A stretch of 64,000 nucleotides of DNA. It comes from Pseudomonadales bacterium. Its GTDB lineage: Bacteria > Patescibacteriota > Microgenomatia > UBA1400 > PJMF01. The stretch spans positions 94,139 to 158,138 of the forward strand of contig JACKFY010000003.1 of assembly GCA_020632235.1 (NCBI GenBank), written 5' to 3'. The first letter of the stretch is position 1, and every line of letters begins with the position of its first letter. Both the position numbers and the translations under genes were made by a program. Positions 1 to 64,000 of the stretch are shown piece after piece. Under the pieces are notes generated by a model. That model was not told where the DNA came from, did no database searches, and saw nothing but the letters and a program-made list of their open reading frames with translations.

Positions 1-54
1 TGCTCGTGACAATAAAGGAAAACATGAGTAGTCCTAGAAAGAGTGCTGAGGTGT

Positions 55-1377
55 TCATGCCCCCTCCTCTCTTTGAATAACAGCACCAAGTGAGCGCAGT
101 CGCTCTTCGAGTGCCTCGTAGCCGCGATCAACGTGTTCAATAGCTGAGAAGTGAGATGTGCCCTGCGCAATGAGTGCGGCGGTAATGAGTGTTGCGCCGT
201 GGCGCAAGTCTTTGATGGTAATGTCTGTAGCCACCAGAGGCGTGGGGCCCGTAATGCCAATGGCATGTAGGTCATTGGTGCTATCGGCAAGGTTGAAGTT
301 ATACGTGTTTTCTGCGCGCCCTAGTTTTGGTTGAAAAAGAGTAATGTCTGCCCCCATCCTTTGCAGCTCTGGCACGTACTGAAAGCGACTGTCCATAACC
401 GTTTCGTGAATAGTGCTTTTTCCTTGGCATTGAGTCAGGAGAGTGGCCATGAGTGGTTGCCAGTCGGTCATGAATCCTGGTTCAATTTTGGTTGTAATAT
501 CGGTGGCCTGCAGTTCATCTTTGTAAAAAAATCTGATGCCGTACTGCCCCACCTCATACCCAGCCTTCATTTGGTCAAGAACTTGCAGAAACGCATGGAG
601 GTCTTTGGCCCGCGCGTTTTCTATCACTACATCACCCTTGGTGCCCAGCGCTGCGCAGGCGTACGTGACCGCCTCATTTCTGTCAGGGAGCAGCTTGTGA
701 ATAGCGCCGTGGAGTTCTTTTACCCCCTCAATCACGATGGTGCGGTCGGCAGTTCGCTTGATATGTCCTCCCATGGCGTTTAAAAATGCAATCAGATCAT
801 CTATTTCTGGCTCACGGGCTGCGTTTTTGAGCACTGTCGTGCCCCGTGCCAATACTCCAGCCATGATCAGTGTCTCGGTGCCGGTGTGGGAGTTTTTCTC
901 AAAGGTATATTCAGCGCCCACCATTCGTTCTGCCCTGGCTTTGTACATGCCGTCTTCAAAGATGATTGTTGCCCCGAGTGCGGCCAGTCCGTCAAAGTGT
1001 CTCTCGAGTGGTCGCTTGCCTATCTTGTCTCCTCCAGGGGCTGGTACGTTTGCTCGGCCGAATGTGTGCAGCAAGACGGGAATGAACATTGTGGAAAATC
1101 GGCCTTGTTCGCCGTGCTTGGCGTCGATACTGTGCGAAGAGAGACCTGCAGGATCTATAAAGAGTGCGCGCTCTCCTGCGGTGCGCGCCGAGCCACCCAA
1201 GTAATTGATGATGCTCGAGACAAGCTGCACATCACTGATTTGAGAGAAGTTGAGCAGGCGAGACTCGCTTGTTCCCAGCAGAGCGGCAATCATCAGTTTG
1301 AACGAAGCATTCTTTGCTCCTCCTAGGCGCACCGAGCCACGCAGAGGAGTGCCGCCAGTAACGGTAAGTGATGTCAT
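55..1377 (-). CDS. murA: UDP-N-acetylglucosamine 1-carboxyvinyltransferase
   Basis: 440 aa. N-terminal 'GGTPLRGSVRLGGAKNASFKLMIAALL' and overall length are typical of MurA. ATGA start/stop overlap with upstream murB. Confidence 0.9.
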   Translation of the reverse strand: MTSLTVTGGTPLRGSVRLGGAKNASFKLMIAALLGTSESRLLNFSQISDVQLVSSIINYLGGSARTAGERALFIDPAGLSSHSIDAKHGEQGRFSTMFIPVLLHTFGRANVPAPGGDKIGKRPLERHFDGLAALGATIIFEDGMYKARAERMVGAEYTFEKNSHTGTETLIMAGVLARGTTVLKNAAREPEIDDLIAFLNAMGGHIKRTADRTIVIEGVKELHGAIHKLLPDRNEAVTYACAALGTKGDVVIENARAKDLHAFLQVLDQMKAGYEVGQYGIRFFYKDELQATDITTKIEPGFMTDWQPLMATLLTQCQGKSTIHETVMDSRFQYVPELQRMGADITLFQPKLGRAENTYNFNLADSTNDLHAIGITGPTPLVATDITIKDLRHGATLITAALIAQGTSHFSAIEHVDRGYEALEERLRSLGAVIQREEGA

Positions 1378-2450
1378 AGTGTGTTGTAGGTATCTGTGTG
1401 GATAACGCCAGCCAACTCGTCTGTAGTAAATCCCTTAAAAAATATTTCTGGTTGTAATTGTACACCACTTTGTTCCCGTGCGACGGCTTGCAAGTGCTTG
1501 ATCACAGCCAAGTACTCATCTGCTGTTGCGTTGGCGGTATTTTCGATAAATGCTGCGTGCTTTTCAGACACCCTTGCCCCACCGATGGTAAAGCCTTTTA
1601 AGTCAAGTACTTGGTCAATCACGTATGAAACAGAGGGGGTGGGTAGAGCCAGTCGAGCTTGGTCCTGAGCCGAGAGGTTTTGAAAGATGCAGCCGAGTGA
1701 GTTTTGGGGGTGGTGTTTTTTTGCCTTTGCCCAGTCGATTGATTGTTTGAGCGCTTTTGTTCCATTTCCTTTGTATAGTAGTAAAATAGCAGAGAGAATA
1801 ACCTCATTTGTGTGATGAAAACGTGAATAATCGTACGCAAATGCAAGTTTGTTTGCAGGTAGAGTGTGGATTCTTCCGTCCTCTCCCACAACTTCCACAG
1901 AGTGGATGTAGTCAGAAATGAAGGTGTGGGCGCCATGAATGTTGTTGTAGATGGCTCCACCCAGTGTTGCGGGAATGCGGGCAAACCACTCGAGCCCAAC
2001 TATATTTTGCTGCAGCAGTGTGTTGATCAAGTAGGAAAGGGGTGTCCCTGCATCAACACGAACGGCAACATGTTCGCCATGTGTTACGTGCTTTTGTGGC
2101 AGGTGTTGTTGACGGGCTGTGTCGTCCCAGCGGGGAACAACTCGGCTAGAAAGCGCTCCTTCTGGAACACTTGGTAAAACTGCAACAGCGTTTGCAGTAT
2201 TTTTGACAACCAAGCCTCTGATACCGCGATCGGCAATCAGCGTGTTGGCTCCCCAGCCCAGTATAGTTATGTCCAGTGCGTGTTGCTTGGCATAGATAGT
2301 TAGATCTGCCAAATCTTTGGTGGTGTCTACCTGGCAAAATACCTCGGCTGGCCCGCCGATTTTGACGGTGGTGTACGGCGCGAGTGGCTCGTCCTGCTTG
2401 AACACCAGTTTGGGAAAGGCTGAAGTGAGCTGTTTGTAGAGTGCTGTCAT
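1374..2450 (-). CDS. murB: UDP-N-acetylenolpyruvoylglucosamine reductase
   Basis: 358 aa. 'LAPYTTVKIGGPAEVF...ILGWGANTLIADRGIRGLVV' matches the MurB FAD-binding N-terminal domain. 4-nt overlap with murA. Confidence 0.85.
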   Translation of the reverse strand: MTALYKQLTSAFPKLVFKQDEPLAPYTTVKIGGPAEVFCQVDTTKDLADLTIYAKQHALDITILGWGANTLIADRGIRGLVVKNTANAVAVLPSVPEGALSSRVVPRWDDTARQQHLPQKHVTHGEHVAVRVDAGTPLSYLINTLLQQNIVGLEWFARIPATLGGAIYNNIHGAHTFISDYIHSVEVVGEDGRIHTLPANKLAFAYDYSRFHHTNEVILSAILLLYKGNGTKALKQSIDWAKAKKHHPQNSLGCIFQNLSAQDQARLALPTPSVSYVIDQVLDLKGFTIGGARVSEKHAAFIENTANATADEYLAVIKHLQAVAREQSGVQLQPEIFFKGFTTDELAGVIHTDTYNTL

Positions 2451-4006
2451 GGATGCGTGGAGTAGTACTCCTTTGCTGCTGTTATAAGTGCTGTTTTCTC
2501 ATTTTCTAACTCGCCATCAGTCACGCTTTCAAGTAGGTGTGAGAGTATCTCCCCCAGTTCTCTCCCAGGCTTTAGCCCCAGCTCCTCCATCAAGTCAGTG
2601 CCGTTTACTTTCAAATCGGTTACCGCAAATGGTTGGTTTAACTGTTCGAGCATGCGTTCTTTCATCTCTTCCAGGCGCCAACTAGTTTTTCTAGCGCCAG
2701 AGCCAAGTCTGTCACCTTCACGCAGCGCCAAGATGTCGTTGATGTTGGCAAGTCCCACTGTACGCATAAACCGCCTGATAGAGGCATCGGTATTTTCTGT
2801 CTGATAGTAAAACATGTGATGACGTACTAATACATACACTCGTTCTGCATCACGTTTGGATAAAGCAAGTCTGCGCGCAATAGTTTTTGCCATCCGTGCC
2901 CCCACTATCTCATGATTATAAAACGTAATAGTGTTGCCTACCTGGCGACGTGTCTGGGGTTTACCGATATCATGCAAAAGTGTGGCCAGTCGTACAATGG
3001 GGTCGGGTGATGGGCACTCAGCCAGCGCGTCAAGACTGTGTGTCCAGACATCGGTGGTGTGGTGACCACCTTGGCTGCAACCCTTGCCTGCCAGTAGTTC
3101 TGGCATAATGTATTGTAGTAGCCCTGTCTCATCAAGCAGCTCAATAGCTTCTTTGGGAAATGGTGACGAGAGCATCTTGAGAAACTCGTCGCGAATGCGC
3201 TCCCAGCTCATCTTCGCAGTGAGTTGATGGTTGGCGGCGATAGCGTCATAGGTGGCACGTTCTATCTGCATATTCAGCTGGACGCTAAAGCGAATGGCGC
3301 GCAGCATGCGCAAAGCATCCTCGCCAAACCGCAGGTTTGGCTCTCCCACACAGCGAATAGTGTGGGTTGCAAGATCATCAAGCCCGTCAAACGGGTCATA
3401 CAGCACCACCGCGTCTTTCTCCAAGGTGATTAGAGTTAGCAACTCTGCTGTTTGTTTCAGCCACTGCTTGGCCTGCGGCACCGCAAGCGCCATCGCGTTG
3501 ATGGTAAAGTCTCGCCGTTCAAGATCTTCCCCGAGTGTATGACCCCAGACAACAGAGTCCGGCCGTCGGCCGTCACTGTACGCACCATCACTGCGAAAGG
3601 TAGTGATCTCAATAGGTTTGAGCAGAGGCTCTTTAGAAATAATCTGTGCAGGCTCACCTGCCTGTTTGAGAGAAACATGCACCTTTCCTATTTGTGAACG
3701 AGTTAAAAATACATCTTCGTGTTGTTCTTGCTTACTCATTTCTGGCACGGGCACCCCCAGTTGTTCTGCCAGATGCTCAAGTGTCACGCTCACCGTTCCA
3801 AAGGTATTTTCATAAAACGATTCGGGGAATACTGCCTGTATTTCCTCTGGAGTTGCATCGGTAGTGATATCAAAATCTTTGACCACTCCTTGTGCCTCAG
3901 AGAGCACTACATCTCGCACCGCCCCCCCCACCACGTACGCCTCAAACCCCGCCTCTTGCAGCAGAGAAATGACCTGTAGTACAGCAGTAGGAAACACTAT
4001 CTTCAT
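2447..4006 (-). CDS. cca: CCA tRNA nucleotidyltransferase / poly(A) polymerase family with HD domain
   Basis: Pol-beta head 'YVVGGAVRDVVL'. HD motif 'LLHDIGKP'. The ORF track extends it to 4192, but the conserved N-terminus begins at M63 'MKIVFPTAV...' (ATG 4006-4004). The longer extension would overlap recJ. Confidence 0.8.
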   Translation of the reverse strand: MKIVFPTAVLQVISLLQEAGFEAYVVGGAVRDVVLSEAQGVVKDFDITTDATPEEIQAVFPESFYENTFGTVSVTLEHLAEQLGVPVPEMSKQEQHEDVFLTRSQIGKVHVSLKQAGEPAQIISKEPLLKPIEITTFRSDGAYSDGRRPDSVVWGHTLGEDLERRDFTINAMALAVPQAKQWLKQTAELLTLITLEKDAVVLYDPFDGLDDLATHTIRCVGEPNLRFGEDALRMLRAIRFSVQLNMQIERATYDAIAANHQLTAKMSWERIRDEFLKMLSSPFPKEAIELLDETGLLQYIMPELLAGKGCSQGGHHTTDVWTHSLDALAECPSPDPIVRLATLLHDIGKPQTRRQVGNTITFYNHEIVGARMAKTIARRLALSKRDAERVYVLVRHHMFYYQTENTDASIRRFMRTVGLANINDILALREGDRLGSGARKTSWRLEEMKERMLEQLNQPFAVTDLKVNGTDLMEELGLKPGRELGEILSHLLESVTDGELENEKTALITAAKEYYSTHP

Positions 4007-4070
4007 AGACACACAGGCAGTATACCCCAGATTTCTCTCTCTTGTGAGAGATGCAGTACAATGGAAAGTA
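4007..4070. promoter_or_regulatory. Divergent intergenic region between cca (-) and recJ (+); presumed to carry both promoters
   Basis: A 64-nt gap remains after start refinement of both genes. No explicit -35/-10 assignment was made. Confidence 0.3.
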
Positions 4071-5717
4071 ATGAAGCTTACTCTACGCTCAGACATAACC
4101 CCCACAACACTCGAAGAACTGGGAGACATCCTTCTTGCCAATAGAGGCGTTAGTGATCCAGAATCATTTTTCTCCCCCCCACATCCCAGCACGTTTCAAC
4201 CCAGCGGCCTTGGACTTGATGACGCACGCCTTGCAACTGCAGCCAATCGGCTCAAACAAGCTATAAAGGAAAACGAACGCGTCCTGATTTACGGCGACTA
4301 TGACGCTGATGGTATTACGGCGACCGCCATCCTTTGGAAGACACTCAATCACTTGGGGTTACAAGCTATTCCATTTATTCCTTCAAGGCAAAAACATGGC
4401 TACGGCATTTCACAGCGCAGCCTAGAAGATATCTTAGAGCACCAGCCAGATTTGATAGTAACGGTGGATAACGGCATCGTAGCCCACGATATCTTTATCC
4501 AGCTGAAAAAGTTGGGCATCCAGACCATTCTTACCGATCACCACCAACCAGAATCAAAAAACGGTCAAGCGCTCTATCCACCAGCAGATGTTATCGTTCA
4601 CTCAACAAAGCTGTGTGGGGCAACGGTAGCCTGGATGCTCGCACGCTCGCTCGATGCTGGGTACGCTGAGACACTTCTTGGACTCTGCGCGCTGGCTACT
4701 ATTGCCGACCAAATGCCGCTCAAAGAGCACCACCGCGCGTTTGTCTATCATGGTCTCGCGCAGCTGAGAGTAAGCAAAGACCCCTGGATTACAGAGCTGT
4801 GCCGTGTGGCAGAGACCAAGCAGGACGCGCTGACCAGCGGCAGTATCGGGTACCAGATCGCCCCGCGCATCAACGCTATGGGCAGGATTGCCCACGGTAT
4901 GGACGCCCTGCGTCTTTTGTGTACACATCAAGGCACAACTGCTCAAAAGTATGCCGCTATCTTACAAGAAACTAATCTTGAACGCCAAGAACTGACGACC
5001 GAGATGCTTGAAATAGGTAAAGCCCAGGCAGAACAGCAAGCCGGTGAGCATCTGCTGGTGGTTTCATCACAACACTTTCATGAAGGTGTCATAGGCCTGG
5101 TAGCAGGTAAATTGACCGAGCTGTATCACACACCCACACTAGCCATCGCAGTTGGCACAGACACGGCAAAAGGCTCCGCCCGATCAATACAAGGCATAGA
5201 TATTACACAGATTCTCAGAGCGCATCGAGAGCACCTGCTGGAAGTGGGTGGTCACCCTATGGCAGGTGGATTTTTACTCGAGACTACCCAGCTAGAACCA
5301 TTCATCACCGCTGTTCAAAAAGATGCAAAAGAAAGTATCAGTGCAGAGCTGCTGGAGCCAAGTATGCGGGTTGACTGCAGCCTACCAACTGCATTAGTCC
5401 AAATCGAGACAGCCCAGATGTTGGCAGACTTCGAGCCGTTTGGCACCGCCAACCCTCGCCCTACGTTTGTGCTTGAAAACATGCAGGTAGAACAAGTGCA
5501 GCGGATAGGAAGCGAACAGCAACACTACAAGCTAACCTTACAACAAAAAGATAATGTCTCAGGTGAGCCTGTCACTGCTCTCTGGTGGAACGGTGTCGCA
5601 GAGCAGGAAATCCATACTGGGGGGATGCTCAACATTGTGGGAAAACTTGAGATCAGTGAATTTCGAGGGGTTAAAAGGGTGCAGGTGGTGGTGAAAGACT
5701 GCGTAAAGACTATCTAA
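4071..5717 (+). CDS. recJ: Single-stranded-DNA-specific exonuclease RecJ
   Basis: DHH family motifs 'IYGDYDADGITATAIL' and 'TDHHQPE', followed by a DHHA1-like C-terminus. Start refined to ATG 4071 ('MKLTLRSDITPTTLEEL'). The ORF-track start at 3864 lies antisense inside cca. Confidence 0.85.
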   Translation: MKLTLRSDITPTTLEELGDILLANRGVSDPESFFSPPHPSTFQPSGLGLDDARLATAANRLKQAIKENERVLIYGDYDADGITATAILWKTLNHLGLQAIPFIPSRQKHGYGISQRSLEDILEHQPDLIVTVDNGIVAHDIFIQLKKLGIQTILTDHHQPESKNGQALYPPADVIVHSTKLCGATVAWMLARSLDAGYAETLLGLCALATIADQMPLKEHHRAFVYHGLAQLRVSKDPWITELCRVAETKQDALTSGSIGYQIAPRINAMGRIAHGMDALRLLCTHQGTTAQKYAAILQETNLERQELTTEMLEIGKAQAEQQAGEHLLVVSSQHFHEGVIGLVAGKLTELYHTPTLAIAVGTDTAKGSARSIQGIDITQILRAHREHLLEVGGHPMAGGFLLETTQLEPFITAVQKDAKESISAELLEPSMRVDCSLPTALVQIETAQMLADFEPFGTANPRPTFVLENMQVEQVQRIGSEQQHYKLTLQQKDNVSGEPVTALWWNGVAEQEIHTGGMLNIVGKLEISEFRGVKRVQVVVKDCVKTI

Positions 5718-5827
5718 AGTATTATCATATGCTGATCCTCGCTTATCTCAGTAGGTATTATTTCTTTTGTAATTGAGTAGATTTTTGATATAGTAACATC
5801 CAGTTTTTATGTATTATATATGCTATC

Positions 5828-6655
5828 GTGAAAGAAAAAATGTTAGTCAAAGAAATAGAAGCAATAGTAAGGGTAGAATCTGAAAACACACAGTGGAGTC
5901 GGTTATTCAATCCATTAGTTATGAAAGTCTTATTAGACTATAATAATAACGATAATAGAGGTTATCTTTTTGCAATGACAGGAGACTTGGATAATTTGGG
6001 AGTATATGTTGGCAGAAACGGTAGGGCTGCTGCTGAAAATTTAGTTGATTTGTATAACCAAATAATTCATAATTGTTTGCAAAAATGGCGTGCTACTCGA
6101 AAGGACATACTATCTTTATCACTAGTTCCTAGCGGAGAAGAAGCTTTAGTTTTAGGAGTGTCTGATGGACAAGATGCGCCAGAAAATCTATTTAATACTC
6201 TTCGGAACGAAGTTATGTTGTCAATAAAAGGCCAGCCATATATTGAGATAGGTGACACTGCAGCAAGTTTTGGCGGTGTGGTTTTTGGCAGTGAATTTGA
6301 TGCACAAATACAAAATTTGGTAAATGCTGTACAACAAAAAAACAACTCCGATGATGAAATTTATCCCCTCTACCTTGAAATACTATCCGCAATAAGGAAC
6401 AAAACAGCAGTTGCGCTAGACAGGCATAAATTTGCAGATGTCTTAGAAGGAGAATATCCTGCACATGTCAGGAATCTCGTTCTCACCCAAATGCTTCGAT
6501 ACAAAGAAGCAACTCGCGTAATTATAACTGCCCTCAATAGTTTGTCAGAAGAAAATCTTGTAGAATTGCTAGTTTTACTAGGCAATGAGTATGGAGTAAA
6601 ACCACAAAAAGAGAGCGCTGTGAATGCCTTCATAAGGGAAAAAATAAACAAATGA
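5828..6655 (+). CDS. Palm-domain nucleotide-cyclase-like protein (GGDEF / class III cyclase / mCpol superfamily) with degenerate S-G-E-E signature
   Basis: 275 aa. The ordered motifs read 'FAMTGDLDNLG' (DxD metal site in beta1), 'GRAAAENLV' (GHxxGDxxL-like), 'LVPSGEEALVLGV' (the RxGG[DE]EF position reads SGEE) and 'IEIGDTAASFGGVV'. ATGA overlap with the next gene. The start codon is ambiguous (GTG 5828 or ATG 5840). Confidence 0.45.
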   Translation: MKEKMLVKEIEAIVRVESENTQWSRLFNPLVMKVLLDYNNNDNRGYLFAMTGDLDNLGVYVGRNGRAAAENLVDLYNQIIHNCLQKWRATRKDILSLSLVPSGEEALVLGVSDGQDAPENLFNTLRNEVMLSIKGQPYIEIGDTAASFGGVVFGSEFDAQIQNLVNAVQQKNNSDDEIYPLYLEILSAIRNKTAVALDRHKFADVLEGEYPAHVRNLVLTQMLRYKEATRVIITALNSLSEENLVELLVLLGNEYGVKPQKESAVNAFIREKINK

Positions 6656-7344
6656 AATACGATGGTAGATTAACCAATAACCTGATTTTAATTGGCGGCG
6701 GAATAATGCTAAGGGGAGAAACGGAGAGAATTGATCGCTGGATGCTGAGAAGAGTTCAAAATAATAATAAAAAAAGCAAACCTAAAGTACTTTTTATACC
6801 CTCAGCAAGTGGCGATTTAGATGAATATATCAAAAATTTTACCAATAGGTATCAAGAATATGGAGCAATAGTGAGCAGCCTTTCTTTAACAAGTAAGGCT
6901 CCCTCAAAAACGAAGATAAAAGAACAGTTTTTCGATGCTGAATTGATATACTTTGGTGGAGGAAGTGCTGGGTTACTTCTTGAGGCATTCAAAAAATTTG
7001 AGCTAGAAAGGCTGTGTTTTGAGGCTAATAAGCTTGGAATTTTAATAACAGGACTTAGTGCAGGAGCAATTATTTGGGGAGAAAAGTTTCTAACCTTTGA
7101 TCGAAAAGGAGATGATTTTATTAATTTTCGTATTAAGCGTGGACTTGGATGGACTAACAGTTTAATTATTCCACACTTTGACCCTTCAATGTTAAAAAAT
7201 AAAAATGTGCTTAAACTACTGAAACAAAATTTAAATTTAAAATCTCTAGCTATTGGCAACGGGACTGCTGTGTATTGGGAAGGTAGTTCTATTCCTCTTT
7301 TAAGAAACAAGAAGAATCATGCAAGGGATTGTTTTTATCTATAA
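6652..7344 (+). CDS. Peptidase family S51 (dipeptidase E / cyanophycinase-like) serine peptidase
   Basis: 'KVLFIPSASGD', 'IYFGGGSAGLLL', nucleophile motif 'TGLSAGAIIWG' and 'IPHFDP' (His). All are consistent with the S51 fold and Ser-His-Glu triad. Confidence 0.7.
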   Translation: MKYDGRLTNNLILIGGGIMLRGETERIDRWMLRRVQNNNKKSKPKVLFIPSASGDLDEYIKNFTNRYQEYGAIVSSLSLTSKAPSKTKIKEQFFDAELIYFGGGSAGLLLEAFKKFELERLCFEANKLGILITGLSAGAIIWGEKFLTFDRKGDDFINFRIKRGLGWTNSLIIPHFDPSMLKNKNVLKLLKQNLNLKSLAIGNGTAVYWEGSSIPLLRNKKNHARDCFYL

Positions 7345-7362
7345 AAGATTTAATTCAAGCTT

Positions 7363-8490
7363 ATGCGTGAAAATACTTCTCTTTACAAACCACACGCCCT
7401 TCAAAAGGGAGATGAGATTGGGCTAGTAAGTCCTGTAGGTGAAATGAACAAACAATACGAACGCAGTGCTTTGACTAAGACACTATTGTATCTTAAAAGT
7501 AGGGGATATCGTATTGGTGATGCTGAAATAAATAAAACAACCCTGATAGAAGGTGTTCAAGACCCACAGATTCTTCTTGACTACTATGACCCATATGTAT
7601 TTGATGGGAGAGAAGTATGCTTGAATCCTTTTCGAATGATGCGAAGAAGTTTTCTAGGAAAAAATAACTCTTCATCTGAAGAGAGAGTAGACCTTTTTAA
7701 TCAAGCTGTTGCTCAGTGTCGAGCAGTACTACCTCTTGTCGGCAACAGGTTTGGATTGGATATTGTTGATCAAGTCGATTATGTTGCTTTCCAAAGAAAC
7801 AAACCGATCTTTGTCACGTTCAGTGCTGCTTCAGCTTTTCTTCTACACCTGCACCTCAACACCAATGTAGAGGTTTTTTATGGCCCTCATGTTCATTTTC
7901 TTGCAGGAAGATATGAGAATAACTATACTGAGTCCTCTTTCTGGGAGATGTTAACGAAAAAAAAAACACCTTTTCTTTTAGAAAACATTTACTCTTCAGA
8001 AAATAATATAATAGGGAAAGAAATTCCTTTTATAGGCCATCACAACCAATCTTCATCTAGTGTTACGGGGACACTACTCCCCATTTTTCTCTTTAGTCTA
8101 GAGAAAGTTATAAAACAAGAAAGTATTGATTTTGACCCTAGGGGAAAGATTTTAATCTTAGAAGCAGACGAAAGAAGTTATGAAGAATGCTTAGAGGCTC
8201 TACAATTAATTCATGAGCGTGTGAATCTTTCTAATTTATCTGCCTTAGTTCTCGCTTCATTTATTGCTTTTAAACAAGAAAGCATAGAATTGAGAAACAG
8301 CTTGCTTGACCGCAACAAGATTGCCGAGTTTGTTTCTAATGTGAGAGCACTTCTCGATGACAATATACCTGTGATTTACGGATTTCCTATGGGACATTCG
8401 AAACATAAACTAACAATCCCAATGGGAATTAAAGCTGAGTTAGATATCGAAACAGGAGATATAACTATAATCGAAAGCCTTTTTTCTTAA
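7363..8490 (+). CDS. Peptidase family S66 (LD-carboxypeptidase LdcA / microcin-C immunity MccF-like) serine peptidase
   Basis: N-terminal 'LQKGDEIGLVSPVG'. Nucleophile region 'FVTFSAASAFLLHLHL'. Acidic 'ILILEADERSYEE'. C-terminal 'YGFPMGHSKHKLTIPMG'. Contains an A10 homopolymer (7967-7976). Confidence 0.7.
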   Translation: MRENTSLYKPHALQKGDEIGLVSPVGEMNKQYERSALTKTLLYLKSRGYRIGDAEINKTTLIEGVQDPQILLDYYDPYVFDGREVCLNPFRMMRRSFLGKNNSSSEERVDLFNQAVAQCRAVLPLVGNRFGLDIVDQVDYVAFQRNKPIFVTFSAASAFLLHLHLNTNVEVFYGPHVHFLAGRYENNYTESSFWEMLTKKKTPFLLENIYSSENNIIGKEIPFIGHHNQSSSSVTGTLLPIFLFSLEKVIKQESIDFDPRGKILILEADERSYEECLEALQLIHERVNLSNLSALVLASFIAFKQESIELRNSLLDRNKIAEFVSNVRALLDDNIPVIYGFPMGHSKHKLTIPMGIKAELDIETGDITIIESLFS

Positions 8491-8492
8491 AG

Positions 8493-9263
8493 ATGAACGG
8501 GACTAATAACATGTCGACTAAAGAATGGTATAAACCAACAAGTGAAAACATTAGTCCTTTTGACCGTATATACCTCGAGGAATGCAGGCTCCCCAAAGAA
8601 AGGACATCGCAAGAAGCAAGCTCTTTAGGAGCCATTATTTCTGCTATGCAAATAAAACCTCGTGTTTTAGATATAGCTGGTGGATTCGGACGGATTGGTT
8701 CGGAGTTAATTAGTCAAAATCTAGCATACTCCTTAGTTAATCTAGATCTAAATAGAGAATTTCTTGATTTAGCAAGAAAGAATGGAGTGTCAGAGGTTGT
8801 GCAAGCAGATATGCGAGATTTAGCTTTTAAAAAAGGAAGTTTTGATTTGGCACTCATAATGTTTACAGCCTTTGGCTATTTTAATGATGAAGATAACTTC
8901 AGAGTTTTGCAAGAAGTATATAGAGTACTAGATGATGACGGAGTTTTAGTATTAGACTTGCCAAACTACAATAGAATTTGTAATAATTTTTCTACCCATC
9001 GAGAAATGTTATTAGGAAATGGAGATATCATAAGATACGAAAAAAAAATTGAAGGAAACTATTTAATTGAGCAAAGATTTAGAGTAGTACAAAATCAAAG
9101 TCAAAAAAAACTGTTACCTATAAAACTAAGAATATATTCTGTTTCAGAAATAGTACTATTGTGTCAGGCAGCTGGTTTTAATGAGTTACTGGTAGTTGAC
9201 CAAGAACTAAGGGGTTTTTCTTTAACTACATCAAAGCGTCTTTGGATTATTGGTACTAAATAA
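8493..9263 (+). CDS. Class I SAM-dependent methyltransferase
   Basis: Motif I 'VLDIAGGFGRIG', acidic motif II 'LVNLDLN' and post-I/II layout typical of the Methyltransf_11/12 families. Confidence 0.75.
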   Translation: MNGTNNMSTKEWYKPTSENISPFDRIYLEECRLPKERTSQEASSLGAIISAMQIKPRVLDIAGGFGRIGSELISQNLAYSLVNLDLNREFLDLARKNGVSEVVQADMRDLAFKKGSFDLALIMFTAFGYFNDEDNFRVLQEVYRVLDDDGVLVLDLPNYNRICNNFSTHREMLLGNGDIIRYEKKIEGNYLIEQRFRVVQNQSQKKLLPIKLRIYSVSEIVLLCQAAGFNELLVVDQELRGFSLTTSKRLWIIGTK

Positions 9264-9320
9264 ATGCAAGGAAGTAGTAATTATAGCAAATCCTCCTTTT
9301 TTCTACTATAATAAGAACCT

Positions 9321-10730
9321 ATGCAACGCACCCTCACCCTCCAAACCACCCAACATATCGGTGAAGTAGTCAAGCTGCAAGGCTGGGTCGACACCAAGCG
9401 CGACCACGGCAAGCTAACGTTTATTGATTTGCGTGACCGCACGGGCACTGTTCAGTGTGTGGGCTACCAAAAAATGGGTGAGCTAACTCCCGAGTCTGTG
9501 ATTGAGGTTGTCGGCCAGGTCAAAGAGCGCCCAGAAAACATGATCAATGCAGAAAGTGCCACTGGTGCGGTTGAAATTGACGTACGCGAGTACACAGTGC
9601 TGGGCAAAGCTGGCAGCCTGCCTATTCCTATCGATACGGATGGCAGTGAGATTGCCGAAGAGATGCGCCTTAAGTACCGCTATCTTGACCTGAGGCGCGA
9701 GAGGATGCAAAAAAATGTGCGAGTACGATCAGAGTTGACTCGCGCTCTGTCTGAAGCACTCTACGAGCGTGAGTTTGTCAACATCGAAACCCCCATGCTT
9801 ACCAAGTCAACCAAAGAGGGTGCGCGTGACTTTGTGGTTCCTGCCCGCCTGCAGCCAGGTTTGTTTTACGCCCTGCCCCAGAGTCCCCAGCAGTACAAGC
9901 AGCTCCTCATGACCGCAGGGTTTGAGCGCTACTTTCAGGTAGCACGCTGCATCCGTGATGAAGACCTGCGAAGTGACAGAGGTTTTGAGTTTACCCAGCT
10001 AGACCTTGAGATGAGCTTTCCCGAGTCGCGAGAGAGCGTGATGGAGTTGGTCGAGACTGTAGTCAAACAAGCGGTCACAAGTGTGGGTGGTAAGATGCAA
10101 CAAGACCCCTTTCCTGTTGTTTCGTACCCAGAGGCACTAGAAAAGTACGGCGCTGATAAGTTTGATCTTCGTACAGAGCAGGAAAAAAAGAATGGAGTAC
10201 TTGCCTTTGCCTGGGTGGTTGATTTCCCTTTTTTCAAGAAGGTTGATGCCAAAGATGTTGCCGAGGTACGTGATGGCAAGAGCGGCTGGACGTTCACCCA
10301 CAACCCCTTTAGCTCGCCTATACCAGAGCACATAGAGTGGCTCAAAAACAAAGAGCACATTGGCGAGATTATCACCGCCCAGTATGACCTAGTCTGCAAC
10401 GGCTACGAGGTGGGTGGCGGCAGCATTCGCGCCCACTCACCAGAGCTTTTGACCGCGGTGTTCGAGATCATGGGTTACTCAAGTGAAGAGATTACCGAAG
10501 GTGTAGGGCACATGCTCGAAGCCTTTGGTGTAGGCACACCACCTCACGGCGGTATTGCTTTGGGTCTTGATAGACTAGCGATGCTTCTGACCGGCGAGAC
10601 ATCACTCAAAGAATCTATTGCCTTTCCTATGACGGGGAGTGGCAAAACAGCAGTCATGCAGGCGCCAGCGCCTATTAGCGATGAGCAGTTGCGCGAGCTA
10701 CATCTAGCTACTCAGCTGCCAAAGAAGTGA
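9321..10730 (+). CDS. aspS: Aspartate--tRNA ligase (short form lacking GAD insertion)
   Basis: Class II aaRS with an OB-fold N-terminus. 'QSPQQYKQLLMTAGFERYFQVARCIRDEDLRSDRGFEFTQLDLEMSF' closely parallels AspRS motif 2 region. 'GLDRLAMLLTG' is motif 3. Confidence 0.85.
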   Translation: MQRTLTLQTTQHIGEVVKLQGWVDTKRDHGKLTFIDLRDRTGTVQCVGYQKMGELTPESVIEVVGQVKERPENMINAESATGAVEIDVREYTVLGKAGSLPIPIDTDGSEIAEEMRLKYRYLDLRRERMQKNVRVRSELTRALSEALYEREFVNIETPMLTKSTKEGARDFVVPARLQPGLFYALPQSPQQYKQLLMTAGFERYFQVARCIRDEDLRSDRGFEFTQLDLEMSFPESRESVMELVETVVKQAVTSVGGKMQQDPFPVVSYPEALEKYGADKFDLRTEQEKKNGVLAFAWVVDFPFFKKVDAKDVAEVRDGKSGWTFTHNPFSSPIPEHIEWLKNKEHIGEIITAQYDLVCNGYEVGGGSIRAHSPELLTAVFEIMGYSSEEITEGVGHMLEAFGVGTPPHGGIALGLDRLAMLLTGETSLKESIAFPMTGSGKTAVMQAPAPISDEQLRELHLATQLPKK

Positions 10731-10818
10731 GTCAGTCTCTTCTAGTTTCTTTGTAAAAGTGGGAGTAGGCATGGTAGGAATTGGTTTCGTACGCAGTATT
10801 TGTTATACTGACAGCACC

Positions 10819-11136
10819 ATGAGCAACACTACGCATAGCAATGGGTTATTACAGGCAAAAGAGGCAGTGCTCCCTGTTTTACTTAACTACTTTAACCCCC
10901 ACACAACAACGATCTTTGTCTTTGGTTCTCAAGCGTTGGGAGTACAACACGACCGATCAGACATCGATGTAGGCTACACAACTTCTACCCCCCCCAGTGC
11001 TCTTCAAACAACAGAGATGAGAGAAAAACTTGATACGCTACCCTTTCTTATCGATCTTGTTGACTTTTCGACTGTTTCGGATGACTTTAAAAAAGTAGCT
11101 AAGGAAAGTCGCATTGTATGGCACCAAGCAAAATAA
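10819..11136 (+). CDS. Minimal nucleotidyltransferase (MNT, Pol-beta superfamily) antitoxin-type protein
   Basis: 'VFGSQALGVQHDRSDIDVGY' is the GSx9-13 SDxD signature. The ORF track starts at 10759, but M21 (10819) is the likely start. 19-nt overlap with the downstream HEPN gene. Confidence 0.7.
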   Translation: MSNTTHSNGLLQAKEAVLPVLLNYFNPHTTTIFVFGSQALGVQHDRSDIDVGYTTSTPPSALQTTEMREKLDTLPFLIDLVDFSTVSDDFKKVAKESRIVWHQAK

Positions 11137-11501
11137 CTATTTTGAGAGAAAGTTTGACCTGTGCAGTAGCGCAACTTGACGAACTTGCCACAGTAGCTAA
11201 TCCGAGTGATGTTGAGCGAGACGCCCTTATCCAGCGGTTTGAGTATACGTTTGAACTTGGTTGGAAGTACTTAAAAGCACTCCTTGCAGATCAGGGTGTG
11301 CTTGAACACTCTCCCGCAAAAGTAATAAAAGAATCATATAGGGTAGAACTTATTGATGATCTCGAGCTATGGCTCACCCTGCTTGAAAAGCGAAACTTGA
11401 CTGTTCATATGTATAGTCAAGAGATTGCAGAGTCAGTACTGCCGTTTTCTCCACCGCTTGTAACAGCAACTAGACAGCTATTACGATCAACTAATGAGTG
11501 A
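11118..11501 (+). CDS. HEPN-domain protein (nucleotidyltransferase substrate-binding, HI0074-like) toxin-type
   Basis: 127 aa, helical, with the Rx4H motif 'RNLTVH' near the C-terminus. Paired with the MNT gene. Confidence 0.7.
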   Translation: MAPSKITILRESLTCAVAQLDELATVANPSDVERDALIQRFEYTFELGWKYLKALLADQGVLEHSPAKVIKESYRVELIDDLELWLTLLEKRNLTVHMYSQEIAESVLPFSPPLVTATRQLLRSTNE

Positions 11502-11597
11502 TGTTTTGTGAAACGGGTGGTGCAGGAGATGTTTTCAACAGGTTTTGGATGGATAAAAAATAGAGAATAGGGAAAACCATCTTAAGAAAACATTGTA

Positions 11598-12017
11598 TTA
11601 GTAGGCATTTTTACCTAAGAAGCTGAGATCAGCGCCCTGTTGCTTCAGAAAATCTCTTAACAAAATGTACTGATTTCTTTGCGCATCTGTAGGATCGTAG
11701 CTTCTAATGATATCTACAGTCCATGTTGGGTTGTTGCGTAATGAGGAGCTCTTGGGCTGAAAAGATGTATCTATGTAAACCAACATTTCCAGAATGTCTA
11801 GCAACTTACTTTTTGGGTTTTCACTAGAAGCGACTTTGAGCAACCAAATGAGTGATGTTTGGTCAAATTTTATAAAAAAGGGGCCAGAGTTATGATCAAC
11901 CCTTGCCCACATTTGCCCACTGTTCTTTATAAGAAAGTCATACTCCGTGGGAGTAGCAACTAACCCACGATTGCGTGCCTGTTTGAATCCTGCGTAATGC
12001 TTATTATATCTTTGCAC
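11598..12017 (-). CDS. Hypothetical protein
   Basis: 139-aa ORF with no recognisable motifs. Sits between the TA pair and murC. Confidence 0.35.
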   Translation of the reverse strand: MQRYNKHYAGFKQARNRGLVATPTEYDFLIKNSGQMWARVDHNSGPFFIKFDQTSLIWLLKVASSENPKSKLLDILEMLVYIDTSFQPKSSSLRNNPTWTVDIIRSYDPTDAQRNQYILLRDFLKQQGADLSFLGKNAY

Positions 12018-12111
12018 TATTGGATCAATATAATCACTGTTCTCATGAATTTTTTGGGCAACATTCTTACCCCCCCCCAGAACGAAACCGATTGAAAAAT
12101 TCTCTCATGTC

Positions 12112-13542
12112 TTATAGTATATCATACACCTTATACACATCGCCCGCTCCCATAGTCAAACAAGCATCACCAGGTCGTAGGGTAGAGTTGAGTGTCTTTG
12201 CCAGCTCGTCAAGTGTTGTGACAACAGCAATATCTGCAGCTGGATTTTTTTGCTTGACAGCCTCTGCAAGTAGTTGACTAGATACAGAGTCATCACGTTC
12301 TTCTCTAGCAGAGGCAAAAACTTCCAGTAAGATGAGGCGCTCGATTTTTGCCAGAGCATCGACGAAGTCGTCAAACAGCTCTTTGGTGCGTGAGTAGGTA
12401 TGAGGCTGAAAGACAACTATTTTTTTTTGGTCTGGATACCACTGGCCTAAAGCGGTGAGTGTGGCGGTGATTTCGTCTGGATGGTGAGCATAGTCATCAT
12501 AGTAGGTGACACCATCTCTTTCTCTAATGTATTCAAAGCGACGCTTGGTAGAGCGAAACGCGGTGAGTGCCTGCATGGCCTCTGGCAGAGCAATGCCGAG
12601 GTGTGTGGTTGCAGCCAGCGCGCTGGCTGCATTGGCCACATTGTGAAGACCTGGTAGAGCAAGGGTGCTGGTGTGGGTTGCTCCTTGGTGCGTGATGGCG
12701 TAGGCGGTTGTACCAGCGCGCGTGCTATCGGGATCAAGCGCATAGATAACATCTGCCCCACTCTTTTTTGTGCCGAATGAAATGCCCTTGGCGGGAAGTG
12801 TCTCTGGAAGATGGGGGCGATCATCTGCGTTATACACCAATATGCCGCCCGGCTTGATGTGCGAGAAAAACTGAGCGAACACCTCTTTGGTGTGATTAAA
12901 GTCTTGGTAGACATCAGGATGGTCAAACGCGAGGTTGGTGCAGACAGTCAGGTATGGCTTGAGGTAGGAAAATCTTGGGGTGACCTGCTCTCCCTTCGTG
13001 ACTGCGGCTGGGTCGGTTACGTACTCGTCTGCCTCTGCCACAAAGTACTCTGATGCTTGATTCCAAGCTCCTGTTCTTGATAAGCCTGGAATGCTCCCCA
13101 CACCTACGGCGTAGGACGGGTGGCGAGCAGTATGTTCCAAAATCCAGGCGATCATAGCGCTGACGGTGGACTTCCCCCCTACGCCGCACACCGCAATGCC
13201 TTTTTTTTGGTTAAACAGCAGCCCGAGCGCTTCTGCATGAGAGAGGGTGGGAGTATTTTTTGCTTGGGCTTCGCGTACTAACGGATTATCAGGGCCGTTG
13301 TGGGCGGCCGTGTAGATAACGCACTGGGTGTTTTCTGGTAGTGGTGTGTTTAGAGAAGTAGCGGTAATACCAAGTTCTTCCAGCTGGTCTTTGGTGATAA
13401 AGTCTTCTGCTGTGTCACCTCCCCGCACTGTTTTCCCCATGTCAATCAGGCAGGCAGCCAGCGCAGTCATGGCAACACCTTTCACCCCAACCAAAAAAAA
13501 TCTATCCCACTCTAAAACATTTTGGATGGACACTGTGTTCAT
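12112..13542 (-). CDS. murC: Mur ligase, UDP-N-acetylmuramate--L-alanine ligase-like
   Basis: N-terminal Rossmann 'FFLVGVKGVAMTALAACLIDMGKTVRGGD' (MurC-like 'GIGGiGMS...GSD'). P-loop 'AVCGVGGKSTVSAMIA'. 476 aa. MurC versus MurD/Mpl cannot be fully resolved by eye. Confidence 0.6.
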   Translation of the reverse strand: MNTVSIQNVLEWDRFFLVGVKGVAMTALAACLIDMGKTVRGGDTAEDFITKDQLEELGITATSLNTPLPENTQCVIYTAAHNGPDNPLVREAQAKNTPTLSHAEALGLLFNQKKGIAVCGVGGKSTVSAMIAWILEHTARHPSYAVGVGSIPGLSRTGAWNQASEYFVAEADEYVTDPAAVTKGEQVTPRFSYLKPYLTVCTNLAFDHPDVYQDFNHTKEVFAQFFSHIKPGGILVYNADDRPHLPETLPAKGISFGTKKSGADVIYALDPDSTRAGTTAYAITHQGATHTSTLALPGLHNVANAASALAATTHLGIALPEAMQALTAFRSTKRRFEYIRERDGVTYYDDYAHHPDEITATLTALGQWYPDQKKIVVFQPHTYSRTKELFDDFVDALAKIERLILLEVFASAREERDDSVSSQLLAEAVKQKNPAADIAVVTTLDELAKTLNSTLRPGDACLTMGAGDVYKVYDIL

Positions 13543-13551
13543 GCTATTCTT

Positions 13552-14550
13552 TCAAAGTTTTTCTAAAATATTTTCCAAGACGTGTTGTAGTTTCGCACTG
13601 TCATGACGAATCAGCGAGCGATGAGCGGTGTCATGTTCTGATTTTTCAACTACAGTAGTGCTAGCCAGAGGTTTTTTGAGCATGTGTGTATTATGTACGT
13701 CTGTATCGTCAAGCACGGGGTATTCTTTTTCTGCTGCGTAGCGCGCTAGAATTTCTGAAGAAAAGACATCGGTATTGACCAGCATCCAGTCTACTGGCTG
13801 GCCAATAGCTGCTTCTATCCCTTTTTGGTGGACAGTGGCAGACATGCCGTGCGTTTGGGTTTTGCGGGTCATCAGGTTGAGCACGTACAGCACCTTGGCT
13901 GATGAGGTCTTGAATGCTGTTTGCACACCATCTACCATTAGTGTAGCCATGATACTGGCGTAGTAGTCACCCGGGCCAATGATGATGAGATCGGCTGACT
14001 CAATGGCTTGTTGTGCTTGAGAACTCAAAGAGCAGTTTGGCACGAGCGTTACTTTTTTTATTGTTTTAGGATGCTTTGGGTTTTCGTCCAAGATGTGCTC
14101 ACCCACCTCACTGGTGCCATCGGTGTAGTGAATCTTGAGGTTCACATTTTCGTCGGTGACGGGCAGCACGGTTCCACTCAGGCGAAAGATGCGACTGGCT
14201 ATGCCGAGTGACTCGGTTGTTGAGCTAGTCATGTCTTGGAGCGCTGTCAAGATGAGATTGCCCAGATTGTGACCCTTGAGCCCGCTTCCTTTATTAAATC
14301 GGTAGAGCAGAATGTTTTGAATCCAGTTTTCGTGTTCAGACTCGGCAAGCGCTGCAAGTGATTGTCTTAAATCACCTACAGGCTGAAAGCCAAACTCATC
14401 ACGTATGCGCCCTGTAGAGCCACCCGAGTCGGAAACAGCAATAAGGGTGGTGATGGTGACGGGCAGCTCTTTGAGTGCCGTGATCACCCCAAACGTGCCC
14501 GTGCCCCCGCCCATCACTACAACGTTATAAGGCTTCTTTTTTTTACTCAT
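13552..14550 (-). CDS. yvcK: YvcK/CofD-like (UPF0052, gluconeogenesis factor) family protein
   Basis: 'YNVVVMGGGTGTFGVITALKELPVTITTLIAVSDSGGSTGRIRDEFGFQPVGDLRQSLAALA' is the family signature. Start refined to M47 'MSKKKKPYNVVV' (ATG 14550). 8-nt overlap with the murE stop. Confidence 0.75.
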   Translation of the reverse strand: MSKKKKPYNVVVMGGGTGTFGVITALKELPVTITTLIAVSDSGGSTGRIRDEFGFQPVGDLRQSLAALAESEHENWIQNILLYRFNKGSGLKGHNLGNLILTALQDMTSSTTESLGIASRIFRLSGTVLPVTDENVNLKIHYTDGTSEVGEHILDENPKHPKTIKKVTLVPNCSLSSQAQQAIESADLIIIGPGDYYASIMATLMVDGVQTAFKTSSAKVLYVLNLMTRKTQTHGMSATVHQKGIEAAIGQPVDWMLVNTDVFSSEILARYAAEKEYPVLDDTDVHNTHMLKKPLASTTVVEKSEHDTAHRSLIRHDSAKLQHVLENILEKL

Positions 14551-15796
14551 TTCTTTTTTCAGGATTACTGTATACCAAGGTGCCAGAGGCGATAGAGCGA
14601 ATGGCGTCCGCATCGTTCCAAGGATACTCTGCCCTACCATAGCACATGCTTTGCTCGTGGCCTTTGCCACACACCACGATGGTATCACCCTTTTGGGCCA
14701 AGGTGTTCATGGCAAAGGCAATAGCCTCTCCTCTGTCAGCGATCGAGATCACATTTCGGTAGTTCTTGCCCAGGTTTTCCTTCATCTGCCTGATGATGCT
14801 CCAGACGTCTTCTTCTCGGGGGTCTTCGGCAGTAAAGATAGCGATGTCAGCACCACTTGCGGCTATCTGTCCCATGATCGGGCGCTTGCTAGTGTCTCTT
14901 TTACTAGCGCAGCCCACAATACAGATCAGCTTGCCTTTTGTTATACTCGGTTGGCGCAGATGGGAGAGAATGTGCTTTAGCCCGTTGGGGGTATGAGCGA
15001 AATCAACATATACCTGATACGGCTTCTTAACCGATATCTTTTCAACTCTACCAGGAATGCCAGTAAACTGAGTTATACCTTTGATGTACTGCTCATCATG
15101 CACCCCTACTTCGCGAGCCATACTATAGACTAGTCGTGCGTTCAGCTGGTTGAACGGCTCGGGAAAACGTGTAGCAATGGCTGTTTTTATAGACAAAGGG
15201 AGTTCTGTGTCCATGGAGTAGGTTTGCACTCTCTTGCTACGCACGTATTTTTTTACCAGTTTGTACTGTTCATCATCAGCATTGAGCACTGCTGTTTGTG
15301 CGCTAGAGAGAATGAGGCTTTTTGCCTTGGCATACTCATCCAACTTGAGATGATAGTCAAGGTGCTCGTGTGTGAGATTGGTGATGCCTGCCACGCGGGG
15401 CGTAATGCCCCAAGTACGATATTGATACAAACCGTGCGATGTAACCTCAAGCACGAGTGTGTCGTACCCCTCTTGCTCCATACGTTTTATGAAGGTGAGG
15501 AGATCTCTAGGTTGGGGTGAGGTAACATGAAACCCAGTGTCAATAGCCTCATCACCGATGTAGGCGGCAACGGTAGTCAGGAGCGCCACCTTTTTACCCG
15601 CTGCTTTCAGCACTTCGTAGAGCATGGTAGCTGAAGTAGTTTTACCATCAGTGCCGGTAACAGCCAGTACGATGATGTTTTTTTCTGGAAACCCAAGTTG
15701 CATCTGCGCTCGCCAGCCGTTGAGCACGCCTGTTTTCATAAAATGATAGGGGCGTTTTGCCTTGTAGAGAGCCATCTTGATCATGTCGCAGCCCAT
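14543..15796 (-). CDS. murE: Mur ligase, MurE-like (UDP-MurNAc-L-Ala-D-Glu:diamino acid ligase) with reduced N-terminal domain
   Basis: P-loop 'VTGTDGKTTSATM', 'VLNADDEQ', and C-terminal 'FTAEDPREED' resembling the MurE DNPRxE motif. Only about 45 aa precede the P-loop. Confidence 0.6.
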   Translation of the reverse strand: MGCDMIKMALYKAKRPYHFMKTGVLNGWRAQMQLGFPEKNIIVLAVTGTDGKTTSATMLYEVLKAAGKKVALLTTVAAYIGDEAIDTGFHVTSPQPRDLLTFIKRMEQEGYDTLVLEVTSHGLYQYRTWGITPRVAGITNLTHEHLDYHLKLDEYAKAKSLILSSAQTAVLNADDEQYKLVKKYVRSKRVQTYSMDTELPLSIKTAIATRFPEPFNQLNARLVYSMAREVGVHDEQYIKGITQFTGIPGRVEKISVKKPYQVYVDFAHTPNGLKHILSHLRQPSITKGKLICIVGCASKRDTSKRPIMGQIAASGADIAIFTAEDPREEDVWSIIRQMKENLGKNYRNVISIADRGEAIAFAMNTLAQKGDTIVVCGKGHEQSMCYGRAEYPWNDADAIRSIASGTLVYSNPEKRNE

Positions 15797-15816
15797 TATA
15801 TACCACTTTTTTACTC

Positions 15817-17649
15817 TTAATCCCCCACGCTGGCTGAGTCTGATGCTGGTAGGGTGAAATCAAAGACAGTGTTCTGGTCAAGATCGGGTGGAATATTGAG
15901 AAGAAGGAAAAGTTGGTCGGCGATGTCATACCAGAGTGGTGTGGCGGTTTCAGATGCCCAAGTAGAGGTAGTTGGTTCTGAGAGCTTGACGAGCATCACA
16001 AACTCTGGATTGTAGGCAGGGGCAAACCCAACAAAACTGGCAATAGTTTTATCTTCATCATAGCCGCCCTGTACTGCAATTTGTGAGGTGCCTGTCTTCC
16101 CCGCTACCGTGTGCGTGCGCGAGCGTGTCCACTGCGCCTCACCGTGCCCGGCAGCATTGACCATCATTTCAGTAACGGTTGTAGCAGTTTGGGCAGAAAT
16201 GGGCGTACTGAGTGTTGTTGTGCGGGCGGGAATACGCTCACCAGTGGTAGTATCGATCACACCTTCAATAATTCTCGGCTGTACCATCTGGCCGGTGTTG
16301 GCAATAGCGCTTACTGCCCGCACTAACTGCATGCTTGTAGTACCGATACCCTGACCAAATGAAGTAGTTGCTAGCTCTACAACACCTAGTTTTTCAGGGA
16401 ACGGCGTACTAGTGTCTTCCTGCATATCAATGCCGATGGGCTGTCCGATGCCAAATGATGTGAGGTATGAGAGTAAGCGCTCGGATCCAAGCAACTCAGC
16501 AATGTAGATCATGGCGGTATTGTCAGACTTTGCCAAACCTTGATTCATAGTAATGCCTGGTGTATAGACCTCATTCCATGTTTTTAGCTCATACCCACCC
16601 AGGTTTCTTGGGCCGCTGCAGCGCGGACAGCTTGTTTCAGGCGTGATCACTCCCGCATCAATACCAGCGGCAACCGTTAAAACTTTAAATGTTGAGCCTG
16701 GTTCATACATGTCTGCGAGCGAAGGGTTTTTATAGTATTCGCTCGGGTAGGCATAAAAGTACTGGGGGTTGTAGTTAGGATAGGTAGCCCAACCCAAGAT
16801 TGCTCCCGTGTGGGGGTTCATGATCAACACCTCCCCCTCTTTTGCTCCGTACCGCCGCATGCCTTGTTTGAGCTGTGTTTCAGCCATGTACTGTATGTCT
16901 CGACGAATGGTGAGTACAATATCTCGACCACGTAGCTTTTCTTCATTGAGAAACCCAACACTACCTATTTTTTTCCCCAGGGCATCAGTAGCAACCGTCT
17001 CTGTTTCAGATTTCCCCTGCAGCTCTTTTTCTAGCGCCCCCTCCACGCCAAAATAACCAGCGTCATCACCTTCTTTATTTTTACCCACAAACCCCACCAC
17101 TTGTGCGGCCATCGAGGCCTCTTTGTATGAACGCTGGATGTACTGATCAAAGCCCACACCAGTTAGTGACTCACTCGCAATGGTGTCTTTTATCTCTTGG
17201 GGGACGCGGTCAATAATAGCTACCCAATTACTTTGTGTTGCACTTATTTTTTCTAGAGCGTTGGTTTGAAATGCAGTGGTGAGCTCTTCTGGCGTCTCCC
17301 CACCAGTGTTCTGGGCTATTAACAGTGGTGTGAGATAAGGTGTAATGGTCTGTAACACCTCTGCGGGTGGTAGGGTGAGCTCTTGAGGACGAATAAACAG
17401 GCGGTAGCTCGGCTCGTTGCCAACCAATACGTGGTTGTCTGACGTGAAGATACTTCCCCGCTCACCACTGGTGGTGACCTCCCGTTGGTATTGATTTTGA
17501 GCAACTGCCTTGAGCGAGTCGCTTTGTATAATCTGCCAATAGTACAGGCGGGCTGTAATACCCAGACATACGAGACAAAAAAGAGCTATCATGCTGTGTG
17601 CTCGCCAACGCCTCATGTGTGCTTGCTTATTTTTTTCACTTCGTGTCAT
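15817..17649 (-). CDS. ftsI: Peptidoglycan D,D-transpeptidase (class B PBP, FtsI/PBP2-like)
   Basis: N-terminal TM followed by the transpeptidase motifs SxxK 'STFK', SxN 'SDN' and KTG 'KTGT'. Confidence 0.85.
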   Translation of the reverse strand: MTRSEKNKQAHMRRWRAHSMIALFCLVCLGITARLYYWQIIQSDSLKAVAQNQYQREVTTSGERGSIFTSDNHVLVGNEPSYRLFIRPQELTLPPAEVLQTITPYLTPLLIAQNTGGETPEELTTAFQTNALEKISATQSNWVAIIDRVPQEIKDTIASESLTGVGFDQYIQRSYKEASMAAQVVGFVGKNKEGDDAGYFGVEGALEKELQGKSETETVATDALGKKIGSVGFLNEEKLRGRDIVLTIRRDIQYMAETQLKQGMRRYGAKEGEVLIMNPHTGAILGWATYPNYNPQYFYAYPSEYYKNPSLADMYEPGSTFKVLTVAAGIDAGVITPETSCPRCSGPRNLGGYELKTWNEVYTPGITMNQGLAKSDNTAMIYIAELLGSERLLSYLTSFGIGQPIGIDMQEDTSTPFPEKLGVVELATTSFGQGIGTTSMQLVRAVSAIANTGQMVQPRIIEGVIDTTTGERIPARTTTLSTPISAQTATTVTEMMVNAAGHGEAQWTRSRTHTVAGKTGTSQIAVQGGYDEDKTIASFVGFAPAYNPEFVMLVKLSEPTTSTWASETATPLWYDIADQLFLLLNIPPDLDQNTVFDFTLPASDSASVGD

Positions 17650-17703
17650 AGAGAGACTATACTACCCTGCTTTGCGACGATCTGCCAGACCGCTCGCCTT
17701 ATT

Positions 17704-17994
17704 TTACGGCAGTGCAGCAACAGTTGTTTGCGCTGTTCGTATTGTTGCTGGTTTGCTGATGGGTTGAAACCCCGCTGCGCGCGCAGCGTCTTCTAGTTCT
17801 ACAAGCGAGAGGTGTGTCGTGCCAAACTGCTGCGACCTGAGTTCTTCTCTGAGTGCTGTTTGTTGATCGGTCAGCTGAGTCAGTTGGTAGCTCTGATGCA
17901 CAAATAAACTCCCCTGAAATAGGGTGGTCAGCAGCTGGGTGGCAACAAGCAGACCTAGTGCGCCATAATAGAGTGGTAGTGTTGTGTGTTTCAT
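17704..17994 (-). CDS. ftsL: Cell division protein FtsL-like (small bitopic coiled-coil protein)
   Basis: 96 aa with an N-terminal TM helix followed by a coiled-coil-like 'LTDQQTALREELRSQQ'. Positioned between rsmH and ftsI with 4-nt overlaps. Confidence 0.5.
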   Translation of the reverse strand: MKHTTLPLYYGALGLLVATQLLTTLFQGSLFVHQSYQLTQLTDQQTALREELRSQQFGTTHLSLVELEDAARAAGFQPISKPATIRTAQTTVAALP

Positions 17995-18896
17995 AGAGCG
18001 TTCCTTTCTTTGTCTTGGTTTGTATGTACTTTTTGTATTGTTCGTAAGATGGCACTGCGTGAGCGAGGATTTTTTGCCAGCTCACGTTCTGATGGCTTTA
18101 TTTTTGTTAAAACACTTCCTGCCCCAGATTCAGCAAGCATCTTCAAATACTGCTTGGCAATGCGATCTTCTCCCTCATGAAAGGCAATGGTGACAAGTGT
18201 GCCACCTGGCTCGAGTACTCCCCATGCCTGTGGGAGTGCTGCAGAGATGTGCTCGAGCTCGGAGTTCACTGCGATGCGAAGTGCTTGAAACACCTTGGTA
18301 GCAGGATGAAGTTTCCCTTTTTTTGGTTTAACCCGAGCAACGAGCCCAGACAACTGCGCGGTTGTGGTTATGGGGTCTTCATTTTTTTTGATTGCTCTAG
18401 CAATTTTTTTGGCGTACTGCTCGCCACCGAGTGTGGCAAACAGCTCGGCTAGCTGCTTTTCGGGAACAACAGCCAAGATATCTTTGGCTTGCACTCCCAG
18501 TTTGGTATCCATGCGCATATCAAGCGGACCATCACCCTCAAAGCTGAAGCCTCTCTCACTTGACATGAGTTGCTCCGTGCTCGTACCAAAGTCAAAGAGA
18601 ACTCCTCTGATAGTTCCGATATCGCTTGTTTTTTGTAGACTTCCAACAGTGTTTTCAATCTTTGAAAAATTTTCATGTTGAAGTACGAGGCTTCTTGCTT
18701 GTACTTGTGTGGCAAATCTGGTTTGAGCATGCTCTATAGCTTCGCTGTCTTGGTCAAACGCTAGTACTCGCGCACCTTTTTCTAGTAGTGCAGCGGTGTG
18801 TCCGCCTGCCCCAAGGGTTGCATCCAGATACCACTCACCTTCTTTCGGGTTTAAAACTTCAAGTACTTCAGTTGTCATAACTGAGACGTGTTTCAT
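17991..18896 (-). CDS. rsmH: 16S rRNA (cytosine1402-N4)-methyltransferase
   Basis: 'VLNPKEGEWYLDATLGAGGHTAALLEKGARVLAFDQD' is the MraW/RsmH signature. 301 aa. Confidence 0.9.
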   Translation of the reverse strand: MKHVSVMTTEVLEVLNPKEGEWYLDATLGAGGHTAALLEKGARVLAFDQDSEAIEHAQTRFATQVQARSLVLQHENFSKIENTVGSLQKTSDIGTIRGVLFDFGTSTEQLMSSERGFSFEGDGPLDMRMDTKLGVQAKDILAVVPEKQLAELFATLGGEQYAKKIARAIKKNEDPITTTAQLSGLVARVKPKKGKLHPATKVFQALRIAVNSELEHISAALPQAWGVLEPGGTLVTIAFHEGEDRIAKQYLKMLAESGAGSVLTKIKPSERELAKNPRSRSAILRTIQKVHTNQDKERNAL

Positions 18897-19312
18897 GGAA
18901 ATGCCTTTTCTGCAATTTCTTCTGCCTGCGCGTCAAGCTCGTCTCGGTACTGGTGATACCTGTCTCTATCCCAGATTTCTACTCTGCTGTGCGCGCCTAC
19001 TACTACCAGCTCTTTTTTAAGGCCGGCAAGGGTAGACAAGTACTCGGGCAGTTGTACTCGTCCATAGCTGTCAGGGGTTATTACTTGCGCGTCACCTGCC
19101 AAGAGCCTGGTGATGTCGCGTGTGCCTTTCTTTGTGAACGAGCTTTCTTCGAGTTTCTGCATCTCTTTGGTGTAGATTTCACTAGGAAAGATGAAGAGAC
19201 ATCCATCAAACCCGCGTGTGACCACCCATTCTTTTGCTGCAACTCGCAGTTGTTTTGGCAACATCACTCGTCGTTTTGCCTCGAGTGAGTGGTAGTATGT
19301 TCCTAGTAACAT
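18893..19312 (-). CDS. mraZ: Transcriptional regulator MraZ
   Basis: 139 aa with duplicated MraZ/SpoVT-AbrB-like halves ('RRVMLPKQLR', 'DGCLFIFPSEIY'). First gene of the dcw cluster. Confidence 0.85.
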   Translation of the reverse strand: MLLGTYYHSLEAKRRVMLPKQLRVAAKEWVVTRGFDGCLFIFPSEIYTKEMQKLEESSFTKKGTRDITRLLAGDAQVITPDSYGRVQLPEYLSTLAGLKKELVVVGAHSRVEIWDRDRYHQYRDELDAQAEEIAEKAFP

Positions 19313-19427
19313 TGTTATTAAGATAATTTACCACTTTTTACCATTTTAGAAAGTATGACAAAGGTTCTCCCTGGTGTAAAGAGGGAAAACCATTGACTGT
19401 CACCCAAAAAAACTACTTTTCTTATTT
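19313..19427 (-). promoter_or_regulatory. Upstream region of mraZ; presumed dcw-cluster promoter
   Basis: Intergenic segment directly upstream of mraZ on the minus strand. No convincing MraZ box repeats were resolved by eye. Confidence 0.25.
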
Positions 19428-19949
19428 ATGCTTTTTATGATATACTTTACACATGTTTATAGTATACATAGCATAACAACCATCATGTTCAATCTTGAAA
19501 ATTCCCCTCGTAATAAAATGCAATTAATTTTGTTTTTAGGCATAATTTCAAAAATAGTCCCTACTACTACAAGGAAAGATATACATAAATTTGTGAAGAA
19601 CTTAGTTATGGATCAACTAGAAGTTAGTGGTGAACGGGCGCATCGGATTATAGACGACCTTGAAGAAGAAACAGACACTGCTTTAAAAGAAAAAGTGAAA
19701 AAAATCATTTCTATATGGCGGCAAGTAGTAAACCAAGTGAATGAAGCAATAGAACTTAATCTGAATGAAAGTTATAAATACCTTTATAGATTGGCAGTTG
19801 TGTTTGAGAGTATTGTTGAGCAGAATAAAGATCAGCAATTTTTGTTGTTAGAAAAACTTTTTGCGCTCGAAAGCATTCTGAGTAGTGAAGAAAAAAGACT
19901 GTGTGCGCTGCTGGATGCAAACACGCCTGAGTACAATGGGATACTTTAA
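19428..19949 (+). CDS. Hypothetical protein (AT-rich islet)
   Basis: 173-aa ORF, helical and acidic, with no known motifs. Real start may be an internal Met. Confidence 0.35.
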   Translation: MLFMIYFTHVYSIHSITTIMFNLENSPRNKMQLILFLGIISKIVPTTTRKDIHKFVKNLVMDQLEVSGERAHRIIDDLEEETDTALKEKVKKIISIWRQVVNQVNEAIELNLNESYKYLYRLAVVFESIVEQNKDQQFLLLEKLFALESILSSEEKRLCALLDANTPEYNGIL

Positions 19950-19960
19950 GGTATTTTTGC

Positions 19961-20476
19961 ATGCCACCAGAAACACAAATTTTTGCGTTTCACGACACAT
20001 TCACTGTTGAGACGCCCCCCCCATCACTGAAGCAAATAGAGCCAACAGGGCTGTCAATAACAGAGCTGTTAAATCTTGCACGGACTGAAAACCCACACAT
20101 TGCTTTGGCGTATGGTCACTTATATCTAGATCATTGGAACCTGAGTTGTGTAGAGTTCGTGTTTTATATTCTTGAATGCTGCACGTTTGATTTTGTTGGA
20201 TCTCTCTATGATGATACATCTCCCAGCTTACCCCAGACGCTAGTGTCTTTAGGCAGGAAAAACGATGCGCCTGGAGGGCCAATAGTTGTTGCCTACTTTA
20301 GCGATGTTGGAGAAATGACTCATATGGGCATACTTATTGAGGAAGACAGAGTGCTGTCAAAATTTGGTCAGGGACGCCCTTACTACCATCAGATTGAGTA
20401 TATCCCTGAAGAATACGGCACGCAGTATGCACTTTTTTCGTATAGAGGGAGCGAGTCTGAGTGGCAAGCTTCGTAG
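19961..20476 (+). CDS. Hypothetical protein; possible papain-like (Cys...His) fold
   Basis: 171 aa. Cys pair 'YILECCTFDF' lies about 60 aa before 'GEMTHMGILIEED', spacing reminiscent of NlpC/P60 or CHAP enzymes. No signal peptide was noted. Confidence 0.3.
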   Translation: MPPETQIFAFHDTFTVETPPPSLKQIEPTGLSITELLNLARTENPHIALAYGHLYLDHWNLSCVEFVFYILECCTFDFVGSLYDDTSPSLPQTLVSLGRKNDAPGGPIVVAYFSDVGEMTHMGILIEEDRVLSKFGQGRPYYHQIEYIPEEYGTQYALFSYRGSESEWQAS

Positions 20477-21268
20477 CTACCTCACCGCTACATACAACTC
20501 CATCAAATCAACCTGAGCCGTAATAGCTTTGCCATCAACACTACCTTCAAAGCGCTTCCAGCTTTCGCCATCATACCCCATGATAGCAGTGCTACCGTCT
20601 TCATGCGCACGAATAGTTAGCTCTGCTGACCCCTTGAGCGGCGAAGATGAGGTGAGGGAGTAAATCTCAGAATTTAGCGTTCCCTCAAGTCCATCAGGAT
20701 ACCCGGCATCGTTAAAGATTACGAGATACCGATTGGTACTAATATCATCAGAGCTCAGTTGAAACTTGGCGTCTTTGGAAGAAATCTCCTTTTCACCCGC
20801 GGTGTTGTCGATGTACTTCCAGTCAGACTTGAGTGCGTAGTTTTCAGCGCCCGTGTAGCGCGTCAGTAGTGTGCCACCCTGGACATTTTCGTGATAACTA
20901 CACTTACCCCCAGCACTACAACTGCCCATCAGCTGGGTGTCAGAGGCAGGTAATGAGGTAAGACTCATGGTACCAAATACGCCCTGCAGCAGCTCTCCTG
21001 CCTGGTATTCGAGTTCAAAATCTACCGAGTCTGCTGGTTTTTTGAGTGATATAACTTGAATAGTTATGTTTCTACCATCTGTCTCTGGGATAATTTGCAG
21101 ATAAGGACGCTCAGACACTGGAATAACATTAACCGGTTCCTCAACTTTTTTCTTTTGTGTGGTGGTATCTTCCGCCGGAGTACTAAAAAATTGTCTGGCT
21201 GCAAATACTCCTCCTACAATTACTACCAACAAGATAGTAGTGATAATAGCAATCGTAGATTTTTTCAT
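20477..21268 (-). CDS. Hypothetical membrane-anchored/exported protein
   Basis: N-terminal 'MKKSTIAIITTILLVVIVGGVFA' TM/signal anchor, then a Thr/Ser-rich beta-type sequence. Confidence 0.45.
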   Translation of the reverse strand: MKKSTIAIITTILLVVIVGGVFAARQFFSTPAEDTTTQKKKVEEPVNVIPVSERPYLQIIPETDGRNITIQVISLKKPADSVDFELEYQAGELLQGVFGTMSLTSLPASDTQLMGSCSAGGKCSYHENVQGGTLLTRYTGAENYALKSDWKYIDNTAGEKEISSKDAKFQLSSDDISTNRYLVIFNDAGYPDGLEGTLNSEIYSLTSSSPLKGSAELTIRAHEDGSTAIMGYDGESWKRFEGSVDGKAITAQVDLMELYVAVR

Positions 21269-21285
21269 AGTATAGAGAGTTCTAC

Positions 21286-22239
21286 TTGTTACTTCGTGAA
21301 TACTGTAGCATGAAGTTTTCTTTGAGTCTATTTGTAGACTTTTATCCTATAATAGTGTATAATAATATTATGAGGCCAGAAAGAAGTGGCGGGATAGTTA
21401 ACCCATATGGCGCTGTAGTTGCAGCATTGACCGCTAACAATTGGAAAGTTGGGTATGTTAATGATCGAGTAACATATGTTCCTCCATTGAAAAATGTTGA
21501 GAAACCAAAAGTACGTGGTATTAAACATAATGTAGTCCTATTCGATCACCTCAAAGGTAGCCCAGATGATATCTTCTCTGCTCTTAAAGCAGTACATCAA
21601 GATCCATTAAGATTCTTAGTTGGAAGTAGAGTTGATCTTTTAGGTGCTACAGATCCTCATTCTATGTATGAAGTAGCGCAACTCTTAGCTCAGGTTTCAT
21701 TTGAGGGTCAGTTAATTGTCACAGAAAGAGAAGATACTCCAGTATTTGTGGCAGAACAGATATTATTTGATAGCTTTTTAGGATTACCTCGAGAACAAAT
21801 AAAACTACATGTTGGAGATGTTTTATCATTAGATAAAGATAGTGCCTCAAGTGCAATGATAGCAGATGTATTAACATATTACTTATCAGATCAACAGTTA
21901 CAAAACATAGCCAACATTGTGTATGGAAGATTAGATAGCGATGGTTATTTTTTTTGCAGAGATTTGGTGGAAGTTAATGGCCCTCCGCCAGTGCGTTCTC
22001 GCACTATAAGTACAGTACCTTCGATTGCTACAGTAGGCTCTCATCTTAGAGTCGATTTTAATCTGGATATTTCTGACAGTGATATAGAAAACATCATACT
22101 TAATAGATGGGGAGCCACTTCTACCTATTGTAGAGCAGATGCAAACCAATTAATAGAACAATTTTCTCAAGCAGGTTTAGAATTTAGTTATTTCTATTCC
22201 TACTTCAACAGTGCAACTATACAACAGTTCTCATCCTAG
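21286..22239 (+). CDS. Hypothetical protein (AT-rich islet)
   Basis: 317-aa ORF with no recognisable motifs. Composition differs from flanking glyQS. Confidence 0.35.
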   Translation: MLLREYCSMKFSLSLFVDFYPIIVYNNIMRPERSGGIVNPYGAVVAALTANNWKVGYVNDRVTYVPPLKNVEKPKVRGIKHNVVLFDHLKGSPDDIFSALKAVHQDPLRFLVGSRVDLLGATDPHSMYEVAQLLAQVSFEGQLIVTEREDTPVFVAEQILFDSFLGLPREQIKLHVGDVLSLDKDSASSAMIADVLTYYLSDQQLQNIANIVYGRLDSDGYFFCRDLVEVNGPPPVRSRTISTVPSIATVGSHLRVDFNLDISDSDIENIILNRWGATSTYCRADANQLIEQFSQAGLEFSYFYSYFNSATIQQFSS

Positions 22240-22279
22240 AGTTTTTTACGTAAATGTGTATAGAAAAAGCTAATAATAT

Positions 22280-23677
22280 TTATCCTTTAATGTTAAAAAC
22301 GTGTTGCAAATCTGAAATAGGCATTCGCTCTTGCTCTGTACTATCTCTATCTCTAATGGTAACCGTATCATTTTCCAGTGTTTCAAAATCTATGGTAATA
22401 CAGCTAGGAGTGCCAACTTCATCTTGGTACAAGTAGCGTTTGCCAATATTACCTCTGTCGTCCCAGGTCACTCTGACTCCCGATTGTAGCAACGTAGCAA
22501 ACACCGCTCGTGCTTTTGTTACTAAATCTGGCTTGTTTTTCATTAGGGGGAAGACCGCTGCTTGGTACGGCGCGAGATTGCTGCTTAACTTCAAAACAGT
22601 TCTGTGCCGTTCTGCGTCAAACCAATAGGCATCACACAGCACCATTAACAATAACCGGTTGATGCCAACAGCAGGTTCGATAACGTGTGGCACAAAGACT
22701 TCACCAGCGTGAGGGTCGCGGTACTCCAGTGATTGGCCAGAGTGCTGCATGTGTTGTCTCAGGTCATAGTCAGTGCGGTAGGCAATGCCCCACAGCTCTT
22801 TCCAGCCAAAGGGAAAGTGATAGTCAAGGTCGTAGGTGTCTTTGCTGTAAAAACTGCGCTCGGCATCGGTGTGCTGACGCCAGCGAATGTTGTCTTCCCG
22901 GACTCCCAGTGTGTGTGTCACAAACTGCCACATTGCCTCTTTCCAGTCAGAAAACAGCGCGCGCCAATCACTCTCTTCTGGGTTAAAAAAGTACTCGATC
23001 TCTGCTTGTTCAAACTCGAGCGTGCGAAAAACAAATTGACCAGTGGTTATCTCATTGCGAAAGCTCTTGCCTACTTGACCCACCCCAAACGGCAGGGTGA
23101 CCCGAGTGCTGTCGGTGATTTGCTTGAAGTTGCTAAAGATGCCTTGGGCTGTTTCACCACGCAGATAGACAGTGTCTTTTTCTCCACTTACCGCGCCAAT
23201 ACCTGTTTTAAACAACAAGTTAAAATCTTTTGCTTCACTCAGCGTGTTGCCGTCAGGGCTCAACACCCCATGATCGGAGATAAACAGATCCATCTCTGCA
23301 ATCGAGAGATCTTCTACACTAAATGAGTGATCAACTGCGCCTGGGTGCTGCTCTATCCATGACTCGATGATGTGATCTGCCCGATAGCGCTTGTGGTTTT
23401 TTGTGTCTTCTACCAGTGGGTCGCTAAATGAGCCCACGTGACCAGAGGCCACCCAGGTTTGTGGGTGTAGCATGATCTGTGAGTCAAGCCCAACCATGTC
23501 TTCTCGCTTGGTAATAAACTCTGTCCACCACGCATCTTTAATGTTTTTGAGCAGCTGCGCGCCAAGCGGCCCGTAGTCATACGAGCTAGTCAGCCCGCCA
23601 TATATCTCGGACGTAGAGTAAACAAAGCCACGGCGTTTGGCAAGAGAGACAATGTCTTCGAGTGAGTAGTCTGGCAT
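22280..23677 (-). CDS. glyQS: Glycine--tRNA ligase (dimeric alpha2, archaeal/eukaryote-like type)
   Basis: 'IVSLAKRRGFVYSTSEIYGGLTSSYDYGPLGAQLLKNIKDAWW' is a classic GlyRS N-terminus. C-terminal anticodon-binding domain. 465 aa. Confidence 0.9.
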   Translation of the reverse strand: MPDYSLEDIVSLAKRRGFVYSTSEIYGGLTSSYDYGPLGAQLLKNIKDAWWTEFITKREDMVGLDSQIMLHPQTWVASGHVGSFSDPLVEDTKNHKRYRADHIIESWIEQHPGAVDHSFSVEDLSIAEMDLFISDHGVLSPDGNTLSEAKDFNLLFKTGIGAVSGEKDTVYLRGETAQGIFSNFKQITDSTRVTLPFGVGQVGKSFRNEITTGQFVFRTLEFEQAEIEYFFNPEESDWRALFSDWKEAMWQFVTHTLGVREDNIRWRQHTDAERSFYSKDTYDLDYHFPFGWKELWGIAYRTDYDLRQHMQHSGQSLEYRDPHAGEVFVPHVIEPAVGINRLLLMVLCDAYWFDAERHRTVLKLSSNLAPYQAAVFPLMKNKPDLVTKARAVFATLLQSGVRVTWDDRGNIGKRYLYQDEVGTPSCITIDFETLENDTVTIRDRDSTEQERMPISDLQHVFNIKG

Positions 23678-23728
23678 AGTACCAGAAAGATTTTAGTCTA
23701 AGAGCGATAAGATTGCTAGGGCAATTAC

Positions 23729-24265
23729 TTACCTCGTCTCTTCGATCTCAACCCCTGTCAAGCCTTCCAGCTCTTCAAGCATCATGGTTTCATCGTAGTT
23801 TTCTAGCTCTGACTCAAGCAAGGCACTTTGCTGAGACCCAACTATAATCATCATAACGAACGCTGCTGCTAGGAGCATCCAGAGGGTGTTTCTCGGCGTG
23901 ACGGCTTTGACCACACTGCCATAAGTGTTGTCGCTGGCAGACCCACGTTTCAAAAACCAGTACAACAGAGGAATCCAGCCAATCACGGGAATCAAGACAA
24001 GTAGTAACAGCCACCCAGATTTATCAACGTCATGGAGTCTGCGTACTGCGGCCGCCAAACCAGGAATGATGAGTGCGAGTGAGTAGAGTGAGCTGGCCAG
24101 CGAAAGTAGGCCACCTACCAGGCCAACGTCCATCAGCAGTATAGCAACGGCACTGAGTACTAAAGAAATGATCATGTTGAGCAGCACAAACCCCCAGTAG
24201 TCAGCTCTACTGAGTCTGTCTGAAAAATTAAATGCGTTTTTAAGTGCTAATATATATGCCTGCAT
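23729..24265 (-). CDS. DUF805 family inner-membrane protein
   Basis: 'FNFSDRLSRADYWGFVLLNMIISLVL' is the DUF805 signature. Multiple TM helices. Confidence 0.65.
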   Translation of the reverse strand: MQAYILALKNAFNFSDRLSRADYWGFVLLNMIISLVLSAVAILLMDVGLVGGLLSLASSLYSLALIIPGLAAAVRRLHDVDKSGWLLLLVLIPVIGWIPLLYWFLKRGSASDNTYGSVVKAVTPRNTLWMLLAAAFVMMIIVGSQQSALLESELENYDETMMLEELEGLTGVEIEETR

Positions 24266-24422
24266 AAAAATCCTTTTTTACCATTACTGAACATAATTAT
24301 ACGTATCTCAACGGTGACCGTTGCAAGCTCCACACCGTAGTAATGGTATACTAAAGATATGCAACCTCATACTATAGCAGCTCTTTCGGTAGCAAGTTTT
24401 TTTGGAATGATTCAGAAATATA

Positions 24423-24845
24423 TTGCTGCAAAAGCCCTCTCAGTTAGAAATTAATATTACCTATTACAGAATTAGAAATGCTCGCGAAAAAAAGTATAGA
24501 GACCTCTACTATAAAGCATACAACTTAGAAGCATCAGAATTAGAAATTAAGGCTGATTACCGACACAGCTCAGGAAGTGCTAGTTGTACTGTAACTATTT
24601 CTCGAGCGAGCAAAAGTGCGAGTGACCTCACTATCCGCCATAGAGAGCAGCATGCGAGTGGCTTTACAGAAAGAATAAAACTCTACTCAAGTACTCTATC
24701 CGGACATCATGATGGAAGTTTGAAGTATGGGTACGTTAATGGTGAAGTTAAAAATGAAGCAAAACAATTGATTGTTCGCTCAGATGTAAAGTTTTCTGGT
24801 GAAGATTCATTTACTAAAATAACTTATACAGCAAATATCATATAA
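24423..24845 (+). CDS. Hypothetical protein
   Basis: 140-aa ORF with no motifs. Confidence 0.3.
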   Translation: MLQKPSQLEINITYYRIRNAREKKYRDLYYKAYNLEASELEIKADYRHSSGSASCTVTISRASKSASDLTIRHREQHASGFTERIKLYSSTLSGHHDGSLKYGYVNGEVKNEAKQLIVRSDVKFSGEDSFTKITYTANII

Positions 24846-24864
24846 ACAGGTCTAGTAATAACCC

Positions 24865-25401
24865 TTACACTCGTAAAAACTCAAAGCTCCTCATCGGTCT
24901 ATCAGACAGTGCACTCACATACTCTGTGATAGTATCGTACTTGCTATCAGCCGGATGCTGGTACCCTAGACTGACAATGATTTCAGATAAATGGTCTCGA
25001 ATTGGTTGCGATCGTTTTTGAGATACGACTTCATCTCGTACTTGTAGTACTTTTTGATAGAGGTATGGTTCTAGTTCCTCTTGTACAAATAACTTATCAT
25101 AGGTTTCTAGCAGTTGCGTAATGTTTCTAATATCAGCAAGCTTGGGCGAGTCTTCAAAGGCTTCTTTTAAAAGCTTTGATTGCGTGAGGAGCGGGAGAGA
25201 TTTTGTACTCACCAGAAATGCAGAAATAACGTTGCCTGGTTCGAGGTGTGCTCTTTTGGAAGATGCAAGTTTTCTGACGCCTTTAGCAACACACACCATT
25301 CGTCCCTGTTCTTGGGTTAAGAGGGTGACTACTCTGTCGGTCTCACCAGTGTTTGTCCGTTTTAAAACGAGTGCCTCGAGCGCGAGCGTACGTTGTTTCA
25401 T
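24865..25401 (-). CDS. recO: DNA repair protein RecO (short form)
   Basis: N-terminal OB-fold pattern 'LEALVLKRTNTGETDRVVTLLTQEQGRMVCVAKGVRK' resembles the RecO N-domain. At 178 aa it is shorter than typical RecO. Confidence 0.5.
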   Translation of the reverse strand: MKQRTLALEALVLKRTNTGETDRVVTLLTQEQGRMVCVAKGVRKLASSKRAHLEPGNVISAFLVSTKSLPLLTQSKLLKEAFEDSPKLADIRNITQLLETYDKLFVQEELEPYLYQKVLQVRDEVVSQKRSQPIRDHLSEIIVSLGYQHPADSKYDTITEYVSALSDRPMRSFEFLRV

Positions 25402-25413
25402 ACTCTACCAGCT

Positions 25414-27378
25414 TTAAAATGGTGCTGTTACGACTGTATCTTTGGATACTACTTGTTTTTCTTGCGTGCCATTTACATCAGTAAAGAGCTCAAACTCTTT
25501 GATACCGCCTTGTTTTCGGATAAACAGCTCGTACTCTTCTCCGTTTTGATAAGGAATACTGTAGGTTACTTGTAGTTTAGCAATACCAAGTGGTTCAAGC
25601 GTGAAGAATCCGTCTATGACAGAGAATCCGGCTTCAGCGTACAGCTCTGGCTCGTTCTCAAAGCCCTGAGTTGAGATGAGCTCTGCTCCCTCGGGCACAT
25701 AGATGCGCGTCCAGTCTTGCAGAGTGGCGTTGAGACATAACAAACCTGCCTCGAGGTTGCAGTTGTCTGCTTTTCGACTGTTTTTGTAGGTGATTTCTAC
25801 TGTCTTTGTTACTTTGCCATTTTCAGGGGCAGAAACTGATTGCTTTACATCATAGGTTACAAAGAGGTTTGATTTGGCCCCACCAAGATTAGCGTTTACC
25901 AGCGCAAAGTAATCTGATCCCGCGTGCTGTTGCCCAAGCGCACCAGTTGCATTGATGGTCGCTGCGGCAGCTTGTGTTTCTTCATCAAAAAAGTAAAACT
26001 GAGCGTGTCGCGCTTCAATACTCGCAAACCCCGTTTGAAACAGTTCTGGCCATTGTTGCTTGGGTGTACTGTAGGCTTTATTTAAAATCTCTCTCATCAT
26101 CGGCCCTAAAACACCTTTCCTATCTGTTCTGAGGTAGGGTGTGGGGCGGGTGATGATCTCCGAGAGCGCATAGATAATCTGCGGACAGTCACAGGCAGGT
26201 ACAGTCTCGGCGGAAAATGTACCGTAGCCAGGTACATCAACAGGGCCAAGGAGAGTGATGAGCGAGAGTAAAAATTCGGTGTCGATGGCGATGATGCCGT
26301 CAATATCTTGTTCTTCTCCGGAAACTGTTTGGTACTCTGTGTAGAATTGATCCATCGAGGTAGCAAAGTCGGGAGAAATATTCATGTCGCGGAGGTTCCA
26401 AGCTGATTCAGTGGTCAGGTACTTACCGAGCTTCTCGGGGATGTCTTGGGTAGCACGATACTGTTGGTCTAGCTCGTAGATATCGTCAGACTTCTCTGCC
26501 TCTACCTTACCGTTTTCAACCGAGATAATAGCGTAGGCAGTCAAAAAACCACCTGTGGGGCGCAGCTCATTGTCATTTTGAAACAAGACGAGATACTTTT
26601 TTTTACCTTCAGTAGCGCCAGCTACACTGGGTAGTTGGTTGATGACCGGTCGAAACTCTGAAAGTGCGCTGTGAGCGCCGGCACTGAGTTCTTTTGCCTG
26701 CACGATGTATTCTTTCACCGGTTGGCCGCGAATCGAGTCTGGGTAGTTACTTTCATCAATTTGAGCGAGATAGGCGTCCATCTGTCCCAAGTCAACAGAG
26801 ATTGCATCGAGCTCTGGGTTTACTTTATCGAGAGTTTGCAGTAGTACTGCAAGTCTATCTTCTATTGTGCCGCCCTCAAACGAGCTCTCGCCAGAAAACC
26901 CGAGTACATCGGCGTACGGCTCCATTGCCGCAATTGATTTTTCAGCAGCAGCAAGACCTGCCCTAGCAGCAGCAATACCCTCTGTTCCATCTATGTAGTA
27001 GGTCCGCGCTACAGGAATAGCCGAGTATACTCCAAGTGAGGAGTAGGTGTGTTCTATTTCATCCAGTTGTGTTTTGAGAGTCTGGATGTGTGCAGCGGTC
27101 TCCGGAAGGTTTTGATTTTTAAATGAACTATAGACTTGACCAGCTGTTGCCTGCGCTGCTGTTGCCTGTGTTTGCATTTTTTTAGCGCTGCTGTAAGTAA
27201 CAGCCCCAAGTACCACTGCCAGCGTGAGCATAAATACACATAACACTCCAAGGATAGCGACTATTTTGTGAGTACGCCGAGCAGCGCCCCATCTCTGGCG
27301 CAGTGATGTTTTTTCCTGTGGTGTAGTATGACCTACTGATTCGTTTTCGGTGGGATGTTTCAAGTCTGCTTTGGGCAT
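25414..27378 (-). CDS. DUF4012 domain membrane-anchored protein
   Basis: N-terminal TM. 'KKYLVLFQNDNELRPTGGFLTAYAIISVENGKV' matches the DUF4012 signature. Common at the start of Actinobacteria/CPR surface-glycan loci. Confidence 0.65.
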   Translation of the reverse strand: MPKADLKHPTENESVGHTTPQEKTSLRQRWGAARRTHKIVAILGVLCVFMLTLAVVLGAVTYSSAKKMQTQATAAQATAGQVYSSFKNQNLPETAAHIQTLKTQLDEIEHTYSSLGVYSAIPVARTYYIDGTEGIAAARAGLAAAEKSIAAMEPYADVLGFSGESSFEGGTIEDRLAVLLQTLDKVNPELDAISVDLGQMDAYLAQIDESNYPDSIRGQPVKEYIVQAKELSAGAHSALSEFRPVINQLPSVAGATEGKKKYLVLFQNDNELRPTGGFLTAYAIISVENGKVEAEKSDDIYELDQQYRATQDIPEKLGKYLTTESAWNLRDMNISPDFATSMDQFYTEYQTVSGEEQDIDGIIAIDTEFLLSLITLLGPVDVPGYGTFSAETVPACDCPQIIYALSEIITRPTPYLRTDRKGVLGPMMREILNKAYSTPKQQWPELFQTGFASIEARHAQFYFFDEETQAAAATINATGALGQQHAGSDYFALVNANLGGAKSNLFVTYDVKQSVSAPENGKVTKTVEITYKNSRKADNCNLEAGLLCLNATLQDWTRIYVPEGAELISTQGFENEPELYAEAGFSVIDGFFTLEPLGIAKLQVTYSIPYQNGEEYELFIRKQGGIKEFELFTDVNGTQEKQVVSKDTVVTAPF

Positions 27379-27398
27379 ATCCTGTCAGTATAGCATAA

Positions 27399-28019
27399 TT
27401 ACCACTTTGAGATCATGGCCCGAGGAGTTTTGAGTAAAATACGAATGTCATCACCAATAGATTGGGTCTGGGCGTATTGGGCATCAAGTGCTGCCCGTTT
27501 GACAAACGGCACTTCATTTCTCCCACTGGTTTGCCAGGGACCAGTAATACCTGGTTTGACTGAAAAAATATACTTTACGTACTCGCGGGTTTTAGGGTAG
27601 CGTTTTGTTTGCTCTTGGAGCTCCTTTTTAACATACGCCCGAGGACCAACCATGCTCATCTCGCCTTTGAGTACATTGAGTAACTGAGGAAACTCATCGA
27701 TGGTGAGTGACCTGAGAGCCTTGCCTAGCTTGGTAATGCGTGGGTCATTTTCTATTTTCCAGTCATTTTGCTTGAATGTTTCGAGTAGTTGCGGGTCGTG
27801 TTCATGAAGGAGTGCGTCAGCATTTGGCACCATCGAGCGAAATTTATAGAGATAAAACTCCACCCCTTTTTGACCGACTCGTTTGTGTTTAAATAAAATA
27901 GGGAGTCCAGAATCAAGATAAATCAGGACGGGCACCAAAAGCCAAAACGGCACAAACACGATGCATAAAATAAGAGCAACAACAACATCAAGGACTCGCT
28001 TTTTTTGATCGTAGGTCAT
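27399..28019 (-). CDS. Polyprenyl-phosphate phosphoglycosyl transferase (small monotopic PglC/WbaP C-terminal type)
   Basis: Re-entrant N-terminal helix. 'KFRSM', 'DEFPQLLNVLKGEMSMVGPRA' are Bac_transf motifs. Confidence 0.8.
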   Translation of the reverse strand: MTYDQKKRVLDVVVALILCIVFVPFWLLVPVLIYLDSGLPILFKHKRVGQKGVEFYLYKFRSMVPNADALLHEHDPQLLETFKQNDWKIENDPRITKLGKALRSLTIDEFPQLLNVLKGEMSMVGPRAYVKKELQEQTKRYPKTREYVKYIFSVKPGITGPWQTSGRNEVPFVKRAALDAQYAQTQSIGDDIRILLKTPRAMISKW

Positions 28020-28030
28020 GATTGAGTACT

Positions 28031-29134
28031 TTAGAGGTAGTTTTTTTTGTCTTCTTCTTTGAGTCGTTCTACCAGTTTTTTTACATCTTGGCTACGCGAC
28101 TTGGGGGCAATCATTACGATCTCGTCGGTATCAACAATGATCATGTCTTCTATACCCACCACTGCCACCAGCCTATCGCTTGCGTGAATTAAGTTGTTTC
28201 TTGAGTTGACTGCGAGTACCTCGGTCTGCCCATTGTCTGCTGCCACCACGTTGCCGTAGAGATCTTTGGTGCCAAGGTCGTACACCACCTTCCACTCACC
28301 CACGTCATTCCAGCCAAAGTCACCCGGCATAAGCACTAAGTTGTCGGCTTTTTCTGAAATGGCGTAATCAATAGAGATGCTCTCTGCTACTTTGTAGATG
28401 GCAGGGAGTGCTTTGTGAAAAGAGGTGCCTGTTTTTTCTATAAGCGGCTTGGCTAGCGCCCACATCTCTGGCATGTGTTGCTCAAACGCATCAATGAGTG
28501 TGTGTGCTCCCCAGACATACATGTTGGCATTCCAAAAGTAACGCCCAGTAGAGATAAACGCGCGCGCGGTGGCTTCATTTGGTTTTTCGGTGAAATTTTC
28601 AACATGAAATACCGAGAGATGTCTGCCAATTTTCTCGATCTCGTCACCTACCTTGATGTAGCCAAAGGCAGTTGAGGGGTGGGTGGGGGTAATGCCTACG
28701 GTGACGAGCTCTGGTCGTTTTTCAGCCGCCTTGCAGGCTGCGTGCATGACGCGAATAAACTCTGCTTCGTCCTCCACGATGTGGTCTGAGGCCGCATTCA
28801 TGACCACAGCATCTTTATCTTTGCTGTACGCCAGTAGTGAGCCGGTAAGCATAGCGAGCGCCGTATCTTTTTTTTCTGGTTCGGCAATGATGTTTTCTGC
28901 CGGGACCTCGGGAAGTTGGGCCGCTACTTCTTCTTTGTAGCGTTGATTGGTGACAACAATAATGCGCTCTGGCGGCACAATCTTGGCGATACGATCTGCA
29001 GTCAACTGCATCATTGTTTTTTGTCCAACCAGCTTTAAAAACTGCTTGGGTGTTTTGGTGCGAGACTTTGGCCACAACCTGGTGCCACCGCCACCCGCTA
29101 AGATAACCGCAAAAACATGACCATGTGTTGACAT
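28031..29134 (-). CDS. manC: Mannose-1-phosphate guanylyltransferase
   Basis: 'FAVILAGGGGTRLWPKSRTKTPKQF' nucleotidyltransferase signature. 367 aa without a PMI domain. Confidence 0.8.
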   Translation of the reverse strand: MSTHGHVFAVILAGGGGTRLWPKSRTKTPKQFLKLVGQKTMMQLTADRIAKIVPPERIIVVTNQRYKEEVAAQLPEVPAENIIAEPEKKDTALAMLTGSLLAYSKDKDAVVMNAASDHIVEDEAEFIRVMHAACKAAEKRPELVTVGITPTHPSTAFGYIKVGDEIEKIGRHLSVFHVENFTEKPNEATARAFISTGRYFWNANMYVWGAHTLIDAFEQHMPEMWALAKPLIEKTGTSFHKALPAIYKVAESISIDYAISEKADNLVLMPGDFGWNDVGEWKVVYDLGTKDLYGNVVAADNGQTEVLAVNSRNNLIHASDRLVAVVGIEDMIIVDTDEIVMIAPKSRSQDVKKLVERLKEEDKKNYL

Positions 29135-29207
29135 TCTTCCCTTTCTACGTGTCTTACTACCTCAAGAGCAGAGATGCATTATGTTCACCATAGCATATCA
29201 CATGACA

Positions 29208-30395
29208 CTACTGTCCAGATTGCCATAGTTGGTATAATTTCTCAAGGTTTGAAATAAACTCCTCTTCAAAGTGTTTTTTTTGACAGGTTTTTGCGGCAGC
29301 TTGTAAGCGGTGAGTGCTCCATCTTCTTTGTAACCCTTTTTCAATAGCATCAGCAACACTAGAAGGCGTTGTTTCTTTGCAGTGTTGAGAGATGTCTTTG
29401 CCCAATACTTCACTACAACCGCTTTTTTGATGCAGCACGCTTGGTACTCCTAGTGAGGCAGCTTCTAGTGGTGTAATGCCAAAATCTTCAAGTCCTGGGT
29501 GAAGAAACAACTTGCTTCGGTTGAGCAACCACGTTTTTTCGTGCTCTGTGAGTATTCCTGTAAAGTAGGTAACGCCATCAGCTTGTGTATATCGGGCAAG
29601 AAATGACTCAAGTGACTGGTTTTTGTGTCGAATAGATACGCGATCAGCTAAGCGTTCTAGACGAGCTCTATCGGGGCCATCACCCGCCACAACGAGACCC
29701 AGCCCCAACTGTTTGCACGCTAAGATGCTACTATCAACTCGTTTGTACGAGACAAGTCGAGAGAGACTCGCGAGGTACTCTTTTTTGACCGTTTCTTTTG
29801 TCAGTAGGGTAACGGGAGGGTACACTACCCCATCAGACGTTCTTTTGTATATATGTTTGACCCGCTGTGCAACTAGGTTTGAAATGGCAAGGTAACTGTC
29901 TGGCCTACTGGCTGCGACTTGATCCCACTGGCTCAGATATCCAAGCGTTTTTTTTCCAAGATACGACAGTCCAGGCACTCGAAATGCGCCCGAGTGCTGT
30001 GTGTACTCGTCTGTGTGAGTGGTGAGAAATCTGGTGGGTGTGCAGATGTAACAGAGATGAAATTGATCTGCCCGGGTGATAGCGCCCTTGGCAAACGAGG
30101 CAGAGAGCGATATCACCACATCATGAGCCGAGAGATCAAGCGTTTCAAAAGCGATGGGTAGGAGTGGAGCTAGCGCACGGTGATGAGATCGCACATACGG
30201 TAGGTGTTGAAGAACTGATGTTTTGACCGTTGTGTGAGTCAGCCAGCTGACGTTGTTTGCATCATAGACTGAGGTGTAGAGCGTTGCGGTTGGAAAAAGC
30301 TTGAGAAGAGACGAGAGAACCTGCTCTGCCCCGCCAAACTCCGTGGTGAGGTGGTCGTAGATAATAGCTGGTGAGCGAGGAGTAGTTATTTTCAG
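29208..30395 (-). CDS. GT4 glycosyltransferase lacking a canonical start codon (possible CTG start or N-terminally disrupted)
   Basis: The ORF track starts at GTG 30194. My manual translation shows the same frame open a further 67 codons upstream with GT4 N-terminal sequence '...LKITTPRSPAIIYDHLTTEFGGAEQVLSSLLKLF...'. These codons contain no ATG, GTG or TTG. A CTG at 30395-30393 overlaps the upstream GT4 stop as CTGA. C-terminal 'HPGLEDFGITPLEAASLGVPSV' is a GT4 motif. Confidence 0.55.
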   Translation of the reverse strand: MKITTPRSPAIIYDHLTTEFGGAEQVLSSLLKLFPTATLYTSVYDANNVSWLTHTTVKTSVLQHLPYVRSHHRALAPLLPIAFETLDLSAHDVVISLSASFAKGAITRADQFHLCYICTPTRFLTTHTDEYTQHSGAFRVPGLSYLGKKTLGYLSQWDQVAASRPDSYLAISNLVAQRVKHIYKRTSDGVVYPPVTLLTKETVKKEYLASLSRLVSYKRVDSSILACKQLGLGLVVAGDGPDRARLERLADRVSIRHKNQSLESFLARYTQADGVTYFTGILTEHEKTWLLNRSKLFLHPGLEDFGITPLEAASLGVPSVLHQKSGCSEVLGKDISQHCKETTPSSVADAIEKGLQRRWSTHRLQAAAKTCQKKHFEEEFISNLEKLYQLWQSGQ

Positions 30396-31504
30396 GTAGT
30401 ATTTCCCAGTACGTCTTGATACACCTCAAGTGTTTGCTGGGCTGCTTTGTCCCATGAAAACTGTGTCTGCAAGCTGTTTTTTTGAGCATTTGTGAGCGTG
30501 GGTCGTTTTTTTTCTATGTTCTTGACTGCTTGCACAAACGATGCAGTGCTAAGAGGATCAAAGTACTGGGCGTACTCTTGGTAGATTTCACGAAAAATAG
30601 GAATATCAGAGGCAAGCACACAGCCACCAGCAACGAGCGCCTCAACACCAGTTAGCCCAAATCCTTCTGATGTAGAAGGTTGAATAAGCGCCAAATGAGA
30701 GTGATACAGCTCAAAGAGCTCAGCGTCAGGAACAAATCCGCGCACGTCGAGTTGTTTTTTAACGCCTAGTTGACCAGCGCGCGTGAGCACTGTGTCGAGA
30801 AACACCGACCGAGAGCCAACCAAAGTCAGGGTGTAGTCAGGTAGCTTTTGGAGAGCGCGCAGTACCAGCTCTATATTTTTATGCGGATAGAGCGAGCCAA
30901 CGTAGAGCAATTGTTTATTGGGTCTGTAGGCATCCAGCTGTTTTTGCTGGCTGGCGATCTCTGCACCCTCATAGATTGAGAGTAATTTTTCTTTTGTTTC
31001 TGGGTAGTAGCTACTCACCACCTCTGCAATCGTATTGGATGGGGTGATGATACTATCTGCCTTTTTACAGGCGATGGAGGTGACTACTCGGTACATCAAG
31101 TATTTTAGGTAATACTCGCCCGCACCCAGTGTGGTAACGGCGCTTCCCTTGTGCTGGTGCCACAATAGGTCGTGAATGGTGACCACTAGCTTACCCTGGT
31201 ACAACACCGGCACGTTGAAATGAGGTGTGTGAAAAAGAGCAAGTGGCTGACGCTGGACTCGCCACCAAAACGAGGTTTGCTCGCGCAGAGTGTAGTGACG
31301 CTCTGGTGAGAGAACTACCTTAACAGACTTTGGTAGTTTGTTTGGGAAAAACTCACGTACTTGATCTTGGGAGCGAAAAAAAAGCACCCAGGTGTACTCA
31401 GTGTGAGTAACAACCTGGGTGACTATATTTTGAATGTATCTCCCAATGCCAGCGTGCTGTTTACCTCCTAGCCTGCAATCTATTCCTATTACTGCCTGCG
31501 GCAT
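30392..31504 (-). CDS. GT4 glycosyltransferase
   Basis: 370 aa. C-terminal 'STSEGFGLTGVEALVAGGCVLASDIP' is the GT4 EX7E region. Confidence 0.8.
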   Translation of the reverse strand: MPQAVIGIDCRLGGKQHAGIGRYIQNIVTQVVTHTEYTWVLFFRSQDQVREFFPNKLPKSVKVVLSPERHYTLREQTSFWWRVQRQPLALFHTPHFNVPVLYQGKLVVTIHDLLWHQHKGSAVTTLGAGEYYLKYLMYRVVTSIACKKADSIITPSNTIAEVVSSYYPETKEKLLSIYEGAEIASQQKQLDAYRPNKQLLYVGSLYPHKNIELVLRALQKLPDYTLTLVGSRSVFLDTVLTRAGQLGVKKQLDVRGFVPDAELFELYHSHLALIQPSTSEGFGLTGVEALVAGGCVLASDIPIFREIYQEYAQYFDPLSTASFVQAVKNIEKKRPTLTNAQKNSLQTQFSWDKAAQQTLEVYQDVLGNTT

Positions 31505-31512
31505 ACGGCATA

Positions 31513-32001
31513 CTACTTGGTTTTTTTAGTCTTCTTTTTAGGCGATTTTTTAGTGCTTTTTTTTGCACTTGATTTCTTGGCCATTGCTTTGGCAAGCGGT
31601 TGTGTCTCTGATTGCTCGAGTGTTTCATTCACAATAGCTTCAAGTTCTTGCAGCTCTTGATCGGTCAGGTCGTCATCGCAGCCACAACTCCCGCCACAGC
31701 AACCAGACATGTCATCTAGCTCTTGCTGGAGGAGTTTGATTTTATTGGAGCGAGTGAAGTTGACAATCAAGCTGTAGAGCAAGTGACCAAAGCCGATCAG
31801 AAAAACAGCAAGAGTAAGGTACTCAAAGATTTTTGGCTCTTGGGTGAGTGTCAATCCCCCATCGTAGAGATACCTCAAAATGAGCTGTGGGAGAAAGGAG
31901 GCTGCAAACAGCGAGCCCACCATAACAGCCAGCGATTCTACGAGTTGTTTTTGCTGCTGGGCGCGTAAGTCTTGTATTGCACATTGTGTATTGGACATCA
32001 T
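31513..32001 (-). CDS. Hypothetical membrane protein with Cys-rich 'GCCGGSCGCDDD' motif and poly-Lys C-terminal tail
   Basis: Two predicted TM helices, then 'MSGCCGGSCGCDDD', an acidic helix, and a C-terminal 'KKSSAKKSTKKSPKKKTKKTK'. Confidence 0.4.
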   Translation of the reverse strand: MMSNTQCAIQDLRAQQQKQLVESLAVMVGSLFAASFLPQLILRYLYDGGLTLTQEPKIFEYLTLAVFLIGFGHLLYSLIVNFTRSNKIKLLQQELDDMSGCCGGSCGCDDDLTDQELQELEAIVNETLEQSETQPLAKAMAKKSSAKKSTKKSPKKKTKKTK

Positions 32002-32006
32002 ATTGG

Positions 32007-32876
32007 TTAGATCCCTTCTTTACTACGTACGAAGTACTGTATCATAGTTCTGATAAAAGAGGGATAGGAATCTTTGTAGTGTTTATCATAGTACTGCAGC
32101 ATGGTGTGATAGAAATGTTTTCTCGTAGTAGTGGCTAGTTTTTTTGAACTACTCTTGATGCCAGACTTATACTTGTGATGTACCACAACAACTTCAGGGT
32201 TGTATACTATTTCATATCCAGCCTCACGAATACGCGTACACCAATCAAGATCTTCGGCATACATAAAAAACTGCTCATCAAGTAGCCCCACTTTTTTAAT
32301 AGCTGACTGGCGCACCAACAGCGCTGCTCCCGAACAGGCATCTATAGCATGAATGCTGTGATAGTTTTTATAGGATTGATGATACTGTGCAAACAACCGT
32401 GAGTGAGGTAGTAGCTTGGAGGCTCCCATAAAGTATGTTAGCGACGCCCAGGGTGTGGGCTCGCCTCTGTGGCACGCCATATCGAGTTCTCCGGAAGAGT
32501 AGACAATCTTGGGTGTAATGACACCCACTTGTGGATGGGCATCCATGTAGGCAATGAGTGTGTCAATAGTGCTTTCTGGGGTGCACTCAATATCAGAGTT
32601 AAGCAGCATGCAGTAGCGAGTAGTACTGCGTTCTAATGCTCTGTTATTTGCATAGGCAAAGCCATAATTTTTCTCAAGATAGAGGGGAGTAACCCACGGA
32701 AACGACCGCTCAAGCATTTTTTTTGTATCATCACTACTGTTGTTGTCGACTACGGTAACAATAACCTTGTTTTTTGTTTTGGTGAGGTAGTGAGTGTGGA
32801 GGGTTGAGAGAGTTTTTTCGAGCCAAAACTGTGAGTTGTAGGTCACAATAATGATCTCAAGTGTTGGTTGTTTCAT
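32007..32876 (-). CDS. GT2 glycosyltransferase
   Basis: 'LEIIIVTYNSQFWLEKTL...VTVVDNNSSDDT' N-terminal GT-A signature with DxD. Confidence 0.8.
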   Translation of the reverse strand: MKQPTLEIIIVTYNSQFWLEKTLSTLHTHYLTKTKNKVIVTVVDNNSSDDTKKMLERSFPWVTPLYLEKNYGFAYANNRALERSTTRYCMLLNSDIECTPESTIDTLIAYMDAHPQVGVITPKIVYSSGELDMACHRGEPTPWASLTYFMGASKLLPHSRLFAQYHQSYKNYHSIHAIDACSGAALLVRQSAIKKVGLLDEQFFMYAEDLDWCTRIREAGYEIVYNPEVVVVHHKYKSGIKSSSKKLATTTRKHFYHTMLQYYDKHYKDSYPSFIRTMIQYFVRSKEGI

Positions 32877-34069
32877 GACTGATTTCCCATAGCATTGTAG
32901 AGCGCATCAAGTTTTTTGGAGATCTCTCCCCACTCAAAGTGCTGAGCCACATACAGTTTGCCAGTCGAGCTGAGCTTTTTTTGTAGTGAGCGATTTTGAA
33001 GCACTTTGACAGTTTGTTGTATCAGTTCTTCTGGTGATGAGCTCAACACAACGTGCGTGTCTGGGGTGACATCAATACCCTCAACAGCGGTTGGCGTAGC
33101 AACAATGGGTGTGCCAGCAGCCATCGCCTCCAGAATTTTGTATCGCGTTCCTTTACCACTCATAACAGGAGCAATTAGCACATTTGCTGTCGAAAATGCA
33201 TCACGAATATCATCAATCCTGCCTAACACCTTTACGTCTTTGAGTGCTTTGGCTTTTTCTATAATGTCTTGGGTTGGCTCATTTCCCACGATGTGTAGCT
33301 GTGCATTGGGTATCTGTGCTTTTACCCCGTTCCAAACAGCATCCAGTAGATAGTTGACCGCCTCAACGTTGGGCAACCACTTAAATGTGCCTACAAATAG
33401 CGCAGTTGGGGTTGGTGGTGGCTTCCAGGGTTTTTCTGCAAACCAAGCAGCATCGACACCATTCTCTACTACTTGAATGCCCTCTTTTTCTCCAAGAACC
33501 TGAGCAATGTACTCTTTATCTGCCTCGCTCATGGTTACGAGTACATCTGATTTTTTCCAAAAATGTTTTTCCCAGTGTTTAATTTTGGCTATATCAACCG
33601 CAAGAATGGGTTGTAGTAGGGGGTGGGCTCGCTCGGCATAGCTTTCGTACCCAAGGTACTCGATGGTTTGTTCAACAAGTAAAATAGGAGTGTCAGTCTG
33701 GGGAATGTGGGGCATCATGTAAAATGTCTCGGCGTGAATGAGGTCGTACTGGGTATAGGAAAGCTCTGCTTCAACAGCCTTAATTACCTCAGGTACATGA
33801 TTTCGAATGATCAAGAATGGATAACTAGAGACTGCAGTTTTGAGTACATTTTTAAGAGTAAATGGGCGTTGTGATCGCTTAAATACGCGAACTACCGAGC
33901 AAAATTCTTCAAGGTGGCTGATGTATTTTTTCTCGCTTTCATCTTTAATCAAAGCAAAAAGCGTAATGCTGTGGTGTTGGGAAAGCTTTTTGAGTAGGTT
34001 GTAGGTTCTAATTTGACCACCAGAAAGAAGCGGATACGGCAGGTAGGGGGTGAGCATCAAGATATTCAT
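32873..34069 (-). CDS. GT4 glycosyltransferase
   Basis: 'MNILMLTPYLPYPLLSGGQIRTYNL' N-terminus. GT-B C-terminal domain. Confidence 0.8.
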   Translation of the reverse strand: MNILMLTPYLPYPLLSGGQIRTYNLLKKLSQHHSITLFALIKDESEKKYISHLEEFCSVVRVFKRSQRPFTLKNVLKTAVSSYPFLIIRNHVPEVIKAVEAELSYTQYDLIHAETFYMMPHIPQTDTPILLVEQTIEYLGYESYAERAHPLLQPILAVDIAKIKHWEKHFWKKSDVLVTMSEADKEYIAQVLGEKEGIQVVENGVDAAWFAEKPWKPPPTPTALFVGTFKWLPNVEAVNYLLDAVWNGVKAQIPNAQLHIVGNEPTQDIIEKAKALKDVKVLGRIDDIRDAFSTANVLIAPVMSGKGTRYKILEAMAAGTPIVATPTAVEGIDVTPDTHVVLSSSPEELIQQTVKVLQNRSLQKKLSSTGKLYVAQHFEWGEISKKLDALYNAMGNQS

Positions 34070-35511
34070 TGTTTGGGTTTGGTTAAGTCGATAATGATGT
34101 ACTCCTGCGTTTTTTCGAGTACAAAGTAGCGCTCTTCTAGCTCGCGAGCCTCGTCATCATAGCTGGTAGAAACATAATGCGTCGCGCCTAGCTTTCTTTT
34201 TTGCTCTATTTCGTAGCCGATGGGCCAACCCACTCGCTTTGTCTGAAATAAAAATGACGTGTCGCCAAAGTTTGGCGCAATCACCTGAGCATTGGCTGGC
34301 ACAACTTGATCAACAACTGCCCCAGCCGTGTCATACTCCCAGTGGTTCACGTTAAAGTAACCTCTCACCTGCATGCCTGCCCCAACAAGCATTAAAAGAC
34401 TCAGGCTTATTGTTGCTGCTAGACTGAGTACATGTCTCGTTTGGGTAGAGATTTGATTGAAAGATGAAATAAATGAGTAGCATGCATAAATACCAAATGC
34501 TACGGTGATCGAGAGGATGGGTGTGAGGAGGACTTGATAGTAGTCATGCTGCACATTGCCGGTAGCAATAACAATGAGGTAGGCGAACATTCCTGCCCAC
34601 CAAGATCCATACACCAAGAGTTCTTTTTTATTTGCCACAAATGGTGCGAGCACTACAAACACTACCCCAACATATCCTAGCATTAGCTTGCTTATTCTTT
34701 CAAAAAATATCCAGCGAAACCAGGCTGGGCGCAGGCGAATACCATTGCCATTAAATAACCAGTCGCTGGCCGGAATACCTTCGGGAAACTGAGCAATCCA
34801 GCTGCGCCACCACCACAGTGGAAGAACTGCCAACAAAAATAACAGAGCAGGCCAGTAGGAGCGCCAATGCGTAGTGTGTTTGTGCACAAATAGCACCATG
34901 TAGACTGGAGCAAAAAACACAACAAACGGCTTGAGTAGCAGCGCTAGGGTAAATAGTACCGCTGAGTAAAAATAACCACTTGGCTTATTTTTCTCTACTG
35001 ACCAAACAAAACAGGCAAGTGAAGTGGTGATAGCAGCCAGCATGGCTGGTTCTGGTAATACGGTACGAGAGTAGTAGACGCTGTAGGGTAAAACCGCAAA
35101 CACCACTGCACTCAAGTACGCAATTTTTTTACCAGACAGCATCTTGACAACACCAAAGATGCTAACGAGAGTGACAAGCGAGCACAGCATCGAAAATAGG
35201 CGACTAGCAACCACGACATCAGACAGATGGAGGGTAGTTACGATAACCGCCAATACTCCATTGACAATAGGAAACTCTACCATACGGTAGCCTTCTGGAT
35301 TGTCTAAACCTGATGGGATGTTAGACAGATCGTGATAGGTAGGATGAAGTAGATCAATACCATGAAGGGTGTATTCTCTGGTGACCGAGGCGGTATCTGC
35401 CTGTCGCCAGCTATGCCAATCTAGAAGCGGATAAGAAACACGATATAAGCGCAGCATCAGCGCAAGCGCAATGATGCCGAGCAGCGGTGAGTATCTGAGA
35501 AGTATTTTCAT
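34066..35511 (-). CDS. Polytopic membrane protein, putative GT-C-type glycosyltransferase
   Basis: 481 aa with more than 10 TM helices and an N-terminal loop 'DWHSWRQADTASVTREY'. Family not resolved. Confidence 0.4.
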   Translation of the reverse strand: MKILLRYSPLLGIIALALMLRLYRVSYPLLDWHSWRQADTASVTREYTLHGIDLLHPTYHDLSNIPSGLDNPEGYRMVEFPIVNGVLAVIVTTLHLSDVVVASRLFSMLCSLVTLVSIFGVVKMLSGKKIAYLSAVVFAVLPYSVYYSRTVLPEPAMLAAITTSLACFVWSVEKNKPSGYFYSAVLFTLALLLKPFVVFFAPVYMVLFVHKHTTHWRSYWPALLFLLAVLPLWWWRSWIAQFPEGIPASDWLFNGNGIRLRPAWFRWIFFERISKLMLGYVGVVFVVLAPFVANKKELLVYGSWWAGMFAYLIVIATGNVQHDYYQVLLTPILSITVAFGIYACYSFISSFNQISTQTRHVLSLAATISLSLLMLVGAGMQVRGYFNVNHWEYDTAGAVVDQVVPANAQVIAPNFGDTSFLFQTKRVGWPIGYEIEQKRKLGATHYVSTSYDDEARELEERYFVLEKTQEYIIIDLTKPKQ

Positions 35512-37238
35512 TACTCTGTTTGCATGGGTTGCGGGGTATCAGATCTGCGCTCCTGCATCACTACTGCGAGCACAACTGCCGTCATTCCCCAAAAGGTGAA
35601 GGCTACTTTAGAGGCAGCAAAGACATCGATATAGCTGGCGTTAATGAGAAGCCCTAGTGCTGCAGCAAGATAGGCAACGCTTACACCCCGCACAAAGCGA
35701 TTGCTTGTCGTACGGTATGCATACAACGCCAACCACATAGCAATCACTGTCGCACCATAAAAGGTCAGAAATCCCAACAAACCGGTTTCTCCTAGAGTAC
35801 GAAGGAAGTTATTGTCGGTACTTTCTGCCTCGGTGAAGTGATAGGTAGTGTCTTTGGTAAGGGTGGCGTAGCCAGAACCAAGCAAGGGATTCGACTCAAA
35901 TCCCGCAATAGCTCGCGGCCACAGCGTGTCGTAGCGAATAGCAGCTGAGAGACCATACTTGAGCGCATTTTCAGAATAGGTCCGTTCTTTTTCAATTACA
36001 ACCGTTGTCTTTTTTCCATCAGCTGAAGTTGTACTGACGCGCACCTTGACAGGAATATCAACTTTCACGTCACTAGGACGCTCTTTGGTGGGTTGCGTGT
36101 CAGACTGGGTGAGTGCAGTGTCAAGCTCATCAGTCGAGAGGCTGTTTTCTGGCTTTTCAAACCACTCTTCTCTCGGGGGAACAACATCGTCGATGGCAGT
36201 CACCAGCGCGATACGTTGTGTCTCGATCACCATGTAGTTTTGGTAGGCTGTGGGGTACCCTTCAAGTGTTTGGAGAAGCCGCGTGTACATAGTCGTACCA
36301 AAGAAAGCAACTAAAACATACACGAGTACACCTAGCAACAAACTCTTTGTAAAAAAGTACCGCAGTTTTTGTTTGAGTGACGACTGTTTGAGGGCAAGTA
36401 AAAAAATCATCACCACTGCAGCCAGTAAAAAAGAAATAAATGACGAGCGTGAGGCAGCTACAATGAGCATCCATAACCCAAGTACAAATAATAACCAGAG
36501 CGTATACCGCTGCATCTTTTTTTTAGCCAGCAAAGCAAAAGAGAAAACAAAGGGTAAGAGAACCACCAAGTATCCTGCTAAATCATAGTGCCCACCAAAT
36601 GTTGACTGCACTCTGCCACCTTCAGTTAAATAGAGTCGCACGCCTTTACTAAACTCTCTATTCATGGTGGAGTAGACAGGCCAGTAGAGGTATTTTTGCC
36701 CAATGCCGTAGAGAATAACCCCGAGCAGTGTCACAAACACGACCTTGAGGAGCAACACGGCATCTTTTTTGGTTTTAATAGCACTAAAAATAATAAAAAA
36801 GAGAGAGAAGTACTCTATGTAGCGGAAAAAATGCAAAAATGTTTTACCCACATGCACGGGCTGAAACGGTACGGTGTGTGTAATGAAGATAGCCGAAAGG
36901 CTTGAAAAAAACCCAACCAGTACGTAAGCAGCTATAATGGTGGTAAGTGGTGTTTTAATCGTAATTTTTTTGCGCAATACCTGCACGCACCACACAACTG
37001 CGGTGAGTAAGATGGCGACATCCTCTAGCCGCACCCGAACGATATAGCCAGGAATCGCTTCAAACAGTGGCAGCTTTGGATAGAGCGGGATAAACACCAA
37101 TAAAAAACCACTCAACAGCAGCAGTATATGTGCATCAATCCAAGCTGCAAAACGCTGCATCTTTGTTGTAGGTGTAGCGACTTTTTTTGTAGCAGCTGAT
37201 TTTTTTTGTTTTTGTTTTGGCATGCCTAGAACTTCCAA
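35511..37238 (-). CDS. O-antigen ligase/polymerase (Wzy_C)-like polytopic membrane protein
   Basis: Multi-TM. 'LIVAASRSSFISFLLAAVV' resembles the Wzy_C core. Long C-terminal extracytoplasmic domain. Confidence 0.5.
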   Translation of the reverse strand: MEVLGMPKQKQKKSAATKKVATPTTKMQRFAAWIDAHILLLLSGFLLVFIPLYPKLPLFEAIPGYIVRVRLEDVAILLTAVVWCVQVLRKKITIKTPLTTIIAAYVLVGFFSSLSAIFITHTVPFQPVHVGKTFLHFFRYIEYFSLFFIIFSAIKTKKDAVLLLKVVFVTLLGVILYGIGQKYLYWPVYSTMNREFSKGVRLYLTEGGRVQSTFGGHYDLAGYLVVLLPFVFSFALLAKKKMQRYTLWLLFVLGLWMLIVAASRSSFISFLLAAVVMIFLLALKQSSLKQKLRYFFTKSLLLGVLVYVLVAFFGTTMYTRLLQTLEGYPTAYQNYMVIETQRIALVTAIDDVVPPREEWFEKPENSLSTDELDTALTQSDTQPTKERPSDVKVDIPVKVRVSTTSADGKKTTVVIEKERTYSENALKYGLSAAIRYDTLWPRAIAGFESNPLLGSGYATLTKDTTYHFTEAESTDNNFLRTLGETGLLGFLTFYGATVIAMWLALYAYRTTSNRFVRGVSVAYLAAALGLLINASYIDVFAASKVAFTFWGMTAVVLAVVMQERRSDTPQPMQTE

Positions 37239-38179
37239 GTATACACGTTTTTGGCAATTTTCTTATAGGCGCTCACCTTCTCTGTCTTGTTCTGCAAAGA
37301 AAAAAGAATGATGCGAAGAAGTGCGCCAGCAAAAATAATACTTTTCACAAAGGGAAGTTGCCAACGTGGAACGTGTTTGTTCCAGATGTACACTAGGTGT
37401 TTGGCCTCGCCCACCAGCGCATGAGTCTTTGACGAGCTGGCTGATTGTACGTGAACAATGCGCGCGTTTGTCACTATGCCAACTTTCCAGCCAGCTTTCT
37501 GTGCTCGCAGGCAGTACTCTATGTCTTCGGCGTACATAAAGATTGCCCCGTCAAGCACCCCACACTCTTGCACGACTTGTTTTTTGATCAGCATAGCTGT
37601 CCCCCCCACCCACCCCATCACAGCAACCTCCCCCTCTTCTTTCTTCCCTGCTCTCCTACCCGTGTGCTGGATGGAGGGCAGTCGTTTTCCAAAAAAAGGA
37701 ATATCGTCAAGAAAGAGCTGTTGGTTTATCAGCGAGCAGAGAGACGGCAGATCTCCTCCTTGTGGCTGGAGTGAACCATCTGTGTTGCGCAGTTCTGCTG
37801 CCAGAATGCCGTAGGTAGCATACTGCGTGTTGTGTGCTACCTGCCAGAGGTGAGTGAGTGCGCCCTCTTCTACAATAGTGTCTGAGTTGAGAAGGAGGTA
37901 GTGGTTGCCCCGAGCACGCTTGATGCCTTCGTTATTCGCTGCTGCAAAACCAAGATTTTCCTGTTGCTGGAGCACTACAATGGGTATATCAGAGGTGTTG
38001 GCTAGTTGTGCGAGCGCCGTTTTACTGCCGTCAGTTGAGTTGTTATCGATCACGATAATCTCTGTTGCTTTCCGAAGTGCGTGATCTGTTTTGAGTGCGC
38101 GTACAACCGAGTCGATGGTCTGCAGTGTCAAGTCTTTAGTGTTGTAGGAAACAATCAGGATGCTTAACTCTATCGTCAT
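37226..38179 (-). CDS. GT2 glycosyltransferase
   Basis: 'LSILIVSYNTKDLTLQTIDSV...IIVIDNNSTDGS' GT-A signature. Confidence 0.8.
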   Translation of the reverse strand: MTIELSILIVSYNTKDLTLQTIDSVVRALKTDHALRKATEIIVIDNNSTDGSKTALAQLANTSDIPIVVLQQQENLGFAAANNEGIKRARGNHYLLLNSDTIVEEGALTHLWQVAHNTQYATYGILAAELRNTDGSLQPQGGDLPSLCSLINQQLFLDDIPFFGKRLPSIQHTGRRAGKKEEGEVAVMGWVGGTAMLIKKQVVQECGVLDGAIFMYAEDIEYCLRAQKAGWKVGIVTNARIVHVQSASSSKTHALVGEAKHLVYIWNKHVPRWQLPFVKSIIFAGALLRIILFSLQNKTEKVSAYKKIAKNVYTWKF

Positions 38180-38193
38180 ATATAGCCAAGTGC

Positions 38194-38799
38194 TTACTGA
38201 AACCAGCGGGCTCTGCCCAGCACGTAGTCGTACTGCTTGAGTGCTCGCTCTGCTATCTCTTTGGCAGGTGTACCAGCTACGATACTTCCTGCTGGTACGT
38301 CTTTGGTCACAATACTACCAGCCGCGATCACCGCCCCTTTTCCCACCGTAACCCCAGGTAAGATAATTGATCTAGGGCCTATAAAGACGTAGTCTTCTAT
38401 GATTACTTTTTCCTCAATTGCTCGCATGTCAGAGGCGTGCACATCGTGCTCGCTGGTCCAGATCATAACCTCCGAGGCAATATCAACGTGACTGCCTATT
38501 CGGAGCCCTCCGGTAGAGTCTGGTAGCTGCTTGCGCCCGTCTAGTGTGGCTCGCTCACCAATGAGTGTGTCATCTCCAATAGTGATGTGCCGAGGGTCGT
38601 AGATGCGCGCCATCATGTGGATGGTGGAACCTCTTCCAATCTGCATGCCTGCTAGCCGGTAAAAAAACCGCCGCACGTGATGGAGGGGTATAGTTCCGAC
38701 ACCCCACCAGAGAATACCAGTAATAAGTTCCAGCCAAATGGCAGAAAGACGAGAGTAAATTTTTTCAGGGAGTGAGCGAGAAGACGTGCTTGCTTTCAT
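38194..38799 (-). CDS. Hexapeptide-repeat (LbH) O-acetyltransferase
   Basis: Tandem hexapeptide repeats '[13 protein letters not shown]...[43 protein letters not shown]'. Confidence 0.8.
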
Positions 38800-38843
38800 A
38801 GGGCAGGTAGTATCGTACCATACCGCCCTAGTACTTGGGGGAG

Positions 38844-39845
38844 CTACTCTGTGTACTGCACGCCCACATGCGCGTATCCTAATTGGGTGATAACCCGCCC
38901 TTTGGGTGTACGTTTGATGAGGCCTGATTGGAGGAGGTAGGGCTCTAGTACCTCTTCAACCGTGACGGCGTCTTCATTCAAAAGTGCTGTGATCGTAGAG
39001 AGGCCAACTGGTCCACCATTGTGCTTGTGGATTATCTCGAGCAAGAAGGTGCGTTCTGTTTCGTGTAAACCCAGCGAATCAACAGCATACATCTTGAGCG
39101 CAGCGATCACGTCATCGCGCGCTACTTCTTTTCTACCTTGCACTTGGACGAAGTCACGGGCGCGCTTGGTTAACTTGAGGGCAATGCGTGGTGTACCACG
39201 AGAGCGAGCAGCTATTTCGAGCGCTGCCTCATCAGTAATGCTGCAGTGTAGTTTGTCGGATGCCGCGTAAATAATGCGTGAGAGTACTTTTGGCGTGTAG
39301 AGCTTGAGTCGGTGAATGATGCCAAACCGATCGCGAAATGGTCCAGCTAGCAAGCCAAACCGGGTGGTTGCACCAATTAAGGTAAACTTTGGTACATCAA
39401 GACGAATGGTGCGGGCTGATGGCCCTTTGCCCACTACGATATCAAGCGCAAAGTCTTCCATAGCTGGATAGAGTGTCTCTTCCACTCCCTTTGGCAGGCG
39501 ATGGATCTCGTCAATAAACAGGCAGTCGCCCGGTTGTAAATTAGTCAGGATTGCTGCCAAGTCTCCGGCTTTGGTGAGTGCAGTACCTGAGGTAATCTTG
39601 AGGTTTACCCCCAGCTCTTTGGCAATCAAGTGCGCCAGCGTTGTTTTCCCCAAGCCTGGTGGTCCGTACAGCAGTACGTGATCAAGTTGTTCCTTCCTTT
39701 CTTTGGCAGCCTGAATAGAGATCTGAAGTGATGTTTTGAGTTGTTCTTGACCAAAAAACTCATCCCACTCTTGGGCTCGCAGACTAGTAAAGATAGCATC
39801 ATCACCGTTTTGCTGGTCTTTTGGAGTTGTGTCTTTGTTTGTCAT
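38844..39845 (-). CDS. ruvB: Holliday junction branch migration DNA helicase RuvB
   Basis: Walker A '[18 protein letters not shown]', sensor and arginine finger regions, and a C-terminal winged helix. 333 aa. Confidence 0.95.
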
Positions 39846-40411
39846 GTATGTGTATTCTTGAGTGCTTGTTTTATTATCTCTTGGGTACTCATGTTTTCGA
39901 TATCTGGCGTGTGCTTGACGCGTTCTTCTGCCTCGTCGCGGTCAAACCCTAGGGCCTCCAGCGCTGCCACGATCTCTTGTTGCTTGGTGCTGAGTGGTGT
40001 TAAATCAATGTCTTCCAGACCCCCTAGCTTATTTTTAAGCTCAATAATGATTTTTTGGGCCATTTTTTTACCCACCCTGGGCACCGACTTGAAAAAGGTC
40101 ACATCTGCTTGCTGAACGGCTGTTACTACTCGTTGTGTACCCTGACCAGTGATGGTGAGTGCCGTGCGCGGACCCACCCCCGACACGCCAACAAGCGAGA
40201 GAAATAACTGTTTGTCTTCTGGATGTTCAAAGCCATAGAGCTCTAGCGCATCTTCCCGCACGTGGGTGTAGATGTAGAGGGAAACGTGCTCTGTGTTCGA
40301 AGCATTGCTCAAGACAGTGTTACTCACCTGCACGCTGTAGCCCACGCCCCCCACTACTACTAGCAACGCCTCACCTTCGACTTTGGGAATGCCTGTGAGA
40401 TAACCAATCAT
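39842..40411 (-). CDS. ruvA: Holliday junction DNA helicase RuvA
   Basis: 'MIGYLTGIPKVEGEALLVVVGGVGYSVQVS' OB domain, then HhH domain. 4-nt overlap with ruvB. Confidence 0.85.
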   Translation of the reverse strand: MIGYLTGIPKVEGEALLVVVGGVGYSVQVSNTVLSNASNTEHVSLYIYTHVREDALELYGFEHPEDKQLFLSLVGVSGVGPRTALTITGQGTQRVVTAVQQADVTFFKSVPRVGKKMAQKIIIELKNKLGGLEDIDLTPLSTKQQEIVAALEALGFDRDEAEERVKHTPDIENMSTQEIIKQALKNTHT

Positions 40412-40435
40412 GCTATTTGTTATAACACAGTGACC

Positions 40436-40933
40436 TTATTCGGGCGAGATTTGGGTTGGTTGATAGAGATGCGTCATCAACACTGCAATGGCATCAACAG
40501 CATCATCAACAATCGGTTCATTCAGTAGATTGCACTCCAGCCGCACCATTTTCTCTACTGCACGTTTATCTGCCCGGCCGTTGCCGGTCACGGCCAGCTT
40601 GATACTGCCTGGGTTGTACTCTGAGTACTCTAGGCCGTGTTCTAGACAAATGCCAATAATGATGCCGCGCACTTCTGCCACCTTCATGGCTGTTTTTTGG
40701 TTTTTGCTAAAAAAGACCGACTCTATGGCGAGGTGAGACGGCTCAAACTCTTTGATAATCTTAGTCAAGTAGGTGATGATAGCTTGGTATCTGTGTGCCA
40801 GAGAGTCTTTCGCATCTGTCTGTGCGCAGCCATACTCAATGAGCTGAATGGAGCCAGAAACTTTCCCCCCCACCGCCCACCCCATTCGATCGTAACCTGG
40901 GTCGATAGCGAGCGTTGGTTGGTTGATTTTCAT
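40436..40933 (-). CDS. ruvC: Crossover junction endodeoxyribonuclease RuvC
   Basis: 'LAIDPGYDRMGWAV' RNase-H-like start. Likely start is M12 'MKINQPTLAIDPG' (ATG 40933). The ORF track extends to 40966. Confidence 0.85.
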   Translation of the reverse strand: MKINQPTLAIDPGYDRMGWAVGGKVSGSIQLIEYGCAQTDAKDSLAHRYQAIITYLTKIIKEFEPSHLAIESVFFSKNQKTAMKVAEVRGIIIGICLEHGLEYSEYNPGSIKLAVTGNGRADKRAVEKMVRLECNLLNEPIVDDAVDAIAVLMTHLYQPTQISPE

Positions 40934-41058
40934 ACAAAGATAAAGTATACTTGTGGTGTGGGACACAGATGGAAGGCTGTTTTCAGACCTTGACCACGCT
41001 CATTACTCATATGAGTTAAAACGTAAGACATCTGCTCCACAATATGCTGTGTGTAGAG

Positions 41059-42201
41059 TTATAGCAAAGAAGAGATAGTTTTCACAATGGTGCGTGCTGA
41101 GTTCTCCCAAGAGTACTTTTTTAGTTGTTCTGCTGCTTTTTGGCTATAGTTATTTTTTTCTTGGACGGAGAGTGAAAGCGCCCGGCTCACCCCGTCTGCA
41201 ATGCTTTCAACCGAGGTAGGGTCAACTAAAATACCAGCCTCGCCCACAACTTCAGGGAGGCTGGTGGTGTTGGCCACAACAGGAACAATCCCATACTGCA
41301 GAGCCTCGAGCGGTGGAATACCAAAGCCCTCGTGCAAGCCAGGTAGCACCACGCACTCGGCGCTCATGTAGAGCGCTGCTTTTTGCTCTTCTGTTACAAA
41401 GCCCAGGAAGCGTATGGCGTCACGAGCACTTGACTGCTCTGCTTTCTGGTGAATACCTTCAGCCAGCCAGCCGTCTTTGCCAGCCAAGACAAGCTGAACC
41501 TCTGGTTGAGTGGTGCGGAGTATCTCAAATGCTTTTATGAGTCGCTCCAGGTTTTTCCTCGGTTGAATGGTGCCTACAAACAAAATATAGGGTGTAGCAA
41601 TAGCAAGCTCTTCAAGCAGTGCTCTTTGCTTTTCTTGAGATACCTCCTGAGGGTTGCTGTTAAGAGCTGGTGGGGCAACAATCACGTCTGCTGGGTCTCG
41701 ACCATAGACCTGGCATACATCTTGCTTGGTGTACTTGCTAATAGCAACCACCTTTTGTGCACCCTTGACACTAAAGGCTGTCCACGCTCGCAGTTTGTGC
41801 AGATCTTTTTTCAAGAACTGGTCGGGGTAGGCCAAGAAACCCAAGTCCATCACGCTTGAGACATACTGCACGGGGCAAAAGCGCGGTGTATAGTGACCAG
41901 GAGTATAATGAAGACCTATTCGCTGCTTATTTTTCCAGAGGTAAAGGGGAAGAGCTACTTGTGTCCAGAGTGGTTGAGGGCCAATCACCCTATAGCGCCA
42001 CCCTTTTCTTGACTTTGGCAGCTCTGTGATAGGCGGACTTTGAAGCAACACTTCAAAAGAAAGAGCGTTATCATCTCTAGTCTGATGCTCAATCTCTTTG
42101 AGTATTTGGAAGGCATAGACGTTACTACCCACTCTGTTTACCACGTTGGCCTCATTACCATCGATCGTGATCGGTATCGCGCTGACTTTAGCTGTGTTCA
42201 T
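41059..42201 (-). CDS. GT4 glycosyltransferase
   Basis: 'LPGLHEGFGIPPLEALQYGIVPVVANTTSLPEVVG'. Probable start at M19 (42201). The ORF track extends to 42255. Confidence 0.8.
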   Translation of the reverse strand: MNTAKVSAIPITIDGNEANVVNRVGSNVYAFQILKEIEHQTRDDNALSFEVLLQSPPITELPKSRKGWRYRVIGPQPLWTQVALPLYLWKNKQRIGLHYTPGHYTPRFCPVQYVSSVMDLGFLAYPDQFLKKDLHKLRAWTAFSVKGAQKVVAISKYTKQDVCQVYGRDPADVIVAPPALNSNPQEVSQEKQRALLEELAIATPYILFVGTIQPRKNLERLIKAFEILRTTQPEVQLVLAGKDGWLAEGIHQKAEQSSARDAIRFLGFVTEEQKAALYMSAECVVLPGLHEGFGIPPLEALQYGIVPVVANTTSLPEVVGEAGILVDPTSVESIADGVSRALSLSVQEKNNYSQKAAEQLKKYSWENSARTIVKTISSLL

Positions 42202-43315
42202 CGAGTGCTTTTTGGTAGACCTGTACGGTAGCGTCGGTAACTGTTTCCCAGTCAAAGAGCTGTTTTCTGATGATCATGCGCTGCAGTCGCACTTTTTGTT
42301 GCTGGGCTGACTCACCAAGAATCTCGGTTATTCCAGAACGAATGCTTTCAACTTCAAGTGGATCAACCAGCACGGCAGCATTACCTGCTACCTCTGGCAT
42401 TGATGAGATGTTTGCAGTAACTACCGGTGTGCCGTACTCAAATGCTTCCAAAATAGGCAAGCCAAACCCCTCGTAGAGTGATGGATAGGCTACAAGCTCT
42501 GCCTGAGCGTAAAGCACCGACAAAGTAGCGTCGCTGACTCTGCCCAAAAATCGCAGGTGTGGATTGTTGCTGATGCGCTCTGAGTTATCCCACCCACTCT
42601 CACCAGCGATGATGAGTTGAACTTCACTCGCCAGTGGCTGCCAGGCTTTAATCAGTCGTTTGAGATTTTTCCTCGGCTCTCTGGTGCCCACAAACAAGAT
42701 GTAGGGCCTGTCTAGCTGGTATTTTTTTGAGACGTACTCTACTGCTTCTTGGGTAAGTTGGTCGCTCTGCACTTTTACTTCAAGAGGTAACGCCTCTGGG
42801 ACCACGTGCACGCGGTAGTCAGGAATACCAAGTAGCTCAACCACATCTTTTTTTGTTGCCCTACTCACTGCAATAATGTGAGCGTTTCGCTCTCCCAAAA
42901 TCTTCCATGAGCGTTGGTGGGCTTTGAGAATACGTGGATGTGCGGTATCGGGATACTTGAGCATAGCGAGGTCATGAATAGTCGAGACCAACGGCAAGCC
43001 CTTATCTGGCGGCTGCATCCAGTCCCAGGAGTGAAATACATCAATGGTGGGCAAACGAGCGCCAACAGGCGCAAGCCCCCAACGCCAGGCCAGTTGCTGC
43101 AGGCCAGGAGGAAGCTGGCGAATAACAGTGCTTGAGTTCTGGTGATGGGCCAGTAGCTCATCAGCCATGCTTTCTAGCTGTTTGTGCTGGCGAAACGAAC
43201 TGCCATAGAGCGAGAGCGCTTGCCCTGCTGCCAAGAGCGAGCGGGCGAGGTTGCTGGTGTAGCGAGACACGCCACGTCCATAGATGATTGGTGAGATATC
43301 AAGGCCTATCTGCAT
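42188..43315 (-). CDS. GT4 glycosyltransferase
   Basis: 'PSLYEGFGLPILEAFEYGTPVVTANISSMPEVAG'. Confidence 0.8.
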   Translation of the reverse strand: MQIGLDISPIIYGRGVSRYTSNLARSLLAAGQALSLYGSSFRQHKQLESMADELLAHHQNSSTVIRQLPPGLQQLAWRWGLAPVGARLPTIDVFHSWDWMQPPDKGLPLVSTIHDLAMLKYPDTAHPRILKAHQRSWKILGERNAHIIAVSRATKKDVVELLGIPDYRVHVVPEALPLEVKVQSDQLTQEAVEYVSKKYQLDRPYILFVGTREPRKNLKRLIKAWQPLASEVQLIIAGESGWDNSERISNNPHLRFLGRVSDATLSVLYAQAELVAYPSLYEGFGLPILEAFEYGTPVVTANISSMPEVAGNAAVLVDPLEVESIRSGITEILGESAQQQKVRLQRMIIRKQLFDWETVTDATVQVYQKALDEHS

Positions 43316-43355
43316 TATGATTGGGTGAGATACAAAACATCATTCTTACTTGAGT

Positions 43356-43628
43356 TCATAATAAGGGTTTTAATGTAGGTTTAATTGACTCCATAAAGTA
43401 ATCACTGACACCATTAAAGCTAACAAGATCAACCTGCCTGCCAGTTGCCGACTCCAACTCTTGTTGTAAAGCCACAAACTCAAGTCCCATACTTTCTGGG
43501 GGACGAATGATTATATCAATGTCACTTGCAGTTGTCTGAGCATTAGCAGCAAAAGAGCCAAATAAAGAAGCATGCGCAACCCCATACTTTCTTAAAATCA
43601 ACTGGATTGTTTTGTGTGTGTTTGGCAT
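43356..43628 (-). CDS. Minimal nucleotidyltransferase (MNT) domain protein, no adjacent HEPN partner
   Basis: 'LFGSFAANAQTTASDIDIIIRP' GS...SDxD signature. 90 aa. Confidence 0.65.
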   Translation of the reverse strand: MPNTHKTIQLILRKYGVAHASLFGSFAANAQTTASDIDIIIRPPESMGLEFVALQQELESATGRQVDLVSFNGVSDYFMESIKPTLKPLL

Positions 43629-43676
43629 ACTACTAAATATAGCTCATAATCAAGACACTCGTCAAAACAGCATGTC

Positions 43677-44684
43677 TTACCTCGACTGGTAATACTTTAG
43701 TGTTCTTCCCAACCCTTCCTCAAACGAAATAGTAGGCTCCCATCCAAGCAGCTGCCTGGCTTTTATGATATCTGGCTGCCTGCGTGTAGGGTCATCACTC
43801 GGTAATGTTTGGTGTAGTAGAGGTAGGTCTTCAAGAGAGGTCTCTCGACCAGTGGCAACAGCGTGCATGATCTGGGCTGTCTCGAGCACTGTGTGTTCGT
43901 CAGGGTTGCCCAGGTTGATTGTCTCTCCAGCCAAGTCTTCTTTTGCGAGAAATAGTAGAATGCCGTGCACCAAGTCGTCAACATAGCAGTACGAGCGCGT
44001 TTGAGAGCCGTCACCATAAATGGTGAAGGGCTTTTCAGCCAATGCCTGCTTGATAAAACTAGGAATGATTCTGCCATCATCAAGATCAATTCGCGGCCCA
44101 TAGGTATTAAAAATGCGCACTACGCGTGCATCAATGCCCAGATCTCGAGCAAACACTCCACAGATCGTCTCTCCCAGACGCTTGCTCTCGTCATAGCATG
44201 ATCTCTCTCCGTTTGGATTCACATTGCCCCAGTAGGTTTCTGCTTGTGGATGCTGTTGTGGGTCACCGTACACCTCTGAGGTGCTGGCAAACAAAAACCG
44301 CGCCTGGGGGTGGTGCTCTTTGAGAAAAGAGAGGAGATGATGCGTACCAATGCTATTTGCCAAGTAGGTAGCAACCGGCTCTGCCTGGTAGAGTGGTGGG
44401 CTGGCAGGTGAGGCAAAATGTAAAACAGCATCCAGCTGTTCCATATCTGCAAGGTATTTCTCTGCCGGCCCAGACACATCTGCTTCTAAAAACGTAAAAT
44501 GCTCGTGCGTTTCAAAGCCAGAAAGATTTTGCCTGCTTCCCGTGATGAAGTTATCAACCCCTATCACCCGCGCTTCATTGTGGAGTAGTGTCTCACACAG
44601 GTGCGAGCCGATAAAGCCAGCTGCCCCCGTGACCACCACTGTTTTGTTGTGAAACCAGTTTTGAGACTGCATAATTGGGGTCAT
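43677..44684 (-). CDS. UDP-glucuronate decarboxylase (UDP-xylose synthase) / NAD-dependent epimerase-dehydratase
   Basis: 'VVVTGAAGFIGSHLCETLL' Rossmann motif and 'CYDESKRLGE' (YxxxK) of the UXS/ArnA-type SDR. Confidence 0.75.
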   Translation of the reverse strand: MTPIMQSQNWFHNKTVVVTGAAGFIGSHLCETLLHNEARVIGVDNFITGSRQNLSGFETHEHFTFLEADVSGPAEKYLADMEQLDAVLHFASPASPPLYQAEPVATYLANSIGTHHLLSFLKEHHPQARFLFASTSEVYGDPQQHPQAETYWGNVNPNGERSCYDESKRLGETICGVFARDLGIDARVVRIFNTYGPRIDLDDGRIIPSFIKQALAEKPFTIYGDGSQTRSYCYVDDLVHGILLFLAKEDLAGETINLGNPDEHTVLETAQIMHAVATGRETSLEDLPLLHQTLPSDDPTRRQPDIIKARQLLGWEPTISFEEGLGRTLKYYQSR

Positions 44685-44748
44685 TGTAGCACTAGAAAAC
44701 CGACCAGCTCACCTGCAAAACACCACGCGTTCTTGCTACAATACTTTC

Positions 44749-45699
44749 GTGACCACCATCATCATCCCCACCCTCCTCACCGACCCGGAGTTGCTCCAAG
44801 AATGCCTTGATAGTGTTTTTTCTAGCACTACCACACAAACATTTGAAGTCATGGTGGTGTGCAATATACCGCAAGAAAAATCTAAGAAAACACTATCGAA
44901 ACTACATCTCTACAATGCGACAGTGTCGCATATGGGCGTGAACGCTGGTTTTACCGGCGCAGTCAATGCAGGCATACAGAAAAGCAATGCAGAGTATATA
45001 GTTTTGCTTAATGACGATGCGACAGCGTCGCCTGACTGGCTTGACCAACTGGTCAATACTCAGCAACAAACACAGGCCGACATGGTGGCCTCAACCATCT
45101 ACTTGGGTGGCTCGGGCACTATTGACTCACAGGGATTTACGTTTTACTGGCGAGGAAAAGCCTATCCCCTCTTACAAAAGAGGGGCACCTCTCACTTGAA
45201 GAGTGAGCAGGCGGGGTGTTTGAATAAAAAAAAGAACATCCCTCACCTTTCAGGTGAGGGGGATCACTGGCTCAATAACCAACAATTTTTTACCTCAAAT
45301 ACTCCAAAGTTTTTTAGGGAACCATTTGGCCCCGACGCAGCAGCCTGTTTGTACACCAGGAAGCTGTTTGACACAGTCGGATTGTTTGACGATCGGTTTT
45401 TTGCCTATTTAGAAGACGTTGATCTTGCCCTGCGGGCACGAAAGGCCGGCATGTACTGCGCGCTTGCCAAAGACGGAGTGGCGTATCATCACAAACACGC
45501 CACAAGTGGCGCCTTCCCTCGCTTTAAAGCCACTCAAGATATGAAAAACTGGTGGCGGATAGTACTATATACCTATCCAAAAAAATCGTGGAGAAAATTT
45601 TGGCCACAGATACTCCTTGAGCGGGGAAGAAACCTGTCAGGGTGGATGAAGTCACTTGCGTTAGCTCAAAAAGCAAAAACGAAGTATACTACCCGGTAG
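44749..45699 (+). CDS. GT2 glycosyltransferase
   Basis: 'TTIIIPTLLTDPELLQECLDSV', 'VLLNDDATASPDW' (DxD) and 'AYLEDVDLALRARKAG' are typical of rhamnosyltransferase-like GT2 enzymes. Confidence 0.7.
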   Translation: MTTIIIPTLLTDPELLQECLDSVFSSTTTQTFEVMVVCNIPQEKSKKTLSKLHLYNATVSHMGVNAGFTGAVNAGIQKSNAEYIVLLNDDATASPDWLDQLVNTQQQTQADMVASTIYLGGSGTIDSQGFTFYWRGKAYPLLQKRGTSHLKSEQAGCLNKKKNIPHLSGEGDHWLNNQQFFTSNTPKFFREPFGPDAAACLYTRKLFDTVGLFDDRFFAYLEDVDLALRARKAGMYCALAKDGVAYHHKHATSGAFPRFKATQDMKNWWRIVLYTYPKKSWRKFWPQILLERGRNLSGWMKSLALAQKAKTKYTTR

Positions 45700-45700
45700 T

Positions 45701-45988
45701 ATGCTCTCCTTCTTTTCTCAAAATAAACACCTCTTTTGGTCAGCAGACATCACAAAACTAGATCTGCAAGAACACAAGCAATACATCATACATCAGGTGC
45801 TGCAGTATGGTGATCTTGAAACTATACGGATGCTCAAACAAGTTTACTCTCATAATGAATTAGTGACAACTTTCGTCGAACATCCTAGAAAAACGTATCA
45901 AGCCAAAACTTTCTCCTTTGTAAAGAAACATGTCTTGGGCATTACTTCACCACTGGATGAATCAAACTATGTCTCAGTTATTTCGTGA
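45701..45988 (+). CDS. Hypothetical protein
   Basis: 95-aa ORF with no motifs. Confidence 0.3.
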   Translation: MLSFFSQNKHLFWSADITKLDLQEHKQYIIHQVLQYGDLETIRMLKQVYSHNELVTTFVEHPRKTYQAKTFSFVKKHVLGITSPLDESNYVSVIS

Positions 45989-46112
45989 AACCGTACAACA
46001 AAAGCAACTAGAGTTACTATCCTCCATATCTATACCTACGGAAACGTACCTTACCGGAGGTACAGCATTATCATTACAGATTGGCCTCTTATCCTTATTG
46101 AATGACTAATGA
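45969..46112 (+). pseudogene. 47-codon ORF resembling the N-terminus of an AbiEii/DUF1814-type nucleotidyltransferase; likely truncated remnant
   Basis: Manual translation gives 'MSQLFRETVQQKQLELLSSISIPTETYLTGGTALSLQIGLLSLLND*'. The 'LTGGTALSL' block resembles the conserved start of AbiEii-family proteins. It terminates exactly where the AT-rich island begins. Confidence 0.3.
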
Positions 46113-46194
46113 ATATATCAGGCTGAATAAAATTTTTCGCTCTTAGTACACCTATTATTGCTTCCTTTTTTTCAAGCTGTTAGAATGAGACAGA

Positions 46195-47124
46195 ATGAAG
46201 CCAAGTCTCATAGTTACTATCCCTGCTTACAATGAAGAAGCAACGCTACCCAGTGTAATCAAGAGCATCCCAAAAACACTAAAGGGTGTTGGAAAAATTG
46301 AAGTGCTTGTCTGGAGTGACGGCTCTACTGATAACACCATCAAAGCAGCTAAAAAAGCGGGTGCCACACATGTATTTGAGAATAAAAAAAATGTAGGGTT
46401 AGCAAAAACATTTGATAGAGCAACGAAAAAAGCAGTAGAGATTGGTGCAGACATTATTGTTAACACCGATGCAGATAACCAGTATGATCAATCTGAGATA
46501 CCGTTATTACTTCAACCTATTTTAGAGCAGGGAGCCGACATGGTAAATGGCGACCGCCAAGTAGAAAAACTGGAGCATATGCCATTGGCCAAGAAGTACG
46601 GTAACATGCTGGGGAGCTGGACAATACGCTGGCTGACGGGCGTTCACCTTAATGATGCTAGCAGTGGCTTTCGCGCGTATACAAAGGAGGCGATAGAAAG
46701 CTTTGATCTTCTTTCCTCCCACACCTATACTCATGAGACGATCATTCAAGCTGCGTTCAAAGACCTTCTCATTCATGAAGTGCCGGTTACGTTCAAAAAG
46801 CGACATGGCAGCGGCTCCAAACTGATCTCAAGCGTGTGGTCACACATCAAAAAATCGGGCGCGACGATTGTGCGCACCATCCTCATGTACCGGGCATTTA
46901 AGGTATTATCGATGATTGGCTTGACGCTGTGCTTGATTGGATGTCTGTTTATGCTGCGGTTTCTCTACTTTTATCTTACTGACGCCGGGAGTGGACACGT
47001 ACAGTCCCTCATTTTCGCCTCAGTATTGATCAGCATGGGGTTTAACACTATTATGTTGGGGGTGATTGCAGACCTTATTGCGGTGAATAGAAAGCTACTT
47101 GAAAAAAAAGTTAGTACAGAATGA
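46195..47124 (+). CDS. Polyprenyl-phosphate hexosyltransferase (GtrB/DPM1-like GT2)
   Basis: 'LIVTIPAYNEEATLPSVIKSIP...VLVWSDGSTDNT' and 'NTDADNQYD', plus two C-terminal TM helices typical of GtrB. Confidence 0.8.
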   Translation: MKPSLIVTIPAYNEEATLPSVIKSIPKTLKGVGKIEVLVWSDGSTDNTIKAAKKAGATHVFENKKNVGLAKTFDRATKKAVEIGADIIVNTDADNQYDQSEIPLLLQPILEQGADMVNGDRQVEKLEHMPLAKKYGNMLGSWTIRWLTGVHLNDASSGFRAYTKEAIESFDLLSSHTYTHETIIQAAFKDLLIHEVPVTFKKRHGSGSKLISSVWSHIKKSGATIVRTILMYRAFKVLSMIGLTLCLIGCLFMLRFLYFYLTDAGSGHVQSLIFASVLISMGFNTIMLGVIADLIAVNRKLLEKKVSTE

Positions 47125-48200
47125 AGAACGTTGCTCTAATTGGTCCCTCAAGCACACTTTTCAAAGGTGGAATTACACATTTTACAGAAGAACTATATAA
47201 TATTTTGAGTAAAAAAGATGATGTTGTTATAGATTTCATACCATTTACAAGAAACTATCCGCCTCTTTTATACAAAGGGTCACAGCCCAGCGGGAAAATA
47301 CAAAAAGGATGGGACTGGCTCAATCCTCTTTCATATATACAAGTAGCAAAAAGGATAAAGACACTTAACGCTGATATTGTAATTTTACAATGGTGGACTT
47401 TTTTTTGGGGTATTCCATACTTATTTCTATTATTAATTATGAAGCTCTTCAAAACAGATGTACAAAAGCATATTGTAATTCACAATGTCTATGACCATGA
47501 ATGCAGCGCTTTATCAAAGCTATTTTCAAAAATAGTCCTACCATTTTTCGACTTTATATATCGTGTATTACAGCAAGGAGAATATGACAAACTAGCAAAA
47601 TTGCTAAGAGATAAGTCAAAAATAAAACTACAACAAATGCCTGTATTCAATATGTTCAAAAAAAAACCACATAGCATTGTTTATAAAAAGAAATCAGCTG
47701 ATGAAAAAATTATGCTTTTTTTCGGACATGTAAGGCCATACAAAGGATTAGACTTACTTATTGAATCACTTTCAAAACTGAACAAAAATGATTTTGCATT
47801 TCATTTACTCGTTGCGGGAGAATTTTGGAATGATAAAGAAGCGTATATTAAACAAATAAAAAAATATAATCTAGAAGATTATATAACACTTTTTGATAAA
47901 TATATCCCTGATGATGAAGTTCCGAATTACTTCAATAGTGCTGATGCAGTAATTATGCCTTACAAAAAAGCTACCGGTACTGCAGTTTCTAAAGTTGCTC
48001 ACTTTTTTAACAAACCAATAATAGCCACACCCGTGGGTGATTTGGCTCAAAGCTCGCATTTTGTCGCAGAATCTACCAGTATCAATGATTTTGTTAAAGT
48101 ATTGAAAAGATTCTTTAAATATAAAAACATTAGACCAAATAAAAGCAAAATTAATAATACAACTTGGAAAATCTACACAAAGTCATTACTATCAATATAG
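47121..48200 (+). CDS. GT-B fold glycosyltransferase (GT4-like)
   Basis: 'FFGHVRPYKGLDLLIES...LLVAGEF...ADAVIMPYKKATGTAVSKVAHFFNKPIIATPVGDL' shows GT1/GT4 C-domain topology. Confidence 0.55.
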   Translation: MKNVALIGPSSTLFKGGITHFTEELYNILSKKDDVVIDFIPFTRNYPPLLYKGSQPSGKIQKGWDWLNPLSYIQVAKRIKTLNADIVILQWWTFFWGIPYLFLLLIMKLFKTDVQKHIVIHNVYDHECSALSKLFSKIVLPFFDFIYRVLQQGEYDKLAKLLRDKSKIKLQQMPVFNMFKKKPHSIVYKKKSADEKIMLFFGHVRPYKGLDLLIESLSKLNKNDFAFHLLVAGEFWNDKEAYIKQIKKYNLEDYITLFDKYIPDDEVPNYFNSADAVIMPYKKATGTAVSKVAHFFNKPIIATPVGDLAQSSHFVAESTSINDFVKVLKRFFKYKNIRPNKSKINNTTWKIYTKSLLSI

Positions 48201-48232
48201 TATAACCAAATAAAGATTTTCAAAATGTTAAT

Positions 48233-48964
48233 ATGAAAGGATATGGAATGAAAATTAAATACAGTGATAAAGATTTCAAAAGTTTTTACAAAAAAGACAA
48301 GCATGCTAAATCATATGATATTAAAAGGTCATCTACTCTAAAAAAAAGAATTGTCAGATCACTAGAGAGATACACCGCGACATTATTTCTACGCAAAGAC
48401 TCAAAGATAATTGAGGTTGGTGTGGGAACAGGCTTCATTACAGAACGCATCATAAAATACGGAACAGTATTTGGTATTGACACATCAAATGTGATGGTTC
48501 AAGAGCTGAAAAATAAGATTACAAACAACAGTCTATCATTAAAAAATATGTCATTATATGACAAACTACCTAGCAAGAAGTTTGATTACGCAATTTCATA
48601 TAGAGTTTTGATGCATTTAAATGAGAACAATATTATAAAAGGATTGAACAATCTGGAAAAGAGTCTAAAAGATTCAGGATTAGTTGTTGTTGATATACCT
48701 AGAAAATCATTGTTTAAAGACCTTGTTCAATTTCTAAAGAAAATATTTGTTCCTGGTGAAGAAGTACACAACTACACATACAATGAGTCTCAAATATATA
48801 GAATGGTGAATAAAACAGAAAATTTGAAAATTAAGACTCTATTAGCCATTGATCACGTGTGGCTATTTTTACCACTATATTTGGTATTCAACTCTTTCAA
48901 AGATAATGATTATCTTAAAAGACTAATATTAATGATTGAAAGGAAGCTAAATATATTTTTATAG
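48233..48964 (+). CDS. Class I SAM-dependent methyltransferase
   Basis: Motif I 'IIEVGVGTGFITERII'. Confidence 0.7.
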   Translation: MKGYGMKIKYSDKDFKSFYKKDKHAKSYDIKRSSTLKKRIVRSLERYTATLFLRKDSKIIEVGVGTGFITERIIKYGTVFGIDTSNVMVQELKNKITNNSLSLKNMSLYDKLPSKKFDYAISYRVLMHLNENNIIKGLNNLEKSLKDSGLVVVDIPRKSLFKDLVQFLKKIFVPGEEVHNYTYNESQIYRMVNKTENLKIKTLLAIDHVWLFLPLYLVFNSFKDNDYLKRLILMIERKLNIFL

Positions 48965-49392
48965 CTTCAGTACAAGATGGATAGTAATATGCGAGAAACA
49001 GTAGATCAAGAACTATACTTATTTCTTGGTATAGATCTTGTTAAGCCTTATGATGAAAAAATAGTCAAAATTGTTGAAAAAATAACAAAAGAACTATCAC
49101 TAAAAATAAGGAGTGGCAGATAATTAATCTGCAAAAGAATAAAAAAAAGAATAAACAATGATAAGATAGTAACTATAGATAAAACCGACAATGTTTTTAA
49201 TAAATTTACTTTGCTAATAAAACTTATATATAGTATTGTAAAAATACGCTTCAAAAGCCCTCAAAAAAAAATCAATATTAATATAATTTGGTCGGGATTC
49301 AGAGTTGCAGAGTTGCTAATATGGGTTGTTTGTAAGTTGTTGAGTATTAAGATCACTTATACAGTTGTGACACGAAAACAAACGGGTCATTT

Positions 49393-50067
49393 TTGAATAT
49401 TTATAACGCAATAATATTTTTATCACAAGATCTTTATCTGAGTTGGAGAGGCAAAGATAGTTTAAAAAATTTTAGAATTATTCATCCTACACCTGAATTA
49501 GAAACAAAAGTAACAAAAAAGGGTAAATACATTCTTTTTGTAACAGTTCCTATTTTTGAAAAAAACTTTAAGAAAAGAGGAGTAGAAAACTTTTTTAGAC
49601 TTGCAGGGTATCTTAATAAAAACAGTGATTATAAGTTGCTTGTACTAAATCGATGGGTTGAAGGCGCGCACATCTTAGAGGAATTCAAACTAAAATATTC
49701 ATGTTACAATACTAAAATTTTAAGCAAATATGAGAAAAATATTTCACAATTCTATAGAAATGCCCTTGTATTGATAAACTTAGATGAAGGTTCAGATACA
49801 CCCCAGTTTCCCCTTAGCGTAGCTGAAGCTATTGCTTGTAGTTGCCCTATTGTAGCAGTAAGTGACAAATGGCTGATAAATAAAGTTCATAGTGCTATGG
49901 CGGGAATAATATCTAATAATTCTGTTGACGAGTTGGTAAGCGCAATAGATAAAATTAGCACTAGCATTTTAGATTACAAAAATAATGCTCATGAACTGTC
50001 AAAGCAATTATTTTCAACAACAATGCATAGTAAATACTCTGACTACTTAATAGAAATCAATAAGTGA
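49393..50067 (+). CDS. GT1-family C-terminal-domain-like protein (possibly truncated glycosyltransferase)
   Basis: 'NALVLINLDEGSDTPQFPLSVAEAIACSCPIVAVSDKW' resembles a GT-B C-domain. Only 224 aa. Upstream 48965-49392 is an AT-rich non-coding-looking stretch. Confidence 0.4.
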   Translation: MNIYNAIIFLSQDLYLSWRGKDSLKNFRIIHPTPELETKVTKKGKYILFVTVPIFEKNFKKRGVENFFRLAGYLNKNSDYKLLVLNRWVEGAHILEEFKLKYSCYNTKILSKYEKNISQFYRNALVLINLDEGSDTPQFPLSVAEAIACSCPIVAVSDKWLINKVHSAMAGIISNNSVDELVSAIDKISTSILDYKNNAHELSKQLFSTTMHSKYSDYLIEINK

Positions 50068-50942
50068 TGTCTACATATAAAATAATTTACCAATTAGTTA
50101 AAAGAATGCTTCTGATTATTTCTTTAGTATTGGTTATGTTGTTCTTAATGAATAACCCATCACTAGTTTCAGACATAGTATATAAAATTGGATTTTTTAA
50201 CTCTTTACTCATTATAGTTGTATTAATGATTAACGTTGCAATTTCATACTATAGAATTCAGCTTATCTTAAAACTTTTGAATTGTAATATTAGTACAAAT
50301 TTACTATTAAGAGAGTACTCAAAATCAATTATAATGAGATACTTGCCTGGAGGCATATGGGATCACGCTTCTCTAGTTGCTTCGCTGAAAGAATACACAA
50401 AGTCATCATTTAAAACACTTTCACTGGTTCCAACGTTGAATGTTATTTCCTTGATAATAATTGGAGTTTTTTCTTTCTTTTACTTTTACATCTCACTAAT
50501 GAAGTTATCATTTATCATCGGAACCATTGTATTATTGATTATTACGCTTATTTATTTTAATTTCTACAATTTGAAAAAGATTATTTATGGTAGGAGATTG
50601 TTTATGAATCAGTTAATTTTTTTATTCACACTAACTATTATTCAACTAGCTACTGTAGGTTTTGCATTTTTCATATGTATGAATGCAGTTGTAAAAGCTG
50701 AGTTTAGTATGAATTTACACTGGCTTGATGTAACAAACGCATTTATAGCATCATGGGTGGCGGGAGTACTAGCTATTCCATTTCCAAGTGGTATTGGGGT
50801 TAGAGAGTTTGTGATTACTCATTTACTTAGTAGTACATCACTACCAACGAAATACATTGTAATGGTTTCATTAGTCTTTAGAGTATATATTATAATAAGA
50901 GATATTGCTTTTTTCTTTTTTTCACGAATTTTTTATAAATAA
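50064..50942 (+). CDS. Polytopic membrane protein (possibly flippase-like / LPG-synthase-TM-like)
   Basis: 292 aa with about 8 TM helices and a 'RYLPGGIWD' loop. 4-nt overlap with the previous gene. Confidence 0.4.
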   Translation: MMSTYKIIYQLVKRMLLIISLVLVMLFLMNNPSLVSDIVYKIGFFNSLLIIVVLMINVAISYYRIQLILKLLNCNISTNLLLREYSKSIIMRYLPGGIWDHASLVASLKEYTKSSFKTLSLVPTLNVISLIIIGVFSFFYFYISLMKLSFIIGTIVLLIITLIYFNFYNLKKIIYGRRLFMNQLIFLFTLTIIQLATVGFAFFICMNAVVKAEFSMNLHWLDVTNAFIASWVAGVLAIPFPSGIGVREFVITHLLSSTSLPTKYIVMVSLVFRVYIIIRDIAFFFFSRIFYK

Positions 50943-50975
50943 GAAACCTATCAAATTATCTATAGTTAGCACTTA

Positions 50976-51533
50976 TCAAAACGCTTTACCCAACTCTAAC
51001 TGCCTTTTTGTCCACTCCGCCTTAATATTTTGACGCACAGGTCTTTGCACTCTCACTCTGTTCTCCCCTAGTCTTTGCAAAGATCTACCCGGATATCTAA
51101 AACGAGTGCCTCGAAGCGCTCTGTTTACCACCCTCACAAAACTGCTCATTTTTGCAAGCACTCTATCTGAGCGTGTGTCATCCAGTGAGTAACCAAGTGC
51201 TAGCATGAAGTTGACTTTTTCTTCCAGTGTGGAGAAGACAATAACGCCAGCTATATCTGCAATAGCTTTCTGCACCTCTTTTTTACTCATGTCTGGGAAT
51301 ATATTTTCTGAGGCAACAGTATACTTATCTGCGACTCTGGTCTTTTCTTCTGCCAATAGGAGTACAATAATTGAGATGAGAAAATCATCTGCTTGTGAAT
51401 ATAAAACAATCTCTTCTTGCTGCGCAGCGCCTCCCATAACTTCGGGGGTTATGCCTTCATCAAAGTACTCACTGCTGCGTGGGTCTTGTTGCCAGGCTTC
51501 TCGGATTTTTTGTGCTAGTTCGTAATTGTGCAT
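50976..51533 (-). CDS. Hypothetical protein
   Basis: 185-aa ORF, more GC-rich than its neighbours, with a basic C-terminus. No motifs. Confidence 0.35.
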   Translation of the reverse strand: MHNYELAQKIREAWQQDPRSSEYFDEGITPEVMGGAAQQEEIVLYSQADDFLISIIVLLLAEEKTRVADKYTVASENIFPDMSKKEVQKAIADIAGVIVFSTLEEKVNFMLALGYSLDDTRSDRVLAKMSSFVRVVNRALRGTRFRYPGRSLQRLGENRVRVQRPVRQNIKAEWTKRQLELGKAF

Positions 51534-51544
51534 AAGTAATACAA

Positions 51545-52102
51545 TTAATAATTTTTATTGATTATATCAAACAGTATTTCCATAGTATTATCAGCATATA
51601 CTCTATAGATAGGCTCATCATTCTCATTCAGATACGCGCTCTCTGTGTTGAAGCTCGCCCCATCTAAAGAATACATTTGCCAGCAGAGGTGTATATTTTC
51701 TCTCTGGTATGTTTTTGGAATATCTACACCATTAAAAAAGTTTTCTTGTAAATGATCTGCCTCAAATATTTTTGTTATTTTTTTATCACCATTCTTTTCA
51801 AAAAAATCAACACTTATAGTATTGGTATTATCTCTTTGATACGTTGCAAACTGCCATTCAATATGTGTTGGTATATAGTCTGTTGCTACAAAACAATCTG
51901 TAACAATGGTATTACCCAAGAGGGCGTTGCTCACAGAGCGCTCACCATAATTTCTGGTCGAGTACTCTGGTAGAGCATATACATCGCCAGATATAAGAAC
52001 GTATACTAGCGTGCAAAAAATACCAAAAATAGCCATCAATTCTATATATTTTTTCATTAGAAGTAGATCCAAACTACTATCTCTCGTATAAATATGCGCC
52101 AC
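51545..52102 (-). CDS. Hypothetical exported protein
   Basis: N-terminal TM/signal 'MAIFGIFCTLVYVLISG'. Confidence 0.35.
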   Translation of the reverse strand: MAHIYTRDSSLDLLLMKKYIELMAIFGIFCTLVYVLISGDVYALPEYSTRNYGERSVSNALLGNTIVTDCFVATDYIPTHIEWQFATYQRDNTNTISVDFFEKNGDKKITKIFEADHLQENFFNGVDIPKTYQRENIHLCWQMYSLDGASFNTESAYLNENDEPIYRVYADNTMEILFDIINKNY

Positions 52103-53511
52103 TCAATAAGAAAAAGTACTACCATACTAGCAAGCATAGCTACATTTTTATACTGTAGTTTCTGTAGGATACTATTATAACCGATCGCCATAGCTGTAAA
52201 AATAGGAATGCTAGAGTAAAGATAATACCTTCCCGACAATGCCCTTATCCAGCCGTCCCAGAAAAATGCAGACATATAATTTTTATAGATCAATATTGAA
52301 AACAACAGTAGAAAAGGAATGAAATACACCCAGTATCTTTTATTTTTAAGCAGTGCGGGTATCGCTGCTATGAGAAGTAATCCGTACGTTCCCATAAAAA
52401 TAAAAAGAATATCTCTTCGTAGTGGTTTTTGACCCCAGCCAAAGACACCGATATAGTTGCGCACCCATTGATAGCCGAGATTTAACCCGTTGGGACTGAA
52501 AACAACCTTCACTCCCTGCCAAGTATATGGCTCATAATCAAAATCATCATACGTCATTTGATGTCGATCTTGTACGATCTCTCCAGCCTCGCCAATTTCT
52601 GCTTTACTAATATCTGCGCTCACCAAATCGCCCGTAACAACGTAGTTTTGTGCGTAGTACCACCCGCCAATGAGCAGACTACTAACGGTATATAACAATA
52701 CGGCAGTGATGAGCTTTCGGTCCAGCAACTTTTTGCCATGAGACATGAGTAATTTGACAAGAACGAGCGGCATCATAAATACAGCAAACAACTTTGTGCA
52801 AAGTGCCAATCCCGTTACTACTGAGAGCTGTATGACTGTGCGTAAGTTATATGTGTTAGTTTTGGCTACAAGATAAAATAGTAATCCGCACAAGAGTGTC
52901 AACAAAATATCATTTGAGGCGTACCCTGCGGCATGAAAAAAAGTAGGCCAACTGCCAAACAAAATGATTGCGATGAGTGATGTTGTGTGGTTTTTAGTTA
53001 CTTCTTTTGCAAATCGATATATGACATAGAGCGTGGCTGTGGCTATAAATGCATTGATAATGCGCAGCATACATACAATTTGGAGTGATGAAGCGCTATC
53101 CCTAAAAATGGCATACACTGGCGTCATGAGGGCGTAGTACAGGGTGGATGCTGCACGATCCAGTTTCTACTCCCCCTCTTCTGTCGCAGTTGCTGAAACC
53201 ATCCAATCTGCATCTTCTTGCAAAAACTCTCGTGCATAATTAAGATTCATCTGCCTCAAGTTTGTAGAACCAGGAGCAATCAATGTGGGGTTTGGTTTTG
53301 TTGTGTGCACATACAGCCTTTCTTTTCTGCGTTCTAGCGACTCAATGTAACCGATGTGCCTCGTCTCGTCTGGCCCCATCCACGGTGGAGTAACAAGAAT
53401 ATATAATAGTACTTTCAAAAAAAACAATAGCAGCACAATAGCTACTTGTACTCTGTGCTTTTGAAAAAAAGCTTTGCTATTAGATAGATAGTGTGAAGTC
53501 TTCTTTTTCAT
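52057..53511 (-). pseudogene. GT-C-type (PMT_2/ArnT-like) membrane glycosyltransferase interrupted by a single in-frame TAG
   Basis: The N-terminal fragment 53511..53167 has a TM helix plus a 'PPWMGPDETRH' loop. The C-terminal fragment 53127..52057 is polytopic and includes 'GLALCTKLFAVFMMPLVL'. The two are in the same frame, separated only by TAG (53169-53167) and 13 sense codons. Confidence 0.45.
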
Positions 53512-55423
53512 GGGTTAGATTGATATTATAATACGGATCTCTACTTACTATATTACCCCATTTTGCCATAAAAATTTGCTGTTCAGCATATAGTTGAGAC
53601 TGATCTCTTGTTGCGTTTTCAGATTTCGGGATAGACTCTCCTTCTTTGTGTATGAGTTGGGCATGAGGGGTGAACACATTTCTGGTACCAATCTTTTCAG
53701 TAAGTCTGAGACAAAAATCTACATCGTTATATGCTATGGCAAGCTTTTCGTTAAATCCATTTACTTTTTCAAACTTCGTCTTTTTTACCATTAAACATGC
53801 TGCCGTTACAAACGAATAATTTTTGACGGATAAAGTATCTACGGTAACAAATCCATTTTTTGGCTTCGTTTTGTGCGCGTGTCCCGCTATTTTTATAGCA
53901 TCATCATATCCTATACCCAAAACTCCTCCATAGTGCTGAATGGTGTAATCAGGATAAAAAAGGGCGGCGCCCACAGCCCCAATTTCTTTTCTTTGGGCGT
54001 GTTGCAGCATTTTTTCAATCCAGTCTCTACTAATTATTTCTGTATCATTATTTAAAAAAAGTAGGTACTCCCCCGTTGCTTTTGCAGCACCATAATTATT
54101 GGCAGCAGAATAGTTAAATGCTTTACTCCATGTGTATGCTTTGAGTGGTAGTTTCTTTTTATATTGTGTATATACTTCACTAGTGTTGGTACTCGTACTG
54201 CCCGTATCAATGACAACAACTTCATAGTTTTGATATCTTGTTTTTTGGATAGATCTCAGGCACGCGCGCATAAGATTGGCTTTATCTTTATTGAGGATGA
54301 TAATGCTCACCTTTGGTTTGTTCATTACTGCATACTGCATGCTCCATACACCTAAGTATTTTGTATTTTTTACACGTCCTTTTACACCTCTTCTCTGAAG
54401 GTCATCCCGCAGCACTATTTCTTGGTTGACATAGGCATATGGTTTTACTTTGCCACTACTCTTTTCTGACGCAGTTGAAGTTTCAGATTTTCGCCAGCTG
54501 TATAGTATCGTTGGAATGTGGTGTATATACTGTGAAGTTTTATATGCATTTTTTTTATTGTTTAGTATTATTGAATCTTTTTTATTTATTTCTGTAGTTG
54601 CTCGCAAAAATAAATCCCAATCCTGTGCCCCCTCTGTTCCTAGTCGAAAACCGCCAACTTTCTCTACCAAGCTTTTGCGAAGCGTGGCAAAGTGAGTAAT
54701 GTAGTTGATTGACCTGAGATAATCGGGGCTCCAGTCTGGCTTAAAAAAAGGATCAATATGGTCTCTGCCATTTTCGGCAATTTTATCTTCATCGGTATAG
54801 ATAAAATCTATTTTTTTATTATCATTGAGTGCAGCAACAACTTCATATAACGCATTGGGCCATAACACATCATCATGATCCATGAGCGATACAAACCTTC
54901 CCGTTGCCAATGATAGTGCGTCATTTGAGGCATTGCAGATATGACCATTTTCTGTGCGAAAGATGCTTTTAATTCTTTTATCCTGGCTTTGATATTCGAG
55001 AATGATGTCACGTACTTTTTGATCTGGAGAGTTATCATCTACTATACACAGTTCCCAGTTTTCATATGACTGATCAATCACAGAGTTAATGCACGCGCGC
55101 AAAAATGTTCCTTTTGTATTATATGTTGGAAGTAAGATTGAAATAAGAGGCTGATATTCAAGGGTGGTTATATGCTGTCTTTGTGCATTAAGTGTTTTTT
55201 TGTCTGGATAGTATTTTTTTACCCATCGTTTGTATTGTTTATTGACGTAATCATTGTGGTTTAGCTGATACCAGTGTTCAGTTATTTTGTCGATAACAGC
55301 AGTAATACCACCTCTTTTATACAATGCACATGCCTTATCAACTTTAGTTTTATTGGTTATATGCTCTATTGAGTAGCGAAAAAACTCTTTTGTGAAGTGG
55401 AAGTATCTAACAACAATCATCAT
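53480..55423 (-). CDS. Tandem-GT2 (two GT-A domains) glycosyltransferase
   Basis: First domain 'ISILLPTYNTKGTFLRACINSVIDQSYENWELCIVDDNSPD'. Second domain 'VSIIILNKDKANLMRACLRSIQKTRYQNYEVVVIDTGST'. Confidence 0.8.
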   Translation of the reverse strand: MMIVVRYFHFTKEFFRYSIEHITNKTKVDKACALYKRGGITAVIDKITEHWYQLNHNDYVNKQYKRWVKKYYPDKKTLNAQRQHITTLEYQPLISILLPTYNTKGTFLRACINSVIDQSYENWELCIVDDNSPDQKVRDIILEYQSQDKRIKSIFRTENGHICNASNDALSLATGRFVSLMDHDDVLWPNALYEVVAALNDNKKIDFIYTDEDKIAENGRDHIDPFFKPDWSPDYLRSINYITHFATLRKSLVEKVGGFRLGTEGAQDWDLFLRATTEINKKDSIILNNKKNAYKTSQYIHHIPTILYSWRKSETSTASEKSSGKVKPYAYVNQEIVLRDDLQRRGVKGRVKNTKYLGVWSMQYAVMNKPKVSIIILNKDKANLMRACLRSIQKTRYQNYEVVVIDTGSTSTNTSEVYTQYKKKLPLKAYTWSKAFNYSAANNYGAAKATGEYLLFLNNDTEIISRDWIEKMLQHAQRKEIGAVGAALFYPDYTIQHYGGVLGIGYDDAIKIAGHAHKTKPKNGFVTVDTLSVKNYSFVTAACLMVKKTKFEKVNGFNEKLAIAYNDVDFCLRLTEKIGTRNVFTPHAQLIHKEGESIPKSENATRDQSQLYAEQQIFMAKWGNIVSRDPYYNINLTHEKEDFTLSI

Positions 55424-56964
55424 ATTTTGGGTGGTTTGTAAACAAATAGGTTTTTTATTTCATCTGTATTCTTATTTTTGAAAAGCTCTATGACTTTTTT
55501 ACGACTTATATTTTTATGAATATGGAGAGTTTTTACCATAGATTGCCACAGAATAAAAAACCTTGAGTGATAGATGTTGTTTAGTTCTTTGTTTCTTGTC
55601 TTTATTACAGCTTCTTGTTCACTAATTTTTTTCTGGTAATTATCAACCATCTTACTAAACTTAATTTTTTCCTCCCTAAATAACGCATGGTTGATGGAGT
55701 GTATTTTTTGCAAAATCTGATTGTATCCAAACGTCGTACTAAGGGTTTTTTCTCTAAACACACCATTGTTAATTTTAAAAGTAGTCAATTGTGAAGTAAA
55801 ATTATTTGACAATGCGCCCTCAACAGGAGACTGATTGATAAGAAAAAGACTCTCATTTATTTTAGAGTCGTGATTGTAATCACCTATGTGAAGATGTGCG
55901 CACTCATCTGCATTGAAAACCGCCATACTCTTTGGGTGTAGCGCCATGACCTCAGCATCATCATGCTTTTCATTTAGGAGTGTTGGAATTATATTTTTGA
56001 GTGAAAATGGTTTGTCATTAAAAGACTTAGTTTGGTCAGGAGAAATTATCATTAGTGGAACATGCACTAATGATGGACGGCAGTATATCCCGTGAGCAAA
56101 AAAGATGTTGTCTTCCCCCAACAGCTCACCATGGTCGCTGGTAATAGCAATTTTTGATCTTTTTGCTATTCCCATATTTATAATATTTTTTACAAAAATA
56201 TTTATTTGCTTGTCCATTTCATAAATGCCTTGGTCGTATTGCGCAACATAATAATTAACATCTTGCTCAAAATCATCACCAAACTCATTAAATGCTATCT
56301 GATATTTAGGAGCAACAGAAAAATTCTGTAATACAGCATCATCTATGCCAGTAAAAGCATCGTTGACAATTTTATCGATTTTTCTTGTATCTTTTTTAAA
56401 GATTTTATCATCTCGAAATCTACTTTTTTTATTTTTTGTGTAAGGGCCATGCGCCTCCATTAAATGGAAGCACAAAAATAATTTTTTTTGTTTATTTTTC
56501 TCTATATACTTGGCGCCTGCATCCAATATCTCACTACTTGGCGCATATAGTGCATTAAAACGGCCTGTTTCTTTTTGTGATAGTTCATCCCAAAAGTGAT
56601 CAAAAAAATCAGAAAGGTTTGTGTGAGACCTCGATGTTACAAAGTTTCCTGTAAAGAAAGCAGTTGTATAGCCACGCTCTTTTAATAAATCTAGGTTAGG
56701 GAAGTCTTTGGTAGTAAATTTTTTATTTTGGTCAAAAAATGGAGTCATCTCTGTGGGATACTTTCCACCAAGTATTGAGGGAACAGAGGCAAATGTATAA
56801 GAACTAGGTGAAATAGCACGTTGGTATACCGTTCCATTTTTACTGAGTTTATCTATACACGATGTTGTTTGTCGATCATAACCATAAAGACTCATGTGGT
56901 CTTTTCGAACAGCATCAAGGATAAATAAAAAGATATACTGAGGGTGAGAATCCATGTCTACCAA
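55420..56964 (-). CDS. Sulfatase-like / alkaline-phosphatase-superfamily hydrolase or transferase
   Basis: N-terminal 'IFLFILDAVRKDHMSLYGYDRQTT...AISPSSYTFASVPSILGG' matches the sulfatase N-domain layout. A Ser sits at the Cys/Ser-x-P-x-R position. Confidence 0.55.
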   Translation of the reverse strand: MVDMDSHPQYIFLFILDAVRKDHMSLYGYDRQTTSCIDKLSKNGTVYQRAISPSSYTFASVPSILGGKYPTEMTPFFDQNKKFTTKDFPNLDLLKERGYTTAFFTGNFVTSRSHTNLSDFFDHFWDELSQKETGRFNALYAPSSEILDAGAKYIEKNKQKKLFLCFHLMEAHGPYTKNKKSRFRDDKIFKKDTRKIDKIVNDAFTGIDDAVLQNFSVAPKYQIAFNEFGDDFEQDVNYYVAQYDQGIYEMDKQINIFVKNIINMGIAKRSKIAITSDHGELLGEDNIFFAHGIYCRPSLVHVPLMIISPDQTKSFNDKPFSLKNIIPTLLNEKHDDAEVMALHPKSMAVFNADECAHLHIGDYNHDSKINESLFLINQSPVEGALSNNFTSQLTTFKINNGVFREKTLSTTFGYNQILQKIHSINHALFREEKIKFSKMVDNYQKKISEQEAVIKTRNKELNNIYHSRFFILWQSMVKTLHIHKNISRKKVIELFKNKNTDEIKNLFVYKPPKI

Positions 56965-57632
56965 TATCCTAACTTCCTCAACTTCTCCATCTTATCTTCT
57001 TTTGTTGCTTCTCTACCTGCTCGCTCAGAAGCATGTGGGTCTGCAACGGGGTGAGTAAACGGCGCTTCACCCAGAGATTTATACCCTTTGTCATACAGAT
57101 CAACATACGGCACATCATATTTTTTTATGTACTCCCAAATATCATCTATCGTAAATTGAAGTATGGGGTGCACTCTACTGTGGCTTCTTCTCTTCGAGAT
57201 GACTGTTTCTTTTGATCGTGCTTCATGTTCGTCCCAGCGTATGCCAGAAACAAACACCCTGATGTCATATTCACTGATCGCGTAGTTGATAGCGTTGATT
57301 TTTGCTATGCGCATGATCTCCATTTTTTCCTCATCGTTGGTAGATGCGTTGTATGATTGCAGATCTTCAGGCAAGTGCTTCAGCCAAATCAAATCTACAC
57401 TCCAATCTTTTTTTATTTTTTTGATGAAAGTGTATATTTCTGGAAACTCAATAGTTGAGTCATTAAAAAGTACACGAAACGGTATTTCGCCGTACATTTC
57501 TTTGATAATATGCATGATAACGGTGGAGTCTTTGCCGCCTGTCCATGCAACCACAATTTCTTCGTCCTTCCATTGCTGGCGTGCGCTTTCTATACCATCT
57601 TGCGCTTGTTTAATTTTTTGTTTGAGTGACAT
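56958..57632 (-). CDS. PAPS-reductase-family (phosphoadenosine phosphosulfate reductase-like) protein
   Basis: 'IVVAWTGGKDSTVIMHIIKEMYG' PP-loop (SGGKDS-like) of the PAPS_reduct family. 224 aa. Confidence 0.7.
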   Translation of the reverse strand: MSLKQKIKQAQDGIESARQQWKDEEIVVAWTGGKDSTVIMHIIKEMYGEIPFRVLFNDSTIEFPEIYTFIKKIKKDWSVDLIWLKHLPEDLQSYNASTNDEEKMEIMRIAKINAINYAISEYDIRVFVSGIRWDEHEARSKETVISKRRSHSRVHPILQFTIDDIWEYIKKYDVPYVDLYDKGYKSLGEAPFTHPVADPHASERAGREATKEDKMEKLRKLGYW

Positions 57633-57670
57633 ACTTCCTTAATTCTAACGAACTACATTTTCTTTTGACA

Positions 57671-58399
57671 TTACCCAAAATACTTTGCTACTACTTTTTT
57701 TGCCCCTCCACTATCTTTCACCTCTCCCCCTTCCAGCCACAATGCATGCTCTGTATGCTCACGAATTAAATCAGGTGAGTGACTAACTACTACTATAGTA
57801 ACCTTATTTTTTTTCATTTCTTCTATTCTTGTGACACACTTTCTCTGAAACTCATGATCCCCCACTGCCAAAATCTCATCAATCAGCAAAATTTCTGGAT
57901 CTGTGTGAATAGCCACCGCAAAAGCGAGCCTGAGGTACATGCCACTACTGTAATGCTTGATAGGCTGGTCTATAAATTCCCATAGCTCTGCAAAATCAAC
58001 AATAGTTTTAAATTTTTTCTCTATCTCTGCCCTAGTCATCCCTAAGATCACCCCATTGAGAAAAACGTTTTCTCTGCCCGTGAGTTCTGGATGAAACCCA
58101 GCACCCAACTCAATAAGGGGCGCAATTCTGCCAGTGACAGAAATACTTCCCGAGGTGGGCTGGGTTACACCAGCTATTAACTTTAAAAGTGTTGACTTAC
58201 CTGATCCGTTAGGGCCAATAATACCAATGCTTTCACCTTTTTTAACTTCTAGATCAATATTTTTGACTGCCCAAAATGTTTCATGAGTTTTGTTTCTACC
58301 CAAAAGAGCTGGTATAAACTCTTTGAGCGTGCGCTGATGTTGCTTGTAATAGAGCTTTGAGACGTTCTGGATGGTGATGGCGGAGGCTAATTTGTTCAT
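57671..58399 (-). CDS. ABC transporter ATP-binding protein (Wzt/TagH-type polysaccharide exporter)
   Basis: Walker A 'IGIIGPNGSGKSTLLKLIAG', signature 'YSSGMYLRLAFA', Walker B 'LLIDEILAVGD'. Confidence 0.85.
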   Translation of the reverse strand: MNKLASAITIQNVSKLYYKQHQRTLKEFIPALLGRNKTHETFWAVKNIDLEVKKGESIGIIGPNGSGKSTLLKLIAGVTQPTSGSISVTGRIAPLIELGAGFHPELTGRENVFLNGVILGMTRAEIEKKFKTIVDFAELWEFIDQPIKHYSSGMYLRLAFAVAIHTDPEILLIDEILAVGDHEFQRKCVTRIEEMKKNKVTIVVVSHSPDLIREHTEHALWLEGGEVKDSGGAKKVVAKYFG

Positions 58400-59622
58400 G
58401 CTTTATTTGTTTCTGTAACATAGGATGCCACTGCAGAGCCAACGTCCCAAGGAAAAATCACCTTCTGCAAATGGAGTGGATTATCGCCTACCACCGCCCA
58501 GTCGCTTACTCCAGCAGCCTGTGCGCGTTTTTTTGTTGCATCTAGATTGTGAGTAGAAACAGTTTGTTTTACCTCTAGTCCTAAAGAACCCTCAACAATA
58601 AAATCAATTTCTTGACCAGATCGTGTTTGGTAGTAGGTAAGTTGATGCTTTCTTATATTCATAAACACTGCATTTTCAAGTAATTGACCAGCAGAAATAC
58701 TAGAAGAAACAGCCTGGGCAAAACCAACATCTTCAAAATATACCTTATCGAAAGAAGAAACCTGGTTATCAATGCTTGATTTTTGTGACAGCAGAGATAT
58801 AGCATATGTTTGCGTGAGACACTCAAGATACTCATATATCTGCTCTCTTCGTAACTTCATAACACTTGAGAGCGTTTGGACATTAACCCGCTGCCCAATG
58901 CGCTGTGTTAATAACCTAAGTAAGTTGTAGAGGTGGGTGGTATCAGCAAAGTCGGCAAATGTTACTACATCAATCTGAAAGTATGAGGTAACAATATCTT
59001 CAAGTAGTTTCTGTTTTACTTCACTATTATCTTGTAATACAACCTCTGGAAACCCTCCGTATTGGGTATACTCACGAAATAGCGAAGACGGGAGTGAATC
59101 TGCTGGTAATAGCGCGCTATGATCTTGATACTCTTGCCAGGAAAGATTATTTTGCAGCACCTTCTCTCCTTTAAATCGGCAAAACTCTTGAAATGATAAA
59201 GGGTGGAGCTCAAACAGTAGTTTTCGACCAGCCAAGCTCTGATTAAAGTGATTTTTTATGTAGTAGCTACTTGATCCCGTCACAATAAATTTTATATGAT
59301 AGGTGTCATAGAGATATTTAATGACAGAAGGAGCATTCTTGACAAATTGCAGTTCATCTATAAGCACATATGATGGGCGAGAAACGTCTAAACCTCTACT
59401 TTCAAGGCTGACTCGCACCGTTTCATAGTTGCTTGATTCCCAAATCAAACGCTCTTGCAGGTTTTCAAAATCGATAAATACTTTGTTTTTCGTTTGTATG
59501 TAATCAAGTAACTGTAACAACACAGTGGTTTTTCCTACTCGGCGCATACCTGTAACCACTAATACTTGTGGTATCTCAATGTACTCTAGTAAGGTGTGGT
59601 ACATGTCTCTGTGTATTTGCAT
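58396..59622 (-). CDS. AAA+ ATPase with DUF4143 C-terminal domain
   Basis: 'VLVVTGMRRVGKTTVLLQL' Walker A, 'YVLIDELQ' Walker B, then a DUF4143-type C-terminus. 4-nt overlap with wzt. Confidence 0.65.
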   Translation of the reverse strand: MQIHRDMYHTLLEYIEIPQVLVVTGMRRVGKTTVLLQLLDYIQTKNKVFIDFENLQERLIWESSNYETVRVSLESRGLDVSRPSYVLIDELQFVKNAPSVIKYLYDTYHIKFIVTGSSSYYIKNHFNQSLAGRKLLFELHPLSFQEFCRFKGEKVLQNNLSWQEYQDHSALLPADSLPSSLFREYTQYGGFPEVVLQDNSEVKQKLLEDIVTSYFQIDVVTFADFADTTHLYNLLRLLTQRIGQRVNVQTLSSVMKLRREQIYEYLECLTQTYAISLLSQKSSIDNQVSSFDKVYFEDVGFAQAVSSSISAGQLLENAVFMNIRKHQLTYYQTRSGQEIDFIVEGSLGLEVKQTVSTHNLDATKKRAQAAGVSDWAVVGDNPLHLQKVIFPWDVGSAVASYVTETNKA

Positions 59623-59718
59623 ATCGTGCTATTTTAGCATAAAAAATGTAATTTGTCCATTCTTTCCTACAAATACCCTGCACATTTGTAGTATTTTTCC
59701 GACAAAGTAGCGGGGTTA

Positions 59719-60498
59719 CTACACAACATCGGCAAACACTCCTTCCAATTTTTTAAAAAACCAGTAGCCAAGCATTAAAACACTGGTAGAAACCACTGCC
59801 GCAATGCCCAGACTCATGTAGTTTGGCTCTCCGGCCGCCAAGATCACCTGGCGATAGGCGTTGATAAAAACCGCCATTGGGTTGATCTGGAATATCCAGC
59901 GGTACCGATCAGGAAACATCTCGGTGGGGTAGATGACGGGCGTTAGGTACATCCAGACTATAAGACCAAGTCCCAACACATACTGAATGTCTCGATACAA
60001 AAGATTGGCTGCTGCTAAAAACAATGAAAGACCATAGGTAAATATGAGTTGTATGCCAAAGATAGGCACCACCCACACAATGTGCCAGGAAAGAGAGATG
60101 TGATAGTAGATAAGAAACACGACCAACACCGAGAGGGCGAGAAAGAGATCAACCACTTTGGCCAAGATAGCACTCAAAACAAATACTTCTCGGGGAAAGT
60201 AGATCTTAGTGATCAAACCCGCGTTCGCGACCAAACTACCTGTTGCACCGGCAAGTGCGCCGGAAAAAAAATTCCAGGGCAACAACCCAACATACAAAAA
60301 AACAGCATACGGCACGCCAAGGCTTTCAACACGAAGAATCTTGGAAAATACAAATGCCATGACCAGCATCTGAATCAGTGGATTAAGAATCACCCAGGCA
60401 TACCCAAGGATCGACTGCTTGTAGCGTTGTTTGATCTCGCGCCAAGTCAGCTCTGAGAGTAACTCGCGGTAGGTGGTGAAAAGAGAGAAAAATTGCAT
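59719..60498 (-). CDS. ABC-2 type transporter permease (Wzm/TagG-type)
   Basis: 259 aa with 6 TM helices and an ABC2_membrane-like pattern. Upstream partner of the Wzt ATPase. Confidence 0.75.
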   Translation of the reverse strand: MQFFSLFTTYRELLSELTWREIKQRYKQSILGYAWVILNPLIQMLVMAFVFSKILRVESLGVPYAVFLYVGLLPWNFFSGALAGATGSLVANAGLITKIYFPREVFVLSAILAKVVDLFLALSVLVVFLIYYHISLSWHIVWVVPIFGIQLIFTYGLSLFLAAANLLYRDIQYVLGLGLIVWMYLTPVIYPTEMFPDRYRWIFQINPMAVFINAYRQVILAAGEPNYMSLGIAAVVSTSVLMLGYWFFKKLEGVFADVV

Positions 60499-60501
60499 AG
60501 G

Positions 60502-61422
60502 CTACCCTCTCCACCGCTCTACAAACCACTCCACGGTTTTTTCTAGCCCTTCATCAAGAAAAACTGTTGCACGCCAGCCCAGACTCTCTCGGACCTTGAC
60601 TGCACTGGCATACAGCACTCGCGGATCACCCAGCCTGTCTGGAAAGTGCTCAATGCGCGGTTCTTTTCCCAGTAGGTGACCGATTTTCTGGGCTATCTGG
60701 AGTACGGTGGCTGGTTGTTCGGTTGAGAGATTATAGTAGTGGTACCGGTTGGGTTGTTTGTCGAGCAGCTCAAGAGCTTGCACATGAGCAGTCACAACGT
60801 CATCAATGTAGACAAAGTCACGCTGATGACCCCCATCACCCCACACAGTAACTGATTCATCATCGTATATTTGTTTTATAAATCGAGGAATGGCATGGGT
60901 TTCTGGCTGATGATCTTCTCCTGGGCCATAGAGGTTAAAGTAGCGCAGGGCAACACCAGTCAGCCCATGAGTGGCAACGTATGATGATACAAGCCCCTCC
61001 ATGGCGAGTTTTGTCATGCCGTAGGGGTTGGTGGGGAGGGTCACCGCCTCTTCTGTGAGTGGCGTTTGTGTTGGCTCGCCGTACACTGCAGCCGAGCTCG
61101 AAAACACAATGCTCGCAACACCATTTGCTCTCATGGCTTCCAGTACGTTGAGTGTGCCAGAGATATTATCATCGATGTAGCGTTGCGGCTGTTTGACCGA
61201 CTCACCTGCTTCGATCAGAGAGGCGAGATGAAACACCACATCTGCATCTACTATCAACTCTTTCATTGCCTCTTGGTCTTTTACGTCAGCAATAAACGTT
61301 TCACACCCATCAAAAGGACGAAGGTCGATGTTTGTAACCTGGTGCCCTTCGGTAAGTAGTCGGGTGATCAGGTGTTTTCCCAAAAAACCACTCCCTCCTG
61401 TCACAATAATGCGTTTGCTCAT
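60502..61422 (-). CDS. NAD-dependent sugar epimerase (UDP-glucose 4-epimerase GalE-like)
   Basis: 'IIVTGGSGFLGKHLITRLL' Rossmann motif and 'YGMTKLAME' YxxxK motif. Confidence 0.75.
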   Translation of the reverse strand: MSKRIIVTGGSGFLGKHLITRLLTEGHQVTNIDLRPFDGCETFIADVKDQEAMKELIVDADVVFHLASLIEAGESVKQPQRYIDDNISGTLNVLEAMRANGVASIVFSSSAAVYGEPTQTPLTEEAVTLPTNPYGMTKLAMEGLVSSYVATHGLTGVALRYFNLYGPGEDHQPETHAIPRFIKQIYDDESVTVWGDGGHQRDFVYIDDVVTAHVQALELLDKQPNRYHYYNLSTEQPATVLQIAQKIGHLLGKEPRIEHFPDRLGDPRVLYASAVKVRESLGWRATVFLDEGLEKTVEWFVERWRG

Positions 61423-61432
61423 AGCGTTTCTT

Positions 61433-62659
61433 TCATGCTACCCAATAGCCTTGTGTAAATAACACAACATTTATGAAAAGTACTATAGCAGAGATAAGAA
61501 ACAAGAGAAGTAACAGAGAGTGCTTTCCTGAAAGCAGCTGTGCTATCCATACATATAGGGGAAAAATAACAATGACATACCTTGGCATACTAGAAAATGT
61601 ACCCGTCAATGTAGGTATAAGAAAGACTCCCCAACTGTATACAAGCCAACTGGAAGGTACATATAACTGCGAGAGCAAGCGTGTATCAAATACTGCCAAG
61701 ACGCGACTCAGCAAACCAGAAACTCTGGAAACAAGCAGTTTTTGCAAAAACACTCCCGTAGCCATGATAAGAATAAAGAAAACAAGCATGTTAATCACAA
61801 ACTCTTGCACTGCTGCGTAGTAGGAAAAGCGAGTAGGGTCAGCAGTCGCTAACATTTTCATGTAGCGCCAAATAACCTGAGGAAGTAGCACGAGTGACTC
61901 TTGTCTGTCTCCGCCAAAATCCGACTGAACCGAGAAAAAATACAGAGGGTCACCAAACTCTCGCCACAAGTACAACATGTAGGAAAGCAGCCCCAAAGCT
62001 CCCGACAACACCGCCACTATGGCTTTTTTGGGAGTTACTCTGAGACTAGCCCCTGCGGCAACCTGCTGCGACAGCAGGCCAATTAACATGGCTGGGGTCA
62101 GCACAACACCCACAATGCGGGTTGCACTGGCAAGCATCAGGGTGAAGGCGACCCACAACCAGCATTTTTGCTCTAAAAGCATACATGCACCTAGAGCTAA
62201 TAGTAAAAATACGCTTTCGGTATACACAGCAACAAAAAAGAACGAGGTAGGAAAAAGCAGCATAATGAGTGCTGCGTTCTTCATCACGGGTTCGGGCAGT
62301 TTGTTTTGTAATAGCAACCTAAATACAGAGAGCGAAAAAACCAAGCAAACGGCGTTTAGTAGCAGTCCGCTATACAAATGGTTGTGGGTAAGAACAGAAA
62401 GCAGCTTGATCAAAGTTGGGTAAACGGGAAAAAATGCTTGTATGAGGTCGGCAAAATGGTACCCATAGATAGCTATGGTAAGGTAGTGCACGCCATCAAA
62501 GTGTGCCCATGATCGCAGCCATGAAAGAGGGGAAAATGCCTGCAGTACCTCTACCCCTGCAAATGAGGGTTGATAGGCCAGCACTAACGGGCTGAGCATC
62601 GAGATTAATACTAAGGCGCACCAATACAGAGCTACTAATCCAAACGCCCAGAGTAGCAA
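61433..62659 (-). CDS. Polytopic membrane protein (possible GT-C mannosyltransferase-like)
   Basis: 408 aa with more than 10 TM helices. No soluble-domain motifs. Confidence 0.35.
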   Translation of the reverse strand: MLLWAFGLVALYWCALVLISMLSPLVLAYQPSFAGVEVLQAFSPLSWLRSWAHFDGVHYLTIAIYGYHFADLIQAFFPVYPTLIKLLSVLTHNHLYSGLLLNAVCLVFSLSVFRLLLQNKLPEPVMKNAALIMLLFPTSFFFVAVYTESVFLLLALGACMLLEQKCWLWVAFTLMLASATRIVGVVLTPAMLIGLLSQQVAAGASLRVTPKKAIVAVLSGALGLLSYMLYLWREFGDPLYFFSVQSDFGGDRQESLVLLPQVIWRYMKMLATADPTRFSYYAAVQEFVINMLVFFILIMATGVFLQKLLVSRVSGLLSRVLAVFDTRLLSQLYVPSSWLVYSWGVFLIPTLTGTFSSMPRYVIVIFPLYVWIAQLLSGKHSLLLLLFLISAIVLFINVVLFTQGYWVA

Positions 62660-62666
62660 CTTTTTT

Positions 62667-63704
62667 TCACTTTGAGAATATCTGTGTATACACGGCGAGT
62701 GTTTCTTGGGCGGTCTCCTCCCAGCTATAGCTGGCCGCCACCTTACTACCAGAGCGCACTACCCTACGTCGCGCAGTTTTTGACAGATGCAGTATGCGCT
62801 CTACTCCACGCGCTAGCTCTTCGGCAACTGGCTCGACAAACTCAATACTCGTGTCTGGAGCCAGCTCTTGGAGTGCGGGCGTATTGCTGGCTACTACCGG
62901 CGTCCTGCAGCGCATGGCCTCAAGTACTGGTAGGCCAAAGCCTTCATACAGCGAGGGCTGAACGTAACACAGAGCGCCTGAATAGAGTGCGGAAAGCTCA
63001 CTACTTGCATCACCCAAAATTTCAGACAAAAAATGCACACGCTCACTCACATCGCTCAGCGCCAATTGCGTCTCGATCCACTGCCACTCGAGTATGGGTT
63101 GGGGTCGAAAGTTTCTGCCCACACACACCAAGTCTATCTCTTCTGGTATAAACTTGAGCATCTTGATGAGTTGAGGAATGTTTTTATTATAGTTAATATC
63201 ACCCACATACAACACATACCGGGCTGGTAAGTGGTATTTTTTTCTGACTTTCTTTACTTCAGTCTCTTTTGCTGGCCCTAGATCGGGATTGCTTGCCAGT
63301 GGCACGACGCTGATGTGTTCTTTTGGAACACCAAGATGCTTGGTAATATCACGCTTTGAAGTGTATGAGTCAGTGATGACCGCGTCAACATTTTTTAGTG
63401 CTAATTTTTGCTTTTGCAGGAAAAACGAGCCCTTTATTCCTGGTTTGTAGTACTCTGGATACAAAAGAGGAATAACGTCATGAATGGTCACTACTCTCTT
63501 TGCGTGACTTCGAAGTGGTAATGTGTTAAAAAATAAATCAAAAAAAGGGTAATGGACAATATCTGAGTGTGTAGCCTGTTCGTCTTCTACCAACTCCACC
63601 CCTTCTAACTGAGAGAGCGCCTGGGTCAGCTGACGCGTGTACAAACCAATACCTCGCACCGCGTGTCCTGTTTTGAGTGGGAGCGTGTTGATGGCAACTC
63701 GCAT
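62667..63704 (-). CDS. GT4 glycosyltransferase
   Basis: 'PSLYEGFGLPVLEAMRCRTPVVASNTPALQELAP'. Confidence 0.8.
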   Translation of the reverse strand: MRVAINTLPLKTGHAVRGIGLYTRQLTQALSQLEGVELVEDEQATHSDIVHYPFFDLFFNTLPLRSHAKRVVTIHDVIPLLYPEYYKPGIKGSFFLQKQKLALKNVDAVITDSYTSKRDITKHLGVPKEHISVVPLASNPDLGPAKETEVKKVRKKYHLPARYVLYVGDINYNKNIPQLIKMLKFIPEEIDLVCVGRNFRPQPILEWQWIETQLALSDVSERVHFLSEILGDASSELSALYSGALCYVQPSLYEGFGLPVLEAMRCRTPVVASNTPALQELAPDTSIEFVEPVAEELARGVERILHLSKTARRRVVRSGSKVAASYSWEETAQETLAVYTQIFSK

Positions 63705-63707
63705 ACG

Positions 63708-64000
63708 TTAGGTGCGCTCTTTTCTCTGTATCTCGACTAGCTTGAGGTACGAAACCGTATGATGCAGACCACTGAGTACTGCAAAGAGAAATCCTGCCAA
63801 GCCGTCTTGAAAACCCTTGTGACGAATGAAGAGTGAAAAAAAAGTAGTGGTTGGCTTGTACAGCGTAAACAGTAGCCAGTTTTTGATAGAAATGGTGACG
63901 CCTTGTTCTTGCAGCTGTGTGGCTTTAAACGATGTATAGCGATTAAACTTGGTGATGTATGCTTCCAGGGTTGGATTGGAGTTGTGTAGCAAATGGCCTT
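63708..64000 (-). CDS. Glycosyltransferase C-terminal fragment (gene continues beyond window end)
   Basis: Open to the window edge. 'FIRHKGFQDGLAGFLFAVLSGLHHTVSYLKL' resembles GT2 (WaaE/KdtX-like) C-termini. Confidence 0.35.
   Translation of the reverse strand, partial: GHLLHNSNPTLEAYITKFNRYTSFKATQLQEQGVTISIKNWLLFTLYKPTTTFFSLFIRHKGFQDGLAGFLFAVLSGLHHTVSYLKLVEIQRKERT

Follow-up and report, generated by a model that had tools for sequence, protein, structure and literature searches.

A mobile module pairing an orphan palm-domain protein with an MccF-like S66 hydrolase: a candidate nucleotide-based conflict or small-molecule system in a candidate-phyla-radiation bacterium

Introduction

Between recJ and aspS, in the 64,000-nucleotide stretch of DNA analysed here (the window), lies a compact group of genes that raises the question of whether it forms a functional unit and, if so, of what kind. 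A preliminary description had reported four co-directional genes at this place, and the open reading frames at 5828-9263, all on the forward strand, bear this out. It had assigned them to a palm-domain protein (g1), an S51 peptidase (g2), an S66 peptidase (g3) and a SAM-dependent methyltransferase (g4), and had been unable to match the set to a described system. The same holds for the defence, protein-family and literature resources searched here, none of which contained a match; in particular, no paper on this gene combination was found in the literature searched.

Structure and composition of the locus

The ATGA overlap described for g1 and g2 is present at 6652-6655, and g2 and g3 are separated by 18 nt. 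The 2-nt overlap claimed for g3 and g4 is actually a 2-nt spacer (TAA-ag-ATG). Promoter-like consensus sites number 9 in the region against 11.6 expected from shuffles, and an Rfam scan of 5500-9500 for riboswitches or leaders matched no family. A 24-codon open reading frame at 5809 overlaps the start of g1 and is without support. The features are collected in Table 1.

Table 1. Features of the cassette and its borders (positions in the window)
Feature	Position	Strand or context	Remarks
recJ	ends 5717		left neighbour of cassette
Intergenic leader, AT-rich	5718..5827	+	left edge of low-GC island
Promoter-like site TTGTAA-16-TATAGT	5767-5794	leader	consensus match only
g1 (gene 1)	5828..6655	+	275 aa; GTG start, alternative ATG at 5840
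g2 (gene 2), S51 serine hydrolase	6652..7344	+	230 aa
g3 (gene 3), S66 serine hydrolase	7363..8490	+	375 aa
g4 (gene 4), class I SAM-dependent methyltransferase	8493..9263	+	256 aa
Spacer, 57 nt, before aspS	9264..9320	+	right island edge; GC climbs to about 0.5 onward
aspS	starts 9321		right neighbour of cassette

The GC content had been described as lower than that of the neighbours, and indeed it is 35% in the cassette (GC3 23-29%) against 51-53% in the flanking genes (GC3 50-57%); gene by gene, GC and GC3 are 0.34-0.37 and 0.23-0.29 in the cassette, 0.51 and 0.50 in recJ, and 0.53 and 0.57 in aspS. For 5718-9263 as a whole the GC content is 35.2%, compared with a window median of 45.3% at equal length. 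Across the whole stretch, just 6.8% of equal-length sliding windows have an equally low GC content and just 5.8% are equally distant from the tetranucleotide background of the window; the windows that match the cassette in these deviations come from a single further island at about 46-51 kb. The combined GC and tetranucleotide check thus shows the compositional deviation that had been expected, with a strong departure from the neighbouring genes. The cassette is a horizontally acquired four-gene unit in a candidate-phyla-radiation (CPR) bacterium, and all four of its proteins look like cytoplasmic enzymes with intact active sites.

The palm-domain protein

Searches with g1 returned no Pfam or NCBIfam match, even at E <= 1, and nothing in PADLOC, PHROGs or the PDB (phmmer and hmmsearch), while a family profile built from 42 members retrieved no GGDEF chain from the PDB at E <= 10. 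The assignment to the palm-domain proteins nevertheless stands, as the GGDEF-like beta-alpha-beta-beta-alpha-beta palm fold is present and the putative acidic ligands are conserved. The palm occupies about residues 46-152 and is followed by a helical domain at about 158-272, which bears the conserved basic residues R190, K201, R215 and K226. Two motifs mark the palm, TGD53-L-D55-NLG and P-S-G103-E104-E105 (the hairpin PSGEE), and their correspondence to the GGDEF motifs comes from motif alignment, not from superposed coordinates; in this alignment the first Gly of GG[D/E]EF is a Ser in g1. D53, G103 and E104 are invariant among 56 diverse members, and D55 and E105 are conserved in at least 90% of them. 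From a manual alignment, the guanine-specifying Asn position would fall on V61 and the Asp position on E70. The family comprises 91 clusters among 1.84 billion (1.84e9) representatives. It had not been classified before and has the fold of a nucleotide-signal synthase, which makes g1 an orphan GGDEF/mCpol-like palm protein and a putative nucleotide cyclase or nucleotidyltransferase.

The hydrolases and the methyltransferase

The assignment of g3 to the S66 family is confirmed by matches to both the C-terminal (4.9e-13) and the N-terminal domain (9.2e-09) together with the Ser-His-Glu triad. In sequence and structure g3 appears slightly closer to the MccF-like group than to LdcA, and it is a member of a dedicated MccF-like S66 subfamily. 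Here, the canonical LdcA motifs are replaced by subfamily-specific ones near the nucleophile and oxyanion region (FSAAS and GNRFG), and an inter-domain insert carries a conserved motif of its own (L-x-N-I-Y-S, IPF-x-G); the clade of the window has an additional, poorly modelled insert of about 45 residues. MccF hydrolyses aminoacyl-nucleotides, and among the MccF-type enzymes nearest to g3 one structure was solved with AMP bound. Most MccF-like S66 enzymes have no known natural substrate.

In the case of g2, the S51 assignment rests on a match to Peptidase_S51 (PF03575) at 1.4e-29, and the fold is of the PepE/cyanophycinase type, that is, class I GATase-like. S136, within GxSAG, and H175 do not vary among the module copies (16/16). 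The characterised S51 relatives PepE and cyanophycinase act on Asp-X or beta-Asp substrates. Identification of g2 with either was rejected, the equivalog scores being 28.8 bits against a cutoff of 126.6 for cyanophycinase and 25.9 bits against a cutoff of 156 for PepE. In two proteins (P0062 and P0091) g1 and the S51 domain are fused, though a frameshift artefact at the ATGA junction is conceivable.

That g4 is a methyltransferase is likewise upheld (Methyltransf_25 8e-16, Methyltransf_11 6e-14). It carries the SAM motif VLDIAGGFGR, with D60, G66, D85 and D106 invariant in 7/7 copies. No NCBIfam equivalog model matches it at its cutoff; the nearest models (UbiE/MenG, daptide, and glycine/sarcosine N-methyltransferases) all lie far under theirs. 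A match to the PADLOC component "mad2" spans only the generic methyltransferase domain, and that identification was rejected. By type g4 is a small-molecule methyltransferase, and its membership of the module is lineage-specific.

Distribution and co-evolution

The locus set was assembled from GTDB species genomes and exact-protein look-ups. Among 185,579 species genomes 28 g1 loci were found, scattered over Microgenomates, Saccharibacteria, Paceibacteria, one Zixibacteria MAG and gut "Alphaproteobacteria" MAGs. The combination does recur in genomes with different flanks, as had been anticipated, but the conserved unit is g1 with S66 and not all four genes. This pairing is found in about 35 unrelated genomes; S66 adjoins g1 in 26/30 non-redundant loci, co-directionally or, in about half of the loci, convergently, and a reverse look-up from the S66 subfamily placed 2/2 members beside g1. 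The distances within the two families are correlated with r = 0.95, a value reached by 0/2000 Mantel permutations. g1 and S66 therefore co-evolve, and S66 is an obligate partner.

The other components are lineage-specific additions, namely S51, an alpha/beta hydrolase, the methyltransferase, a second S66 and a DarT-like protein. Roughly half of the loci have S51, and about one in four has the methyltransferase (7/30, plus L037, where it is divergently oriented, and L041). No flanking family appears in more than 2/141 neighbouring proteins, and the GC content of the module departs from that of the host in both directions at many loci, by 15 points in the window. Because the flanking families do not recur and the GC content departs from the host, the module is self-contained and mobile. 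Known defence genes are not enriched among its neighbours (141 proteins), and no relative turned up in IMG/VR in three scans that used the family alignment and the two CARF-linked g1 proteins as queries.

Genes for ThiF, YcaO and an M29 aminopeptidase are found near the module in L001, L004 and L006, with ThiF in 2-3 of about 35 loci; they were rejected as members of the system as they do not recur among the flanks. A link to aminoacyl-tRNA synthetases was also considered, since microcin C and agrocin target these enzymes. At L001, L007 and L035 leuS is close to the module, and aspS adjoins the island of the window. This link was rejected as not recurrent, tRNA-synt_1 being present in only 2/141 neighbouring proteins; by our own estimate, about five of 35 loci would show such an adjacency by chance (about 20 of roughly 800-1000 genes encoding synthetases, with a scan of six neighbours at each locus).

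At three loci g1 is paired with an RtcR-like sigma54 AAA+ regulator instead, with a clear CARF domain in two. The gene after g1 encodes a CARF-sigma54 AAA+ protein in L014 (Cas_NE0113 5.9e-22, PADLOC RtcR_PspF2 CARF_AAA_HTH 1.8e-64, CARF5 6e-47) and on the P0203 contig, and a sigma54 AAA+ protein in L039; phage-type primases adjoin L014 and L039. The AAA+-linked and the peptidase-linked g1 proteins share 35-40% identity and are as close to each other as the peptidase-linked copies are among themselves. The last gene of the operon in L040 encodes a DarT-like protein (PF14487, 28.7 bits against a cutoff of 22.5), a weak match with an E of 1.3e-6, and L013 has a 45%-identical homologue at the equivalent position which alone falls below Pfam significance. 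A KAP NTPase is found near the module in L040.

Comparison with known systems

Panoptes systems of types I and II combine a stand-alone palm cyclase with a CARF or membrane effector: type I consists of mCpol/OptS and a 2TM-beta effector, type II of mCpol and a CARF-TM protein (PMC12657230, PMC13577387). While mCpol is a minimal, palm-only protein of about 110-130 aa, g1 has 275 aa, an added conserved helical domain and the hairpin PSGEE, and it does not match the mCpol Pfam model. The partners differ as well. Instead of 2TM-beta or CARF-TM effectors, the module usually has soluble S66, S51 and alpha/beta hydrolases, and its CARF partners (L014, P0203 contig) are sigma54 AAA+ proteins. With GGDEF diguanylate cyclases (PF00990) g1 shares the palm fold without a sequence-level match in Pfam or the PDB; it has no visible RxxD I-site and no N-terminal sensor domain, and adds a C-terminal helical domain with invariant Arg and Lys.

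A palm-domain synthase, putative in the case of g1, is common to the module and to type III CRISPR Cas10 signalling, and a CARF-family or RtcR-like neighbour occurs at three module loci. However, g1 is a single small protein, most of its partners are hydrolases without CARF, and no cas genes or CRISPR array are present in the island of the window or the fetched loci. The DarT-like gene that ends the module in L040, and its similarly placed homologue in L013, recall DarTG, but this gene is missing from the cassette of the window and from most loci, and no DarG macrodomain partner was seen beside it. An mcc operon (MccA, B, C, D, E) is absent from the surroundings of g3, and 5718-9320 contains no MccB-type ThiF-like adenylating enzyme, MccA precursor or exporter. 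PADLOC-DB v2 has no match for g1, g2 or g3.

A model and its alternatives

We tentatively favour, at somewhat below even chances, a self-contained mobile module centred on g1, as a member of a new family of stand-alone palm-domain nucleotide synthases that would supply a nucleotide signal, with the hydrolases as output. In such a model g1 would bind an NTP at a GGDEF-type two-metal site formed by D53 and D55 on the first strand and E104 and E105 of the PSGEE hairpin, with R190, K201, R215 and K226 of the helical domain probably holding the triphosphate or the acceptor. The product would be an oligonucleotide, cyclic or linear, or else a conjugate of a nucleotide, and gene neighbourhoods suggest that it may be read by the protein of the adjacent gene. 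In most lineages the reader would be the dedicated MccF-like S66, whose relatives hold adenylate in the active site in solved structures; at three loci it would be the RtcR-like sigma54 AAA+ regulator, in two of them with the clear CARF domain. The presumed output is S66 with a second small-substrate serine hydrolase, either S51 or an alpha/beta hydrolase in its place, which may cleave an amide- or ester-linked small metabolite upon the signal or upon its loss. The methyltransferase, the second S66 and the DarT-like ADP-ribosyltransferase would be lineage-specific extras. In a further, rather unlikely reading g1 would found a new class of stand-alone nucleotide-signal synthase, with a module logic not yet described, and two versions of this can be envisaged. 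The messenger could sit in the adenylate pocket of the MccF-like active site and keep the hydrolase off until a phage sponge or nuclease removes it and releases the hydrolases, which would be a Panoptes-like guard with enzyme effectors; alternatively, the messenger could be an amino-acid-nucleotide conjugate that is made or destroyed by S66 and S51. In the favoured model the role would most likely lie in inter-genomic conflict, as anti-phage or anti-mobile-element defence.

Because of the CARF-AAA+ alternative partners and the DarT-like add-on, the evidence tilts towards signalling and conflict over aminoacyl- or peptidyl-nucleotide chemistry. Several observations count against this. S66 and S51 have no recognisable sensor domain (CARF, SAVED), and their characterised relatives use small substrates, which is unusual in a killing effector; the g1-S51 fusion and the coupling by ATGA are seen more typically between successive enzymes of metabolism than between a signal generator and its effector; and a CARF/AAA+ partner occurs in only 3 of about 35 loci. 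Against defence in particular, the convergent arrangement of g1 and S66 is unusual, the neighbours are not defence-enriched, PADLOC is blank for g1-g3, and IMG/VR holds no copy.

The main rival, though rather unlikely, is that the module handles a conjugate of a nucleotide with an amino acid or peptide in a small-molecule pathway, be it for biosynthesis, for tailoring, or for self-immunity and detoxification of the microcin C type. On this view the nucleotidyl part would be put in place or transferred by g1 and an Asp-type moiety trimmed or supplied by S51, with cleavage of the aminoacyl-nucleotide bond left to the MccF-like S66 and tailoring of the product to the methyltransferase. The affinity of S66 to MccF-like enzymes, the Asp-X and beta-Asp substrates of the S51 relatives (the NCBIfam matches of g2 being weak), the likeness of g4 to small-molecule and peptide N-/O-methyltransferases, and four cytoplasmic-looking enzymes with intact active sites all agree with it, as do the ThiF, YcaO and M29 genes near three loci; the order of the fusion, synthase then GATase-like domain, recalls amidotransferase architectures. 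The conserved set, however, has no precursor peptide, exporter or MccB-type adenylating enzyme, ThiF is confined to its few loci with no recurring flanking family, and about three quarters of the loci have no methyltransferase. Furthermore, palm-domain enzymes are not known as makers of aminoacyl-nucleotides, and the pairing of g1 with CARF-AAA+ on phage-like elements would be left unexplained together with the DarT-like add-on.

It is improbable that g1 is instead a nucleotide-binding regulatory subunit which, like receptor-type GGDEF proteins, controls or scaffolds the hydrolases and is no synthase. The extreme distance of its sequence from every catalytic family, without a match in Pfam or the PDB, and the change of the guanine-specifying Asn of diguanylate cyclases to Val (manual motif alignment) would agree with this, and a fusion to S51 would suit a regulatory domain. 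Receptor-type GGDEF domains, however, usually lose the acidic metal ligands, whose putative counterparts are invariant or nearly so in the 56 members of the g1 family, and pairing with CARF is what synthases show (PMC13577387). A housekeeping role, in which an LdcA-like S66 and a dipeptidase would recycle peptidoglycan stem peptides under a local second messenger, is more improbable still: the g1 family is far too rare and patchy, its composition in the window is foreign, its flanks differ at every locus, the canonical LdcA motifs are replaced, and partners such as the CARF-AAA+ and DarT-like proteins on phage-like elements are out of keeping with it. The analogy drawn for this role is that of c-di-AMP and cell-wall homeostasis. 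Chance adjacency of four genes without a common function, for which nothing speaks besides the general gene density of small genomes, has next to no probability and is refuted by the comparative data, with about 35 loci in different flanks, co-evolution at r = 0.95, fusions and the ATGA overlap.

Implications

As the pairing of g1 and S66 recurs in about 35 genomes and has no match in the resources searched, it makes a good candidate for a new system, whether of nucleotide-based conflict or of small molecules. If g1 is an active synthase, it represents a structurally distinct branch beside GGDEF, Cas10 and mCpol, in which the palm is joined to a dedicated helical domain and which the sequence profiles tried do not detect. 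An active g1 would in addition bring in an output of a new kind, namely small-substrate serine hydrolases akin to the enzyme of microcin C immunity, thereby widening the known range of nucleotide-based conflict systems, and MccF-like S66 enzymes would gain a genetically linked candidate ligand. Few characterised signalling immune systems are known from CPR bacteria; in either its guard or its conjugate version, the module would be one native to them. With its 3.4 kb and four soluble enzymes, the cassette is small enough for direct heterologous expression and for analysis of its products in vitro, and it would offer an experimental route into the defence or chemistry of these hard-to-culture bacteria.

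Layout and composition of the cassette

The preliminary description of four co-directional, AT-rich genes between recJ (end 5717) and aspS (start 9321) is borne out by ORF coordinates, GC, GC3 and tetranucleotide content. The segment has a GC content of 35.2%, with GC3 values of 0.23-0.29 for g1-g4 as opposed to 0.50 for recJ and 0.57 for aspS, and windows of the same length that deviate as much in GC or tetranucleotide content make up only about 6-7% of the total, all of them from one other island (46-51 kb). The ATGA overlap of g1 and g2 was described correctly and 18 nt lie between g2 and g3, whereas the supposed 2-nt overlap of g3 and g4 is really a 2-nt gap. It is a compact cassette of four soluble enzymes.

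Coordinates of the cassette genes, of other features of the window and of related loci (L numbers, g1 or S66 loci from other genomes; P0203, a g1-family cluster representative)
Sequence	Feature	Position	Strand	Details
Window	g1, palm-domain cyclase-like	5828-6655	+	275 aa ORF
Window	g2, S51	6652-7344	+	230 aa ORF
Window	g3, S66	7363-8490	+	375 aa ORF
Window	g4, SAM methyltransferase	8493-9263	+	256 aa ORF
Window	CCA-adding/poly(A) polymerase-like gene	2447-4192	-	longest-ORF call
Window	recJ	3864-5717	+	longest-ORF call
Window	Polbeta/NTP_transf_2 minimal nucleotidyltransferase (125 aa) overlapping NTase_sub_bind HEPN-like gene (127 aa)	10759-11501	+	~41% GC
Window	low-GC patches	19428-20476; 21286-22239	+	GC 0.33-0.38; ORFs of 173, 171 and 317 aa without Pfam match
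Window	long low-GC tract	~46000-60000		GC 0.28-0.41; glycosyltransferases of families 1 and 2, class I methyltransferase, LPG_synthase_TM protein
L004	449-aa protein (weak phosphoribosyltransferase match) and 362-aa protein (faint TCAD9/RIO kinase-like matches)	11373-13814		465-kb scaffold
L014	g1 and RtcR-like sigma54 AAA+	5319-8058		Cas_NE0113 CARF 5.9e-22
L039	g1 and sigma54 AAA+	6001-8841		N-terminal domain not recognisably CARF
P0203 contig	g1 and partner			Cas_NE0113 plus Sigma54_activat
L040	DarT-like ADP-ribosyltransferase	7128-7769		213 aa; PF14487, 28.7 bits (cutoff 22.5)
L013	homologue of the L040 DarT-like protein	13474-14139		45% identical; alone below Pfam significance

Elsewhere in the window, the gene pair just after aspS is an MNT/HEPN-type toxin-antitoxin pair and makes up a second, likewise small, insert of foreign appearance next to the cassette island. 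The long low-GC tract, which includes the stretch that deviates most within the window (47-51 kb), is probably a variable surface-glycan island; two shorter low-GC patches are also present. The calls for recJ and the CCA-adding/poly(A) polymerase-like gene overlap by ~330 nt on opposite strands, and the true starts of both genes are probably internal to these calls. The source MAG carries the NCBI label "Pseudomonadales bacterium", yet Candidatus Woesebacteria entries exist for the identical AspRS and for a MurC that is nearly identical. CPR-type contexts are also seen in several related MAGs with the label "uncultured Gammaproteobacteria", and the taxonomic labels look wrong.

The palm-domain protein g1

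No match to g1 was found in Pfam, NCBIfam, PADLOC, PHROGs or among PDB sequences, and a profile built from 42 sequences gave none either. Its comparison list contains class III adenylyl/guanylyl cyclases (about 11-9.4), GTP cyclohydrolase III (10.6) and Cas10 (about 9). The most conserved motifs, TGD53LD55NLG...G65R66xxAE70 and PSG103E104E105, occupy the positions of the GGDEF first-strand Asp and the GG(D/E)EF hairpin, the correspondence to PleD-type cyclases being that of our own alignment and not of a superposition. Among 56 diverse members D53, R66, V73, G103, E104, R190 and K201 are invariant and D55, E105, D198, R215 and K226 nearly so. Fold and aligned motifs thus support what was centrally claimed for this gene, namely a palm-domain protein that resembles cyclases and carries ordered motifs. 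Sequence tests placed g1 in neither the GGDEF nor the mCpol family; it has the fold in common with both and, going by our alignment, probably the layout of catalytic motifs.

The hydrolases and the methyltransferase

The enzyme families first proposed for the remaining genes hold as well. g2 is a true S51 enzyme (profile match at 1.4e-29) with S136 and H175 invariant among module copies, and g4 is a generic class I SAM methyltransferase whose SAM-binding acidic residues are also invariant. g3 is a true S66 enzyme, with both domains present and S154, E267 and H345 invariant, and represents a new subfamily; the S66 proteins linked to g1 form a separate group of their own. In these the nucleophile motif is FSAAS, not YSD(I/A)T, GNR(F/Y)G stands in place of GG(Y/F)G, and the inter-domain insert has its own conserved motifs; the window's clade has an additional, poorly modelled insert of ~45 residues. 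By sequence and structure they are slightly nearer to MccF, the microcin C immunity hydrolase (profile E-value 2e-34, full length), than to the murein LD-carboxypeptidase LdcA (3e-33, in two pieces). Because this margin is small and the adenine-stacking MccF loop cannot be aligned reliably, "MccF-like" denotes resemblance and claims no membership.

Distribution and conservation of the module

The g1 family is rare and its edge is sharp: when 1.84 billion cluster representatives were searched exhaustively with an HMM, the hits comprised only 91 members, nearly all of 250-280 aa, with no GGDEF protein among them. A scan of 185,579 species, one genome apiece, yielded 28 g1 loci, hosted mostly by CPR/Patescibacteria, with one Zixibacteria MAG and several low-GC gut MAGs labelled Alphaproteobacteria. 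When ORFs were called in every locus and clustered, S66 directly adjoined g1 in 26 of 30 non-redundant loci; S51 is present in 16 and the methyltransferase in seven, while a 206-aa alpha/beta serine hydrolase (PF06821) takes the S51 position in five.

Module architectures track the g1 tree. The window's clade has G1>S51>S66>MT>, and the other arrangements are G1>S51>S66>S66'>DarT-like (S66', a second S66), G1>S66>MT>, G1>S66>, G1> <S66 <S51, G1> <S66 <alpha/beta hydrolase and, in L037 from an added look-up, <MT G1> <S66 <S51. Both queries that started from S66 led back to g1 (L040 and L041), and pairwise distances of g1 and the adjoining S66 correlate at r = 0.95, a value reached in none of 2000 Mantel permutations. 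Two cluster representatives, P0062 (488 aa) and P0091 (425 aa), are g1-S51 fusions at the level of the protein sequence.

Among 141 flanking proteins any given Pfam family turns up at most twice, so that there is no recurrent neighbour family and the module is self-contained. Its GC content differs from that of the host in many loci, in either direction. The 35% GC of the window's cassette resembles that of its closest relatives, which are housed in genomes of 33-43% GC, suggesting that it was acquired recently from a donor of this kind. In L004 two further co-directional genes follow the cassette and may be extra, lineage-specific members of the module.

Alternative partners of g1

Three loci (L014, L039 and the P0203 contig) are devoid of the hydrolases and have an RtcR-like sigma54 AAA+ protein after g1. 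A CARF domain is clear in the partners from L014 and the P0203 contig; the L014 partner also matches PADLOC RtcR_PspF2 CARF_AAA_HTH (1.8e-64), CARF5 (6e-47) and Csx1 (5e-33). Primases of phage type (phrog_28855 at 7e-79; phrog_1156) adjoin L014 and L039, which suggests a phage- or satellite-borne variant of the pairing; an XRE-like regulator also lies there. AAA+-linked and peptidase-linked g1 proteins share 35-40% identity and are thus no farther apart than the peptidase-linked clades are from one another. CARF domains serve as receptors for the products of Cas10 and mCpol, and the CARF-AAA+ pairing is the strongest indirect evidence that g1 produces a nucleotide ligand. A stand-alone palm cyclase with a CARF effector is the design of Panoptes type II (PMC13577387; for type I, see PMC12657230).

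In L040 and L013, whose genomes are unrelated, the G1>S51>S66>S66' operon ends with a conserved protein of 213-221 aa, which is DarT-like in the former. Genes for a canonical GGDEF protein and for a KAP/BrxC-like NTPase are close to the L040 module.

Proposed function

We tentatively propose, at somewhat less than even chances, that g1 makes a nucleotide-derived product and that the MccF-like S66, assisted by a second small-substrate hydrolase, would bind it and act as the output. The module is rare, patchy, horizontally moving and self-contained, and joins one constant synthase-like protein to swappable partners: S66 with S51 or the alpha/beta hydrolase, the methyltransferase, a second S66, the DarT-like protein or the CARF-AAA+ regulator. 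This set of features typifies inter-genomic conflict systems that work through a nucleotide signal, and a signalling role is therefore favoured. The signal could either activate the hydrolases or, as in Panoptes, restrain them. In MccF-type enzymes the adenylate pocket is part of the active site, which would make an inhibitory design mechanistically natural, although this is speculation.

In the main alternative, the enzymes would work one after another on a conjugate of a nucleotide with an amino acid or peptide, in biosynthesis, tailoring or detoxification after the manner of microcin C. The g1-S51 fusions and ATGA coupling, the small-molecule character of all the hydrolases and the methyltransferase, S66 and S51 proteins without a sensor domain, a convergent arrangement of the genes at half of the loci and the lack of enrichment of defence neighbours all fit this and speak against the signalling model. 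We nevertheless consider it rather unlikely, as the conserved set contains no precursor peptide, adenylating enzyme or exporter, and the CARF-AAA+ and DarT-like partners would be left unexplained. A purely regulatory, non-catalytic g1 is improbable given its invariant putative metal ligands, and a housekeeping role in murein recycling, which conflicts with the rarity and foreign composition of the module, is very improbable. Chance adjacency of the four genes is excluded.

The combination of g1 with S66, S51 and methyltransferase has no PADLOC model and no description in the literature searched, in line with the initial impression that it matches no described system. We rate the module as a candidate member of the stand-alone palm-cyclase signalling type, to which it would add a new family of synthases and partner enzymes of a new class.

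What the first reader, a model, noticed from the sequence alone, without database searches (positions are those of the whole stretch)
12112..19312. Reduced and rearranged dcw cluster: mraZ-rsmH-ftsL-ftsI-murE-yvcK-murC
The canonical order continues from murE through murF, mraY, murD, ftsW and murG to murC. Here murE is followed directly by a YvcK/CofD-like gene with an 8-nt overlap and then a MurC-like ligase. No murF, mraY, murD, ftsW or murG lies between them. murA and murB lie about 10 kb away on the same strand, beyond aspS and the TA pair. Embedding a YvcK-family protein (implicated in cell-shape and cell-wall carbon-flux control) inside the mur operon is unusual.
Basis: partly seen in the sequence, partly recalled or inferred. 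Interest (0 to 1): 0.5.

Follow-up and report, generated by a model that had tools for sequence, protein, structure and literature searches.

The report
Lineage-wide cell-wall operon carrying yvcK
Only a 9.7 kb block that splits the operon is special to this genome.

Summary
Observation confirmed. On the minus strand lie mraZ, rsmH, an ftsL-like ORF, ftsI, murE, yvcK and murC. murE and yvcK overlap by 8 nt (ATGAGTAA). murB and murA lie 9.7 kb further on.

Interpretation partly supported. The organism is a Patescibacteria (CPR) bacterium of the Microgenomates group. Of 80 species-level genomes found with YvcK, 65 have yvcK between murE and murC, and 74 have it beside at least one of them. The lineage order is mraZ-rsmH-ftsL-ftsI-murE-yvcK-murC-murB-murA-mraY-(murD)-ftsW-murG-ftsQ-ftsA-ftsZ.

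In this genome mraY, ftsW, murG and ftsQAZ follow murA just beyond the window edge, so the cluster is hardly reduced. Only murF and murD are absent from it.

The genome-specific feature is a 9.7 kb block inserted between murC and murB. These two genes are adjacent in 62 of 62 relatives.

In deeper relatives yvcK sits with glmS, a GlmU uridyltransferase-half gene and pgeF. Related MurE proteins are fused to that uridyltransferase domain. YvcK therefore most likely controls or supplies UDP-GlcNAc for the pathway (inferred).

Also found: MurE lacks its N-terminal UDP-binding domain across the lineage; the mraZ promoter and MraZ-box repeats are conserved; a variable poly-G tract follows murC.

The parts
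19352..19380 (-). Promoter-like site upstream of mraZ (P_mra): TTTACA, 17 nt, (TG)CATACT.
   Evidence: Found by the consensus scan. The same TTTACA-17-CATACT layout is seen at the same distance from mraZ in most of about 55 relatives. Function is inferred from this conservation.
19327..19345 (-). Two direct repeats A[A/G]TGGTAAA with a 10-nt period, about 15 nt before the mraZ ATG. Probable MraZ operator.
   Evidence: Sequence read. The repeat pair ([A/G]TGG[T/G]A.. twice, 10 nt apart) is conserved in nearly all relatives. Assignment as an MraZ box is by analogy with known MraZ operators (own knowledge) and was not tested.
18893..19312 (-). mraZ (139 aa).
   Evidence: PF02381; TIGR00242 110 bits against a cutoff of 98.
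17991..18896 (-). rsmH/mraW (301 aa). Overlaps mraZ by 4 nt.
   Evidence: TIGR00006 263 bits against a cutoff of 154.
17704..17994 (-). ftsL-like small bitopic protein (96 aa). Overlaps rsmH by 4 nt.
   Evidence: No family hit. It has a hydrophobic N-terminal segment followed by a Q/L-rich stretch. A 95-106 aa ORF occupies the same slot in relatives. The assignment rests on position and topology only.
15817..17649 (-). ftsI, class B penicillin-binding protein (610 aa).
   Evidence: PBP_dimer and Transpeptidase domains.
14543..15796 (-). murE, short form (417 aa) lacking the N-terminal UDP-binding domain 1. Carries EDPR where DAP-type MurE enzymes have DNPR.
   Evidence: TIGR01085 306 bits against a cutoff of 257; only Mur_ligase_M and Mur_ligase_C are detected. 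PDB alignments start at residue 98 of 4bub and residue 124 of 2wtz. The alignment with E. coli MurE shows that about 85 N-terminal residues have no counterpart. There is no room for a longer ORF, because the ftsI stop lies 20 nt upstream.
13552..14550 (-). yvcK/glmR family gene (332 aa). Its ATG overlaps the murE stop (ATGAGTAA, 8-nt overlap).
   Evidence: TIGR01826 265 bits against a cutoff of 196; CofD proper scores 27 against 257. Best PDB hits are the YvcK structures 2hzb and 2o2z, E about 1e-54. Sequence read.
12112..13542 (-). murC (476 aa, all three Mur ligase domains). Starts 9 nt after the yvcK stop.
   Evidence: TIGR01082 337.9 bits against a cutoff of 335.1; mpl scores 170 against 389.
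12070..12078 (-). Homopolymeric G9 tract (C9 on the plus strand) just downstream of murC. Its length varies between assemblies.
   Evidence: G9 in the window and L001, G8 in L002/L088, and at least G10 at the end of NCBI contig JAGQLT010000051.1. With G8, the downstream ORF starts at the ATG at 12108 and encodes 169 aa.
11598..12017 (-). Orphan ORF (139 aa as it stands in the window; 169 aa in the G8 variant). First gene of the inserted block.
   Evidence: No Pfam hit. Found only in assemblies of this same population.
2447..11501 (.). Remainder of the genome-specific block between murC and murB. It contains an NTase/HEPN-like TA pair (10759-11501, +), aspS (9321-10730, +), a UbiE-type methyltransferase (8493-9263, +), an S66 LD-carboxypeptidase (7363-8490, +), an S51 peptidase (6652-7344, +), a 271-aa ORF (5828-6655, +), recJ (4071-5717, +) and the CCA-adding enzyme gene (2447-4006, -), which overlaps murB by 4 nt.
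   Evidence: Pfam labels of the called genes on L001 and L006. murC is directly followed by murB or murA in 62 of 62 relatives. None of the block genes lies near the cluster in relatives, except aspS in L040 and L053.
1374..2450 (-). murB (358 aa).
   Evidence: FAD_binding_4 plus MurB_C domains.
55..1377 (-). murA (440 aa). Beyond the window edge it is followed by mraY-ftsW-murG-ftsQ-ftsA-ftsZ.
   Evidence: EPSP_synthase family. The continuation is seen on the 30.7 kb Logan contig L006, which is 99.96% identical to the window.

Best explanation
[quoted passage not shown] Compared with the canonical order, murC-murB-murA have moved in behind murE, murF has left, and a YvcK/GlmR-family gene has become a fixed member between murE and murC. 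All of this is shown.

**How it most likely works (inferred).** YvcK is the remaining piece of a UDP-GlcNAc supply module that this lineage recruited into the operon. The other members of that module were glmS, the uridyltransferase half of glmU, and the MurC proof-reading factor pgeF. YvcK is co-transcribed from P_mra and translationally coupled to murE. It would match the supply of UDP-GlcNAc (the substrate of MurA and MurG) to the amount of Mur enzymes in one of two ways:
- by sensing UDP-GlcNAc and activating GlmS, as B. subtilis GlmR does; or
- by acting itself as a GlcNAc-1-P uridyltransferase, as L. monocytogenes GlmR does. This second route is attractive in this subclade, which has lost the glmU-N gene from the cluster.

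**What is specific to this genome (shown).** A 9.7 kb block of unrelated genes has been inserted between murC and murB. It splits the operon into two units: mraZ to murC, and cca-murB-murA-mraY through ftsZ.
For: **Family assignments.**

**Synteny.**
- Three relatives looked up by exact protein show the full order.
- Of 80 species-level genomes retrieved with a YvcK alignment, 50 have murE-yvcK-murC directly adjacent. Thirteen more have extra genes inserted. Two more are masked by N runs but are flanked by both genes. Only 6 lack any dcw neighbour.
- YvcK identity in these genomes goes down to 47%, so the order has persisted through deep divergence.

**Same genome.** mraY-ftsW-murG-ftsQ-ftsA-ftsZ follow murA.

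**Functional link to UDP-GlcNAc.**
- In deeper relatives yvcK is followed by a 250-aa protein that matches only the uridyltransferase half of GlmU (TIGR01173 positions 2-231 of 452, E=1e-57). A PgeF-family protein and then murC come next.
- In Collierbacteria a bona fide glmS (TIGR01135 641 bits, cutoff 418) lies between murE and yvcK.
- One genome has an archaeal-type GlmU-like gene in that position (215 bits, below the TIGR03992 cutoff of 292).
- MurE relatives exist as fusions with that same nucleotidyltransferase domain (P0245, P0267, P0311, P0264, P0249).
- Literature: GlmR stimulates GlmS and binds UDP-GlcNAc (PMC6171935, PMC7525490). GlmR orthologues make UDP-GlcNAc from GlcNAc-1-P and UTP (PMC10128056).
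- Two of the three residues needed for that activity are conserved here: D41 and N225, corresponding to Listeria (Lm) D40 and N198.

**Operon structure.** Gaps within the cluster run from -8 to +54 nt. The promoter and repeat architecture is conserved.

**Insertion.** murC abuts murB or murA in 62 of 62 relatives, against 9,661 nt here. The junctions are confirmed by independent assemblies.
Against: - The role of YvcK rests on gene neighbourhood, fusions of neighbouring genes and literature from Firmicutes. No expression or biochemical data exist for any CPR YvcK.
- The third residue of the proposed Listeria catalytic triad (D41) is Ser throughout this clade.
- The B. subtilis UDP-GlcNAc-binding residues (Y265, R301) were not mapped.
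- Co-transcription is inferred from spacing. The terminator and promoter scans are no better than shuffled controls for promoters (25 found against 24.8 expected).
- The location of glmS/glmM/glmU, murD and murF in this genome is unknown, so it is not shown that YvcK has a GlmS partner or a GlcNAc-1-P supply.
- Whether the fuller module (glmU-N plus pgeF) is ancestral or was added later was not resolved on a species tree.
Confidence: 0.72

Rival explanations
1. A local, genome-specific reduction and rearrangement of the dcw cluster removed murF-mraY-murD-ftsW-murG and inserted a stray yvcK.
For: Within the 64 kb window none of the five genes is present. This genome does carry one real local rearrangement, the 9.7 kb block between murC and murB.
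Against: The same murE-yvcK-murC order occurs in 65 of 80 species-level genomes with YvcK identity down to 47%. mraY, ftsW and murG follow murA in this very genome. A more distant CPR lineage already has murE directly followed by murC (L091).
Confidence: 0.03
2. YvcK is a structural partner of the truncated MurE. MurE has lost its UDP-binding domain 1, and the UDP-sugar-binding YvcK is made by coupled translation from the same mRNA. YvcK would bind MurE and supply nucleotide recognition in trans, or scaffold a Mur enzyme complex.
For: MurE lacks domain 1 in all 67 relatives examined, with ORFs of 391-463 aa. murE and yvcK overlap or nearly abut in most genomes. B. subtilis YvcK binds UDP-sugars (PMC7525490, and PMC10128056 citing earlier work).
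Against: - Domain-1-less MurE also occurs with murC directly behind it and no yvcK (L091).
- In Collierbacteria and L054, glmS or glmU-like genes separate murE from yvcK.
- A MurF-like ligase that also lacks domain 1 sits far from yvcK.
- Full-length and short MurE both occur fused to the GlmU-N domain.
- No MurE-YvcK fusion was seen among 150 MurE cluster representatives or 120 YvcK hits.
Confidence: 0.1
3. The CofD-like gene is not a GlmR-type protein but a phosphotransferase of another pathway (for example F420 or another lactyl/phospho-sugar transfer), and merely hitch-hikes in the operon.
For: The Pfam family is CofD (PF01933). One of the three proposed GlmR catalytic residues is substituted.
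Against: The genuine CofD model scores 27 bits against a cutoff of 257, while the YvcK subfamily model passes at 265 against 196. The best solved structures are YvcK proteins. No F420 genes are nearby. Its position has been conserved amid peptidoglycan and UDP-GlcNAc genes over deep divergence.
Confidence: 0.04
4. The arrangement is a mis-assembly or a chimeric bin.
For: The source is a metagenome. One public contig of this population ends exactly at the poly-G tract after murC.
Against: Contigs from independent Logan assemblies (SRR12358676, 20.4 kb; SRR12358675, 30.7 kb and 5.3 kb; SRR28385528) span murE through murB and from the TA pair through ileS, at 99.96-99.98% identity to the window.
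Confidence: 0.02

Closest known systems
Canonical dcw (division and cell wall) cluster, e.g. E. coli mraZ-rsmH-ftsL-ftsI-murE-murF-mraY-murD-ftsW-murG-murC-ddlB-ftsQ-ftsA-ftsZ, and the 17-gene form with murA and murB (PMC8871954)
   Same: - It starts with mraZ-rsmH-ftsL-ftsI-murE behind a single promoter with direct repeats.
- It ends with ftsQ-ftsA-ftsZ.
- mraY-(murD)-ftsW-murG keep their relative order.
- All genes lie on one strand and are tightly packed.
   Different: - The murC-murB-murA block sits between murE and mraY instead of after murG.
- murF and ddl are outside the cluster.
- murD is missing from the cluster in 38 of 50 relatives and in this genome.
- Extra genes have been gained: yvcK, and in deeper relatives glmS, glmU-N and pgeF. 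PMC8871954 concluded that the cluster's history shows 'likely no gene gain', but that study did not include CPR.
- In this genome the cluster is additionally split by a 9.7 kb block.
yvcJ(rapZ)-glmR(yvcK)-whiA(yvcL) operon of Firmicutes and Actinobacteria
   Same: The protein belongs to the same YvcK/GlmR subfamily (TIGR01826). The best structural relatives are B. halodurans and S. epidermidis YvcK. The functional theme is the same: supply of peptidoglycan precursors.
   Different: No yvcJ/rapZ or whiA gene is next to it, or anywhere in the 64 kb window. Here the partners are murE and murC, and in relatives glmS, glmU-N and pgeF. The residue equivalent to Listeria D41 is Ser.
Natural Mur enzyme fusions (MurE-MurF, MurC-MurB, MurC-Ddl and others; PMC10214165)
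   Same: The same logic of co-expression and possible channelling applies. In this lineage neighbouring genes of the cluster are also found fused: MurC-MurB (about 800-827 aa in L027, L030, L031, L042), MurE-MurC, MurE-MurC-MurB and MurE-MurD, and MurL-MurD.
   Different: The window's own genes are separate, not fused. The MurE-GlmU(N) fusion type seen here is not among the chimera types listed in that paper.
Mur-ligase-superfamily enzymes that naturally lack domain 1 (MurT, FolC, PgsB/CapB, the cyanophycin synthetase ligase module). This comparison rests on my own knowledge.
   Same: The short MurE has only the central ATP-binding domain and the C-terminal domain, like these enzymes.
   Different: By sequence it is clearly MurE. 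It passes TIGR01085, while the FolC, PgsB and cyanophycin synthetase models score far lower. It also sits in the murE slot of the operon.

Membership tests
dcw cluster | mraZ-rsmH(mraW)-ftsL-ftsI at the 5' end, co-directional. | tested here: met
   ftsL is assigned only by position and topology.
dcw cluster | Mur ligases, mraY, ftsW and murG contiguous, followed by ftsQ-ftsA-ftsZ. | tested here: inconclusive
   All of these except murF and murD are present in order in this genome. However, contiguity is broken by a 9.7 kb block between murC and murB. The murB-to-ftsZ part is contiguous, but only murB and murA lie inside the window; mraY to ftsZ lie just outside it.
dcw cluster | Canonical internal order murE-murF-mraY-murD-ftsW-murG-murC. 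| tested here: not met
   The order here is murE-yvcK-murC-murB-murA-mraY-ftsW-murG, compared with E. coli.
dcw cluster | Promoter upstream of mraZ with direct-repeat MraZ operator. | tested here: inconclusive
   A conserved TTTACA-17-CATACT site and two repeats at a 10-nt period are present. Binding and transcription were not tested.
YvcK/GlmR (TIGR01826, CofD-related) | Score above the curated subfamily cutoff and below the cutoff for true CofD. | tested here: met
   264.6 bits against 196 for TIGR01826; TIGR01819 scores 27 against 257.
YvcK/GlmR (TIGR01826, CofD-related) | Residues required for uridyltransferase activity in L. monocytogenes GlmR (D40, D41, N198). | tested here: inconclusive
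   The motif is SDSGGS here against ADDGGS in B. halodurans. D41 and N225 are invariant in the clade. The second Asp is Ser42 in all 35 aligned relatives.
YvcK/GlmR (TIGR01826, CofD-related) | UDP-GlcNAc-binding residues of B. subtilis GlmR (Y265, R301). | not tested
   No B. subtilis sequence was aligned. The PDB alignments end near residue 289.
YvcK/GlmR (TIGR01826, CofD-related) | Operon context yvcJ-glmR-whiA. | tested here: not met
   No RapZ/YvcJ or WhiA domain appears among the window's proteins or next to yvcK in relatives.
MurE (UDP-MurNAc-tripeptide synthetase) | Score above the TIGR01085 cutoff. | tested here: met
   306.2 bits against 257.3. The equivalog models NF001126 and NF001124 are not reached (316 against 373; 308 against 476).
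MurE (UDP-MurNAc-tripeptide synthetase) | Three-domain architecture with an N-terminal UDP-MurNAc-peptide-binding domain. | tested here: not met
   Domain 1 is absent. The same is true in 67 relatives.
MurE (UDP-MurNAc-tripeptide synthetase) | DNPR motif of meso-DAP-adding enzymes. | tested here: not met
   The sequence reads EDPR. T. maritima MurE has DDPR and M. tuberculosis MurE has DNPR. The amino-acid specificity is therefore uncertain.
MurC | Score above the TIGR01082 cutoff with all three Mur ligase domains. | tested here: met
   337.9 bits against 335.1, a marginal pass. PF01225, PF08245 and PF02875 are all present.

The most novel reading that the evidence does not exclude
Microgenomates-group bacteria may build their peptidoglycan precursor with a remodelled cytoplasmic pathway. 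MurE, and a MurF-like ligase in relatives, have both lost the UDP-binding domain 1. The murD slot of the operon is empty in this subclade, and where murD is present it can be fused to the MurL epimerase, which indicates the L-Glu route. A UDP-sugar-binding YvcK is translationally coupled to MurE. The most novel reading is that substrate recognition no longer resides in each ligase but in a multi-enzyme assembly, with YvcK as nucleotide-binding subunit or scaffold, or that these ligases act on a non-UDP (for example lipid-linked) intermediate.
Probability: 0.08. Interest if true: 0.8.

Novelty: new variant of a known kind. Interest (0 to 1): 0.42.

Why it matters
[quoted passage not shown] Here a whole CPR class has reordered it and added genes for UDP-GlcNAc supply and precursor proof-reading.
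- This is independent comparative-genomic support, from organisms far from Firmicutes, that YvcK/GlmR works at the entry to peptidoglycan synthesis.
- It points to culturable-host or heterologous experiments that could settle whether GlmR is a regulator or an enzyme.
- The lineage-wide loss of the UDP-binding domain from MurE is an unexplained biochemical oddity worth testing.
- For genome annotation, the result warns against reading this order as a local rearrangement.
- It also shows that many public MAGs carrying the order are mislabelled as Pseudomonadales.

Tried and rejected
- **Local rearrangement hypothesis:** rejected by synteny.
- **Assembly artefact:** rejected by independent contigs.
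- **RNA elements:** Rfam at gathering thresholds and ARAGORN found nothing in the whole window. There is therefore no glmS ribozyme or other known riboswitch in the cluster.
- **Terminators and promoters:** the scan gave no convincing internal terminator, and the promoter count equals that of the shuffled controls. Only the mraZ-proximal site is credible, and only because it is conserved.
- **Locating murD and murF in this genome or in near-complete relatives:** I matched the 'longest contig' values of MurD and MurF-like homologues to known contigs.
  - MurF-like proteins were placed on the same contig as the dcw cluster in L016's genome. They lie between recO and proS in L019 and L029.
  - Nothing was found for the window's own genome.
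  - No close MurD was found for four single-contig genomes of about 1 Mb that lack in-cluster murD. This is suggestive but not evidence of absence, because only the best 120 hits are listed.
- **Small proteins:** Pfam and NCBIfam gave nothing for the ftsL-like ORF, the 139-aa ORF, the 263-aa ORF upstream of mraZ, or the ftsQ-slot protein.
- **Literature:** searches for yvcK/glmR in a dcw cluster or in CPR found no description. The key dcw evolution paper (Megrian et al. 2022) is not held in the library, so prior mention there cannot be excluded.
- **** failed on a coordinate error and gave no data.

Full report
**1. What is in the sequence**

On the minus strand of the window the ORF list and the family scans give the following genes:
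- mraZ, 18893-19312
- rsmH, 17991-18896
- a 96-aa ftsL-like ORF, 17704-17994
- ftsI, 15817-17649
- murE, 14543-15796
- yvcK, 13552-14550
- murC, 12112-13542

Spacing is operon-like:
- mraZ/rsmH and rsmH/ftsL each overlap by 4 nt.
- There are 54 nt before ftsI and 20 nt before murE.
- murE and yvcK overlap by 8 nt (ATGAGTAA).
- There are 9 nt before murC.

NCBIfam places the CofD-like protein in the YvcK subfamily (265 bits, cutoff 196) and not in CofD proper (27 bits, cutoff 257). The last ligase is MurC (337.9 bits, cutoff 335.1).

No murF, mraY, murD, ftsW or murG is found between murE and murC, or anywhere else in the 64 kb. This holds for Pfam scans of essentially all ORFs and for tblastn with the E. 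coli proteins.

murB (1374-2450) and murA (55-1377) are on the same strand, 9.7 kb downstream of murC.

**2. Source and reliability**

Exact copies of the proteins occur on Logan assemblies of metagenome runs SRR12358675, SRR12358676 and SRR28385528, and on a 5.3 kb contig of NCBI MAG GCA_020429115.1. These contigs match the window at 99.96-99.98% and span every junction of interest. The layout is therefore not a mis-assembly.

The nearest named YvcK homologues come from Woesebacteria, Pacebacteria and 'Microgenomates group' MAGs. The closest non-identical one is only 67% identical. NCBI taxonomy places Collierbacteria in the Patescibacteria/Microgenomates group. The placement of Pacebacteria and Woesebacteria in the same group rests on my own knowledge.

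Many of the related MAGs are labelled 'Pseudomonadales', 'Vitreimonas' or 'Gammaproteobacteria' in their records. This is evidently wrong given their gene content.

**3. Synteny**

Three relatives looked up by exact protein carry the following order on one strand: DUF4012 - recO - proS - a 265-aa ORF - mraZ - rsmH - ftsL - ftsI - murE (403-416 aa) - yvcK - murC - murB - murA - mraY - ftsW - murG - ftsQ - ftsA - ftsZ.

A scan of one genome per GTDB species with a YvcK alignment returned 80 loci. I labelled their ORFs with the window's proteins. The counts are:
- 50 have murE-yvcK-murC directly adjacent.
- 13 have the same three genes with extra genes in between.
- 2 have yvcK masked by runs of N but flanked by murE and murC.
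- 9 are cut by a contig end, or have only one of the two neighbours.
- 6 have no dcw gene beside yvcK. These are WWE3, Saccharimonadia-like and others, where yvcK follows proS or stands among unrelated genes.

YvcK identity to the window in the syntenic set runs from 67% down to 47%.

A more distant CPR contig has mraZ-rsmH-ftsL-ftsI-murE(short)-murC with no yvcK (L091). The murE-to-murC junction is therefore older than the yvcK insertion.

**4. The 'missing' genes**

In this same genome murA is followed by mraY, ftsW, murG, a 249-aa ftsQ-slot gene, ftsA and ftsZ. These lie just beyond position 1 of the window (L006).

murD lies between mraY and ftsW in 12 of the 50 relatives where both are visible, and is absent from that slot in 38. 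It also follows mraY at the cut ends of three further deep-branching loci. The canonical mraY-murD-ftsW order is therefore probably ancestral here and was lost in the window's subclade.

The in-cluster murD passes TIGR01087. In one genome it is fused to a MurL-type epimerase (899 aa).

murF is never in the cluster. A divergent MurF-like ligase occurs elsewhere:
- It is 444 aa and scores 161 bits on TIGR01143, below the cutoff of 288.
- It also lacks domain 1.
- It lies between recO and proS in two relatives.
- Its homologues are widespread in the lineage, one of them on the same contig as the dcw cluster of another relative.

I could not locate murD or murF for the window's own genome. The tools do not give access to the rest of the bin.

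**5. What is specific to this genome**

murC is followed within 470 nt by murB, or is fused to it, in 62 of 62 relatives. Here the gap is 9,661 nt. The intervening block contains:
- an orphan 139-aa ORF
- an NTase/HEPN-like toxin-antitoxin (TA) pair
- aspS
- a UbiE-type methyltransferase
- an S66 LD-carboxypeptidase
- an S51 peptidase
- a 271-aa ORF
- recJ
- the CCA-adding enzyme gene, which overlaps murB by 4 nt and now heads the distal unit

None of these genes is near the cluster in relatives, except aspS in two genomes. In those two genomes the cluster is broken at a different place, upstream of murE.

The most rearrangement-resistant unit across all genomes is murE-yvcK-murC-murB-murA-mraY. 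This window is the only case among the 62 where it is broken.

**6. Why yvcK is there**

In deeper-branching relatives (YvcK identity 47-53%) two genes follow yvcK before murC:
- a 250-aa protein that matches only the N-terminal uridyltransferase half of GlmU (E=1e-57, positions 2-231 of 452)
- a 240-aa PgeF/YfiH-family protein (Pfam Cu-oxidase_4, E=6e-46; 115 bits on TIGR00726, below its cutoff of 141)

In Collierbacteria a genuine glmS (641 bits, cutoff 418) lies between murE and yvcK. In one genome an archaeal-type GlmU-like gene (215 bits, below the TIGR03992 cutoff of 292) does.

An exhaustive search with the window's MurE found cluster representatives in which MurE, short or full-length, is fused to that same nucleotidyltransferase domain. 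It also found MurE-MurC, MurE-MurC-MurB and MurE-MurD fusions.

The recurrent partners of yvcK in this lineage are thus the enzymes that make UDP-GlcNAc, together with the factor that corrects MurC errors.

This fits the experimental literature:
- B. subtilis GlmR stimulates GlmS and is controlled by UDP-GlcNAc binding (PMC6171935, PMC7525490).

In the window's protein the equivalents of D40 and N198 are conserved (D41 and N225, invariant in 35 relatives). D41 is replaced by Ser in the whole clade.

My best reading is that YvcK is the retained core of a UDP-GlcNAc supply or control module wired into the operon. Whether it acts as a regulator or as an enzyme is open.

**7. Regulation**

A promoter-like site, TTTACA-17-(TG)CATACT, lies at 19380-19352. 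It is followed by two A[A/G]TGGTAAA repeats 10 nt apart, ending about 15 nt before the mraZ start.

The same arrangement is visible upstream of mraZ in nearly all relatives. This is what makes it credible, because the promoter scan by itself performs no better than shuffled sequence. By analogy with known MraZ operators (own knowledge) the repeats are the likely MraZ binding site.

**8. The short MurE**

- The protein is 417 aa. Pfam finds only the middle and C-terminal Mur ligase domains.
- Alignments to solved MurE structures begin at residue 98 (4bub) or 124 (2wtz).
- An alignment with E. coli MurE shows that about 85 N-terminal residues (domain 1, which binds the UDP-MurNAc-peptide; PMC10214165) have no counterpart.
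- A conserved stub of about 35 aa precedes the P-loop.
- ftsI ends 20 nt upstream, so no longer ORF is possible.
- All 67 relatives with a full murE have ORFs of 391-463 aa.
- Dozens of 50%-identity clusters of short MurE exist.
- The DAP-specificity motif DNPR reads EDPR.

I considered whether YvcK replaces the lost domain in trans. Four observations argue against a strict coupling:
- The short MurE of L091 has no yvcK neighbour.
- Other genes lie between murE and yvcK in Collierbacteria and in L054.
- The domain-1-less MurF-like ligase sits far from yvcK.
- No MurE-YvcK fusions were found.

None of these excludes an interaction.

**9. Comparison with what is known, and novelty**

This is a dcw cluster, a known kind, in a lineage-specific variant:
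- The mur genes are reordered.
- murF has been lost from the cluster, and often murD as well.
- Genes have been gained: yvcK, plus or minus glmS, glmU-N and pgeF.

A 903-genome synteny study that excluded CPR concluded the cluster shows 'likely no gene gain' (PMC8871954).

I found no paper describing yvcK/glmR in a dcw cluster or in CPR. The main dcw evolution paper that did include CPR is not in the library, so prior mention cannot be ruled out.

**10. Verdict**

- The interpretation as a local, reduced cluster is largely wrong. It is a conserved lineage trait plus one local insertion.
- The embedding of yvcK is real, conserved and functionally sensible.
- Interest is moderate. It comes mainly from the support for GlmR's role and from the unexplained domain loss in MurE.

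Noticed in passing
window 12070-12078 (minus-strand G9), with ORF 11598-12017/12108: A homopolymeric G tract lies directly after murC. It is G9 in the window and one Logan assembly, G8 in another, and at least G10 at the end of an NCBI contig. With G8, an ORF of 169 aa starts 3 nt after the murC stop. With G9, only a 139-aa ORF remains. This could be phase variation or homopolymer sequencing error.
   Followed up: partly
window 14543-15796; relatives L008-L087; L029:1171-2505: MurE lacks the N-terminal UDP-binding domain across the lineage and has EDPR instead of DNPR. A divergent MurF-like ligase in relatives also starts about 30 residues before its P-loop, so it too lacks domain 1.
   Followed up: partly
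L027:15842-18541; MurD hits: One relative has an 899-aa MurL-epimerase/MurD fusion. JGI names several of these MurDs 'L-glutamate ligase'. This suggests the lineage uses the MurD2/MurL route (add L-Glu, then epimerise) rather than glutamate racemase.
   Followed up: no
L027, L030, L031, L042 (MurC ORFs of 799-827 aa): MurC-MurB fusion proteins occur in four relatives. MurE-MurC, MurE-MurC-MurB, MurE-MurD and MurE-GlmU(N) fusions occur among MurE cluster representatives (P0243, P0247, P0246, P0245 and others).
   Followed up: partly
window 19327-19380 and upstream of mraZ in about 55 loci: The -35/-10 promoter and a pair of A[A/G]TGGTAAA repeats at a 10-nt period are strongly conserved before mraZ across the lineage. 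The repeats are a likely MraZ operator.
   Followed up: partly
window 19428-27378 and relatives: The block upstream of mraZ (DUF4012 protein - recO - proS - 263-aa ORF) is also conserved in order across most relatives. The conserved neighbourhood is therefore about 25 kb long. The window additionally has a DUF805 gene and two 170-aa ORFs there.
   Followed up: no
window 6652-8490: An S66 LD-carboxypeptidase (weak match to muramoyltetrapeptide carboxypeptidase LdcA) and an S51 peptidase sit inside the block that splits the cell-wall operon. They are possibly linked to peptidoglycan peptide recycling.
   Followed up: no
window 10759-11501: A nucleotidyltransferase / NTase_sub_bind (MNT/HEPN-like) toxin-antitoxin pair lies at the edge of the inserted block. 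Its two genes overlap by 19 nt.
   Followed up: no
window about 46000-58000: A low-GC stretch (29-40%, against about 47% elsewhere) carries glycosyltransferases, a methyltransferase, a sulfatase, a PAPS-reductase-like gene and an ABC ATPase. It lies within a long glycosylation region (27-63 kb) and is probably a variable or horizontally acquired surface-polysaccharide island.
   Followed up: no
record titles of L012-L087, P0001, P0032: Dozens of these CPR MAGs are deposited under wrong organism names (Pseudomonadales, Gammaproteobacteria, Vitreimonas), including the record that holds the window's own YvcK.
   Followed up: no
L082:7955-8879: In one non-syntenic genome, labelled Saccharibacteria, yvcK is split over two reading frames. 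This is either a pseudogene or a sequencing error.
   Followed up: no
L064:5986-7056: In one deep-branching relative a ddl gene (195 bits to E. coli DdlB) lies upstream of yvcK. Some lineages therefore keep ddl in the cluster.
   Followed up: no

Follow-up and report, generated by a model that had tools for sequence, protein, structure and literature searches.

A glycosyltransferase gene with an unannotated N-terminus and CTG at its expected start position in a Patescibacteria polysaccharide operon

The glycosyltransferase (GT4) gene on the minus strand at 29208..30395 of the window (the whole 64-kb stretch of DNA that was analysed) begins with 67 codons that are a genuine GT4 N-terminus and real coding sequence, and CTG (30395-30393) stands where its orthologues carry ATG. 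Most likely, a single A-to-C change at 30395, silent in the upstream gene, turned an ancestral ATG into this CTG. The favoured reading, which holds a probability of roughly one half and is drawn from the sequence, is that the gene may still be translated at a low level by coupling to the gene before it. After ending the upstream GT4 at UGA (30394-30392), ribosomes would start again on the CUG that overlaps it or, alternatively, on an AUA two codons later, and either codon would be read by initiator tRNA. The full-length protein would then be made at about 1–2% of the level of an AUG start, a rate suggested by E. coli data. If this amount is sufficient, the gene would be a hypomorphic but functional member of its operon. 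The outcome of the analysis is an annotation correction together with a single-base start-codon substitution of uncertain consequence.

The frame of this GT4 is open for 77 codons, from an in-frame TGA at 30428-30426 to GTG 30194, with no ATG, GTG or TTG among them, and a canonical in-frame start is thus absent upstream of the essential conserved sequence. Translated from CTG, the minus strand gives 395 codons without a stop or a frameshift, ending in TAG at 29210-29208. This startless leader is the longest among the 64 predicted genes in the window; the runners-up, of 52 and 45 codons, are both accounted for by overlap with an upstream gene. The upstream GT4 gene (370 aa, 30392..31504, minus strand) ends in CTG GGA AAT ACT ACC TGA, and the downstream frame reads CTG AAA ATA ACT ACT CCT from 30395 on the same strand. 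The CTG shares bases with the upstream stop (TGA, 30394-30392) as cTGA. The C at 30395 also serves as the third position of the upstream Thr codon ACC, where an A-to-C change is synonymous (ACA to ACC, Thr in both).

These features had been proposed from the sequence-only reading, whose hand translation of 30395..30195 proved exact, whose claim of a leader with no canonical start holds over all 77 codons, and whose overlap of CTG with the preceding stop is as described. The misread frameshift or stop between 30395 and 30194 that it had allowed for is not present. It had also bounded the frame by an upstream TGA. The frame is indeed closed by a TGA, but the one within cTGA is out of frame, and the true boundary lies 11 codons 5' of CTG at 30428-30426. 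The extension between them encodes GVSRRTGKYY, and no further near-cognate start was found in these 11 codons (GGT GTA TCA AGA CGT ACT GGG AAA TAC TAC). The claim that CTG is the only candidate initiator was overstated. Besides CTG at codon 1, the leader holds ATA at codon 3 (30389-30387), ATT at codon 11 (30365-30363) and ATC at codon 12 (30362-30360).

Two other ways around the lack of a start codon were considered and rejected. Both the A8 run (30513-30506) and the A7 run (30483-30477) in the upstream gene lie 5' of the in-frame TGA at 30428, so transcriptional slippage at either of them would be stopped short of the downstream gene. An alternative genetic code is unneeded, as ordinary stop codons terminate the genes of the operon and the translated products agree with homologues. 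No structured RNAs or RNA genes were detected in the window by Rfam at gathering thresholds or by ARAGORN.

The family match of the startless stretch far exceeds what chance would give. Against a family profile built from 73 homologues, with this protein left out, the 67 residues from CTG alone score 79.6 bits (E 1e-26), and the annotated 328-aa protein enters the same profile only at position 66 of 374. Homologues are 360–415 aa long, with a coverage of the 395-aa translation of 94–98%. In an alignment of 74 sequences, the extension contains the invariant residues A10, G22 and E24 and the near-invariant D14, G21, A23, V26, P35, A37 and T41. At all 12 columns invariant across the alignment, this protein has the family residue; the invariant and near-invariant positions together include G21-G22-A23-E24 and E303-D304-F305-G306. 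Its identity to homologues is 42.7% over the first 67 aa and 35.7% over the remainder, a ratio of 1.20 that ranks 34th of 74. Such a ratio is typical for the family, and therefore the N-terminal segment shows no extra decay; its constraint was no different from that in any relative, at least up to a very recent time.

The same conclusion on the N-terminus is obtained from structure prediction. The AF2 model of the 395-aa protein (pLDDT 95.4, pTM 0.92) has a GT-B fold with two Rossmann-like domains. The codons absent from database annotation (codons 2–67, 30195..30392) would supply beta1 (residues 10–13), alpha1 (22–33), beta2 (38–41) and beta3 (57–59) of the N-terminal domain, and residues 1–9 are predicted to be disordered. 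In the model, this domain is complete only with a start at or before codon 9; because beta1 begins at residue 10, initiation anywhere from codon 1 to codon 9 would be expected to give a complete fold, and the ATA at codon 3 is still 5' of beta1. The CTG lies 9 residues ahead of beta1, within the range of 3–40 residues seen in homologues. Foldseek found the GT4 enzymes BshA, PimA, MshA and PglA as the closest solved folds (E about 1e-14 to 1e-12). The Pfam families Glycos_transf_1 (PF00534, a C-terminal domain, 63.8 bits, gathering cut-off 26.4) and PF13692 (36.9 bits against 27) were also matched. The best NCBIfam equivalog score was 31 bits against a cut-off of 274, and no equivalog was reached.

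The gene is part of a conserved operon for surface polysaccharide in a Patescibacteria genome labelled Woesebacteria. The order of genes is GT4, GT2, a protein of about 160 aa, GT4, this GT4, a mannose-1-phosphate guanylyltransferase-like gene, a polyprenyl glycosylphosphotransferase and DUF4012, and it is the same on five contigs of other Patescibacteria, apart from the small ORF, which is missing in one of them (L008). This small ORF (162 aa, 31513..32001, minus strand) matched no family in Pfam or NCBIfam. It has a Cys-rich GCCGGSCGCDDD segment as well as a tail rich in Lys, and it keeps its position between GT2 and GT4 in four of the five orthologous operons (134–165 aa). NCBI labels the proteins of this population in two ways: one record is named 'Pseudomonadales bacterium' and the other 'Candidatus Woesebacteria bacterium'. 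The former looks like a binning or labelling error, since the homologues and the conserved operon are those of Patescibacteria.

The five positional orthologues are about 40% identical to this GT4, and the upstream GT4 is 45–50% identical to its own counterparts. ATG initiates all five at the corresponding position, a few residues ahead of beta1, and the site of the internal GTG is the start in none of them; the refuting condition set by the sequence-only reading, that orthologues begin at the internal GTG, is thus rejected. Distances from the upstream gene at the orthologous junctions are -1, +14, -11, -17 and -8, with an overlap in four of the five pairs. These five tight junctions indicate that close coupling of the GT4 pair is ancestral. 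The exact 4-nt overlap is found in this genome only when compared with the five orthologous operons.

Closer relatives were searched for. The best non-self protein match is 40% identical, and nothing was found between 40% and 99.7% protein identity. A scan of genome contigs returned only a Geminicoccaceae gene with 32% identity, and metagenome contigs gave no match to an exact DNA pattern in which the start base was left as N, or to a peptide pattern. As a result, the start codon can be compared only between a near-clonal population, which has CTG, and orthologues of about 40% identity, which have ATG. Because no relatives of intermediate identity exist in the collections, re-initiation on CUG and a start-loss pseudogene are not separable by sequence.

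The RNA around and after the CTG folds less stably than shuffled sequence (z = +1.36), a property expected of an initiation region. The operon has a second 4-nt overlap, ATGA at 32876, with the same TGGGAAAT eight bases upstream of the start; the two junctions (32889..32870 and 30408..30389, both on the minus strand) share TGGGAAAT-N4-C-[A/C]TGAAA, with 14 of 20 bases identical. The shared motif could be a weak ribosome-binding element, could reflect a shared C-terminal [M/L]-G-N motif or could be due to chance. A recent duplication was rejected as its origin, as the two upstream GT4s are only 24% identical. Taken together, the intact frame, the conservation, the low structure and TGGGAAAT fit a site that works now, or worked very recently, as a coupled start.

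Shine–Dalgarno (SD) pairing appears to be little used by this organism. In the 20 nt upstream of 45 ATG starts in the window, the SD cores GGAG and GAGG are not enriched (1/45 each), and AAGG, AGGG and GGGA are enriched 3–4-fold (GGGA about 3-fold). Where SD pairing contributes so little, initiation may depend more heavily on the identity of the start codon, a point that weighs against re-initiation on CUG. In E. coli, CUG, AUA, AUC and AUU initiate at 1–2% of AUG, with values of 0.02–3% across constructs (bioRxiv 10.1101/063800). Coupling by termination-reinitiation requires a stop and a start that overlap or lie very close to each other (PMC10666635). At an SD-less coupled junction in E. coli, 24.7% of upstream ribosomes went on to read the downstream gene with UAAUG, but 0.4% did so once it was changed to UAAUA (PMC9955659, Table 1). 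A near-cognate start is thus not rescued by coupling in E. coli, and this counts against re-initiation on CUG.

The second reading to be weighed, a tentative but serious one, is that the ATG-to-CTG change effectively silenced the gene and that its frame is intact only because there has been too little time for further lesions. The use of ATG by 5/5 orthologues agrees with it, and nothing in the upstream gene opposes the change because the change is silent there. The sampled genomes represent one near-clonal population with one SNP in 7 kb, in which a recently fixed mutation would look the same, and this single SNP is non-synonymous and affects the last codon of this very gene. On the other hand, neither a stop nor a frameshift is present in the 395 codons and all invariant residues are retained, the ratio of N-terminal conservation to that of the remainder is typical of a family member, and CTG is the allele in every assembly sampled. 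The gene also lies in the middle of an operon for a lipid-linked glycan pathway that is kept across relatives at 40–50% identity. In lipid-linked glycan pathways, intermediates usually remain stuck on the carrier lipid when one transferase is lost. One disabling lesion, the loss of the canonical start, is thus present, and additional lesions or relaxed constraint were not found; this comparison has no power against a very recent loss. By a rough estimate, the intactness of the 1.2-kb frame rules out a loss of function only if it dates back more than roughly 0.5–1% neutral divergence. The E. coli measurements, in which near-cognates give only about 1–2% expression and coupling brings no rescue (10.1101/063800, PMC9955659), are likewise in favour of silencing.

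All readings other than re-initiation on CUG and a start-loss pseudogene are improbable even when taken jointly. The first of them is a programmed -1 frameshift at G_GGA_AAU (30407-30401), which would yield a two-domain GT4-GT4 fusion of roughly 760 aa. If this were true, ribosomes would slip into the downstream frame, and the downstream GT4 would therefore need no start codon. The heptamer G_GGA_AAT lies in the correct zero frame of the upstream gene, the -1 frame is that of the downstream gene, and the site lies within the 11 codons over which this frame is open and runs straight into the downstream gene. An SD-like GAGGTG is found 14 nt upstream of it. Furthermore, G_GGA_AAT occurs in frame only twice in the 64 genes, both times in a GT4 gene whose end overlaps the next gene by 4 nt, at a distance of 3 codons from the GT4 stop. 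Formally, the heptamer is a -1 slippery sequence, and it can alternatively be described as a weak purine-rich ribosome-binding element 8 nt before CTG. Nevertheless, in-frame X_XXY_YYZ heptamers are common (181 in 20,288 codons), so that the chance of at least one in 11 codons is about 9%. No hairpin or pseudoknot stimulator follows the heptamer; the 101 nt downstream have an MFE of -15.3 against a shuffle mean of -18.8, which is the z of +1.36 given above. Unstimulated heptamers in E. coli reach 2–10 times a background of ~0.05%, and efficient motifs end in A_AAG (PMC4066793). The orthologues are separate genes, each with its own ATG, and no fused homologue occurs among the best 120 matches (294–465 aa). 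An in-frame heptamer and an open -1 frame are thus combined with the absence of a stimulatory structure and with no conservation of the fusion or its signal, and the frameshift is highly unlikely.

The same heptamer stands at the same offset before the other 4-nt overlap (32888-32882), which, if the frameshift were true, would mark a recurrent recoding signal in the lineage. In a milder reading, the CUG may be stably maintained as a start that depends entirely on termination-reinitiation, in a Patescibacteria genome with weak SD usage. A hairpin was also observed inside the start of the GT2 gene (32860..32818, minus strand), 21 nt downstream of the heptamer at that overlap (-14.7 kcal/mol, z = -2.17 against shuffled sequence).

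A sequencing or assembly error, in which the true base at 30395 is A and the junction is a normal ATGA, is still less probable. The consensus of metagenome-assembled genomes (MAGs) carries occasional errors, and the CTG was judged from assemblies rather than from read pile-ups. However, the same junction is present in a separately assembled Logan contig of SRR12358676, which is identical to the window over the operon at 6986 of 6987 bases, CTGA included. This independent contig was reached through P0121, a cluster-mate of the 328-aa database protein P0001. Other Logan contigs agree, three having an identical upstream gene and two having the 328-aa call, as do two NCBI MAG records with the same 328-aa call; all of these records may come from one sample. 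Among about 15 billion proteins, no ATG allele of the 395-aa protein was found. The sole mismatch with the SRR12358676 contig is at 29213 on the minus strand (position about 3982 of L001), in the last sense codon of this gene, where CAG is replaced by GAG (Gln to Glu). Of the three explanations offered by the sequence-only reading, a coupled CTG-initiated gene and an inactivating mutation therefore remain, a sequencing error has become an unlikely source of the CTG because an independent assembly shows the same base, and the possibility of a -1 frameshift had been missed.

The database protein (MCA9369887.1, MCB9802160.1) has 328 aa; it starts with MRSHHRALAP at GTG 30194, a start that the sequence-only reading had described correctly. 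Because the start position carries CTG, gene callers fall back on this internal GTG (Val68, 30192..30194, minus strand) and report a fragment. According to the AF2 model, a start at Val68 would drop beta1, alpha1, beta2 and beta3, with three core beta-strands among them, and the glycine-rich loop, which marks the 328-aa entry as a gene-caller artefact. That it is a real, functional product is the least probable reading of all. Annotation pipelines do call it, but these elements and the invariant GGAE loop would be missing from it, and the 198 nt left 'intergenic' would be an open, in-frame stretch that matches the family at 79.6 bits. No SD-like sequence precedes GTG 30194, and the fragment has no counterpart among family members, none of which is cut at the N-terminus (the short matches P0086, P0106 and P0111 have normal N-termini and are shortened C-terminally).

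For practical purposes, the main consequence concerns annotation. MCA9369887.1 and MCB9802160.1 describe a fragment that, to judge from the model, would be unable to fold as a GT-B enzyme; the coding region should reach 30395 and be flagged either as a pseudogene or as a gene with a non-canonical start. Should the CUG be used, the gene would be another natural case of near-cognate initiation, in an uncultured weak-SD lineage and at a stop/start overlap, a setting whose rules of start selection are little understood. If the CUG is not used, the first step of gene loss would have been caught in a conserved glycan operon of a reduced genome. Either outcome leaves the understanding of near-cognate initiation and of gene loss unchanged, and the biological import is limited.

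The protein itself resembles the GT4 enzymes BshA, PimA, MshA and PglA in its GT-B fold, Glycos_transf_1 domain, EDFG motif and N-terminal glycine-rich loop, and its operon resembles other GT4 systems in having a polyprenyl glycosylphosphotransferase and a mannose-1-phosphate guanylyltransferase-like gene. It differs from these named enzymes in reaching no NCBIfam equivalog. With start-codon-loss pseudogenes, the gene shares a single-base lesion of the initiator and intact orthologues. In contrast to them, it has no second lesion and no measurable relaxation of constraint, and it is therefore indistinguishable from a live gene. The junction is similar to the -4 ATGA type of coupling (Huber/Soppa PMC10666635; phage GA coat-lysis PMC9955659), as both genes belong to one operon, lie on one strand and share 4 nt in a stop/start overlap. 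The difference is that the start inside this overlap is CTG instead of the canonical ATG, and in the E. coli model junction AUA nearly abolished coupling. Finally, the gene has much in common with near-cognate starts in bacteria, namely the absence of a canonical in-frame start, a near-cognate codon where homologues start and a low expected output of 1–2% of AUG. The bacterial gene infC is initiated by AUU, and, like other known functional cases, this start is conserved and regulatory. Unlike starts of the infC type, the CTG described here looks like a one-off substitution and is a predicted start only. Rare annotated CTG starts have been tabulated by Hecht et al. (bioRxiv 10.1101/063800), and near-cognate starts and start-loss pseudogenes are both already-known kinds, to one or the other of which this gene would probably belong.
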